Source of the DNA: Escherichia coli
GTDB lineage: Bacteria; Pseudomonadota; Gammaproteobacteria; Enterobacterales; Enterobacteriaceae
Assembly: GCF_003334785.1 (NCBI RefSeq)
Contig: NZ_QOWV01000022.1
Length of the DNA stretch: 54,561 bases
Reading direction: 5' to 3' (one strand)
In this document: one piece after another, positions 1 through 54,561 of the stretch
Layout of the letters: every line of letters starts with the position of its first letter
Numbering within the stretch: position 1 is the stretch's first letter
Notes under the pieces: generated by a model
Seen by the model: only the letters and a program-made list of their open reading frames with translations
Told to the model about the DNA's origin: nothing
The model's database searches: none
Made by a program: the position numbers and the translations under genes

Positions 1-1
1 G

Positions 2-352
2 CGCAATGTCCGGGCAAAATCAGGTTTAAACCGTTCGATACTGGATCAGGGCTGGTATGAAATGCGCCGCCAGCTTGAGTACAAGCAGCTCTGGCGTGGC
101 GGTCAGGTGCTTGCTGTTCCGCCAGCGTACACAAGCCAGCGTTGCGCGTGCTGTGGTCATACAGCGAAAGAAAACCGCCTGTCACAAAGTAAATTCAGAT
201 GCCAGGTATGTGGATATACAGCGAACGCCGATGTAAATGGCGCTCGTAACATTTTAGCGGCGGGGCACGCCGTTCTTGCCTGTGGAGGGATGGTGCAGTC
301 AGGCCGCCCGTTGAAGCAGGAACCCACCGAAATGATTCAGGCGACAGCCTGA
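2..352 (+). CDS. IS200/IS605-family TnpB (OrfB)-like protein, C-terminal part only; 5' end lies before the window start
   Basis: Frame is open from nt 2 (..[29 protein letters not shown]..). The C-terminus carries a CxxC..CxxC zinc finger (CACCGH..CQVCGY) followed by ADVNGARNI, typical of the TnpB RuvC-III/Zn-finger region. Family assignment from memory. Confidence 0.55.
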
Positions 353-391
353 ACGTAGCAGGGATCCTCGTCCTTCAGGGCGTGGAGGATG

Positions 392-1063
392 TCAACAAAC
401 AGGTTGAATTAACTCCGCGCCCTGGTTTTTGACATTACCTACCGCGCGCGATACCGGGTGCCAGGTGAACTGGTTTGCTGGCACACAGCCGTTGGTAGCA
501 ATTTCTGATGCTTCTTTACCGCCAATCTCTTGCCGCATCCATTCCTGTGCAGCTTCTGGCGACAGAACCAGCGGGCGGCGGTCATGAATATCTACCAGAC
601 CCTGGTCTGCTGCTGCAGTGACAATTAAAAATCCTTCGGCTTTGTCACCGCGCTCAAACGGTGTGCTACCTATCGCGGCCATAAAAACAGGTTGTCCATC
701 AGCGCGATAGATAAAATAAGGCTGTTTTTTGTCGCCTTCTTTTTTCCACTCAAACCAGCCATCGGCAAAACAGATTGCCCGACCATGTTGCCAGAGCGGT
801 TTAAACATACGACTGGTGGCCGCAGTTTCTACGCGGGCGTTAATCAGCGGCGGTTTATCCCACCATCCGGGAGCATATCCCCAGAAAACCGGATCCAGAT
901 GAAGGTGTTCATCACGTTCACTGAGCAGAAGAACTTTGGTTCCCGGCGCGACGTTGTATCTGCCAATGGGTTCGGGATCGTAGGGAATATCGCGTTCAAT
1001 ATCTTCCGCGAGAAGCGCAAGGTAATCTTCACGCGTTTGGGATTGGGCAAAGCGTCCACACAT
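392..1063 (-). CDS. yedK: SOS-response-associated peptidase (abasic-site processing protein) YedK
   Basis: 223 aa beginning MCGRF (catalytic Cys2 of the SRAP family); position next to yedF/yedE matches E. coli synteny. Confidence 0.85.
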   Translation of the reverse strand: MCGRFAQSQTREDYLALLAEDIERDIPYDPEPIGRYNVAPGTKVLLLSERDEHLHLDPVFWGYAPGWWDKPPLINARVETAATSRMFKPLWQHGRAICFADGWFEWKKEGDKKQPYFIYRADGQPVFMAAIGSTPFERGDKAEGFLIVTAAADQGLVDIHDRRPLVLSPEAAQEWMRQEIGGKEASEIATNGCVPANQFTWHPVSRAVGNVKNQGAELIQPVC

Positions 1064-1169
1064 AGAAACCTCCTGAGATCATACTGAAAAGAATAGGAGA
1101 GGGGGCGGGTAAAATCTATGTGTCAGAGGCAACGATGTTCCCGCTGTGGGCCACAGCGGGAATGAGGGA

Positions 1170-1403
1170 TTACTTCTGAATTAAATAACGAATGGTCGGC
1201 CCGTCTTGCTGAATATCCAGCACCGTATAGCCGTGATTACGCGCATCCAGTGGAATATTATTGATCGACTGTGGACAGTCGCTCACCACTTCCAGGATTT
1301 CCCCTTTTTTTAACTGCGGCATCGCCTCAAGAGTTGCGACTGCCGGATAAGGGCAGGGTTCACCCACCATATCAAGGCGGTAATCAGGAACGATATTTTT
1401 CAT
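1170..1403 (-). CDS. yedF: TusA-like sulfurtransferase-family protein YedF
   Basis: 77 aa with the CPxP motif (GEPCPYP); 4-nt overlap with upstream yedE as in the E. coli yedEF operon. Confidence 0.8.
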   Translation of the reverse strand: MKNIVPDYRLDMVGEPCPYPAVATLEAMPQLKKGEILEVVSDCPQSINNIPLDARNHGYTVLDIQQDGPTIRYLIQK

Positions 1404-2605
1404 GCGATCTCCTTAGCAGTCTGCGGTGCCGCACGGCGGAAGAAGCGTTTTTCCCAGCCGATAATCAACATCAGCGCAGTAAACAACAGCAAATATGTCA
1501 CCAGCAGGCCACCCATCGGGCCAAAGGTTTTCAGCAGGTTGATTTTGTCCCAGTCGGTGGCCAGCGCCGGAGCGAAATCATCCCAGTAATACGCCAGAAT
1601 CGTTGAGCCGATCACGTTGCCCAGACCGACCCACCAGTAGTGCACCTGGCCTTCTACCGCGCGGTACATCCAGCCGGTTTCGCAGCCGCCTGCCAGCACG
1701 ATGCCAAAACCAAACAGTAAACCACCAATTACCGCGTTTGGTCCCGCCCACATGATTTTGGGTTCAACGCCTAACTGTACGTAACTGAAGATCCCGATGG
1801 CACTCACCGCCATACCAATAATGATTGCTTTCGCCATATGGGTACGTCCGGTGATCCACATATCGCGGAACGCTGAAGTAAAGCAGATTTGCGCACGTTC
1901 AATCAGTAAACCAAAGCCGACGCCAAACAGCATTGCCAGCCCCAGTTTGGGTTGGTTCATCGCCGTGAGCAGCGCCCAGCCCAGCATGCCGAAAAAGACC
2001 AGCATCCCGAGACGAAAACGACGCCGCGCCTGATCCGGTTTTTGCGTCAGCGGTGAGGCGGCAGAAACTTTCTGCATTTTCACGGGAATACGGAAGATGG
2101 GCAGCAGGGTAAAGCGCGCGCCAAACCATGAACCAATGGCAGTGGCGATGGCAAAGAACCAGGCATGCAGCGAGAACTGAGGAATGCCGGTAAAGAACGC
2201 CGCCAGGTTACAGCCCATTGCCAGACGCGCGCCAAAACCGGCGATAATGCCGCCAATAATGGCCTGCATAATGCGGATACGGCTGCGCGGCATGCGCAGT
2301 TTGACATTGTTGGCCCACAGCGCTGCGGCAAAGCAGCCGCCAAACATGCCGAGGATCATCATCCCGTCGATGCGGGTTAATGGCGATCCTTCCAGATGGA
2401 TAATTTTAAAATAACCCCACTCTTCAGCATGGACGCCAAACAGCTGCAGGAGCTGACCGCCCCAACGGGTAAATTCACCCGTGACAGCCCAAAAGGTGCC
2501 AGTAATGCCAAAATAGTAAGTGGAGAGAATACCCGCCGCGATGACCGCAGGGATGGGTGCCCAGAATTTAATCAACCAGGCGTGTTTGAATTGCTGCCAT
2601 GACAT
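1400..2605 (-). CDS. yedE: YedE/YeeE-family inner-membrane transporter (selenium/sulfur compound transport)
   Basis: 401 aa, highly hydrophobic multi-pass membrane protein; synteny with yedF. Confidence 0.8.
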   Translation of the reverse strand: MSWQQFKHAWLIKFWAPIPAVIAAGILSTYYFGITGTFWAVTGEFTRWGGQLLQLFGVHAEEWGYFKIIHLEGSPLTRIDGMMILGMFGGCFAAALWANNVKLRMPRSRIRIMQAIIGGIIAGFGARLAMGCNLAAFFTGIPQFSLHAWFFAIATAIGSWFGARFTLLPIFRIPVKMQKVSAASPLTQKPDQARRRFRLGMLVFFGMLGWALLTAMNQPKLGLAMLFGVGFGLLIERAQICFTSAFRDMWITGRTHMAKAIIIGMAVSAIGIFSYVQLGVEPKIMWAGPNAVIGGLLFGFGIVLAGGCETGWMYRAVEGQVHYWWVGLGNVIGSTILAYYWDDFAPALATDWDKINLLKTFGPMGGLLVTYLLLFTALMLIIGWEKRFFRRAAPQTAKEIA

Positions 2606-2788
2606 GAATGTAGCCTCTGAACTCAGAAGGTTTGAAACAAGAATCGCGAATCATACATCATGCAAATTTATTTTCGGGGTAATAATTCACAAAAATAATA
2701 GTTAGATCAAATTTCTCTCTGAACCTGGAAAGGCTGGCGACATCAGGGCTTTAATGCCACAATCCTCTTTTCTTCTCATGCAGGACGA

Positions 2789-3205
2789 ATGATGAAAAAA
2801 CTCGCAATTGCAAGCGCGCTCATGTTGCTGGCGGGCTGTGCCGAAGTCGAAAACTATAACAATGTCGTGAAAACCCCCGCGCCGGACTGGCTGGCGGGCT
2901 ACTGGCAGACCAAAGGGCCGCAACGTGCGCTGGTCAGTCCGGAAGCGATAGGCAGCCTGATTGTCACTAAAGAGGGCGATACCCTGGATTGCCGTCAGTG
3001 GCAGCGGGTGATTGCCGTGCCGGGCAAGTTGACATTGATGTCTGATGATCTCACTAACGTTACCGTAAAACGTGAGCTGTACGAGGTTGAGCGTGACGGT
3101 AACACCATTGAGTACGATGGTATGACGATGGAGCGTGTGGATCGCCCGGCGGCAGAGTGTGCCGCCGCGCTGGATAAAGCGCCGTTACCGACGCCACTGC
3201 CGTAA
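2789..3205 (+). CDS. yedD: Lipoprotein YedD
   Basis: 138 aa with signal peptide and lipobox (LLAGC); position between yedE and amyA. Confidence 0.75.
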   Translation: MMKKLAIASALMLLAGCAEVENYNNVVKTPAPDWLAGYWQTKGPQRALVSPEAIGSLIVTKEGDTLDCRQWQRVIAVPGKLTLMSDDLTNVTVKRELYEVERDGNTIEYDGMTMERVDRPAAECAAALDKAPLPTPLP

Positions 3206-3213
3206 TGAAATCT

Positions 3214-3231
3214 CCCCGGCTTGCCGCCGGG
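3214..3231. terminator. Hairpin (CCCCGGC-ttgc-GCCGGGG) between convergent yedD and amyA; likely bidirectional terminator
   Basis: Perfect 7-bp inverted repeat read directly in the sequence between two convergent stop codons. Confidence 0.5.
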
Positions 3232-3238
3232 GATGAAT

Positions 3239-4726
3239 TTAAATCACCTCTTCGATAACCCACACGCTGACGCTGCCGCCGTTGCAAAAGAAGGTCGCTT
3301 CGCCGTTTTCGTCGGTCACTACGCTCTCTTGCCGATTCCCCAGAAAATCACGCCAGGTTTTATTGCCGTAATTCTCTCCCAGATGAATGGTTTTTTCGCC
3401 ATCATCCCCGTTCGACATGACCACCACGCAGCCGGGATATTCGTCAGTGCCACTGCGGCTAAAGGCAATGCAGTTCGGATGGTCGAAAAATAATGTCTGT
3501 ACACCGTGGGCGAAACGCTGACGGGCGAGAATTAACTCATCAAGCTGTTCGATTATTGGCATATCTATCGGATAGGTTTGCCCGTCACCACCGACATCTT
3601 CGTAATGCGCACCGTAGAGGTCCGGATAGAACACCGAAGGAACGCCATTTTCCCGCAACAAAATTAGAGCATACGCCAGCGGTTTAAACCACGGTTCGAC
3701 CGGTGCTTCGAGGGCTTGCAATGGTTGGGTGTCGTGATTGGCAACGAGCGTCACGGCGTGGAAAGGATCGGCTTCCACTAATGTACCCGTGAAAATCTGC
3801 GTCATGTCGTAGTCGCGCCCCATGCGCGATGCTTCATGGAATTTCATCTGCAGCGGCGCATCGAACAGCATGGTTTTGCCTTCCACTTGATCAATATACG
3901 TTTGCAGTTTATCGACTTCATGCGACCAATACTCCGCCACAATAAACAGCGGCTTTGGCGCAACTTCCTGTACGTGTTCGATCCACTCTTTATAAAACCA
4001 CGCCGGAATATGTTTGACCGCATCAAGACGAAAACCGTCGCATTGCGTTTGTTCCATCACCCAGCGCGCCCAGTATTTAATCTCTTCCGTCACGGCATGA
4101 TTGCGAAAATCGATATTCTCGCCCATCAGATAATCGAAATTACCTAATTCATCATCAACCTGATCGTTCCAGCCTTCGCCGGTGTAGTCGTTAACAATTT
4201 TAAATATGCCATCTTCATCAGGGTTTTCGATATGGTCGATACCGCTAAAACATTTGAAATCCCAGATAAACTGTGAGTATTGCCCGGCACGGGCGGGGAA
4301 GGTGTAACGCGTCCAGCCTTCGCACTCAATGATTTCTTCATCAATTTGCGTACGGTCGTCAGCATTTACACGCTGCACGCGAATAGCTTCTTTTTCATCC
4401 GCGCCCATTTTGTGGTTGACTACCACGTCCAACAGCACCGCAATGTCATTACGTTTCAGAGCATCAATGGCGGCCAGCAGTTGTGCTTTATCGCCATATT
4501 TAGTAGGGATGCTGCCTTTCTGATCAAACTCACCTAAATCAAATAAATCATAGGAGTCGTAGCCGACCGAATACCCGCCCGATGCGCCTTTATAGGCGGG
4601 CGGCAACCAGACCATATTGATACCAATATCATTAAAACCGTCGGCGCGCTCGGCCAGTTCAGGCCAGAGCTTACCGCCTTCCGGGTAATACCAGTGAAAA
4701 CATTGTAACAGCGTGGGATTACGCAT
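3239..4726 (-). CDS. amyA: Cytoplasmic alpha-amylase (GH13)
   Basis: 495 aa, [16 protein letters not shown]-terminus and GH13-like motifs ([16 protein letters not shown]); synteny downstream of fliT. Confidence 0.9.
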
Positions 4727-4803
4727 TCTTCGACTCCATTCAAGGGGAACATTAGAAGCGTAGCCGTAATCGGATTATTCGCGAACCATTAGCTCGTTAA
4801 GAT

Positions 4804-5169
4804 TCACGAGAAGTTATCTTGCGGAGCCAGCACAAAGCCGCCCTGATCGCCATAGGCACTTAACACCGATTTTTGCACCGATGACTGACCGACCAGTTTC
4901 GCCAGTTCATCCATACGAATCTGTAATAACTGCTTTACCTTGCTTTCGTTGTCGAGAATCAGGCGCAGCATCGGGCGGAGCTGCTCCTGCATCGTGGTGG
5001 ACGGGGCAACCTCTTCAGTCAGGTGTGCTATCTCCTGCACCGCATTCACATACGCCATTTCGCTGGCGATGAGTTCGTCCCATTGTTCTTCCGTTGCCAG
5101 GCGTAACATGAGCTGGCTTTTTTCGACGAGTTGTTGCCAGGCGAAATACAAATGCGGTGCATGGTTCAT
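4804..5169 (-). CDS. fliT: Flagellar export chaperone / FlhDC anti-activator FliT
   Basis: 121 aa, last gene of the fliD-fliS-fliT arrangement; start overlaps the fliS stop. Confidence 0.85.
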
Positions 5170-5579
5170 CAGACTGGGTCCTGAATCAAAGAAGGGGAGA
5201 GTAACGACTCTTTCCAGGCATCGGCAATATTACGCATTAATGCTTCCACTTCTTCGACTGCGGAGACATCGTTGCGTAAATTGGCTTGCAGCAAGCGCCT
5301 GACCATATAGCTATAAAGAGCAATCAAGTTTTGGGTTAATTCGTCTTTGCTCTCTTCATCAAGACTCACCCGAAGTCCGTTCTCAATGATGTTGATCGCT
5401 TTTGACAAAGAGACGCCTTTGCCTTGCTGATTGTTGTCCTGCATAAACAGGCGCGCTCTAACCAGTGCGCTCAGCACTCCATCAAATAGCATGGTGACCA
5501 GCTGCTGCTGGCTGGCGCTCATTACGGCGCTTTCGACGCCAATTTGTGCATAGGCCTGGGTGCCTTTTGCCGCGTACAT
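5169..5579 (-). CDS. fliS: Flagellin-specific export chaperone FliS
   Basis: 136 aa, position between fliD and fliT. Confidence 0.9.
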
Positions 5580-5603
5580 GACCTGTCTCCCGATGAATAA
5601 TGA

Positions 5604-7010
5604 TTACTTGGAATTACTGTTGTTTTCGAACTGCTGCGTTAAGTAGCTGCTGGTGCTGTTTAACGAGGTCATTAAAACGTCCAGTTGGGTAAATTGTTCT
5701 TTGTAGCGCGCGACCTGCGCATCAATGCGATCGCTGGCGGCGTTGTAGTCTTTAGTTAATTTATTCAGTGTCTTACTAACGCCATCGGTAGCGGCTTTAA
5801 TAATGCCCGTTGTCGAAAGCCAACTGGTCAGGTTGCTGCCAATGGTGGTTGTGATGCCGGTTTTTTTACCATCGCCAACAATCAATGCACCTACGCCGCT
5901 GGCATCTTTTTTCAATGCAGCGGTGAGTTTGTCGGCATCCAGTTCCAGTTTGCCATCGCTGGGATCGGTCGTGATACCAATCTGCGCCAGCGTTTTATAG
6001 TTGGAAGAACTGACGGTATTACTCAGCATCGATTTCAACTGCGTCTGAATCGTTCGCAGCGTGGAGTCGCCGAGTAGTGCGCCATTGCTAGAATTCTGGC
6101 TATCAGCTCCCGCATCTACGGCGGTGTATTTGGTCAGGCTGCTGAAGGTATCTATTAGCGAGTTATAGGCATTCACCCAGTCTTTAATCGCCGTTTGCGC
6201 TTTGGAGGTGTCCTGAGTGATGGTCAGCGTCTGGTTGCCTGTGGTGACATCGTTCAGGTTCAGGGTGATGTTTTCCAGCGCGTCGCTGATGGTGTTGCTG
6301 CTGTTCTCAATGGCGACGTTATTGACCGTCAGCTGTGCATTCTGGGCGGCGACCGAGACCTCCATGCCGTTGCTGCTGGCACTGGCGTCATAGCCCATAA
6401 AACTTTGTAGCGCATCATCACCGCTGACCGAGAGTGTCATCGCATTGTCAAGGCCGGTGTCATTTGATGTGACTGACAGACGATATTCACCGTTACCCAC
6501 GTTAATGATGCTTGCGCTTACGCCTGCTTTTGCGTTGTTGATAGCATCACGGATCCCGCTTAAAGACGAGTTAGCCGCGCTGATATCAATGGAAATCGGA
6601 TCTTTGTCGCCGCCTTGTTGAATGGTGAGTTTGCTGTCGCTGGTGGCGATCGCCGTTTTTGTATCATCTCTGGTGGTGCGCGTGGTCAGGGTTTGCGCCT
6701 GCGCCAGATGGGTGACGCTGATGGTGTATTTCCCGGCGATGGCGTTACCCGCGGTGGTGGCACTGAACGCGGTGGTGCTGCTGGTGGTGCTGGTGGCGGA
6801 AAAAAGATCGGCTTTAGACAATGCAGTATTGGCGGTCTGGAAAGTCGTCAGCGCGCTTTTCAGCGTACCGTAGGCGCTAAGTTTAGCGGTAAACGACGAT
6901 TGCTGATTTGAAATAGGGGTTAGCGTCGCTTTTTGCGCGGCGGTGAGGCTATCAAGGATTGAACTTAAATCCAGGCCTGACCCGACTCCCAGCGATGAAA
7001 TACTTGCCAT
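5604..7010 (-). CDS. fliD: Flagellar filament cap protein FliD
   Basis: 468 aa, Ser/Thr-rich with conserved termini; divergent from fliC as in enterobacteria. Confidence 0.9.
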   Translation of the reverse strand: MASISSLGVGSGLDLSSILDSLTAAQKATLTPISNQQSSFTAKLSAYGTLKSALTTFQTANTALSKADLFSATSTTSSTTAFSATTAGNAIAGKYTISVTHLAQAQTLTTRTTRDDTKTAIATSDSKLTIQQGGDKDPISIDISAANSSLSGIRDAINNAKAGVSASIINVGNGEYRLSVTSNDTGLDNAMTLSVSGDDALQSFMGYDASASSNGMEVSVAAQNAQLTVNNVAIENSSNTISDALENITLNLNDVTTGNQTLTITQDTSKAQTAIKDWVNAYNSLIDTFSSLTKYTAVDAGADSQNSSNGALLGDSTLRTIQTQLKSMLSNTVSSSNYKTLAQIGITTDPSDGKLELDADKLTAALKKDASGVGALIVGDGKKTGITTTIGSNLTSWLSTTGIIKAATDGVSKTLNKLTKDYNAASDRIDAQVARYKEQFTQLDVLMTSLNSTSSYLTQQFENNSNSK

Positions 7011-7053
7011 GCGATTTCCTTTTATCTTTCGACACGTAAAACGAATACCGGGG

Positions 7054-7080
7054 TTATCGGCCTGAATTGCGCAAAGTTTA
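7054..7080 (-). promoter_or_regulatory. sigma28 (FliA) class-3 promoter for fliD-fliS-fliT
   Basis: On the minus strand reads TAAACTTT-N11-GCCGATAA, a perfect match to the sigma28 consensus, about 45 nt upstream of the fliD start. Confidence 0.7.
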
Positions 7081-7172
7081 CGTTTAATTGTTTTTTTTAA
7101 TAGCGGGAATAAGGGGCAGAGAAAAGAGTATTTCGTCGACTAACAAAAAATGGCTGTTTGTGAAAAAAATTC

Positions 7173-7199
7173 TAAAGGTTGTTTTACGACAGACGATAA
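7173..7199 (+). promoter_or_regulatory. sigma28 (FliA) promoter for fliC
   Basis: TAAAGGTT-N11-GACGATAA (one mismatch to consensus in the -10), about 75 nt upstream of the fliC ATG. Confidence 0.65.
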
Positions 7200-7275
7200 C
7201 AGGGTTGACGGCGATTGAGCCGACGGGTGGAAACCCAAAACGTAATCAACGACTTGCAATATAGGATAACGAATC

Positions 7276-8538
7276 ATGGCACAAGTCATTAATACCAACA
7301 GCCTCTCGCTGATCACTCAAAATAATATCAACAAGAACCAGTCTGCGCTGTCGAGTTCTATCGAGCGTCTGTCTTCTGGCTTGCGTATTAACAGCGCGAA
7401 GGATGACGCCGCGGGTCAGGCGATTGCTAACCGTTTTACTTCTAACATTAAAGGCCTGACTCAGGCTGCACGTAACGCCAACGACGGTATTTCTGTTGCG
7501 CAGACCACCGAAGGCGCGCTGTCCGAAATTAACAACAACTTACAGCGTGTGCGTGAGCTGACTGTTCAGGCGACCACCGGTACTAACTCTGAGTCTGACC
7601 TGTCTTCTATCCAGGACGAAATCAAATCTCGCCTGGAAGAGATTGATCGTGTTTCAAGTCAGACTCAATTTAACGGCGTGAATGTTTTGGCTAAAGATGG
7701 GAAAATGAACATTCAGGTTGGGGCAAATGATGGACAGACTATCACTATTGATCTGAAAAAGATCGATTCATCTACACTAAACCTCTCCAGTTTTGATGCT
7801 ACAAACTTGGGCACCAGTGTTAAAGATGGGGCCACCATCAATAAGCAAGTGGCAGTAGGTGCTGGCGACTTTAAAGATAAAGCTTCAGGATCGTTAGGTA
7901 CCCTAAAATTAGTTGAGAAAGACGGTAAGTACTATGTAAATGACACTACAAATAGTAAGTACTACGATGCCGAAGTAGATACTAGTAAGGGTGAAATTAA
8001 CTTCAACTCTACAAATGAAAGTGGGACTCCTCCTACTGCAGCGACGGAAGTAACTACTGTTGGCCGCGATGTAAAATTGGATGCTTCTGCACTTAAAGCC
8101 AACCAATCGCTTGTCGTGTATAAAGATAAAAGCGGCAATGATGCTTATATCATTCAGACCAAAGATGTAACAACTAATCAATCAACTTTCAATGCCGCTA
8201 ATATCAGTGATGCTGGTGTTTTATCTATTGGTGCATCTACAACCGCGCCAAGCAATTTAACAGCTGACCCGCTTAAGGCTCTTGATGATGCAATTGCATC
8301 TGTTGATAAATTCCGCTCTTCTCTCGGTGCCGTTCAGAACCGTCTGGATTCTGCCATTGCCAACCTGAACAACACCACTACCAACCTGTCTGAAGCGCAG
8401 TCCCGTATTCAGGACGCCGACTATGCGACCGAAGTGTCCAACATGTCGAAAGCGCAGATCATCCAGCAGGCCGGTAACTCCGTGCTGGCAAAAGCCAACC
8501 AGGTACCGCAGCAGGTTCTGTCTCTGCTGCAGGGTTAA
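7276..8538 (+). CDS. fliC: Flagellin (H antigen)
   Basis: 420 aa; conserved N-terminus ([17 protein letters not shown]) and C-terminus ([12 protein letters not shown]) with an AT-richer variable central domain. Confidence 0.95.
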
Positions 8539-8581
8539 TCGTCCTAACCTGATTAACTGAGACTGACGGCAACGCCAAATT

Positions 8582-8682
<101 letters not shown>

Positions 8683-8712
8683 CATAAAGCGCAATTTGTC
8701 AGCAACGTGCTT

Positions 8713-8737
8713 CCCCGCCACCGGCGGGGTTTTTTCT
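8713..8737 (+). terminator. Rho-independent terminator (CCCCGCC-accg-GCGGGG + T-run)
   Basis: GC-rich hairpin followed by TTTTTTCT, read directly. Confidence 0.6.
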
Positions 8738-8824
8738 GCATGGAATTTACCGGTAACCCCCAAATAACCCCTCATTTCACCCACTAATCGTCCGATTAAA
8801 AACCCTGCAGAAACGGATAATCAT

Positions 8825-8832
8825 GCCGATAA
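8825..8832 (+). promoter_or_regulatory. GCCGATAA sigma28-type -10 element upstream of fliA (autoregulated promoter candidate)
   Basis: Exact GCCGATAA 26 nt upstream of the fliA start; no good -35 at canonical spacing, so this is tentative. Confidence 0.3.
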
Positions 8833-8857
8833 CTCATATAACGCAGGGCTGTTTATC

Positions 8858-9577
8858 GTGAATTCACTCTATACCGCTGAAGGTGTAATGGATAAACACT
8901 CGCTGTGGCAGCGTTATGTCCCGCTGGTGCGTCACGAAGCATTGCGCCTGCAGGTTCGACTGCCCGCGAGCGTGGAACTTGACGATCTGCTACAGGCGGG
9001 CGGCATTGGGTTACTTAATGCCGTCGAACGCTATGACGCCCTACAAGGAACGGCATTTACAACTTACGCAGTGCAGCGTATCCGTGGCGCTATGCTGGAT
9101 GAACTTCGCAGCCGTGACTGGGTGCCGCGCAGCGTGCGACGCAACGCGCGTGAAGTGGCACAGGCAATAGGGCAACTGGAGCAGGAACTTGGCCGCAACG
9201 CCACGGAAACTGAGGTAGCGGAACGTTTAGGGATCGATATTGCCGATTATCGCCAAATGTTGCTCGACACCAATAACAGCCAGCTCTTCTCCTACGATGA
9301 GTGGCGCGAAGAGCACGGCGATAGCATCGAACTGGTTACTGATGATCATCAGCGAGAAAACCCGCTACAACAACTGCTGGACAGTAATCTGCGCCAGCGG
9401 GTGATGGAAGCTATCGAAACGTTGCCGGAGCGCGAAAAACTGGTATTAACCCTCTATTACCAGGAAGAGCTGAATCTCAAAGAGATTGGCGCGGTGCTGG
9501 AGGTCGGGGAATCGCGGGTCAGTCAGTTACACAGCCAGGCCATTAAACGGTTACGCACTAAACTGGGTAAGTTATAA
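8858..9577 (+). CDS. fliA: Flagellar sigma factor sigma28 (FliA)
   Basis: 239 aa with sigma70-family regions 2 and 4; synteny fliA-fliZ-tcyJ. Confidence 0.9.
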   Translation: MNSLYTAEGVMDKHSLWQRYVPLVRHEALRLQVRLPASVELDDLLQAGGIGLLNAVERYDALQGTAFTTYAVQRIRGAMLDELRSRDWVPRSVRRNAREVAQAIGQLEQELGRNATETEVAERLGIDIADYRQMLLDTNNSQLFSYDEWREEHGDSIELVTDDHQRENPLQQLLDSNLRQRVMEAIETLPEREKLVLTLYYQEELNLKEIGAVLEVGESRVSQLHSQAIKRLRTKLGKL

Positions 9578-9622
9578 CGTCAGTAAATGCCGCACTTTAA
9601 CTTTGACTACCAGGAGTTCTTA

Positions 9623-10174
9623 ATGATGGTGCAGCACCTGAAAAGACGGCCATTAAGCCGCTATCTTAAAGACTTTAAACACAGCCAGACCCATTGCGCG
9701 CATTGCCGTAAATTACTCGATCGCATTACCTTAGTTCGCGACGGCAAAATAGTGAATAAAATCGAGATTTCCCGCCTGGACACGCTGCTTGATGAAAATG
9801 GCTGGCAAGTGGAACAACAGTCATGGGCGGCATTGTGCCGATTTTGCGGTGATTTACATTGCAAAACGCAGAGTGATTTTTTCGATATTATCGGCTTTAA
9901 GCAATTTCTTTTTGAGCAAACTGAAATGAGCCCAGGTACGGTGCGTGAATATGTCGTTCGTTTGCGCCGTTTGGGGAATCATCTACATGAGCAAAATATT
10001 TCCCTCGATCAGCTGCAGGACGGTTTCCTTGATGAAATCCTCGTCCCGTGGCTGCCCACCACCAGCACCAACAATTACCGCATCGCATTACGGAAGTATC
10101 AACACTATCAGCGTCAAACGTGTACCGGACTTGTGCAGAAATCCTCCAGCCTGCCTGCTTCTGATATATATTAA
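9623..10174 (+). CDS. fliZ: Flagellar regulator FliZ
   Basis: Likely start at MMVQHLKRRP (183 aa); the six-frame ORF extends upstream to 9587 but the shorter form matches the known length. Confidence 0.8.
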   Translation: MMVQHLKRRPLSRYLKDFKHSQTHCAHCRKLLDRITLVRDGKIVNKIEISRLDTLLDENGWQVEQQSWAALCRFCGDLHCKTQSDFFDIIGFKQFLFEQTEMSPGTVREYVVRLRRLGNHLHEQNISLDQLQDGFLDEILVPWLPTTSTNNYRIALRKYQHYQRQTCTGLVQKSSSLPASDIY

Positions 10175-10261
10175 ATAAGAATAAGATGTAGCGGAGTTGT
10201 TTTTGTGTTTACAAACAATGGCTCTACACTGCAAACAGACATAACAACATTCGGGGTGAAT

Positions 10262-12153
<1,892 letters not shown>

Positions 12154-12167
12154 CTCCGGGAACGCTC

Positions 12168-12836
12168 ATGCAAGAAAGTATACAACTGGTTATTGATTCC
12201 TTGCCGTTCCTGTTGAAAGGGGCTGGGTATACCCTGCAACTCAGTATCGGCGGCATGTTTTTTGGCTTACTACTCGGGTTTATTCTCGCGCTGATGCGCC
12301 TGTCGCCAATCTGGCCCGTGCGCTGGCTGGCGCGTTTTTATATCTCTATTTTTCGTGGTACGCCGCTCATCGCACAACTGTTTATGATCTATTACGGCCT
12401 GCCGCAGTTTGGTATCGAATTAGATCCCATTCCGTCAGCAATGATTGGTCTGTCGCTGAACACTGCCGCCTATGCCGCCGAAACGCTGCGCGCCGCCATT
12501 TCTTCTATTGATAAAGGTCAGTGGGAAGCCGCTGCCAGTATTGGTATGACGCCGTGGCAGACCATGCGTCGCGCGATTTTGCCACAGGCGGCGCGGGTGG
12601 CGTTGCCGCCGCTGTCGAACAGCTTTATCAGTCTGGTAAAAGATACGTCGCTGGCCGCGACAATCCAGGTGCCGGAGCTGTTCCGTCAGGCGCAGTTGAT
12701 TACCTCGCGCACGCTGGAGGTGTTCACCATGTACCTGGCGGCTTCGCTCATCTACTGGATCATGGCGACTGTGTTATCGACGTTGCAGAACCATTTTGAG
12801 AATCAACTTAATCGCCAGGAGAGAGAACCCAAATGA
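12168..12836 (+). CDS. tcyL: L-cystine ABC transporter permease TcyL (YecS)
   Basis: 222 aa hydrophobic permease; synteny between dcyD and tcyN. Confidence 0.85.
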   Translation: MQESIQLVIDSLPFLLKGAGYTLQLSIGGMFFGLLLGFILALMRLSPIWPVRWLARFYISIFRGTPLIAQLFMIYYGLPQFGIELDPIPSAMIGLSLNTAAYAAETLRAAISSIDKGQWEAAASIGMTPWQTMRRAILPQAARVALPPLSNSFISLVKDTSLAATIQVPELFRQAQLITSRTLEVFTMYLAASLIYWIMATVLSTLQNHFENQLNRQEREPK

Positions 12837-13585
12837 GTGCCATTGAAGTTAAGAACCTGGTGAAAAAATTCCACGGTCAGACGGTGCTGCACGGTATCGA
12901 CCTCGAGGTAAAGCCGGGCGAAGTGGTGGCAATTATCGGTCCGAGTGGTTCCGGCAAAACCACATTGCTACGTAGCATAAATCTGCTGGAACAACCGGAA
13001 GCGGGAACGATCACCGTTGGCGATATCACTATTGATACTGCACGTTCATTAAGTCAGCAAAAATCGCTGATTCGCCAGTTGCGTCAGCACGTCGGGTTTG
13101 TCTTCCAGAACTTTAATTTGTTTCCGCATCGTACGGTGCTGGAAAACATTATTGAAGGGCCGGTGATCGTCAAAGGCGAACCGAAAGAAGAGGCCACGGC
13201 GCGCGCTCGCGAGCTGCTGGCGAAAGTTGGGCTGGCCGGTAAAGAAACCAGCTATCCACGTCGTTTGTCTGGCGGTCAACAGCAGCGTGTTGCGATTGCG
13301 CGTGCGCTGGCAATGCGTCCTGAGGTGATTTTGTTTGACGAGCCAACGTCAGCGCTGGATCCAGAGCTGGTGGGCGAAGTCCTGAACACAATCCGCCAGC
13401 TGGCGCAGGAAAAGCGCACGATGGTGATTGTGACGCACGAAATGAGCTTTGCCCGGGATGTTGCGGACCGGGCGATTTTTATGGACCAGGGGCGGATAGT
13501 CGAGCAGGGGGCAGCAAAAGCGTTATTTGCCGATCCCCAGCAGCCTCGCACCCGACAGTTCCTCGAGAAGTTTCTGCTGCAATAA
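12833..13585 (+). CDS. tcyN: L-cystine ABC transporter ATP-binding protein TcyN (YecC)
   Basis: 250 aa with Walker A (GPSGSGKTT), ABC signature (LSGGQQQR) and Walker B (ILFDEPTSALD). Confidence 0.9.
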   Translation: MSAIEVKNLVKKFHGQTVLHGIDLEVKPGEVVAIIGPSGSGKTTLLRSINLLEQPEAGTITVGDITIDTARSLSQQKSLIRQLRQHVGFVFQNFNLFPHRTVLENIIEGPVIVKGEPKEEATARARELLAKVGLAGKETSYPRRLSGGQQQRVAIARALAMRPEVILFDEPTSALDPELVGEVLNTIRQLAQEKRTMVIVTHEMSFARDVADRAIFMDQGRIVEQGAAKALFADPQQPRTRQFLEKFLLQ

Positions 13586-13814
13586 TAAGAAAAAATCAGC
13601 CCCGACGATTCACCTGTCGGGGCGGGACGCCATTTCAAGCGTGATAAAACTGCTTAACAAATCAGCATAACTCATTAATAACATAAGAGAATGCGATGGC
13701 TTGCAAAAGTAATTCATTGCCTGAATAATATAAATTATATATAAATCTTATTTATGTGATAGTTTGAATTATCATTATAAATGATACTCACTCTCAGGGG
13801 CGTTGCGGTTTACT

Positions 13815-14537
13815 ATGCAGGATACGGATTTTTTCAGCTGGCGTCGCACGATGCTGTTGCGTTTTCAGAGGATGGAGGCCGCAGAAGAGGTCTACCATGA
13901 AATAGAGCTTCAGGCTCAGCAGCTGGAGTACGATTACTATTCGTTATGTGTTCGCCACCCGGTACCATTCACGCGACCTAAAGTGGCTTTCTACACCAAT
14001 TACCCTGAGTCGTGGGTTAGTTATTATCAGGCAAAAAATTTTCTCGCAATTGATCCTGTGCTGAACCCTGAAAACTTTAGTCAGGGCCATTTAATGTGGA
14101 ATGATGACTTATTCAGCGAAGCACAGCCATTATGGGAAGCCGCGCACGCACATGGTTTACGCCGCGGTGTCACTCAGTATTTAATGCTGCCAAATCGGGC
14201 GCTGGGCTTTTTGTCCTTTTCCCGTTGCAGCACGCGCGAAATACCCATTCTTAGTGATGAACTGCAATTAAAAATGCAGTTACTGGTGCGCGAAAGTCTG
14301 ATGGCTCTGATGCGTTTAAATGATGAAATAGTGATGACGCCAGAGATGAATTTCAGCAAGCGCGAAAAAGAAATTCTGAAATGGACGGCGGAAGGGAAGA
14401 CATCAGCAGAGATAGCGATGATTTTGTCAATCTCTGAGAATACGGTCAATTTCCATCAGAAAAACATGCAGAAAAAAATCAATGCACCAAATAAGACCCA
14501 GGTGGCCTGTTACGCGGCCGCTACTGGCTTAATTTGA
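13815..14537 (+). CDS. sdiA: LuxR-family quorum-sensing regulator SdiA
   Basis: Start at MQDTDFFSWRR gives 240 aa; autoinducer-binding N-domain plus C-terminal LuxR-type HTH (EILKWTAEGKTSAEIAMILSISENTV). Confidence 0.9.
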   Translation: MQDTDFFSWRRTMLLRFQRMEAAEEVYHEIELQAQQLEYDYYSLCVRHPVPFTRPKVAFYTNYPESWVSYYQAKNFLAIDPVLNPENFSQGHLMWNDDLFSEAQPLWEAAHAHGLRRGVTQYLMLPNRALGFLSFSRCSTREIPILSDELQLKMQLLVRESLMALMRLNDEIVMTPEMNFSKREKEILKWTAEGKTSAEIAMILSISENTVNFHQKNMQKKINAPNKTQVACYAAATGLI

Positions 14538-14564
14538 TCGCTTTTCTTTCTGCGTGCCAGATGC

Positions 14565-14600
14565 AAAAACCGGCTGAAAGGCACGCTCTCAGCCGGTTTT
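14565..14600. terminator. Bidirectional terminator between convergent sdiA and yecF
   Basis: AAAAACCGGCTGA...TCAGCCGGTTTT: hairpin with an A-run on one side and a T-run on the other. Confidence 0.6.
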
Positions 14601-14603
14601 ATA

Positions 14604-14828
14604 TTACTGACGGTAGGCTTGTTTAATTTGCTTAACCGTTTTGGAAAATACTGCAGCCTGGGTTTCGTCTTCGATCAGCGCAAGCTGTTTTTCCATCTTT
14701 AACATCACGCGGCCCGCGTCAGCTTGTCCCATCGCCTGCAGCATCAGCGTCAGCATCGCTTTCAGGCAGGAGACTTCATTTGCCAGTTCTTGATTATTCT
14801 CGGCAGTAGAAAAATCAGGCGTACTCAT
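14604..14828 (-). CDS. yecF: Small protein YecF (DUF2594)
   Basis: 74 aa; position between sdiA and uvrY. Confidence 0.75.
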
Positions 14829-15286
14829 TTATTTTCCTCGTCATGTTGCAATGAAAATTTGCGGTGAAAAATGTTAAGGCGGCGGAGTATACCATAAGCT
14901 TTGCTAAAAATAGCAGTGGTTGTTTTTTGAGCGTGATATCGGCAGTGCTATAAAATACGTTAATATAATGACCAATAAATATTTTTATCATGAATGTTTT
15001 TTGCCCGTATTGTTCGGGTTAATTAATGTTACATATTCAGCGGGCTGATTTTCATTTTTGCTGAATAAAGTCAATTTTTGTCACATTTCATCGTAGGGCT
15101 TACTGTGAAACGATCCGGTAAGCCGTTGGTGACGGGCGTGACCATAACTGTGGACAATCGAATTGACAAAAACGAGAGAAAAATCGAATACCCACCATTT
15201 TTAACGTTTCAAAGTTGCAATAAAAACCGCTAATATACGAATGACTAACTATCAGTAGCGTTATCCCTATTTCTGGAGATATTCCT

Positions 15287-15943
15287 TTGATCAACGTTCT
15301 ACTTGTTGATGACCACGAACTGGTGCGCGCAGGGATACGACGCATTCTGGAAGATATAAAGGGTATAAAAGTCGTCGGTGAGGCATCGTGCGGTGAAGAC
15401 GCCGTTAAGTGGTGCCGGACAAATGCCGTTGACGTGGTGCTAATGGACATGAGTATGCCGGGCATTGGCGGTCTTGAGGCGACGCGTAAAATCGCGCGTT
15501 CCACAGCTGATGTCAAAATCATCATGCTTACCGTCCATACAGAAAACCCTTTACCAGCGAAAGTCATGCAGGCCGGTGCTGCGGGCTACCTCAGCAAAGG
15601 CGCGGCTCCGCAGGAAGTCGTGAGTGCGATTCGTTCTGTCTATTCAGGGCAGCGTTACATTGCTTCTGACATCGCTCAACAAATGGCGTTAAGCCAGATC
15701 GAACCAGAAAAAACAGAAAGCCCATTTGCCAGTTTGTCTGAACGTGAATTGCAGATTATGCTGATGATCACCAAGGGCCAGAAGGTCAATGAGATCTCAG
15801 AACAGCTCAATCTCAGTCCGAAAACGGTGAACAGCTACCGCTATCGTATGTTCAGTAAACTAAACATTCATGGCGATGTTGAGCTGACTCACCTGGCAAT
15901 TCGCCATGGTCTGTGTAATGCGGAGACATTATCAAGTCAGTGA
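15287..15943 (+). CDS. uvrY: Response regulator UvrY (BarA/UvrY two-component system)
   Basis: 218 aa; receiver domain ([14 protein letters not shown], phospho-acceptor Asp context [10 protein letters not shown]) plus LuxR-type HTH; overlaps the uvrC start. Confidence 0.9.
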
Positions 15944-17772
15944 GTGATCAGTTTGACGCAAAAGCGTTTTTAAAAACCGTAACCAGCCAGCCAGGCGTTT
16001 ATCGCATGTACGATGCTGGTGGTACGGTTATCTATGTCGGCAAAGCGAAAGACCTGAAAAAACGGCTTTCCAGCTATTTCCGTAGCAACCTCGCTTCGCG
16101 CAAAACCGAAGCGCTGGTCGCCCAGATCCAGCAAATTGATGTAACGGTTACTCACACAGAAACCGAAGCGCTGTTGCTGGAACACAACTACATCAAACTC
16201 TATCAGCCGCGTTACAACGTTTTGCTACGCGATGATAAATCATATCCTTTTATCTTCCTGAGTGGTGATACCCACCCGCGTCTGGCGATGCATCGTGGTG
16301 CGAAGCATGCCAAAGGTGAATATTTCGGCCCGTTCCCGAATGGCTATGCCGTACGTGAAACACTGGCGCTACTGCAAAAGATTTTCCCCATTCGCCAGTG
16401 CGAAAATAGTGTTTATCGCAATCGCTCGCGTCCGTGTCTGCAATACCAGATAGGGCGCTGTCTGGGACCGTGCGTTGAAGGACTGGTGAGTGAAGAAGAA
16501 TACGCTCAGCAGGTCGAGTATGTGCGCCTGTTTTTGTCTGGCAAAGATGATCAGGTGCTTACGCAACTCATTAGTCGTATGGAAACTGCCAGCCAGAATC
16601 TGGAGTTTGAAGAAGCTGCACGTATTCGCGACCAAATTCAGGCGGTGCGACGCGTCACCGAAAAACAATTCGTTTCCAATACCGGCGACGACCTCGACGT
16701 TATTGGTGTGGCGTTCGATGCGGGCATGGCTTGTGTCCACGTATTGTTCATTCGTCAGGGCAAAGTGCTCGGCAGCCGCAGCTATTTCCCGAAAGTGCCT
16801 GGCGGTACGGAACTGAGCGAGGTGGTAGAAACCTTCGTAGGCCAGTTCTATTTACAAGGCAGCCAGATGCGCACCTTACCGGGTGAGATCCTGCTCGATT
16901 TTAATCTTAGCGATAAAACGCTGCTCGCCGATTCCCTTTCAGAACTGGCGGGACGCAAGATTAATGTTCAAACCAAACCTCGCGGCGATAGGGCGCGTTA
17001 TCTGAAACTCGCGCGCACCAATGCGGCGACGGCCTTAACCAGCAAACTTTCGCAGCAATCTACCGTTCACCAGCGACTGACCGCGCTTGCCAGCGTGTTG
17101 AAATTGCCGGAAGTGAAGCGGATGGAGTGCTTTGACATCAGCCATACCATGGGCGAACAAACCGTCGCTTCCTGTGTGGTGTTTGATGCTAACGGCCCGC
17201 TGCGTGCGGAGTATCGGCGCTATAACATTACAGGCATCACGCCGGGCGATGATTATGCGGCGATGAATCAGGTGCTGCGTCGGCGTTATGGTAAAGCCAT
17301 TGACGACAGTAAGATCCCGGATGTGATCCTTATCGACGGCGGCAAAGGCCAGCTTGCGCAGGCGAAAAATGTCTTCGCCGAACTGGATGTCTCATGGGAT
17401 AAAAATCATCCGCTGCTACTTGGCGTTGCCAAAGGAGCAGATCGTAAGGCTGGGCTGGAAACGCTGTTCTTTGAGCCGGAAGGTGAGGGATTTAGTTTGC
17501 CGCCAGATTCACCCGCGCTGCATGTTATCCAGCATATTCGCGATGAATCACATGATCACGCGATTGGCGGGCACCGTAAAAAACGGGCGAAAGTCAAAAA
17601 TACCAGTTCCCTGGAAACCATTGAAGGCGTCGGGCCAAAACGTCGGCAAATGTTGTTGAAATATATGGGCGGTTTGCAAGGTTTACGTAACGCCAGCGTC
17701 GAGGAAATTGCAAAAGTGCCGGGTATTTCGCAAGGTCTGGCAGAAAAGATCTTCTGGTCGTTGAAACATTGA
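15940..17772 (+). CDS. uvrC: Excinuclease ABC subunit C
   Basis: 610 aa; N-terminal GIY-YIG nuclease motif ([18 protein letters not shown]) and C-terminal helix-hairpin-helix region. Confidence 0.95.
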
Positions 17773-17828
17773 TGTCTCTGTAGCAACATAGGGGTAATCT
17801 TACTGACAACAGATAGTTACCCGTCATT

Positions 17829-18377
17829 ATGCAATTTAATATCCCTACGTTGCTTACACTGTTCCGTGTCATCCTTATCCCATTCTTTGTATTGGTCTTT
17901 TATCTGCCTGTCACCTGGTCGCCGTTTGCCGCCGCGCTCATTTTCTGCGTCGCGGCGGTGACTGACTGGTTCGATGGTTTTCTGGCACGCCGCTGGAACC
18001 AGAGTACCCGGTTTGGTGCTTTCCTTGACCCTGTCGCAGATAAAGTTCTCGTGGCTATCGCCATGGTGCTGGTAACCGAGCATTATCACAGCTGGTGGGT
18101 GACCTTACCGGCGGCAACGATGATCGCCCGTGAAATTATTATTTCTGCGCTACGCGAATGGATGGCGGAGTTGGGTAAACGCAGTAGTGTGGCTGTCTCT
18201 TGGATTGGGAAAGTGAAAACCACTGCCCAGATGGTAGCGCTGGCCTGGCTGCTGTGGCGTCCGAACATTTGGGTTGAGTACGCCGGTATTGCACTTTTCT
18301 TTGTGGCTGCGGTACTGACTCTGTGGTCAATGTTGCAATATTTGAGCGCTGCGCGTGCAGATTTGCTTGATCAGTGA
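17829..18377 (+). CDS. pgsA: CDP-diacylglycerol--glycerol-3-phosphate 3-phosphatidyltransferase
   Basis: 182 aa membrane protein with CDP-alcohol phosphotransferase motif ([16 protein letters not shown]). Confidence 0.9.
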
Positions 18378-18528
18378 TCGTTTCGGCGCAATTTTCAGCA
18401 AACGATCAAAAGTGGTGAAAAATATCGTTGACTCATCGCGCCAGGTAAGTAGAATGCAACGCATCGAACGGCGGCACTGATTGCCAGACGATAATAAAAT
18501 CAAGTGATTAACTGATTGCTTGATGAAT

Positions 18529-18604
<76 letters not shown>

Positions 18605-18657
18605 GTTTAAAAGACATCGGCGTCAGCGGATGTCTGGCTGAAAGGCCTGAAGAATTT

Positions 18658-18731
18658 GGCGCGTTAACAAAGCGGTTATGTAGCGGATTGCAAATCCGTC
18701 TAGTCCGGTTCGACTCCGGAACGCGCCTCCA
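18658..18731 (+). tRNA. cysT: tRNA-Cys (GCA)
   Basis: GGCGCGTTAACAAAGCGGTTATGTAGCGGATTGCAAATCCGTCTAGTCCGGTTCGACTCCGGAACGCGCCTCCA. Confidence 0.9.
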
Positions 18732-18743
18732 CTTTCTTCCCGA

Positions 18744-18830
18744 GCCCGGATGGTGGAATCGGTAGACACAAGGGATTTAAAATCCCTCGGCGTTCGCGCT
18801 GTGTGGGTTCAAGTCCCACTCCGGGTACCA
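18744..18830 (+). tRNA. leuZ: tRNA-Leu (UAA), long variable arm
   Basis: GCCCGGATGGTGGAATCGGTAGACACAAGGGATTTAAAATCCC...GGGTTCAAGTCCCACTCCGGGTACCA; the T-stem differs from the K-12 sequence as I recall it by two compensatory changes. Confidence 0.85.
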
Positions 18831-18871
18831 TGGGAAACATCAGAATAATCAAAGCAATAAGCAGTGTCGTG

Positions 18872-18896
18872 AAACCACCTCCGGGTGGTTTTTTTG
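18872..18896 (+). terminator. Rho-independent terminator of the tRNA operon
   Basis: AAACCACC-tccg-GGTGGTTT followed by TTTTT. Confidence 0.7.
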
Positions 18897-19072
18897 TGCC
18901 TGAAATTCATGTCCTGTGCATATCCTGTGCGCACGGGGTGCGATGAGCTGCAATCTTCAGCCTGGCAATGCCGAATCGAACGTGTCGCTTCCAGCATAGA
19001 GAACCAGGCCGCTTTGCCTGTTTTCCGGTACGCTTCCGGGAAGGGGGGGCCCGCTGAGCAAGCTGTAATGCT

Positions 19073-19813
19073 CTAGCCACCCTGAGTACAAAGTTGCTTA
19101 ATTCGTGCAATCACCTCATCTCTGTACTTCTGGTGTCCGCGCATAGCCCGTGGATGGGCAATTCTGAAACAGATTGCATTACCTGTTTTGAACTCCCATA
19201 GCTTCCCCGGAATGACTGAAGAAGTCTCATAACCGCCTAGCTCAGTAAGCACCTGTTTTATGATGTAGTCTGTTCTCCGGGCTCCAGATGCAAAGATGAT
19301 GAAATCAGGCTCAAGGTGTTTAATTTGTACCGCCAGTAGCTTCAGCGAGGCTAATATAACTTCCTGCACTTCATTTTGAGGGCGATTGAGAGGGGTCAGT
19401 CCGTCGTAATCCCACGCCAGTAGATTGGCATACACGATAGCCTGGGGAGGAATATTAAGCTCCCGGGCCAGTCTGAAATGATATTGCGTGAAGCGGCTAC
19501 GTGATTTGAGGTTGGCGGTGCCATAATTTTGTACCGGAAGATGTTTCCTGTAACGATCTACAGCTTCTTCAACCACTTGCCCGATGGTGACGTCAGGTAT
19601 AAGTCCCAACACCCGTGATATCGTATTCTTACCATTCAGCGTATTCCAGCCTGCGGTTTCACGTCCAACCAGCATGATTTTTACCGGTGAATGCCAGTAT
19701 TCTTCAAAGGGTACGGGTAAAAATACGCCTGAGTATTTATCCTCATTCAGGTTAAATGACTGGGCGTTAACTTCCTGCAATATCCGTTTGTACGCGTCTA
19801 ATAGCTTTTCCAT
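19073..19813 (-). CDS. Uracil-DNA-glycosylase-like superfamily protein (pipolin-type UDG candidate)
   Basis: 246 aa; KIMLVGRETAGW resembles the UDG family-4 motif A (GE.PG) and IAHPRAM a C-terminal HP motif; lies between tRNA-Leu and the integrase. Fold assignment is my inference. Confidence 0.45.
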   Translation of the reverse strand: MEKLLDAYKRILQEVNAQSFNLNEDKYSGVFLPVPFEEYWHSPVKIMLVGRETAGWNTLNGKNTISRVLGLIPDVTIGQVVEEAVDRYRKHLPVQNYGTANLKSRSRFTQYHFRLARELNIPPQAIVYANLLAWDYDGLTPLNRPQNEVQEVILASLKLLAVQIKHLEPDFIIFASGARRTDYIIKQVLTELGGYETSSVIPGKLWEFKTGNAICFRIAHPRAMRGHQKYRDEVIARIKQLCTQGG

Positions 19814-19893
19814 TCTTCAATACTGCCCCGTAATAAAAACACCTTCAGATATATATTATCTCCATGATATCAATCAGATACATGAGGATAAAT

Positions 19894-21111
19894 ATGCAAA
19901 AATCCTTCCGATTCACCAATTCATCCATCAAAGCCCTTCCGGCAAACACAGATACCCGATCTACAGAGCTAGAGGTATCTGATACCGAAGTTATTGGCCT
20001 CAAATGTCTCTCAGGTCGAACGGGTAACAAACGTTTCCTCCTGCGCTACACATTCCACGGTACCAAAAAAAGTATCAGTATTGGCAGATTCCCTGAAATT
20101 GATGTGGGGACAGCTCGCCAGATAGCTCGCCGTCATAAGGAGGCGATTGCACTTGGAAATGACCCCAAGGCAGAGCGCGATAATTATCGTGCGATGCCAA
20201 CGCTTAGTGAGTTTTTTCACCAGACCTATGTTCCGTTCATCAAGCGCCATAAAAAGTCCTGGGATAAGGATGTTCAGCGTTTCACGCAATACATTGAACC
20301 TCGTCTGGGAAAGATACGTTACTGCGATCTCAGGGCCAGAGAGATACAACAGGTGCTGTTTGACATGCTGGAGGGGCGTATTCACGGGCAGCAATATGCG
20401 CCGTCTACCTGTAACAGAGCCCTTGCTATTCTGAAAACGATGGGGCGTTATGCGTTGCGACAGGATGTGCTGGAAAAGAATGAAGCCGATAAGATCCCTT
20501 TACTGAAAGAGAATAATCAGCGGACGCGCTTTTTTGATGCTGATGAGATCAGGCGCATTCTTGACGCTGCTACCCAATATCCCAACAAAGCTGCCGGGGG
20601 ATTGATAGCCATGTTGTTGTTAACCGGTACACGCAAATCAGAAATGCTTAATGTCAGGCATGAACATATCGACCGGGCCAATCGTACTCTGTTCATTCCT
20701 TATACAAAAAATGGTCGCAGTCGGACGGTATATCTAAGCGATGCCGCATTATCGATTATTGATGCTATCCCACGAGTTGGCAGTAATCCGTATCTGTTCG
20801 CCATTAAGGATAATGGAAAACCGATATCGGAACCCCGGTGGGCATATGAAAAAATACTGGCACAGTGCGGTATAGACAAGAATGAAGTCTGTTTTCACAC
20901 CACACGTCATTCTGTTGCCTCTTTACTGGTTTCGAGTGGTCAATTCAGCCTGTATGACGTTAAAGCACAACTGGCGCATGCGAGTATTCAAAGTACGGAG
21001 CGCTACGCGAAATTGACACCAGAGCGTATGCGTCAGACCGGGCAGGGCGTAACTGACCTTCTTTTGAACACCGTTACTGCCGGTAACAATGATGATTTTA
21101 GCACCCCTTGA
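19894..21111 (+). CDS. Tyrosine recombinase / integrase (P4-like, N-terminal Arm-type domain)
   Basis: Start at MQKSFRF preceded by GAGGA. C-terminal catalytic region has HTTRHSVAS (His-x-x-Arg) and a Tyr in ERYAKL. Same orientation as and just downstream of tRNA-Leu. Confidence 0.85.
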   Translation: MQKSFRFTNSSIKALPANTDTRSTELEVSDTEVIGLKCLSGRTGNKRFLLRYTFHGTKKSISIGRFPEIDVGTARQIARRHKEAIALGNDPKAERDNYRAMPTLSEFFHQTYVPFIKRHKKSWDKDVQRFTQYIEPRLGKIRYCDLRAREIQQVLFDMLEGRIHGQQYAPSTCNRALAILKTMGRYALRQDVLEKNEADKIPLLKENNQRTRFFDADEIRRILDAATQYPNKAAGGLIAMLLLTGTRKSEMLNVRHEHIDRANRTLFIPYTKNGRSRTVYLSDAALSIIDAIPRVGSNPYLFAIKDNGKPISEPRWAYEKILAQCGIDKNEVCFHTTRHSVASLLVSSGQFSLYDVKAQLAHASIQSTERYAKLTPERMRQTGQGVTDLLLNTVTAGNNDDFSTP

Positions 21112-21120
21112 ACGTGGAGT

Positions 21121-21378
21121 ATGAGTATGCCGTTAAAATGTCCTAAGTGTGGTAGCCGAAATACAGTGACAGAAACTGCCGGAAATATAGCAAAGGTGAC
21201 TCGCGATGACCGGTTTCTGACATCGACATCCGGTTATATTAGCCCGGAGCAATTACCAGAATTGCTTAAAGAAATCATCAGGGCGATACAACGTCTCTTT
21301 AGATTCCTTGAACAGCGTGAAAGGAATAATGCGCCAGTGCTGATCTGCAAGGATTGTGGATATTATGAAAGAATATAG
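21121..21378 (+). CDS. Small zinc-ribbon protein (CxxC..CxxC)
   Basis: 85 aa with CPKCGS near the N-terminus and CKDCGY near the C-terminus; GGAG ribosome-binding site upstream. Confidence 0.5.
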   Translation: MSMPLKCPKCGSRNTVTETAGNIAKVTRDDRFLTSTSGYISPEQLPELLKEIIRAIQRLFRFLEQRERNNAPVLICKDCGYYERI

Positions 21379-21471
21379 ATGACCACTGAAGGCAATTCCA
21401 GATTCTTTAGCCTGTCTATGTAACCCCGATACTTAAAACGTATCGGGTTTTTTGTTTATGAGGATTATTCA

Positions 21472-21843
21472 ATGAAATTTGTCTCGAACTGGCAAGACCT
21501 GCCGTCGCTCCTTCTTCCGGAGTCAGTAATGAGTCTGTTGAAAACAGAGCTGGTACTCCCATTTGAAGATGAATACTCTGCAATGAGTTTCTGGGATGAA
21601 GTCGGGGTGACATTAATATATGTCGAGCCCGATGATGTACCTGAAGATATTAAAACGCAGGTATTAAATGTGATTCATCAGTTAATTGCAAATCCAGAAT
21701 TTGTAGTCCGTCTGACAGATGACTATTACCTGATGCTTTCTGTTACGGAAGATAACGGGAACGGTATTTATCTGTTATTTCACCCCGATTGCCCTCTGAA
21801 GGGTATTGATTTATTAATTTCTATGGCCGAATCACGCTATTAA
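21472..21843 (+). CDS. Hypothetical protein (123 aa)
   Basis: ORF with GAGGA ribosome-binding site 7 nt upstream; no motif recognised. Confidence 0.5.
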   Translation: MKFVSNWQDLPSLLLPESVMSLLKTELVLPFEDEYSAMSFWDEVGVTLIYVEPDDVPEDIKTQVLNVIHQLIANPEFVVRLTDDYYLMLSVTEDNGNGIYLLFHPDCPLKGIDLLISMAESRY

Positions 21844-21868
21844 ACACAAGCAAAACCAGGAACGCAAA

Positions 21869-22402
21869 ATGAGTAAATCAAAATTAGTTAAAAATAATGT
21901 TGAGTCAGTTTCGAAGGAGATTAAAAATGAGGCAGAGGTTATTCATGAAAATCTCAGTGCAGATGAACAAACATTATCTGATGTAAAAGACTATCAGTTG
22001 CTCATTGAAACAGGCCAGGCAGAAAAAATCAGTCCTAAGGCAAGTGGTATGCTGACATGGCAACTGGCGATATCAGAGGTGGACAATGAACTTTATCTTC
22101 GTCTGGTGGCAAATGGCTGTGGAGGGTTGTTCTCTAAGGACTGGATCTCACTTTCAAAGATTGCAACTGTTCTGGAAACACAACCTGCTACCGGCTTCTC
22201 ATCCGGAGTATTCAGGCCGCTATTCAAAGGGGCAAGCGCCAACAATGCAGGTTTTCTGGCTGCAGTTTTACGCTCCCCGGATATATGTCTGCTGGAGGCA
22301 CATCCAGAGAAGTTATTTACTCATGTATTATACCCGGACTGGAGGGAGCGGTTGAATAAACTTAATACGATCAGTAGCCAGGAAAAGATTACAGAGGATT
22401 AA
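21869..22402 (+). CDS. Hypothetical protein (177 aa)
   Basis: ORF in tandem with its neighbours on the same strand; no motif recognised. Confidence 0.5.
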   Translation: MSKSKLVKNNVESVSKEIKNEAEVIHENLSADEQTLSDVKDYQLLIETGQAEKISPKASGMLTWQLAISEVDNELYLRLVANGCGGLFSKDWISLSKIATVLETQPATGFSSGVFRPLFKGASANNAGFLAAVLRSPDICLLEAHPEKLFTHVLYPDWRERLNKLNTISSQEKITED

Positions 22403-22474
22403 TTTATTTCCTGCACTGTTATACAACCAGAAATCACCACACACCACTATTTACTTTCTAAAGGAAAATTTATT

Positions 22475-22909
22475 ATGCAAACCCAATATGCCTTAAAACA
22501 GGCAGGATTAACTCTGCCTGTGACTAAAGAATTTCAGCAGCATATTACTACGCTTCTGGCAAATCAGGTTTTACAAAAAATAACTGAGGCAGTGGTTATT
22601 AATTTCCGTGATCCGGACTACAGTGCAGAATCCGGCGGATTTCATCCGGTTGAAATGCGGTTTATCCGTCAGGATAACGAATGGTATTTCGATTATGTCA
22701 CAGACTTTAGTTACATGGGACGAGTCTACCCGGAACTGGAAAAGGAAATGGACTTTTGTTGGTCAGGTCAATACGTCTTCCATTATCTGATTGGGGATAT
22801 TTCACTGGCAGCAGAGAGGAATGAACTCTGGTCCCTGTGGGAGCGTAATTTTATGGAGTATCTCTCTATGGGGATTTACCGGGTAACGGTAACTGTGGAA
22901 AGTTGTTGA
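22475..22909 (+). CDS. Hypothetical protein (144 aa)
   Basis: ORF with AAGGAAA ribosome-binding site; no motif assigned with confidence. Confidence 0.5.
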   Translation: MQTQYALKQAGLTLPVTKEFQQHITTLLANQVLQKITEAVVINFRDPDYSAESGGFHPVEMRFIRQDNEWYFDYVTDFSYMGRVYPELEKEMDFCWSGQYVFHYLIGDISLAAERNELWSLWERNFMEYLSMGIYRVTVTVESC

Positions 22910-23081
22910 CCCGTTATGAACAGGAAGAAAGCGGACGGCTTTGTAATCTACTGCATGTGGCGTGCATCACAGCATGGAGATGATGTCTCTTTTTCCTGGC
23001 TGTTCGCATAAACAAGTGCAGACACGGGGGATCTCAGATCCCTCGTGGTTTTTGCCCCCTATGGAGCATTCTCCTGTAGCA

Positions 23082-23125
23082 GGGTGATAACGGTTAATCC
23101 ATTACCCCAACGACAGTATTACACC
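23082..23125 (+). repeat. Copy 1 of a roughly 45-bp direct repeat (core ATTACCCCAACGRCAGTWTTACACC)
   Basis: Core matches 33888..33912 at 23 of 25 positions, and GGGTGATA lies at identical spacing upstream in both copies. Confidence 0.7.
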
Positions 23126-23210
23126 GGTAATAAATGTTTATGAATACAGTCAGTTATGTGGGTTTTGAGGTGGGCTATATCATCGTTGACGATAACTGAA
23201 GGTTTTACAG

Positions 23211-23438
23211 ATGTATAAAACTCGCGGTGAAAGGATAGCAGAAAGGCTGTGCTGGATATTACTTCAACTGTATACCGGTAATACGGTATCGGTTAATGAT
23301 ATATGTCAGCGTTTCGCGGTCAGTCGCCGAACCGGACAGCGTGATTTGTTGAGAGTTGAAACTGTAACGGAAACTATTTCACCTGGAAGGGTAAGGCTGG
23401 CAAGTTTGATAAGGGAACGAGTTAGACGAAATTTTTAA
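23211..23438 (+). CDS. Small HTH protein resembling the N-terminal DNA-binding domain of WYL-type regulators (possibly a truncated remnant)
   Basis: 75 aa; ERIAERLCWILLQLYTGNTVSVNDICQRFAVSRRTGQRDL parallels the N-terminus of the WYL regulator at 24400..25302; no WYL domain follows. Confidence 0.4.
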   Translation: MYKTRGERIAERLCWILLQLYTGNTVSVNDICQRFAVSRRTGQRDLLRVETVTETISPGRVRLASLIRERVRRNF

Positions 23439-23519
23439 TCGAATCCATATCAATTCTATAAAATATGAAACTTAACGGGAGTAAATATATACTCCCGTTA
23501 TAATGCAACCTTTTTTTAA

Positions 23520-24338
23520 CTACTCAAATGATATTAATTTAGGTACGACAGTGTTTTTATGATGTGTTGAATTTGCAAGATTAATAATATCATGAAATGA
23601 TTTCATGTCGTCGTCAGTGATTTCTACGGCTGGATCAGCTAAATCGGCACAGGTAACATTTAACCAGTGTGTTAATGAATCAATCCTGTTTGAAGTAATA
23701 TATTCAGTGTGACCAACATTCCACTTCCAGTTGATTATCCGAGCAGGTCTGAATCTCACCTCCCGAACCCCAATTGGTGTTACTGACTCAACGAGAGGGT
23801 ATATCGTGTTAAGTACTTTATCATGTTCACTGTAGATATTTAAATGCCCCATTTTTGAACCGTAAGCCATTTTCATTATGTTCTCTGTATAACTTGTTAT
23901 TGGGGTGGCTCCGGCCATAGAGATTGTTAAGAGAATATTATCATTTTTAATATAGGGTAATGTATTGTTTATTAATCGAGTCCCTAAAGAATGACCCATT
24001 ATGATCACATTACGCTTTTCTTTAACGTATATCTCGTTTATTACGTGTGCTAATTTTTCTCTGTTATTAACTGCTGCTTTCGTTGCATTATACCAGGCCT
24101 GACGCGCTTTAAATGGGATGGAGATTGATGACAATAAAGGAGATGTTCTCAGGGGGAAGAGAGTATATAACCCCCACTTGTTCGCTATGTCAGAACTTAA
24201 TATGGATAGTAGATTTGCCGATTCCCATTTATAGTATCTGACATCAAGGCCACACCCTGCTTTAATTCGGTTAAACCATGATATATCATTTTCGGTCAGA
24301 AACCCTGATACAACAAGAAGAACCGGGCATTTTTTCAT
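23520..24338 (-). CDS. Alpha/beta-hydrolase-like protein with GHSLG nucleophile-elbow motif (lipase/esterase-like)
   Basis: 272 aa, AT-rich; VIIMGHSLGTR fits the GxSxG serine-hydrolase motif; immediately downstream of and co-oriented with the WYL regulator. Confidence 0.55.
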   Translation of the reverse strand: MKKCPVLLVVSGFLTENDISWFNRIKAGCGLDVRYYKWESANLLSILSSDIANKWGLYTLFPLRTSPLLSSISIPFKARQAWYNATKAAVNNREKLAHVINEIYVKEKRNVIIMGHSLGTRLINNTLPYIKNDNILLTISMAGATPITSYTENIMKMAYGSKMGHLNIYSEHDKVLNTIYPLVESVTPIGVREVRFRPARIINWKWNVGHTEYITSNRIDSLTHWLNVTCADLADPAVEITDDDMKSFHDIINLANSTHHKNTVVPKLISFE

Positions 24339-24399
24339 GGTAACTCCATTTTTTAGCTTACAAAAATAGCACTTAATGAAAATTATATTATCCGTGTCA

Positions 24400-25302
24400 T
24401 TACGGGGCGTTACTTGGCTGGGTGTAACGTTTCAGTGCGGATTGTATATCTTCAGCAAGTTGTTGACGGATTGAGGCCGGTTGTATTACTTCGACATCCG
24501 GTATCCAGTATTTCATTAAAGGCATTATCTGATCTGTGTGTGTTACACGTGATATCACCAGTAAATCGCCAGACCGGGAAGTATGAATTATTTCCTGTCC
24601 TGGCAATAGATGACGGTGGGTAAACCACGGAGCAACATGTGCGGAAACTGAAATAAGAACTTCGATAAGGTCTTCGCTATACCAGATACCATCTGTCTTT
24701 TCTATTTTTTCATTAATTTCGGGGATTATCCTGAAAGAGATATTACTCATGCAAACGTCTTTGACAGATGAGATAACAAAGCTTTTTAATGTACTGTCAT
24801 GGGCGGCAGCGAGATACCACAATCCGTTGTCATTAACCAGTCTGTATGGCTCAACAGCCCGAAACTCTTTATCTTTGTAATTAAAATTTACTTTCTTCTG
24901 TGACAGGATGGCATAGGATAATACATTCAGAATTGACATGAATGATCCGCAGTTTTCGTATGGACGTTGTTTTATCAGAAACGGGTTGTTTTTCGTGTTA
25001 CCTAACAAAATACTCAGTAGTCTGTCATCCCAGCGAGGGAACAGCCCTTCAATGCCCAGGATGCGCGTGAAATGACGTAAATCAGCATTGCTGCGTTGAC
25101 CGAGAACACCGTCAGACAGGCGATAGCGACCATTTTGTCGAATCAGATTAAGATAGGACAGGCGCTGAGTAAGATCACGACGGATAGTTTTTTCGCAAAC
25201 GTTAAATTCCTCAGATAACTCCCGGACGGCTAGTGACTCACCATTGTTCAGGCGAGTTAATATCAATCCGAGTCGATATCCAAGTTTATCGTGCTTACCC
25301 AT
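24400..25302 (-). CDS. WYL-domain transcriptional regulator (HTH + WYL)
   Basis: 300 aa; N-terminal HTH ([21 protein letters not shown]) and a central literal WYL motif ([12 protein letters not shown]). Confidence 0.75.
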
Positions 25303-25681
25303 TCGTTTATCCGGTTAATGCCAGCGAAGAGGATATTTTCAGCAAAGTAACGGACAGGATGAGTCCACTTTTACTGTGACGGAGAAAAAAATTAACTCAT
25401 TAATTATCAATATATTAAAGCATTGCTGGAATCATCGAATAACATGTGGACTCATCCTGTCCATGTGTATTTTTACGTTCAGGGTGATAATTATTATCCT
25501 GACCTGTACATGACCTGTTTTTGCTGCATATTTGACCATGCACTTTTGCCATCAAGTCGGAGAGGCAGGGGGGAACGTAAGATCCGAAGGTTAGAGAGGT
25601 TATCAGCAATTACAATGATGATTAATATTTTCATAATATCGGAGAACATCATATTAGTTGAAATAACATAAAGGTGGTTCT

Positions 25682-26008
25682 ATGTATTTACATATCAGAA
25701 AGTATCAACTCGTAAATGCGAGATGGCGTGATGTCATTGATCTGACAGATTATGAAGAAACAATCAGTCAGGTTGTCGGTACATTATTTGGAAATGATTT
25801 TATTGAGGTCAGCGTTGAAACAAATTGTTTTATTCTGACAGTAAACAGTACAAGCAGTAAAATACCACACGGCATACTGGTGAATATGGGGAAAAGGCTG
25901 GCTGCTAATCTCCAGAGTATCACCTGTCATGCCATGCGGATCTATCATGTAAATGGCCATCCTGACGCGCGGCAGTTATTTCACTGTTTTGATGCCGATT
26001 GCCTGTGA
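25682..26008 (+). CDS. Hypothetical protein (108 aa)
   Basis: ORF with a strong AAGGTGG ribosome-binding site 5 nt upstream. Confidence 0.45.
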   Translation: MYLHIRKYQLVNARWRDVIDLTDYEETISQVVGTLFGNDFIEVSVETNCFILTVNSTSSKIPHGILVNMGKRLAANLQSITCHAMRIYHVNGHPDARQLFHCFDADCL

Positions 26009-26056
26009 TTAAGCCCCCAACTTCTGTTAAAGGAGTTGGGGGAGATTTAACGGTTA

Positions 26057-28657
26057 TCAGACTGGAAGACAGAATGTCGGATATTTACGGGCTATGATAT
26101 CCATCAGTGACTTCATTCGCGGTGTTACAGAACTAAATTTCATTTGGGGTATTTTTGCTCTTACCGCATTTTTTACATCAGTCACCGTTACTGAATAGCC
26201 TTCTGACGTCAGCCATTCAGCAACCTCTTTACAGGAATAACTTTTTTTATCTTTCAGCATAAGCCCCCATTGGCACTGAGTCAGCGCCCGGAGAAATAGT
26301 CTGACTAAAATATCATCACTACGTTTGCTTCCGACTTTTAGTTTCATATCAGAAAATACCGTCCGGCAATAGAGAAAATCACACCAGTCATCCCAGTCAG
26401 CCAGGGTCTTCAGTGTATGCGTTTGCCGCCAGTCGTCGAAAAGAGAGCGTTGCTGCAGAGCCTCTTCCATATTATCCCATGGGCGGGAAGACATCAGTAA
26501 ATGCCCTTCATTCATGGCGGGCTGTACGGGCTGGCGTTTGAAATCGAATTCCAGATTAAGACGGATATCCTGTTCCCGGGATACCAGATCGCTTTCCGAC
26601 AGCCACATCTCACGCGTTGATATCAACGTACTTCGGGATAACGTCTGACCGGGTAAACGATTAAGGTAAAGATCTACCATATAGTCGTTATAGTCACTGC
26701 GTGGAATATCGGCAGGAGGTTTGACGCCAGCCCTGGCATGAACAACAGGTTTTCCCTGAATAGCTCTATAGGTTAACTGCCCCCGGGTTTTCATGGCGAT
26801 AAGCTGGCTGACCTCATGCTTACATGTCAACATTGATGAACCCGGATCAACAATATCGCACAGCGACTGGAAGCGGGAAGACAGTGGACCGCTCATGTTT
26901 ATCTTGTTAAGTGGGCAATTTGTCAAAAAGCCATCGGTTGTGACGCTGACAACCGATGAATCAGAAGGCAAAGCATTCATGAGTTCCCCGGCAACGGCGC
27001 GGATAAATCCCGTCACATGCGCAGCAAAGAATGGCTGAGTAACCGATGATGGTGGGAGGGATCTGTTTAATCCACGGGCAGTATCAAAGGCGGTTTTGGC
27101 GCGAAGGCCCTGAGCAAGTTTGCCATAAAGCGAGTTGCCAATTTCTTTCCAGAATTTCTCCTCCAGAGAACCTTTAATATGGCGATTACGGTTCTCACGG
27201 ACCTGTTGAACAAAGGGAAGAAACACCGATGTTGATTCGCTGTTATGTGGGGAGGTGTCACAGATCCAGGGGACGATGATCCCATTATGGATCGTCATCT
27301 CTGCCCCGAGCGACAGAGCAAGTTCGATTTCAGGTGCCGTTGCCCATGATTCGCCACTTAATGGAAAGAATAACCCATATTGATCGGTCCGAACCGGCAG
27401 GCTGGGATAGGGAACTGATTCCGGGAACCGAAATGTGACAAGCGCAAATCCCATCACATGCCCACAGTAATCGTCCGGATTTTTACTGAGGCGGATGTTT
27501 CCGTAATCGGGTATGAGGATATCTAATAGCCCGGTGGTATACGCTCCAGCCAGATCGTAGTCATACCAGTGATCAGACGGTGTAACCCCCATCATAAAAC
27601 ACTCATTGCGTCCGCCGTGGTAACAGTTGATCGGGAACGTTTCAAACAGCTCTCTTGAAGGAACACTGGCGGGGTTTTTAATCGTCCGGAATGCCTGTTT
27701 CTCCGTGAGCCAGAGTTCACGGGTTTTAATGTGTGTCCCAAGGCAGACTTCGGGAGACATATTGTTTTCTTTAAGTGTTTTGGTGAACCGTGAAACTGCC
27801 ATCGCCCCGATGGTGGCGGGGACACGATCAATCATCAGCTCCCGGGCGCAAAAATTGCGAACCTGTAAAGCATAACGAACCGCAATCTCGGCATCCCGCA
27901 GAGCATAGGCTTCAAACCCTGCTCTGTCCCCCAGAAGATATTCACGCATATTGGTTATGGAATAAGGTGCAGGAATGGTGAGTTTGGGAAGACCCAGTAA
28001 TTCACCACATTCAGCCAGACCCATACCCCCGGGAGTGATAAGCAGTGTATCGATGAAAGCTACGTTACTGCAACGCGGAGGGGAAGTTCGTTTGTCAAAC
28101 ATTATCTGTTCAGTCTTTACGCGACGTTCCTGCTGTTCATCAAAATCGATACCGTAACGATTTTTGAAGCTGCTGACAGTACCGCGTATTCCTTTCAGAA
28201 GAATTTTGTAGTCTGACCAGAAATTGGCAAAGGAGGCGATATCCGCACGAATGAAATGCGCATATATATTAATAATACCGGGCCATTTTGTAATCACACC
28301 CGTTTCAAGAAGCGGTGTAATCGTTTGACAGAGAAAGTCCTTAAAAGACAGCCGGGATTTTTTCTGTGAGTCAGGTGGATAGATAATGTTCGATATACCT
28401 GTATTATCGGGTAAGACAACATAACTCTGATATGACAGAATATCATTCTGTCGTGTTTCAGGGTTGAAAACATATTCGGTATCAAAACCGATATGGAGCG
28501 TCAGGTCGTTTGAAATCACAGACACGTTTTTTGATGCAGGTGGCATCACAGGATAATCATCAAGCGTTTTAGGTCTTTTACGATTGAGCGCTGGCTCTGA
28601 AGTCACGGACTGATACCCCGAGGCGGCAGCGAGGATATCCTGCAAATTATGGCTCAT
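26057..28657 (-). CDS. Family B DNA polymerase, primer-independent type (piPolB-like), with 3'-5' exonuclease domain
   Basis: Start at MSHNLQD (GGAG upstream). Exo I-like FDTEYV, candidate motif A region YDYDLAGAYTTG, motif B KEIGNSLYGK (Kx3NSxYG) and motif-C-like VTTDGF. Assignment from motif recognition, not a search. Confidence 0.7.
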   Translation of the reverse strand: MSHNLQDILAAASGYQSVTSEPALNRKRPKTLDDYPVMPPASKNVSVISNDLTLHIGFDTEYVFNPETRQNDILSYQSYVVLPDNTGISNIIYPPDSQKKSRLSFKDFLCQTITPLLETGVITKWPGIINIYAHFIRADIASFANFWSDYKILLKGIRGTVSSFKNRYGIDFDEQQERRVKTEQIMFDKRTSPPRCSNVAFIDTLLITPGGMGLAECGELLGLPKLTIPAPYSITNMREYLLGDRAGFEAYALRDAEIAVRYALQVRNFCARELMIDRVPATIGAMAVSRFTKTLKENNMSPEVCLGTHIKTRELWLTEKQAFRTIKNPASVPSRELFETFPINCYHGGRNECFMMGVTPSDHWYDYDLAGAYTTGLLDILIPDYGNIRLSKNPDDYCGHVMGFALVTFRFPESVPYPSLPVRTDQYGLFFPLSGESWATAPEIELALSLGAEMTIHNGIIVPWICDTSPHNSESTSVFLPFVQQVRENRNRHIKGSLEEKFWKEIGNSLYGKLAQGLRAKTAFDTARGLNRSLPPSSVTQPFFAAHVTGFIRAVAGELMNALPSDSSVVSVTTDGFLTNCPLNKINMSGPLSSRFQSLCDIVDPGSSMLTCKHEVSQLIAMKTRGQLTYRAIQGKPVVHARAGVKPPADIPRSDYNDYMVDLYLNRLPGQTLSRSTLISTREMWLSESDLVSREQDIRLNLEFDFKRQPVQPAMNEGHLLMSSRPWDNMEEALQQRSLFDDWRQTHTLKTLADWDDWCDFLYCRTVFSDMKLKVGSKRSDDILVRLFLRALTQCQWGLMLKDKKSYSCKEVAEWLTSEGYSVTVTDVKNAVRAKIPQMKFSSVTPRMKSLMDIIARKYPTFCLPV

Positions 28658-28703
28658 AGTTAACTCCGAAAAAATGCCGGGAGCTGTGTCCCGGCATAAA
28701 GAA

Positions 28704-29342
28704 TCAAGATTTAATAACATTTACTACAGATTTGAAAATATCGGTTTTGCGTGATTCATCATCTGCATGGATAAATGAAACGAGGTTCCTGCCTGCTTTA
28801 ATCAGGATGCCACGTTGCGTCTTTTCCACAGATGGGGTGACGCGTGCAGATAACAGACAATTTTCATGTAACTGAAGAAACTTTTTTGAGGCGTAGCCGC
28901 CATGCAGTCGGGCTTTAATTTCATTATACATATCATCAAGAGAACCGGGTTCTCCTGATTCACTCAATACCGGATAGCCCTTCTTATCAAAAAGGCTGAG
29001 GATAGATTTACCATCATGTTCGAACAAGGTAACACCGTAAATGTATTTCATTCGAAAGGTGAGGGCGTCGGTGGTGTAGATCTCCTCCTGACAACTGAAA
29101 TTTTTGAGACGCCTGGCTAATTCATTAAAAACAGCACGAGCAGTAGCCGTGTCCTGCAGGGTGTAGGTATAAAGTACGAAGCCATCTGTGCCGATGAGCT
29201 TTACTAAGTTGTCCATAATCGTGATAGCGAGAACTAATGCAAAGGACAGATATTTTTCATCGTTGTCTACAGCTGTGCTTGCTGATTCGGGAATAATGTT
29301 CAGTGCATTATTAGCGTTATTTTCCGTGTTCTTAGTAACCAT
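28704..29342 (-). CDS. Hypothetical protein (212 aa) in an operon with the excisionase-like gene and the polymerase
   Basis: ORF between the Xis-like gene and the polymerase, same strand, short gaps. Confidence 0.5.
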   Translation of the reverse strand: MVTKNTENNANNALNIIPESASTAVDNDEKYLSFALVLAITIMDNLVKLIGTDGFVLYTYTLQDTATARAVFNELARRLKNFSCQEEIYTTDALTFRMKYIYGVTLFEHDGKSILSLFDKKGYPVLSESGEPGSLDDMYNEIKARLHGGYASKKFLQLHENCLLSARVTPSVEKTQRGILIKAGRNLVSFIHADDESRKTDIFKSVVNVIKS

Positions 29343-29532
29343 TTATATCACCTTTAAGTTTGTTTTGACGATGTGCATTTTCCCACTCAACAATATCGTC
29401 AAGAGAGAATCGTATAGCCCGCCCAATTCTGATGAAGGGCGGGAGTTTTCCGGGGTTGCGCGATATATCTGACGCAACCGTGGATGCAGAAAGATTAAAT
29501 CTTTCTGCGAACTGCTTAATGGTTAAATACAT
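29332..29532 (-). CDS. Excisionase / AlpA-like HTH DNA-binding protein
   Basis: 66 aa; LTIKQFAERFNLSASTV..IRIGRAIRFSLDDIVEWE is typical of the Xis/AlpA/MerR-like HTH family. Confidence 0.6.
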   Translation of the reverse strand: MYLTIKQFAERFNLSASTVASDISRNPGKLPPFIRIGRAIRFSLDDIVEWENAHRQNKLKGDINGY

Positions 29533-29674
29533 AAACCTCCGGTTTCAGAGAATAAGAAGCCACGCGGATTTAATATCAATCCACATTCTGTGATGACTTA
29601 ATGCAGGGCCCTGCAGAAGCATGCAATGACAATACCGTCCTTAAACGAGTGTTGCATCAATCACGAATCACAGA

Positions 29675-30811
29675 TCATAGGTTCATTTTTGTGTCATAAC
29701 TTTCTATGACCTGAGAAACCACTGCGTGTGATGTCGCTGCATTGTGAAAAGCGTAGCGACGGGTCGCCGTGAGTGAATGGTGATTTAGCAGATGGGAAGC
29801 GATTGCAATATCCCCGGTCGCCTGTAGTATCCGGGTGGCAAAGGTACGGCGCAGGTCATGCATCCGCAGGTTATCAATGTTGGCATCCCGACAAATACGG
29901 GCAAAGGTTGCACGCGGATATGCCAGAGGGCGGGCATTGTCGGTTAGTTGTGGAAAAATGTAAGTTTTGCTGAGCATCAGGTCCTGCTGGCACTGGACAA
30001 CTGCAATGGCTGGAGGTGCAAGTGGGCAGGTGAAAGGGTGTCCGGACTTTGTATCAGGCAGTATGAGTTGATGCATATCCGGGTGCCAGTACTCCCATTT
30101 CAGGGTACATACCTCACCAATACGCATCCCCGTATAAAGAGCAAGCAATATAGAATCAGCTGCCGGTGTTTGCAGCGCTGTTGCCGCGTCAATAAAGCGC
30201 GGGATTTCTGTCGCTGACAGCGTGCGATAGCGAATGTTATTTTCTTTCAGATAGCGGACATGTGACATCGGGGAATGTGTGATCCATCCAGCACGTACTG
30301 CCAGAGAGCATATTTTGGACAATATTGCGAGGATTCGGTTTACTGTTGACGGACGTAATTTTTCCCGTAAGCCAGCAGCATATTGTTCCAGTTCTCCTGC
30401 CGTGATGTCGCGAAGTTGCCGCTTGCCCCAGAACGGGCGAACGTAGAGGTTGAGTTTTGACAACTCTGACTGAGGACTCTTTTTATACAACTGCAAATCC
30501 GGTAGCCACAGGTCATTGATGGCCTGTTCCACAGTGAATCGACGGGACTGAACCGCAAGACGATTTTTATCAGCAAGCAGTTTCATCACATGCTGACGGG
30601 CATCCTCAACGCAGAGCTGAGGGAACTGACCCAGGGTTTCATATATACGCTGATTGTTTATAGTGGCACGAAAGGCCAGCGTGATCCGATTGGGATACAC
30701 CAGAGCACGCAGGTTTTGGCAGTGAATATCACGGTATTCCTGACAACCCGTGAGGGGATGTGGAAGTTGGTGAATTGATTTGTTGCTGAAACGCAGATCC
30801 AGAATAGGCAT
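29675..30811 (-). CDS. Tyrosine recombinase (XerC/phage-integrase family), second recombinase of the element
   Basis: 378 aa; catalytic-domain motifs RIGEVCTLKW, HDLRRTFATR, and a Tyr in TRRYAFH. Confidence 0.8.
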   Translation of the reverse strand: MPILDLRFSNKSIHQLPHPLTGCQEYRDIHCQNLRALVYPNRITLAFRATINNQRIYETLGQFPQLCVEDARQHVMKLLADKNRLAVQSRRFTVEQAINDLWLPDLQLYKKSPQSELSKLNLYVRPFWGKRQLRDITAGELEQYAAGLREKLRPSTVNRILAILSKICSLAVRAGWITHSPMSHVRYLKENNIRYRTLSATEIPRFIDAATALQTPAADSILLALYTGMRIGEVCTLKWEYWHPDMHQLILPDTKSGHPFTCPLAPPAIAVVQCQQDLMLSKTYIFPQLTDNARPLAYPRATFARICRDANIDNLRMHDLRRTFATRILQATGDIAIASHLLNHHSLTATRRYAFHNAATSHAVVSQVIESYDTKMNL

Positions 30812-30954
30812 CGTATTTCTCCTGTAAATGACACTGGAAAAATACGATGTGAGGTTATAGTCTGCCAGTTACAGCTTTCACAGTTCATCAGGTGAAAAAA
30901 CGCAGACTCGGATATAATGGCAACACAATTCCATGTCGCCATTATATTAAGAAA

Positions 30955-32085
30955 CTACAGTTTCATGATCTTGTTCGCTATTTTTTCGAAGTAAACCTCA
31001 TTCTTAAGAAGAGTGATATTGTTTGTTTGAACACCCAGACCACTGGAGGTTGACTGGAAGTTGAGTGAACCACTTATCACTGTGGACTTTCCTGATAAAA
31101 AGGAAATCAACTCCTTGGAAGATGGTGCCCACTCAGGGTTTAAGAGTAATGCAATATAGATATATGTCTTACGAAGCAATTGTTCGATATCTTTTTTATG
31201 CCCTGTAGTGTTTTGCTTACCTTTAATGCAAATAGATTTGATTATGAACTCATCAGGGCTGGTTAAAGGCGTTTTAAACTCACTCAGTGATTCATCGTTA
31301 CGAATGACTTCATAAGGCAGCATAGATAAAATGATCAATGCAATCATTTTAGGATGATAAAGGTAGTTATCACGAATGATTTTTCCTGCCTTCATTGTAT
31401 TGAGCGTTGTTTGAATAAATACAAAGTGATATTCAGAGCAAAAGTAACAAAACACAAGCCAGGATAGGTCAATGGCTGGAATGTTAATATCCTTAGGTAG
31501 TTTGTTTAGCCAGTATTCAGACTTCAAAAAGGTCCTGATTTCAACAGTATATTCATGCATTTTTGCGCTGAAATCAAGCATTGCTACTTGACCTGATTGT
31601 TCCGTAACTGTGTGGTCTATAAATGTTAGTGTATTGCACATTTTATCCAGCGTGTTTTGAAAACAAGAAAGGAGTTCGGCATTATTATTACCATTAACCG
31701 CAGATGAAAGTTCAGTTTTAATAAATGCATCCAGTAGCATACAGATTTCTTTCGGAATTACATTTTTACGGGATTGCTGTGAATAGAAATGTACTGCCAG
31801 TAAATTAAAGGCAGTGCACTCCTTTTTTAACCATTGTTCGAGCACTGGGACGTGCTGAAAAAAATTGATATGCTTAGCAGTAGATGCTGATGGAGATAGT
31901 ACATGAAGAATATCTACAGCAGGCTTCATTTGCAATATTTGATCGGATTCGGTAGTCGTCATTAGTTCCAGTAATTGCTGTTCAGAAAATAGTTTAGACA
32001 GGTGATCAATGTCTTTTTGGTATTGATTAAGTTTTGTTAAATTCCCCGGTATACGGGTTACATTGTTTTTCATTTTCTCGAACAT
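30955..32085 (-). CDS. Hypothetical protein (376 aa), AT-rich ORFan
   Basis: Long uninterrupted ORF in roughly 30-35% GC DNA; no motif recognised. Confidence 0.5.
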   Translation of the reverse strand: MFEKMKNNVTRIPGNLTKLNQYQKDIDHLSKLFSEQQLLELMTTTESDQILQMKPAVDILHVLSPSASTAKHINFFQHVPVLEQWLKKECTAFNLLAVHFYSQQSRKNVIPKEICMLLDAFIKTELSSAVNGNNNAELLSCFQNTLDKMCNTLTFIDHTVTEQSGQVAMLDFSAKMHEYTVEIRTFLKSEYWLNKLPKDINIPAIDLSWLVFCYFCSEYHFVFIQTTLNTMKAGKIIRDNYLYHPKMIALIILSMLPYEVIRNDESLSEFKTPLTSPDEFIIKSICIKGKQNTTGHKKDIEQLLRKTYIYIALLLNPEWAPSSKELISFLSGKSTVISGSLNFQSTSSGLGVQTNNITLLKNEVYFEKIANKIMKL

Positions 32086-32846
32086 AATTTTATCCTCGTT
32101 TAAATTATTACACTGATTTAAAAAGTAGCATGTCGTGTTAGCGAGGTAATCCTAAAACGTGAATGGCAGCAGGGGCAAGCTTGAATCTGCGTAAGGATAT
32201 GGCTTAAATTTAATGGTGTAATCAGTGAGTTAGAGGCTTATAGCCATTTAAATACAATAAGTTATGATGATATGTGGCGGGTGTAAATCGGTTAGTTTTT
32301 ATGTTTAAAATATGAGCGTTGTGAGATTTGAGATATGATGGTTTTTAAATTACATACAAGTTACCCCTGATGATCAGTATTAATACCAGAATGATACATG
32401 CGAGCAGCACCCAATCCTGTACTATTGATGATGACTATACAAGGCTGAAACTTTTAGTCGTATGTTGCCAGGAGGATTAATGTCCACAAGGCCCAGATAG
32501 AATGATTTCTCAGATATTAAAGTTGAAACTTATTAACTATGTGAGAGGCTGATATTTATTCAGTCTCTCATTTGTTTTTATCGTTTTAAAGTTAAAAGGA
32601 AATAAATAATGCCTTCCGCCGATGAATCAATGTGCTGATTTCCCTCAAATCAGCCTCAATACTACCAACATCACCAAAGACTTCACCTCTAATCTCACTT
32701 CGATTTTTCATGAAATTGGTGCTTAATAAGCTTTCTTTTTTTAATGCCATTAATTTTGGTTTTATATCGTTATAGAAATGCTTACGGCTTACCCTGATGC
32801 TATGAATCGAGTAGTAAACTGTTTTATACATCAAAAATATAAGTAA

Positions 32847-33824
32847 CTAGCCGAGAAGATATTCTTTTTCAATGTATTTATATTGAGAGGATTTTTCGCG
32901 TTTCGCCAGGTAGAAAACATGAGGTGCGATGATGGTGGGGATAAAATCCAGTGCTGGAGAGGTTTTGGTTTTTTCTGTTTCTCTTCCGGATTGAAGATGT
33001 TGAAGTACAGAGTATGCAATGCTTAAAATTATGGCGTTACTTATATTATTAATTGCAGTTGGGTAAATATGCAGATTGCTTATCAATTCTGAAAGGCAAA
33101 GTAAAACACCAGTGATGTTGGGTTTTCTGCCAGAGATTGTGGTGCTGTTGAAAATGTGACGATTCTTACGACTTATATTGACAAGTTTATGAGTGCAGAA
33201 CTCTATATGTTCGACGATTTTATCTTGACTATTTTTAATGTATTTTGAAATGTTAGTGATCCGGCCATTCAACGTTAGTTCATCAAGCAATATATCATTT
33301 TTAATATTGCGAATTTCATCGCAATGTTCACATTGAGAAACTATCTCATGTAATACATAACTCGAAGTATTGCGGGGTGACGTTGATATGTAATCTAAAA
33401 TAGAAGGCTCGATTTTGATTTTTTGTTTGTATTTTTTAATGCACTGTTTGATTGTTTTTTGTAGAGTATTTGAGATGTGTTTTTTATATTCTTTTAGAAA
33501 ATCTTGCTCTAAAAAGAGTGAGGAGAAGATCAACTGCTGGCGAGATAATTTAATCTCAGGCTTGATCAATTTAATCCGAAAAACTCTTCCCTCCAACTCA
33601 TAGCTGAACATGGAAGATAAGTCATAGTGGGGTGATAAATGTTCGAGTAACGACATTCGTGTATTCATTAGCCGCTTGAATTTATGGTCAGCATACATAA
33701 GTGTTTTTTTTATTTGCTCATCGTAAAGTGGGCCGATAACGCAATTAGCAATACTCATACTATCCGGAGACCTCCAGTCAACAGGGGAATCACATTGACG
33801 GCCACCATTACAATCAAAGGGCAT
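32847..33824 (-). CDS. Hypothetical protein (about 300-326 aa), AT-rich ORFan; start uncertain
   Basis: Long ORF; first ATG at 33824, alternative ATG at 33758 preceded by GGAGG. Confidence 0.45.
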   Translation of the reverse strand: MPFDCNGGRQCDSPVDWRSPDSMSIANCVIGPLYDEQIKKTLMYADHKFKRLMNTRMSLLEHLSPHYDLSSMFSYELEGRVFRIKLIKPEIKLSRQQLIFSSLFLEQDFLKEYKKHISNTLQKTIKQCIKKYKQKIKIEPSILDYISTSPRNTSSYVLHEIVSQCEHCDEIRNIKNDILLDELTLNGRITNISKYIKNSQDKIVEHIEFCTHKLVNISRKNRHIFNSTTISGRKPNITGVLLCLSELISNLHIYPTAINNISNAIILSIAYSVLQHLQSGRETEKTKTSPALDFIPTIIAPHVFYLAKREKSSQYKYIEKEYLLG

Positions 33825-33868
33825 CAACGTTGCCGATTATGGATCATGTCAGCTTCACACACCAGAAT

Positions 33869-33912
33869 GGGTGATATATGGATCATCATTACCCCAACGG
33901 CAGTTTTACACC
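33869..33912 (+). repeat. Copy 2 of the roughly 45-bp direct repeat, about 220 bp upstream of hsdM
   Basis: See copy 1 at 23082..23125. Confidence 0.7.
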
Positions 33913-34130
33913 ATGGCTAATATGGATGCTATCTTACTAAGATAATTGGTTTTTAGCGAGTGACGAGCCAGGTTGTGTCAGTCTGTCTCATGTCGATATT
34001 ACGGGGATGATGCAAACCTGAATGCTGCGATATTGGCGTGTCAGGGGAGGCATCTTACGGTATCATTTACCGCAATTTTTAAGATGCAAAGCCCTGCATC
34101 GCTAGCTTTTTCTTTAGACCAGGATGATTC

Positions 34131-35654
34131 ATGAACGACAAAATCAGTCAGGACACGATCAACAAAGCCCTGTGGGCCGCGTGTGATACGTTCCGTGGCA
34201 CCATCAGTGCTGATACCTATAAAGACTTTATCCTTACCATGCTGTTCCTCAAGTACATTTCAGATGTCTGGCAGGATCACTATGACGAATACAAAGAACA
34301 GTATGGCGATGCGCCGGAACTGATTGAAGCGATGATGGCCAACGAGCGTTTTGTACTGCCAAAAAGTGCCAGCTTTTATGCGCTGTACGAACGCCGCCAT
34401 GAGCCGGGTAACGGTGAGCGTATCGATCAGGCTCTGCATGCAATCGAAGAAGCCAACGGAACCAAACTGAAAGATGCCGGGAAAAGCGTGTTCCAGGATA
34501 TTTCGTTTAACACTGACCGCTTGGGTGAAGAAAAACAGAAGAACACCATCCTGCGTCAGTTGCTGGAAGACTTCGCCGGTGAAGATCTCAACCTGAAGCC
34601 AAGCCGTGTAGGTACGCTGGACGTTATCGGTAATGCCTACGAATATCTGATCAAAAACTTTGCCGCCAGCGGTGGGCAGAAAGCCGGGGAGTTCTATACC
34701 CCGCCGGAAGTTTCGGACCTGATTGCAGAACTGCTCGATCCGCAACCGGGTGATACCATCTGCGATCCAGCCTGTGGTTCCGGTTCATTATTGATGAAGT
34801 GTGGGCGTAAAATTGTCTCCGGGCATGATAGTCGTAACTATGCATTGTTCGGTCAGGAAGCGATCGGTTCTACGTGGTCGCTGGCGAAAATGAATATGTT
34901 CCTGCACGGGGAAGACAACCATAAAATCGAGTGGGGCGATACCATTCGTAACCCGAAGCTGCTCGATAAAAATGGCGACCTGATGCTGTTTGATATCGTG
35001 ACCGCTAACCCACCGTTCAGCCTCGATAAGTGGGGCCATGACGAGGCCGAGAACGATAAGTTTGGCCGTTTTCGTCGCGGTGTACCGCCGAAGACTAAAG
35101 GAGATTACGCTTTTATCTCGCATATGATCGAAACCCTGAAACCGGGAACTGGCCGTATGGGCGTAGTTGTGCCACACGGTGTGCTTTTCCGTGGCTCCAG
35201 CGAAGGTAAAATTCGCCAGAAACTGATCGACGAAAATTTGCTGGATGCGGTAATTGGTCTGCCGGAAAAACTGTTCTACGGTACGGGGATTCCGGCTGCG
35301 ATTCTGATTTTCAAAAAGCAGAAAGTTGATGACAAGGTGCTGTTTATCGATGCCAGCCGTGAATTCAAGGCAGGTAAAAACCAGAACCAGCTCAGCGCAG
35401 AAAACATCGAGAAAATCGTCAAGACCTACCGTGATGGCGATAACGTCGAGAAATACGCCTATCTTGCCAGCCTGAAAGAGATTCAGGACAACGATTACAA
35501 CCTTAATATTCCACGTTATGTTGATACTTTCGAGGAAGAAGACGAGATTGATTTACTGGTCGTGCGTGCTGAACGTGAGCAACTGAAGGTGGAACTGGCG
35601 AATCTGGAAACGGAGATGGCGGGTTATCTGAAGGAGTTGGGTTATGGTGCCTAA
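34131..35654 (+). CDS. hsdM: Type I restriction-modification system methyltransferase subunit
   Basis: 507 aa; AdoMet-binding DPACGSGSLL and catalytic NPPF (TANPPFS) of N6-adenine methyltransferases; followed by hsdS. Confidence 0.9.
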   Translation: MNDKISQDTINKALWAACDTFRGTISADTYKDFILTMLFLKYISDVWQDHYDEYKEQYGDAPELIEAMMANERFVLPKSASFYALYERRHEPGNGERIDQALHAIEEANGTKLKDAGKSVFQDISFNTDRLGEEKQKNTILRQLLEDFAGEDLNLKPSRVGTLDVIGNAYEYLIKNFAASGGQKAGEFYTPPEVSDLIAELLDPQPGDTICDPACGSGSLLMKCGRKIVSGHDSRNYALFGQEAIGSTWSLAKMNMFLHGEDNHKIEWGDTIRNPKLLDKNGDLMLFDIVTANPPFSLDKWGHDEAENDKFGRFRRGVPPKTKGDYAFISHMIETLKPGTGRMGVVVPHGVLFRGSSEGKIRQKLIDENLLDAVIGLPEKLFYGTGIPAAILIFKKQKVDDKVLFIDASREFKAGKNQNQLSAENIEKIVKTYRDGDNVEKYAYLASLKEIQDNDYNLNIPRYVDTFEEEDEIDLLVVRAEREQLKVELANLETEMAGYLKELGYGA

Positions 35655-36837
35655 GGGGTGGAGTGAAAGTTATCTTGGTGAAGTGGTTACATATAAAAAA
35701 GGCTATGCATTTAATTCATCATTATATGCAGAGGAAGGGATACGGATTGTTCGAATTTCGGACACAACTAGGGACTCCATCCATTCTGACAACCCTGTTT
35801 TTATTGCTGGCGGGAATGTCGAAGGTTTAGAGCAATACAGTCTTTTCGAAAACGATATAATACTCTCTACTGTGGGATCTCGACCACATTTACTGGACTC
35901 CATGGTTGGTAAAGCTGTAAAGGTTCCGCGCAGTGCACATAATAGCTTGCTTAATCAGAATCTTGTTAAACTCATACCGAAGAAAACAAAAATAACAAAT
36001 GAGTATCTTTTTAGCATGCTTAAAACAAAGGAATTTATACAATTCATCTCAAACTTGGTTCGTGGTAATGCAAACCAAGTCTCTATAACTTTGGCTGATC
36101 TTTTTAAATATAAATTCATCTTACCTTCCCTCCCCGAACAAAAGAAAATCGCCCAAATCCTGTCAACCTGGGATAAGGCGATTTCGGTGACGGAAAAGCT
36201 TCTCACCAACAGTCAGCAGCAGAAAAAAGCCCTGATGCAGCAATTACTTACCGGGAAGAAACGGTTGCTGGATGAGAATGGGGTGAGGTTTATCAAAAAA
36301 TGGGAAAAAACCACTTTAGGGGATATCGCAAAAATCACAACAGGTAGCTCTAATAGACAGGATTCAAGCTTGGATGGAAAGTATACTTTCTTTGACCGTT
36401 CTGAGGATATTAGAACTAGCAGTATTTATCTATTTGATGGAGAGGCAATTATAGTTCCTGGAGAAGGGCAGAGATTTGAACCAAAGTATTTCATTGGTAA
36501 ATTCGATCTTCACCAAAGAACCTACGCCATAATGGATTTTGCAAGCCATTCTGGGAGGTTTCTTTTCTACATGATTGATTATCTTAAAGTTTATTTTCTT
36601 AACCAAGCTGTGGGGTCAACTGTAAAGTCTTTACGACTTCCAATGTTTCAAAAAATGACCTTTGAAGCACCGGAAATTGAAGAACAACAAAAAATCGCCG
36701 CCGTCCTCTCCGCTGCCGATGCAGAAATCTCCACACTGGAGAAAAAACTCGCCTGCCTGAAGGGTGAGAAAAAAGCCCTGATGCAACAGCTGCTGACCGG
36801 TAAGCGTCGGGTGGTTGTTGATGTGGATGCCGCGTAA
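35644..36837 (+). CDS. hsdS: Type I restriction-modification system specificity subunit
   Basis: 397 aa; two target-recognition halves separated and followed by the conserved repeats KKALMQQLLTGKKRL and KKALMQQLLTGKRRV; start overlaps the hsdM end. Confidence 0.85.
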   Translation: MVPKGWSESYLGEVVTYKKGYAFNSSLYAEEGIRIVRISDTTRDSIHSDNPVFIAGGNVEGLEQYSLFENDIILSTVGSRPHLLDSMVGKAVKVPRSAHNSLLNQNLVKLIPKKTKITNEYLFSMLKTKEFIQFISNLVRGNANQVSITLADLFKYKFILPSLPEQKKIAQILSTWDKAISVTEKLLTNSQQQKKALMQQLLTGKKRLLDENGVRFIKKWEKTTLGDIAKITTGSSNRQDSSLDGKYTFFDRSEDIRTSSIYLFDGEAIIVPGEGQRFEPKYFIGKFDLHQRTYAIMDFASHSGRFLFYMIDYLKVYFLNQAVGSTVKSLRLPMFQKMTFEAPEIEEQQKIAAVLSAADAEISTLEKKLACLKGEKKALMQQLLTGKRRVVVDVDAA

Positions 36838-37520
36838 TGAAACTGACCAAAAACGCCCCGCTGACTGAGCGTGAAATCGACTGGCTGGAAGAGGTGCTGA
36901 TGAAGTATGGCAATGATGACTCGGTGCTCTGCTTCTCTGAACTGGATGGCTTTCTGACGGCGATTGTCTCCGGCCCGAATATGATTTCCCCGAATATCTG
37001 GCTCAGTGCCCTTTGGGGGCGGGGTGATTACCACCCTCGCTGGACCACTGAAAAAGAGATGACGCGTTTTGTGGGGCTGTGTTTTCAGCATATGAACGAT
37101 ATCGCTGGCTGCCTGTATGAGGCCCCTGAACAGTTTGAACCGATTTTCAATGGACGTGAGGTGAAGGGGAAGACATATACCATCGTCGAAGAGTGGTGTT
37201 TCGGGTATATGAAAGGCCGGTCTCTGGATGACTGGTCAGCCTTGCCAGAGGCCTTACGTCCCTCGCTGGAGGCGATAGCCCTTCATGGTATCGAAAAGAA
37301 CTTCCCAGTGGTTGAGAAAATGTCACCTGTTCAATTTGAACAGAGTATTACTCTCATTCAGCCTGCGGCACTGGCGCTTTACCAGCACTGGTTGTCGGTG
37401 AGAATGTCAGAGGCATCATCCCGGCCTGTTCCCGTGAAGGGGGCAGAAAAACTGCCCGGTCGTAATGACCCGTGTCAGTGTGGCAGTGGTAAAAAATTTA
37501 AAAAGTGCTGCCTGCACTGA
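36837..37520 (+). CDS. YecA-like protein (UPF0149 domain with C-terminal SEC-C metal-binding motif) embedded in the hsd operon
   Basis: 227 aa; C-terminal GRNDPCQCGSGKKFKKCC is a SEC-C motif; overall resemblance to E. coli YecA as recalled; start shares the hsdS stop (ATGA overlap). Confidence 0.65.
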   Translation: MKLTKNAPLTEREIDWLEEVLMKYGNDDSVLCFSELDGFLTAIVSGPNMISPNIWLSALWGRGDYHPRWTTEKEMTRFVGLCFQHMNDIAGCLYEAPEQFEPIFNGREVKGKTYTIVEEWCFGYMKGRSLDDWSALPEALRPSLEAIALHGIEKNFPVVEKMSPVQFEQSITLIQPAALALYQHWLSVRMSEASSRPVPVKGAEKLPGRNDPCQCGSGKKFKKCCLH

Positions 37521-37542
37521 CAAAGCGGAAGGGGGCTTGCTC

Positions 37543-39327
37543 ATGGCAGTGAACAATCTGGATCGTTCCCGGTGGTACATGGGAAATGTTCTCTGGTTCG
37601 GAGGCTACAACAGCAAAACGGATCGGGAGAATAACTTTGGCTTTCTCTTATCAGAGAATGGTAATGAGCTGTTTTTTCATAAGAATGAGATAAGCCGGAA
37701 CTATACACCCGCTGACAATACACCGGTGCTGTTCAGGGAAGGTACAGGTAAAAATGGTAAGCCTACGGCTTTTAATGTTCACATTCTTGATAAAACAGAT
37801 GAGGAGACGGCTGAGCTCCTTATTGAATATCTCCGGGCTATTATTGAGGAGGGCGTTGATTTCGCTCGTTGGCGTTATCGTGACTGCGTTATTAATTTTC
37901 TCACTCAGTCCTTTGGCGAAAGGGCTATAATTCGGTTAGTTACCAGTGATATAGCTGCTACAAAAGTCTTGCCGCTATTTTTAAAATCACGTAACTACGA
38001 TAACCAGTTTGCACTTTTCGCCTCTGATAAGAATTTTGATGATTTGACCGCACAACAAATATCTCCTGCGGTCATGCCTTCGTCATTTATCGATAATAAC
38101 ATTGATCAGTTCGCTGTTTGGGTGAAAAGGTGTTCTGCGGCTACGGATTGCCAGGGGGCTTCAACATCGGACATCATCAATGAATTACTCAGCCATATAT
38201 CTATAAGTGCTATTCTCTACCTGGCATTTTACGATTGTATAAGCAGCGAGCGGATTCTTGAACATCGGCATGATGATATAGAGAATTTTGTTCGACGTAG
38301 TTTCACGAAAAATAAAATGGATATACAACCATTTGTCCGTGATGCCTATCAGCAGAAATTCTCATCGAGAGAGCAATTTTATAAACATTCCGTGATTAGT
38401 CCTTTTGTCAATAAGTATTTGATTAAACAGAAGATGTTCAGGAAAGATTTCAGTTTTGTTAATGATATTGAGTCGAATACTGAAATTTCTTCTGACCCTG
38501 AATACTTTATTCTGAGTAAATTGTTACCGCTGATTGGGCGTAACGATGAACAGTCCGTTCTGAGTATTATTCTGCATGAGATATGGCAGGGAGTGTTGTC
38601 GGGTAAAATCCCGGTAAGCCATCCTTCTGTTTTCAAATTGTTCCCACAGTGTAGCTCATTGAAAATTCGTTCCCGGAATTTAAAATTATCCTGTGAGGCA
38701 TTTCACTGGAATGCAAAACAACCTGACGGAACGATAGAGAAAAAATTCCTTTGTCGTTCGAAAATCTGCCATGATCCGCAGGTACTGCCCGACCTCAGTC
38801 GGGATTACATCGACTTCACTATTTATGACTGGCTTGCCCACTATGGCATGACCTATCTGATTGCAGGCGAACCTTCTAAGCGGGATTTCCCAATTAAACT
38901 GGCTGGGTATTTCAATCGTATCAGAGAATTACATTCCCGCTTGCATTGCCGAAGTTGTGGGGTGCTGATGGTTCCAGATATGAAATATGCTCGTGTGGAA
39001 GTCAGCGTCTGGGATACAAAGTCGAAAGGATTTGTGAAAAAACCTTTCCAGGCCGCGTATCGCCTGACCGTCTTTAAATGTGCCAGTCATTCGTGCGAAC
39101 AGTTTGGTATCGGGCATTACATTAATCACTGTATTGGTTACAAATGCAGCGAAATAATTGACGCCAGGGATTTGCATGAAAAATGTTCAGAAGGACGATT
39201 TATTTGTGCATCCTGTGGTTCCTGCTGTACGACGCATCAGGAGAAATTTGGTAATGTAAACAAGGGCGAAACAGAACAGGTCAAGTACAATCGCCTTTAT
39301 CGGGACTCGCCGTTCTTTTCATCATAA
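37543..39327 (+). CDS. Cold-shock-domain (OB-fold) protein with large uncharacterised middle region and Cys-rich C-terminus, embedded in the hsd operon
   Basis: Start at MAVNNLD (AAGGGGG upstream). N-terminus GNVLWFGG..NFGFL..ELFFHKNEI..KPTAFNV parallels CspA (GIVKWFN..GFGFI..DVFVHFSAI); C-terminus has several CxxC/CxxxxC clusters. Confidence 0.6.
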   Translation: MAVNNLDRSRWYMGNVLWFGGYNSKTDRENNFGFLLSENGNELFFHKNEISRNYTPADNTPVLFREGTGKNGKPTAFNVHILDKTDEETAELLIEYLRAIIEEGVDFARWRYRDCVINFLTQSFGERAIIRLVTSDIAATKVLPLFLKSRNYDNQFALFASDKNFDDLTAQQISPAVMPSSFIDNNIDQFAVWVKRCSAATDCQGASTSDIINELLSHISISAILYLAFYDCISSERILEHRHDDIENFVRRSFTKNKMDIQPFVRDAYQQKFSSREQFYKHSVISPFVNKYLIKQKMFRKDFSFVNDIESNTEISSDPEYFILSKLLPLIGRNDEQSVLSIILHEIWQGVLSGKIPVSHPSVFKLFPQCSSLKIRSRNLKLSCEAFHWNAKQPDGTIEKKFLCRSKICHDPQVLPDLSRDYIDFTIYDWLAHYGMTYLIAGEPSKRDFPIKLAGYFNRIRELHSRLHCRSCGVLMVPDMKYARVEVSVWDTKSKGFVKKPFQAAYRLTVFKCASHSCEQFGIGHYINHCIGYKCSEIIDARDLHEKCSEGRFICASCGSCCTTHQEKFGNVNKGETEQVKYNRLYRDSPFFSS

Positions 39328-39396
39328 GTCTTCGTTCATTTTGAGTATGTCCGTAAGGACATACAGTTTCACCTCTTAGCCAAGAAGGATTACCGG

Positions 39397-42300
39397 GTGG
39401 ATAAGCACTACCAACCTAAATTCCAGGAAGAATACAGCGCCAAAATTCCGGCACTGACGTTACTGACCAGCCTCGGCTGGACGTTTTTATCTCCGAAACA
39501 GATTATGGATTACCGGGGCTATAAACAGGATGAGGTGGTGCTGCGTCCGGTTCTGCGTGAAGAGCTGTCGAAGCGTTCCTTTATGGCGGGTGGCAAAACC
39601 TGCCAGTTATCGGAAAAAGCACTGGATAACCTGATATCACAGGTCTGTTCTCCGGCGCTGAATGAAGGGCTGCTCAAAGCCAATGAACGGATGTATAACC
39701 ATCTGCTCTACGGTATCGCCGTCACGGAGTTTGTCGATGGCAAGAAGGTCAACCCCACCATTGCGCTGATCGACTGGGAACATCCGGAAAATAACCAGTT
39801 CCATTTTACTGAAGAATTTACGGTATTGCGGTCAGGTGGTGTTGAAACCCGGAGGCCAGATATTGTCTGCTTTGTTAATGGTATCCCGCTGGCTGTTATT
39901 GAAGCGAAAAGCCCGGCAGGCCACGGCAAGAAAGGACCAACCATTGACGAAGGGATATCCCAGAGTATCCGCAACCAGCTCAACGATGAAATCCCGCAGC
40001 TGTTTGCTTACAGCCAGATATTACTATCGATTAACGGGCATGACGGGCGCTACGGTACCTGTCATACACCAATGAAATTCTGGGCGGCATGGCGCGAAGA
40101 AGATATTACCGATGCGCAGATGTATGCTCTGCGCAACCATCCTTTATCGACTGAACAAATTCATGCGTTGTTTGATCATCGTCCATCAGCCGATCTCAAC
40201 TGGTACCAACAGTTAATCGCCGCCGGTGAACTGGCTGTCAGTGGACAGGACAAACTGCTCATCAGCCTGCTTTCGCCGGAACGTCTGCTGGAGATGACCC
40301 GCTTCTTCACTCTGTTTGATAAAAAGACCGGGAAAATTGTCGCCCGCTATCAGCAGGTGTTCGGGATAAAAAGACTGCTGGAACGCATCAGTACCCGCAG
40401 ACCAGACGGGGGCAGGGAAGGTGGGGTGATCTGGCATACCACGGGGTCAGGTAAATCTTACACCATGGTGTTCCTCAGCAAGGCGCTGATTCTTCATGAC
40501 AGCCTGAAGCGGTGTCGTATTGTGGTGGTGACGGACCGTATCGATCTTGAAGAACAGCTCAGCAATACCTTTGCATCCGGCGGCGAGTTGGCCGGGAAAA
40601 AAGACAAAGCCAATGCAATGGCAACATCCGGGCAGATGCTGGCGAAACAGATTGGCTCCGGTAAAGAACGCATCATTTTCACCCTAATCCAGAAATTTAA
40701 TTCAGCGACAAAACTTCCTGAATGCGTCAATACCAGCCCCGATATCATCGTTCTGATTGATGAAGGACACCGTAGCCAGGGTGGTGAGAACCATGTGCGA
40801 ATGAAACTGGCACTGCCGAACGCCGCCTTTGTGGCATTTACTGGTACGCCATTGCTAAAAGAAGATAAGACCACCAATAAATTCGGACCGATTGTCCACG
40901 CTTATACCATGCAGCGAGCGGTAGAAGATAAAGCCGTTACACCTTTGCTGTATGAAGAACGTATTCCCGACCTTGAGGTTAACGATCGGGCAATAGATGC
41001 CTGGTTTGATCGTATTACCGATGGGTTAAGCGAAGCGCAAAAAGCCGACCTTAAGCGTAAATATGCCCGTAAAGGTGAGGTCTACAGTGCAGATGACCGC
41101 ATCCGGCTGATCGCACTCGATATCGCCACACACTTCTCGAAGAATATTGATGAGGGGCTGAAAGGCCAGCTTGCCTGCGACAGCAAGATTTCCGCCATCA
41201 AATATAAAAAGTATCTTGATGAAGCCGGGTTGTTTGAGTCAGCAGTAGTTATCAGCCCGCCGGATACCCGGGAAGGGAATACTGAGGTGGATGAAAGCAA
41301 ACTGCCGGAAGTGACGAAATGGTGGAAGGATAATGTCGGCACGCAGGATGAGTCTGTGTATACCCGCAATATCATCAGTCGTTTCGATACCGATGAGAAG
41401 CTCAAATTGCTGATAGTCGTTGATAAACTGCTCACCGGGTTTGATGAGCCGAAGAATACCGTGCTGTATATCGACAAGCCGCTTAAGTCCCACAACCTTA
41501 TCCAGGCGATTGCGCGGGTGAACCGACTGCATCCACTGAAAAAGTTCGGTCTGCTGATTGATTATCGCGGTATTCTGGCTGAGCTGGACACGACTATCGG
41601 CAAATATCAGGACCTCGCCTCCCGAACTCAGGGCGGATACGATATCAAAGATATTGACGGGCTGTACAGCGCCATGAGCTCTGAATACAAGCGTCTACCG
41701 CATCTGTATAACCAGCTGTGGGCCATATTTGCTGGTGTCAAAAACAAAAATGATACTGAGCAGTTACGTGCGGTACTGGTGCCTAAAATGGAAGAACGTG
41801 ACGGAGAGATGGTCGATATCCATCAGAAAACCCGTGATGATTTCTTCGAGGCGTTAACGGCCTTTGCCGGATGCCTGAAAGTGGCACTGCAGTCCGCTAC
41901 CTTCTTCACCGACAAGAGCTTTACGGAACAAGACCGAAATCTCTATAAAGAAACCGTAAAACAGATGTCCAGCCTGCGCCAGTGGGCGATGCAGGTAAGT
42001 GGAGAGCAGGTCAATTATGACGACTACGCCGAGCAGGTGAAAAAACTGCTGGATAAGCATGTCACCGGCGTTGAGGTTCGTGAACCGGATGGCGTGTATG
42101 AAGTCGGTAAAATGGGCAAGAGCGAAAAGCCCGAAGAGTGGGACAACAATAAAACCCGCAATGAAACCGACATCATTAAAACCCGTGTGACAAAGATGAT
42201 TGAGCAGGAGCTGCGTGATGACCCGTATGCTCAGGAAGCCTTTTCAAAACTCCTGCGTATGGCTATTGAAGAGGCTGAAAAACTGTTCGACCATCCGTTG

Positions 42301-42681
42301 AAACAGTATCTCTTGTTCCGTGAATTTGAAGAACAGGTTGAAGCCCGTAAGCTCAGCGATATCCCGGATGCACTGGCGGTAAACAAGCATGCTCAGGCGT
42401 ATTACGGTGTATTTAAAAAAGAGCTACCTGAGGTTTTTGCGGTAAACGACGTTCAGGTGCAGGATAAGTGGACGAAGCTGGCTTTTGAAGTGGACAACAT
42501 TATCGTCAAAGCGGTGGCAGAAAACTCTCTGAACCCCCAGGACATTGAGAAAGTCGTTAAGACAAGTCTGCTACCACTGCTGTTTACGGCCTGCCGGGAA
42601 ATTGGTGCCGGAATGAATCAGGTTAACCGTATTGTGGAAACCATCATCCAGATACTGCGCGTTGGTTTGATGAAATCATGA
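39397..42681 (+). CDS. hsdR: Type I restriction enzyme endonuclease/helicase subunit
   Basis: 1094 aa, GTG start with AAGAAGGA ribosome-binding site; helicase motif I (HTTGSGKS) and motif II (LIDEGHRSQ). Confidence 0.9.
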   Translation: MDKHYQPKFQEEYSAKIPALTLLTSLGWTFLSPKQIMDYRGYKQDEVVLRPVLREELSKRSFMAGGKTCQLSEKALDNLISQVCSPALNEGLLKANERMYNHLLYGIAVTEFVDGKKVNPTIALIDWEHPENNQFHFTEEFTVLRSGGVETRRPDIVCFVNGIPLAVIEAKSPAGHGKKGPTIDEGISQSIRNQLNDEIPQLFAYSQILLSINGHDGRYGTCHTPMKFWAAWREEDITDAQMYALRNHPLSTEQIHALFDHRPSADLNWYQQLIAAGELAVSGQDKLLISLLSPERLLEMTRFFTLFDKKTGKIVARYQQVFGIKRLLERISTRRPDGGREGGVIWHTTGSGKSYTMVFLSKALILHDSLKRCRIVVVTDRIDLEEQLSNTFASGGELAGKKDKANAMATSGQMLAKQIGSGKERIIFTLIQKFNSATKLPECVNTSPDIIVLIDEGHRSQGGENHVRMKLALPNAAFVAFTGTPLLKEDKTTNKFGPIVHAYTMQRAVEDKAVTPLLYEERIPDLEVNDRAIDAWFDRITDGLSEAQKADLKRKYARKGEVYSADDRIRLIALDIATHFSKNIDEGLKGQLACDSKISAIKYKKYLDEAGLFESAVVISPPDTREGNTEVDESKLPEVTKWWKDNVGTQDESVYTRNIISRFDTDEKLKLLIVVDKLLTGFDEPKNTVLYIDKPLKSHNLIQAIARVNRLHPLKKFGLLIDYRGILAELDTTIGKYQDLASRTQGGYDIKDIDGLYSAMSSEYKRLPHLYNQLWAIFAGVKNKNDTEQLRAVLVPKMEERDGEMVDIHQKTRDDFFEALTAFAGCLKVALQSATFFTDKSFTEQDRNLYKETVKQMSSLRQWAMQVSGEQVNYDDYAEQVKKLLDKHVTGVEVREPDGVYEVGKMGKSEKPEEWDNNKTRNETDIIKTRVTKMIEQELRDDPYAQEAFSKLLRMAIEEAEKLFDHPLKQYLLFREFEEQVEARKLSDIPDALAVNKHAQAYYGVFKKELPEVFAVNDVQVQDKWTKLAFEVDNIIVKAVAENSLNPQDIEKVVKTSLLPLLFTACREIGAGMNQVNRIVETIIQILRVGLMKS

Positions 42682-54561: not shown

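Follow-up and report, generated by a model that had tools for sequence, protein, structure and literature searches.

A perfect 10-bp inverted repeat lies between the second integrase gene of an Escherichia coli mobile island and the gene that precedes it, and the question raised by this locus is to which of its two neighbours the palindrome belongs: is it an operator for expression of the recombinase, or a terminator for the upstream gene? Both roles had been suggested in an earlier note on the same DNA – a stretch of 54,561 nucleotides, referred to here in its entirety as the window. A check of the sequence bears out the repeat and its placement in the intergenic region (143 bp, 30812-30954) between the recombinase start and the stop of the upstream 376-aa gene. 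The interval first reported for it, 30902-30938, was about 10 nt too far to the left and cut off the right arm: the palindrome is formed by ATATAATGGC / GCCATTATAT at 30912-30921 and 30938-30947, and its spacer measures 16 nt rather than 17. On the plus strand ATATAATGGC occurs once, at the first of these positions, and GCCATTATAT, at the second, is its reverse complement. A repeat search extends the arms to 14 nt (30912-30925 and 30934-30947), which are 93% complementary and 8 nt apart. Both flanking genes are on the minus strand, along which the order is the 376-aa gene (TAG stop at 30955-30957), 7 nt, the hairpin described below, 101 nt, and the integrase start.

The window represents an E. 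coli pipolin, a defence island that encodes piPolB and lies at a tRNA-Leu gene. Published E. coli pipolins have tRNA-Leu as their site and keep a conserved core on the tRNA side, the defence cargo being at the distal end (PMC7385651, PMC11551731). The window resembles the 'bimodular' enterobacterial pipolins of these papers in having the tRNA-Leu, an adjacent integrase, DUF2787, WYL, piPolB and an excisionase-like gene, and again in having a second integrase with excisionase followed by defence cargo that includes a type I R-M system; the words 'inverted repeat', 'terminator' and 'promoter' occur in neither paper. The island begins with the first integrase, followed by the DUF2787, DUF726 and WYL regulator genes and by those for proteins of 887 aa (piPolB), 212 aa and 66 aa (HTH/excisionase-like) and the second integrase; after it come the 376-aa gene, a 410-aa gene, the type I R-M system and further defence genes. 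Matches of the 887-aa protein to DNA_pol_B_2 and to PHROG polymerases are weak, and in RefSeq relatives the open reading frame is named 'hypothetical protein' only. An annotated relative (CP062876) has the island beside tRNA-Gly/Cys/Leu, downstream of pgsA, and strain 2014EL-1346-6, a pipolin carrier in PMC7385651, is also among the matches to the window region found here. Within the window there is no second copy (at least 12 nt) of the tRNA-Leu 3' end: the distal att site presumably lies beyond it, and the palindrome was rejected as an internal att for the same reason.

The gene upstream of the palindrome encodes an orphan protein of a family confined to Enterobacterales. Pfam, PHROG, NCBIfam, PADLOC and the PDB gave no match to it, and AFDB no informative one; its AlphaFold model (pLDDT 75.8, pTM 0.69) is all-helical, and the only structural matches are to generic bundles and to uncharacterised homologues of the protein itself. 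The core pipolin genes of PMC11551731 do not include the orphan (376-382 aa) gene. Eleven homologue loci were fetched, ten of which reach the downstream genes, and in all ten the order is the same: a 375-382-aa gene, an integrase of 373-378 aa, an HTH protein of 62-66 aa, a protein of 200-220 aa and a piPolB of about 866 aa. These loci come from Phytobacter, Edwardsiella, Salmonella, Serratia, Lelliottia, Enterobacter, Hafnia and Buttiauxella, to which pattern scans based on the integrase leader add Citrobacter and Intestinirhabdus. Every fetched enterobacterial pipolin locus that reaches far enough (L002, L004-L016) has the orphan gene immediately upstream of the IntP2-type integrase and on its strand.

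Table 1. Position and strand of the features discussed (numbered from the first nucleotide of the window).
Feature	Position	Strand	Remarks
tRNA-Leu (taa)	18744-18830	plus	presumed island integration site, beside integrase; PMC7385651
piPolB, 887 aa, pipolin hallmark	26057-28720	minus	PolB motifs DTE(80), YALRD(272), KEIGNSLYG(525), TTD(594), KTRG
Xis-like (AlpA-family, HTH_17) protein, 66 aa	29332-29532	minus	domain matches
Tyrosine recombinase, 378 aa ('second recombinase' of the earlier note)	29675-30811	minus	matches IntP2-type integrase of pipolins, PMC11551731
Second inverted repeat/RNA hairpin	30809-30849	minus	pairs CAUCGUAUUUUUCC with GGAGAAAUACGAUG
Conserved block TGATGAACTGTGAAA (core ATGARCTGTGAAA)	30876-30890	minus	near-invariant upstream of integrase; outside hairpin
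Hairpin	30912-30947	minus	RNA AUAUAAUGGCGACAU-GGAAUU-GUGUUGCCAUUAUAU; 15-bp stem, 6-nt loop at 30927-30932
3' arm of perfect 10-bp repeat	30912-30921	minus	reads GCCATTATAT; then CCGAGTCTGCGTTTTTT, without immediate U-tract
5' arm of perfect 10-bp repeat	30938-30947	minus	reads ATATAATGGC; begins 7 nt past TAG stop
Orphan all-alpha protein gene, 376 aa	30955-32085	minus	hairpin after its stop; co-segregates with allele class

Whether the palindrome is more than chance was judged from shuffled sequences and from other genomes. Perfect inverted repeats of at least 10 bp with a spacer of 3-30 nt number 8 (distinct) in the window, against 1.42 ± 1.34 (maximum 6) in 100 dinucleotide shuffles. While this class of repeat is enriched, the count alone leaves chance possible for any single case; it is conservation in other genomes that raises the palindrome above it. 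A search of the window for further copies of the arms, or of the whole hairpin, gave only the site itself and near-matches at chance level.

Read as RNA of the minus strand, the palindrome becomes the base of a longer stem, of which 4 pairs are G-C or C-G, 9 are A-U and 2 are G.U. The five pairs beyond the perfect ten include the two G.U pairs, formed only in minus-strand RNA; on the opposite strand these are A/C mismatches, and the sense hairpin is therefore more stable than its antisense counterpart. Folding energies place sense ahead of antisense in all five sequence variants: -19.1 against -14.5 kcal/mol in the window, -21.5 against -14.6 in L009, -18.8 against -14.6 in L016, -17.9 against -10.2 in L019, and -16.3 against -15.9 in L005. 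A search of Rfam 15 across 30500-31300 gave no match at E ≤ 1.

Conservation within E. coli was assessed in 5426 complete genomes. A 40-nt query over the hairpin is present in 245 of these, being identical over the 40 nt in 230, 95-99% identical in 4, and replaced by a variant in the remaining 11, where GGCAGCA...UGUUGCC stands in place of GGCGACA...UGUUGCC, as in Citrobacter koseri. The hairpin occupies one place per genome (median 1, highest 2), and the wider region, which matches 293 of the 5426 genomes, is chromosomal every time. The bases just downstream of the hairpin are polymorphic (CCGA[A/G]TC[T/A]G[C/A][G/A][T/-]). Here, 5 nt 3' of the hairpin, the window carries a private SNP: position 30907 is C on the plus strand (G in the transcript, CCGAGUC), and in all aligned sequences it is T (CCGAAUC). 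Over 30900-30960 none of the 245 complete E. coli carriers matches the window perfectly.

Beyond E. coli, the hairpin is found in every member of the 376-aa allele class of the upstream gene, in five distinct versions, and its core persists in the pipolins of Citrobacter, Phytobacter, Edwardsiella and Salmonella. In the last three genera (the Phytobacter group) the upstream gene is 68-69% identical at the protein level and the remaining spacer cannot be aligned, yet the core AAUGGCAGCA / UGCUGCCAUU is kept, following the pattern AATGGC-RR-CA...TG-YT-GCCATT; the outer four A-U pairs of the 10-bp arms are lost. Relative to the window the core stem has undergone three substitutions, each of which keeps pairing: pair 21-36 changes from G.U to A-U, while pair 22-35 is A-U in the window, G.U in the C. 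koseri type and G-C in the Phytobacter group. In the loop, 3 of 8 positions have changed among variants. As a test of covariation the signal is weak – there are five distinct variants only, a single pair has changed in both its bases, and 147 of 500 shuffles match this result. Genome and metagenome collections were also scanned by DNA pattern, keyed on the integrase leader rather than on the hairpin; these scans gained Citrobacter variants and gave no new intermediate hairpin variants. Two of the eight matches in the genome scan (to a Desulfobacteraceae and a Corynebacterium genome) are chance, and plasmid and phage collections held no match to 30700-32100. The earlier note had made its suggestions depend on conservation of the palindrome in related elements: it is kept in near and mid-distance relatives, and absent in a more distant allele class.

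This distant class shows with what the hairpin travels. The islands of E. coli NCTC9967 and LSN03-016011/A are homologous to the window across integrase and leader as far as about 30898, beyond which stands a 380-aa homologue of the upstream gene (42% identity) without the hairpin. The NCTC9967 integrase is 98.4% identical to that of the window and the Xis-like protein has the same accession (WP_000281555.1). The Phytobacter group presents the converse: the integrase is 67.5% identical, the upstream gene belongs to the same allele class, and the hairpin is present. The hairpin co-segregates with the allele of the upstream gene, and not with integrase or Xis; it thus belongs to the 3' end of that gene rather than to the recombinase module. 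Folding of the spacers after the stop codon draws the same division: compared with shuffles, the window spacer that holds the hairpin has z = -5.6 and those of every member of the 376-aa allele clade range from -4.2 to -5.6, while in the 380-aa allele clades z runs from -1.5 to +1.0, with no significant structure. For the pipolin as a whole the hairpin is therefore dispensable. The homology break itself is sharp (about 30898-30905 in L002 and L003), the sequences on its two sides being the 98.4% identical integrase and the 42% identical upstream gene; it points to two deep allele classes of the orphan gene and to a recombination junction some 10-15 nt downstream of the hairpin. One further locus, L009, is a mosaic in which a window-type hairpin is joined to an NCTC9967-type leader.

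Of the features expected of an intrinsic terminator, the window copy has a stable sense stem-loop (15 bp, -19.1 kcal/mol) only 7 nt past the TAG. It does not have the U-tract, for which the definition used here asks at least 5 U among 8 nt, beginning no more than 2 nt past the stem: its tail reads CCGAGUCU (CCGAGTCT; after the stem CCGAGUCUGCGUUUUUU), and the U-run begins 11 nt away. For this reason a consensus terminator scan of 29000-34500 reports no site at 30912-30947. The Phytobacter-group orthologue, on the other hand, has a T-rich UCUAUCUUUU directly after the stem and passes the same scan, with a 10-bp stem, an 8-nt loop and the tail TCTATCTTTT. Tail scores reflect the difference: where an ideal U-tract scores 5.1, the Phytobacter group reaches 2.2-2.6 and the window 0.13-1.45. 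The suggestion of a terminator for the upstream gene is thus upheld in part, by the sense hairpin close behind the stop codon and by the orthologue that passes the scan; it is not upheld by the window copy, which has no U-tract and fails.

On balance we consider it probable, if only somewhat so, that the palindrome is the base of a sense RNA stem-loop that constitutes a terminator-type 3'-end element of the orphan 376-aa gene, and we infer that this hairpin ends or stabilises transcripts. What is shown are its structure and strand asymmetry, where it lies, that it is conserved, and that it is linked to the upstream gene rather than to the integrase. It would be terminator-like in origin, and would still be so in the Phytobacter group; in the lineage of E. 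coli and Citrobacter the U-tract would have been replaced by bases that lengthen the stem. Lacking the U-tract, the hairpin of the window's lineage may act as a weak or leaky terminator, as a 3'-end stabiliser (a barrier to 3' exonucleases), or as both. In so doing it would partly insulate the downstream int-xis-piPolB genes from read-through, and would set the mRNA level of the upstream gene apart from theirs. The closeness of the stop codon counts against a terminator-type role: at a distance of 7 nt, a terminating ribosome would be expected to cover the 5' arm. A more elaborate proposal is that the hairpin separates the orphan gene from the int-xis-piPolB operon conditionally, as terminator or insulator, with read-through set either by translation of the upstream gene (whose stop codon lies just 7 nt before the stem) or by antitermination through the HTH protein named after AlpA. 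If true, it would amount to a switch for excision and replication of the element in one pipolin lineage; we regard it as very improbable.

The main alternative to the terminator-type reading is that the palindrome does nothing: it could be a legacy of shared ancestry in a lineage that is young and diverges slowly, or what remains of a decayed terminator. We think this unlikely. It would accord with the roughly 1.4 such repeats expected by chance per window, with carriers that are mostly near-identical E. coli islands, with covariation that is not significant, with the absent U-tract, and with other pipolin clades that manage without the hairpin; it sits poorly with a core kept across some 32% of protein divergence where the rest of the spacer is unalignable, with stem substitutions that preserve pairing in three cases out of three while three of eight loop positions changed, and with a sense-strand fold that is the more stable in all variants. 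An operator, at which a dimeric regulator (the Xis-like/AlpA-like protein, the integrase or the WYL regulator) would bind the dyad and control the integrase, has become improbable in light of the linkage data. The perfect 10-bp arms do supply dyad symmetry, and the site lies 101 nt upstream of the integrase start and beside the Xis-like gene cluster. But a protein that is unchanged should still have its cognate site beside it – which argues equally against a recombination site – and the palindrome is missing in NCTC9967 and LSN03-016011/A, next to an integrase that is 98.4% identical and the same Xis accession, while it is present next to an integrase that is only 67.5% identical. Nor does the window contain another copy, or a half-site above chance; the arm centres are 26 bp (about 2.5 helical turns) apart, and would thus face opposite sides of the helix; the substitutions run via G.U, which keeps RNA pairing and not DNA symmetry; and no consensus promoter is predicted at the palindrome. 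The suggestion of an operator for recombinase expression is disfavoured, moreover, by what is conserved upstream of the integrase in every clade: the ATGARCTGTGAAA block and a hairpin over the ribosome-binding site and start codon, and not the palindrome.

Two further readings would also tie the palindrome to the integrase. The 5' arm contains a perfect TATAAT (minus strand, 30946-30941), whose A2 and T6 are kept in all variants (TATAAT, TATTAT, TACAAT), and which could be taken for the -10 box of an integrase promoter. The hexamer is, however, expected about 27 times in the window (2 x 54561/4096); there is no -35 box at 16-18 nt, and manual comparison of the variants shows no conservation in the candidate -35 region; and the element is missing in clades with a nearly identical integrase. 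A scan limited to consensus sequences finds no sigma-70 promoter in 30812-30954 on either strand, and we hold a promoter here to be quite improbable. Scarcely credible is a recombination core site for the adjacent tyrosine recombinase, despite a geometry like that of dif or loxP – 15-nt arms matching at 13 of 15 positions (2 mismatches) around a 6-bp GGAATT – next to the integrase and near the place where homology between pipolin variants breaks. The window has no partner site, and neither arm occurs in islands whose integrase is 98.4% identical; the break falls some 10-15 nt beyond the 3' arm rather than in the central spacer, and the gene beyond it is a diverged homologue in the same position rather than a swapped cassette. 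The main value of the analysis is in this sense negative: neither an integrase operator nor a recombination site should be annotated at the palindrome.

Compared with known systems, the hairpin is like an intrinsic terminator in being a sense stem-loop directly after a stop codon, with an orthologue in Phytobacter, Edwardsiella and Salmonella whose T-rich tail lets it pass the scan; it is unlike one in lacking, in the window, a U-tract within 2 nt of the stem, and in having an A-U rich stem (4 of 15 pairs are G-C or C-G). As a stable hairpin without U-tract between co-directional genes it is also like REP and other intercistronic stabilising hairpins. Newbury and colleagues reportedly found, in 1987, that REP stem-loops stabilise upstream mRNA, and a hairpin of this kind could block 3'-to-5' exonucleases and so set differing levels for the genes on its two sides. 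Unlike REPs, which have many dispersed copies per genome, the hairpin is single-copy: with one place per genome and no other copy in the window, it is not part of such a repeated family.

For antitermination the precedent is AlpA of Pseudomonas aeruginosa, which lets RNA polymerase bypass an intrinsic terminator (PMC7969949, PMC9371919). The window is similar insofar as a small HTH protein named after AlpA is encoded downstream of a terminator-like hairpin; it differs in that no AlpA-binding element was identified, the resemblance being in family name only. The link was set aside, the 66-aa pipolin protein being without sequence match to any solved chain. The hairpin is best regarded as a new instance of a common type of element, one restricted to its lineage, within a mobile element that has already been described; as an ordinary 3'-end hairpin of an orphan gene it is of low interest by itself.

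Better starting points for the control of pipolin excision are the orphan gene and two features of the integrase leader that are conserved across Enterobacterales. One is the ATGARCTGTGAAA block, which is near-invariant in the pipolins of Escherichia, Citrobacter, Phytobacter, Edwardsiella, Salmonella, Serratia, Lelliottia, Enterobacter, Hafnia and Buttiauxella. The longer TGATGAACTGTGAAA block has no second copy in the window, and a regulator-binding site or promoter element is more plausibly sought there than in the palindrome. The other is the second inverted repeat, with perfect 10-bp arms (CATCGTATTT / AAATACGATG) that extend to 17 nt at 88%. In the predicted RNA fold an upstream anti-sequence buries both the Shine-Dalgarno sequence of the integrase (GGAG, 30822-30819) and its ATG (30811-30809). 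All nine distinct pipolin leaders that were compared retain this hairpin through conservation of the sequence itself, with no compensatory changes, and its fold suggests translational repression of the integrase. A search for usable literature on the regulation of P2-type integrases found none.

Several minor observations concern the genes around the hairpin. In L016, L019, L021, L027 and L030, and not in the window, the orphan gene's 3' end carries tandem copies of an 8-bp unit, (GTCGTGAA)n, numbering from 2 to at least 7; the carriers are C. koseri, C. amalonaticus and E. coli variants of the F5656C1 type. Since the 8-bp unit is not a multiple of 3, a change in copy number shifts the reading frame. 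In F5656C1 no CDS is annotated at the repeat region, and an IS1 lies nearby. The 410-aa gene (32592-33824, minus strand) has a TAG nonsense codon at 32847-32849 (codon 326, Gln to stop) and is intact in CP062876; the window copy is therefore probably a pseudogene or encodes a truncated protein. Just past the stop of this gene lies a 12-bp hairpin (32541-32571) with a T-run, TTTGTTTTTAT, on the plus strand and thus antisense to the gene: it would be either a terminator of antisense transcription or a sense hairpin without U-tract, in style like that at 30912-30947.

What the first reader, a model, noticed from the sequence alone, without database searches (positions are those of the whole stretch)
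36837..39327. YecA-like SEC-C protein plus cold-shock-domain/Cys-rich protein embedded in the hsd operon: candidate undescribed restriction-associated effector pair
The 227-aa protein shares its start with the hsdS stop and ends in a SEC-C zinc motif. The following roughly 594-aa protein begins with a clear cold-shock OB-fold and ends with clustered Cys motifs. A nucleic-acid-binding sensor domain joined to a zinc-binding module inside a restriction operon suggests a latent effector held in check by the restriction complex. A core yecA normally lies next to leuZ, so this is a mobile paralogue.
Basis: partly seen in the sequence, partly recalled or inferred. Interest (0 to 1): 0.7.

Follow-up and report, generated by a model that had tools for sequence, protein, structure and literature searches.

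The report
Two accessory genes inside restriction operon
A mobile restriction-modification operon in an E. coli defence island carries two extra, separately acquired genes between its S and R subunits: a copy of the chaperone YecA that is already listed as a defence candidate, and an uncharacterised nucleic-acid-binding, zinc-rich protein that also turns up inside other restriction and BREX operons and so is a plausible untested anti-phage gene.

Summary
Between hsdS and hsdR lie a 227-aa YecA paralogue (UPF0149 + SEC-C; its start overlaps the hsdS stop, TAATG) and a 594-aa protein with an N-terminal cold-shock domain, a helical middle and a C-terminal domain with 16 invariant Cys.

The "effector pair" reading is only partly supported, because the two genes are separable:
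- The YecA-like gene sits in every intact operon of this enterobacterial type I R-M lineage that I inspected, with or without the CSD gene (418 E. coli genomes carry it, 199 carry both). It matches PADLOC candidate PDC-S12, which the sources read here do not report as tested.
- The CSD-zinc gene is a separate cassette. Without any YecA it sits in the same S-R slot in Vibrio and Aeromonas, inside or next to BREX operons, in an ICE variable region and in other islands.

Most likely the CSD-zinc protein is an autonomous nucleic-acid-sensing defence candidate and the YecA copy is an R-M accessory or chaperone. A PrrC-like guard role remains possible. No function has been tested.

The parts
34131..35654 (+). 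hsdM, type I R-M methyltransferase subunit (507 aa)
   Evidence: PADLOC MTase_I 2.9e-132; NCBIfam TIGR00497 284.7 bits
35644..36837 (+). hsdS, specificity subunit (397 aa). It overlaps hsdM by 11 nt.
   Evidence: PADLOC Specificity_I 1.2e-104; only 32-51% identical between otherwise near-identical operons
36837..37520 (+). Mobile YecA/AscA paralogue (227 aa): UPF0149 domain (nt 36879-37391) plus SecA-like SEC-C metal-binding motif (nt 37461-37511). Matches PADLOC candidate PDC-S12.
   Evidence: TAATG overlap with hsdS; dN/dS 0.08-0.16 between alleles
37543..39327 (+). CSD-helical-zinc protein (594 aa). An upstream in-frame ATG at 37465 would give 620 aa.
   Evidence: RBS GGAAGGGGG before 37543; 82 homologous clusters; AlphaFold2 pLDDT 85.4; dN/dS 0.16-0.21
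37573..37785 (+). Cold-shock (OB-fold) domain, residues about 11-81. It has a 7-residue GGYNSKT insertion after the conserved WF.
37801..38607 (+). All-helical middle region, residues about 87-355. It varies in length between family members.
   Evidence: DSSP of the model; repeated or expanded in the roughly 911-aa Vibrio variants; poorly conserved
38608..39252 (+). Cys-rich C-terminal domain, residues about 356-570, and the best conserved part. Invariant Cys: 370, 384, 404, 409, 469, 472, 513, 518, 530, 535, 548, 555, 558, 561, 562. Other invariant residues: H529, E385, W389, R405, W430, D448, N458, R459, Y482, R484, Y506, R507, D540, R542.
39397..42681 (+). hsdR, restriction/translocase subunit (1094 aa, GTG start)
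   Evidence: PADLOC REase_I 1373.6 bits; TIGR00348 462.5 bits
42678..43433 (+). M48/YgjP-like (DUF45) zinc metallopeptidase. It overlaps the hsdR stop by 4 nt and is conserved with this hsdR family.
   Evidence: RefSeq annotation in homologous loci; Pfam YgjP-like in the Vibrio, Aeromonas and metagenomic versions

Best explanation
Two independent accessory genes occupy the hsdS-hsdR slot of a mobile type I R-M operon. The operon is carried by a pipolin-type defence island inserted at tRNA-Leu (leuZ).

(1) The YecA-like gene.
- Shown: it is a diverged paralogue of the chaperone YecA/AscA. It is translationally coupled to hsdS and is present in every intact operon of this enterobacterial R-M lineage that I inspected.
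- Inferred: it acts as an accessory or adaptor of the R-M complex. Its UPF0149 domain would bind a protein client, and its SecA-like zinc tail would tether to SecB or ribosomes, as shown for core YecA. It is probably not an effector.

(2) The CSD-zinc gene.
- Shown: it is a self-contained, separately mobile single-gene cassette.
- Inferred: the cold-shock domain binds single-stranded nucleic acid made during infection. The variable helical region couples this to the conserved multi-zinc C-terminal domain. That domain then binds or cleaves nucleic acid, or blocks gene expression, and limits phage or plasmid propagation.
- Inferred: it works alongside R-M or BREX as a complementary layer and does not need them.
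For: Architecture and coupling:
- Gene order, overlaps and absence of convincing internal terminators.

YecA-like gene:
- Domain and family matches; 58% identical to core YecA.
- The mobile clade (>= 69% identity) is separated by a gap from core YecAs (<= 59%).
- It follows hsdS in all inspected loci.
- In 5426 complete E. coli genomes this hsdR is in 541, the YecA-like gene in 418 and the pair in 199. The two hsdR-only genomes I inspected are IS1-truncated operons.
- Core YecA (AscA) binds SecB and ribosomes through its metal-binding domain and prevents protein aggregation in vitro.

CSD-zinc gene is independent:
- Homology with the CSD-less operon breaks immediately after the yecA' stop codon.
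- Same S-R slot without YecA in Vibrio and Aeromonas.
- After brxL, between pglX and pglZ and directly upstream of pglZ.
- Between transfer genes of an integrative conjugative element.
- In islands with integrases, or with Avs4, DruE-like, GajB-like or LeoBC-like neighbours.

CSD-zinc domains:
- The CSD is real and keeps invariant W18 and F34, which align with the nucleic-acid-binding aromatic positions of Csp proteins.
- Distant superfamily members keep a CSD, and a few carry a HARP (DNA-binding) domain.
- The C-terminal domain is the most conserved part, with invariant Arg, Tyr, Asp, Glu and His.

Other:
- Purifying selection on both genes.
- Precedents for functional genes embedded in R-M or BREX operons: TgvAB, BrxU, PrrC, HECs.
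- The same island carries Hhe and GmrSD-like genes.
Against: - No experiment on either protein was found in the literature searches.
- Some homologues lie in neighbourhoods with no evident defence or mobile genes: Erwinia, between regulators and metabolic genes, and Aeromonas sobria.
- The context census covers only 16 lineages out of 82 or more clusters.
- For the YecA-like protein, no interaction with any Hsd subunit was tested. Its alleles are far more diverged than the flanking hsdM and hsdR. That fits an interface with a variable partner, but it equally fits hitch-hiking with hsdS recombination.
Confidence: 0.5

Rival explanations
1. PrrC-like guard. One or both proteins are latent toxic effectors kept silent by the intact R-M (or BREX) complex. 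They are released when a phage anti-restriction protein disables that complex, and the infection is aborted.
For: - The position between hsdS and hsdR is that of prrC, which is found almost only embedded in type I R-M.
- The CSD-zinc gene recurs in both type I R-M and BREX. Both systems rely on N6-adenine methyltransferases, and the phage protein Ocr suppresses the BREX methyltransferase (paper listed). That type I R-M and BREX share this inhibitor is my background knowledge.
- YecA-like alleles are highly diverged next to conserved hsdM and hsdR, as expected for a protein at a host-phage interface.
Against: - Ten of 16 CSD-zinc lineages have no R-M or BREX operon adjacent, so an obligate partner complex is unlikely for the family.
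- There is no PrrC-type ATPase or anticodon-nuclease domain and no PADLOC PrrC hit.
- The YecA-like protein is a close paralogue of a non-toxic chaperone.
Confidence: 0.17
2. Regulatory or assembly accessories of the restriction enzyme rather than defence effectors. The YecA-like chaperone assists folding or assembly of Hsd subunits, or delays HsdR activity. The CSD protein acts as an RNA chaperone or translational regulator of the downstream hsdR message, for example to delay restriction when the operon enters a new host.
For: - Both genes sit immediately upstream of hsdR in one tightly packed operon.
- Core YecA has chaperone activity.
- CSDs generally bind RNA. That CSD proteins act as RNA chaperones or antiterminators is background knowledge.
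- The YecA-like gene is constant in intact operons of this lineage.
Against: - The same R-M family works in Vibrio and Aeromonas layouts without YecA and in E. coli without the CSD gene. Neither gene is therefore required by the enzyme family.
- A 594-aa protein with a large, deeply conserved zinc domain, found in ICEs and other islands far from any hsdR, is more than an hsdR regulator.
Confidence: 0.2
3. Cargo that serves the mobile element rather than the host. The function could be anti-defence, inter-element competition or element maintenance, with the S-R slot being only a permissive insertion site.
For: - All copies lie on mobile elements: pipolin, IncF plasmids, an ICE.
- The pipolin paper reports that PDC-S12 and type I R-M genes are exchanged between pipolins, plasmids and other integrative elements.
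Against: - Repeated insertion specifically inside R-M and BREX operons, in the same orientation and with tight spacing, is the pattern of embedded defence genes.
- No phage genome among 50,697 records encodes the CSD-zinc protein, which argues against a phage anti-defence role.
Confidence: 0.08

Closest known systems
YecA / AscA (E. coli UPF0149 protein with a SecA-like metal-binding domain)
   Same: Full-length collinear match at 58% identity, with the same UPF0149 + SEC-C architecture. It scores above the NCBIfam equivalog cut-off.
   Different: It is not at the core locus. It is translationally coupled to hsdS on a mobile island, and the core copy is present as well. It belongs to a separate clade (>= 69% versus <= 59% identity). 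Its alleles are far more diverged than the neighbouring hsdM and hsdR.
PADLOC phage-defence candidate PDC-S12
   Same: The HMM matches over its whole length (1.7e-97). The gene is embedded in type I R-M, which is how PDC candidates were defined. PDC-S12 is reported as frequent in enterobacterial pipolins.
   Different: PDC-S12 is listed as a single-gene system. Here it looks like a fixed part of one R-M lineage and was never seen away from an hsdS gene or hsdS remnant. The papers read here report no functional test of it.
PrrC / RloC and other genes embedded between hsdS and hsdR (also TgvAB, Rlo genes)
   Same: Same operon position and the same idea of a second function nested in a type I R-M operon.
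   Different: No ABC-ATPase, anticodon-nuclease or GmrSD (DUF262) domain, and no PADLOC hit to these families. The CSD-zinc family is also common outside R-M.
Cold-shock proteins (CspA family) and CSD modules in CoCoNuT type IV restriction systems
   Same: A genuine CSD fold with the conserved aromatic positions. CSDs fused to defence proteins are predicted RNA or ssDNA binders.
   Different: The CSD is about 70 of 594 residues and has a 7-residue loop insertion. It is joined to a helical region and a multi-zinc domain that are absent from Csp proteins and from the CoCoNuT components described.
Multi-zinc-ribbon domains of unknown function (double zinc ribbon, TackOD1)
   Same: Many Cys motifs in a small beta-rich domain. 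One distant AlphaFold DB match carries the 'Thaumarchaeal output domain' label. TackOD1 is itself uncharacterised.
   Different: Pfam reports no TackOD1 or DZR match for this protein even at E <= 10. The Cys spacing differs (CX13C, CX4C, CX2C, CX4C and others, rather than five CXXC motifs). The link is one annotation among 50 hits.

Membership tests
YecA/AscA (UPF0149 + SEC-C) | UPF0149 domain followed by a C-terminal SecA-like CXCX8C(C/H) metal-binding motif | tested here: met
   Pfam UPF0149 3.9e-29 and SEC-C 1.8e-7; the tail ...GRNDPCQCGSGKKFKKCCLH aligns with core YecA and matches SecA MBD peptides in the PDB
YecA/AscA (UPF0149 + SEC-C) | Scores above the curated NCBIfam equivalog cut-off | tested here: met
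   NF007704: 347.4 bits against a cut-off of 149
YecA/AscA (UPF0149 + SEC-C) | Orthologue at the conserved chromosomal locus (tRNA-Leu ... yecA-tyrP) | tested here: not met
   It lies in the hsd operon. The core yecA is a separate gene at the island's far end in related genomes. It forms a distinct clade.
YecA/AscA (UPF0149 + SEC-C) | Binds SecB and ribosomes through the MBD; has chaperone activity | not testable with these tools
   Known for core YecA only
PADLOC PDC-S12 (defence candidate) | Match to the PDC-S12 HMM | tested here: met
   1.7e-97, residues 6-227 on profile positions 3-218 of 218
PADLOC PDC-S12 (defence candidate) | Anti-phage activity | not testable with these tools
   PDCs were predicted by embedding and offered for future functional study. 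No experimental paper was found.
Cold-shock domain proteins | Five-stranded OB-fold CSD with conserved aromatic nucleic-acid-binding residues | tested here: met
Cold-shock domain proteins | Small single-domain protein (about 70 aa) of the CspA type | tested here: not met
   594 aa with two further regions
PrrC/RloC-type R-M-embedded anticodon nucleases | Gene located between hsdS and hsdR of a type I R-M operon | tested here: met
PrrC/RloC-type R-M-embedded anticodon nucleases | N-terminal ABC-ATPase-like domain and C-terminal anticodon-nuclease domain | tested here: not met
   No PADLOC, Pfam or NCBIfam hit of that kind in either protein
PrrC/RloC-type R-M-embedded anticodon nucleases | Kept latent by the R-M complex and activated by a phage anti-restriction factor | not testable with these tools
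   Needs genetics or biochemistry. Indirect argument against: most family members lack an adjacent R-M or BREX operon.
GmrSD/TgvAB/BrxU embedded type IV restriction | DUF262 (ParB-like NTPase) and DUF1524 (HNH-like) domains | tested here: not met
   Absent from both proteins. Such genes do occur downstream in the island.
Known nuclease or other enzyme folds for the zinc-rich C-terminal domain | Structural or profile similarity to a characterised catalytic domain | tested here: not met
TackOD1 / double zinc ribbon | Match to PF18551 or PF12773; five CXXC motifs plus HXXC | tested here: inconclusive
   No Pfam hit for this protein. One distant AFDB relative carries the label. One of 53 distant members has a weak DZR hit, E 5e-3.

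The most novel reading that the evidence does not exclude
The CSD-zinc protein founds a widespread, uncharacterised family of single-protein immune sensors/effectors. A cold-shock (or HARP) nucleic-acid sensor is wired to a new multi-zinc fold with a new biochemical activity. In its embedded forms it guards methylation-based systems (type I R-M and BREX), firing when phage anti-restriction factors or phage single-stranded nucleic acids appear. In this reading the co-embedded YecA paralogue links the restriction complex to ribosomes or SecB as part of that surveillance.
Probability: 0.15. Interest if true: 0.8.

Novelty: new variant of a known kind. Interest (0 to 1): 0.52.

Why it matters
- Genes nested inside R-M and BREX operons have repeatedly proved to be working defence systems (PrrC, BrxU, TgvAB, HECs).
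- This locus offers two untested cases in clinically common contexts: about 8% of complete E. coli genomes carry the YecA-like gene, about 4% carry both genes, and over 130 Klebsiella plasmids carry both.
- The CSD-zinc family is large (hundreds of clusters across phyla). It has a confidently predicted domain with no solved analogue and is absent from the defence catalogues searched here. Characterising it could reveal a new sensing or effector chemistry.
- The YecA paralogue would be the first link between a SecA-type metal-binding tail and a restriction enzyme. It could also shed light on what the poorly understood core YecA does.
- Natural operon variants with and without each gene exist, so the comparison is directly testable.

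Tried and rejected
- Fold search of the full-length model returned only CSD/OB-fold matches. I therefore modelled the C-terminal domain alone. It still had no PDB analogue and no significant PDB sequence match.
- The best of those sequence matches, the Vps4 MIT domain at E 0.58 over ...PSKRDFPIKLAGYFNRIREL..., is not significant. I do not use it.
- I read the Cys/His pattern as a possible HNH (CXXC...H...CXXC..H) by eye. I rejected it for lack of any Pfam, PADLOC or structural support.
- The 'Thaumarchaeal output domain' label on one AFDB hit led only to another uncharacterised zinc domain.
- I looked for a recurring link between the CSD-zinc protein and SEC-C proteins. A 110-aa SEC-C protein follows the Vibrio operon, and YchJ-like and SEC-C genes lie 2-3 kb away in Pseudomonas. 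These are too few and probably core genes, so this is not claimed.
- The supplements of Payne et al. held here contain neither 'PDC-S12' nor 'cold shock'.
- Literature searches by protein accession found nothing.
- Promoter and terminator scans gave no more hits than shuffled controls for promoters, and no convincing + strand terminator inside the operon.
- No phage genome encodes the CSD-zinc protein.


Full report
**1. What is there**

The window holds a + strand operon:
- hsdM, 34131-35654
- hsdS, 35644-36837
- a 227-aa ORF, 36837-37520
- a 594-aa ORF, 37543-39327 (620 aa from an upstream ATG)
- hsdR, 39397-42681
- an M48/YgjP-like peptidase, 42678-43433

The Hsd assignments are unambiguous. 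The 227-aa ORF starts on the last base of the hsdS stop codon (TAATG). The 594-aa start is preceded by GGAAGGGGG. I found no convincing + strand terminator inside the operon.

The operon sits in an island that begins after tRNA-Gly/Cys/Leu(taa) at 18529-18830.
- The island encodes an 887-aa protein at 26057-28720. Its position and the literature identify it as the primer-independent PolB of a pipolin. This is inferred, because no family library matched it.
- It also encodes tyrosine recombinases, a WYL protein, two GmrSD/HEC-06-like DUF262 proteins and the anti-phage helicase Hhe.
- Related E. coli genomes show the same island between tRNA-Leu and the core yecA-tyrP genes.
- A pipolin study names this insertion site and lists 'Type 1 RM, PDC-S12' among frequent pipolin cargo.

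**2. The YecA-like protein**

- Pfam finds UPF0149 (3.9e-29) and SEC-C (1.8e-7).
- The NCBIfam YecA equivalog scores 347 bits against a cut-off of 149.
- It is 58% identical to the core YecA over the full length, including the GRNDPC.CGSGKKFK.CC tail.
- PADLOC's candidate model PDC-S12 matches at 1.7e-97. PADLOC's PDC candidates were derived by 'guilt-by-embedding' in BREX, DISARM and type I R-M operons and were offered for future functional study.
- In the protein database, relatives split cleanly into a mobile clade (69-88% identity, about 24 clusters) and the core YecAs of Enterobacterales (<= 59%).

Members of the mobile clade follow hsdS or an hsdS remnant in every locus I inspected:
- with the CSD gene;
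- without it, in ETEC H10407, strain L1_E925 and a metagenomic contig;
- in degraded loci.

Among 5426 complete E. coli genomes, this hsdR is in 541, the YecA-like gene in 418 and the pair in 199. The hsdR-only cases I opened are IS1-truncated operons that keep a 210-bp remnant of the CSD gene.

Alleles are under purifying selection (dN/dS 0.08-0.16). They are much more diverged (71-89% amino-acid identity) than the flanking HsdM and HsdR (96-99%) in the same loci. The hsdS-yecA' segment therefore has a deeper history than the rest of the operon.

Core YecA (AscA) binds SecB and ribosomes through its metal-binding domain and prevents aggregation in vitro. By inference the mobile copy is a chaperone or adaptor attached to this R-M lineage. 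It is not required by the wider enzyme family, because the Vibrio and Aeromonas versions lack it.

**3. The CSD-zinc protein**

- The single sequence hits Pfam CSD only weakly (2.3e-4). A profile of 38 homologues hits solved cold-shock proteins at 2.9e-9.
- W18, G20, G21, G33 and F34 are invariant.
- Residues about 87-355 are helical, poorly conserved, and expanded by internal repetition in roughly 911-aa variants.
- Residues about 356-570 are the best conserved part. They hold 16 invariant Cys plus H529, enough for about four zinc sites by my reading of the spacing. Invariant E385, R405, D448, N458, R459, Y482, R484, Y506, R507, D540 and R542 lie here too.
- Against AlphaFold DB it finds 50 proteins at E <= 1e-3 from Proteobacteria, Bacteroidota, Firmicutes, Deinococcus and others. 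They are 470-1180 aa and many are labelled CSD-containing.
- A profile search of 1.84 billion representatives finds 836 clusters at E <= 1e-3 and 467 at <= 1e-10. In the 150 best matches the domain lies at or near the C-terminus.
- Of 53 distant members, 13-24 have a detectable CSD, 3-4 have a HARP domain, and none has an enzymatic Pfam domain.
- PADLOC v2.0.0, NCBIfam 20.0 and PHROGs have no model for the family.
- dN/dS is 0.16-0.21.

**4. Where the CSD-zinc gene lives**

The full-length family has 82 clusters at 90% identity. I obtained context for 16 lineages.
- Three lineages are in the S-R slot of the same type I R-M family: Enterobacterales with YecA', and Vibrio and Aeromonas without it.
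- Three lineages are in or against BREX operons: after brxL in Tritonibacter and Cognatishimia, between pglX and pglZ in a metagenome, and directly upstream of pglZ-brxL in Pseudohongiella.
- One lineage lies between transfer genes of an integrative conjugative element in Vibrio metschnikovii.
- Five lineages are in islands with integrases or with Avs4, DruE-like, GajB-like, LeoBC-like or Mrr/NERD neighbours.
- Four have no evident defence link or were not examined further (Erwinia, Aeromonas sobria, Pararhodobacter, a deltaproteobacterial MAG).

Comparison with the CSD-less E. coli operon shows that homology ends right after the yecA' stop codon, as expected for a cassette insertion. No phage record encodes the protein. 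On plasmids only the enterobacterial version occurs: 132 records, almost all Klebsiella.

**5. Interpretation**

The two genes are not an obligate pair. Each occurs without the other in otherwise homologous operons.
- The YecA-like gene behaves as a lineage-specific accessory of one R-M family and is already catalogued as candidate PDC-S12.
- The CSD-zinc gene behaves as an autonomous cassette that repeatedly lands inside methylation-based defence operons. This is the pattern that identified BrxU, TgvAB, PrrC and the HEC systems.

I therefore favour an independent, complementary defence function. The shown part is a nucleic-acid-binding sensor, with the invariant CSD aromatic positions and HARP-bearing relatives. 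The inferred part is that this sensor is coupled to the conserved zinc domain. CSD modules in other predicted defence systems are thought to bind RNA or ssDNA.

A PrrC-like guard role is attractive because type I R-M and BREX share phage inhibitors. That is background knowledge plus the paper listed. It is weakened by the many family members that have no such neighbour. A purely regulatory or assembly role, or a role serving the mobile element, cannot be excluded.

**6. Novelty and score**

- The embedding principle and the YecA-like candidate are known.
- New here: the YecA-like gene is fixed to one R-M lineage and mosaic with hsdS.
- Also new: the CSD-zinc protein belongs to a large, uncatalogued superfamily with a structurally unmatched zinc domain and recurrent R-M and BREX embedding.
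- Nothing is tested, and hundreds of embedded candidates already exist. I therefore rate it a new variant of a known kind, with moderate interest.

Noticed in passing
window 42678-43433 (also L013 15122-15928, L015 7357-8148, L019 8936-9691, L020 8453-9208): An M48/YgjP-like (DUF45, SprT/WLM-like) zinc metallopeptidase overlaps the hsdR stop codon by 4 nt. It accompanies this hsdR family from E. coli to Vibrio and Aeromonas. It has no PADLOC or NCBIfam hit. Its role is unexplained; proteolytic control of HsdR is one possibility.
   Followed up: partly
window 35644-37520 compared with L008, L009, L019, L020: Mosaic operon. HsdM, HsdR and M48 are 92-99% identical between loci, while HsdS is 32-51% and the YecA-like protein 71-89% identical (dS 0.6-1.8 between YecA-like alleles). 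The YecA-like gene seems to travel or diversify with the variable hsdS segment.
   Followed up: partly
window 44088-45542 and 45535-47577: Two adjacent, overlapping DUF262/GmrSD-like genes (484 and 680 aa; PADLOC HEC-06, Orf5 and SspE N-terminal hits). The arrangement is reminiscent of the two-protein TgvAB type IV system, but here it lies downstream of the R-M operon after IS fragments (43491-44066).
   Followed up: partly
window 47752-53181: An 1809-aa anti-phage helicase Hhe (NCBIfam NF042953, 2623 bits against a cut-off of 2000; PADLOC Hhe). Together with the other cargo this makes the region a multi-system defence island.
   Followed up: yes
window 18529-33827: Left part of the island after tRNA-Gly/Cys/Leu. 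It holds tyrosine recombinases (19864-21111 and 29675-30811), a WYL regulator (24400-25302) and an 887-aa protein (26057-28720) that is likely the pipolin piPolB but matched no library. It also holds low-GC (35-36%) genes of unknown function at 30955-33827 with no family hits.
   Followed up: partly
L011 9001-9210 and L053 (E. coli KMi006, DA33133): A recurrent IS1-mediated truncation removes hsdM, hsdS, yecA' and most of the CSD gene. It leaves a 210-bp 3' remnant in front of an intact hsdR-M48. A TIR-domain gene, a group II intron and a hok/gef gene lie upstream. An orphan hsdR without M and S subunits is presumably inactive.
   Followed up: partly
L016 11897-20132 and L033 14088-18060: Dynamin-like or LeoBC-like GTPase genes lie next to CSD-zinc genes in two unrelated loci, one of them inside a BREX operon. 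This is possibly a recurring neighbour, but it was not examined further.
   Followed up: no
L013 16022-16354: A 110-aa protein ending in a SEC-C motif (...NEPCSCGSGKKYKKCCA) follows the YgjP-like gene of the Vibrio R-M operon. That operon carries the CSD-zinc gene but no YecA-like gene. PADLOC E2 and E1-E2 models also match the SEC-C tail of the YecA-like protein, which hints that SEC-C tails recur on defence-island proteins.
   Followed up: no
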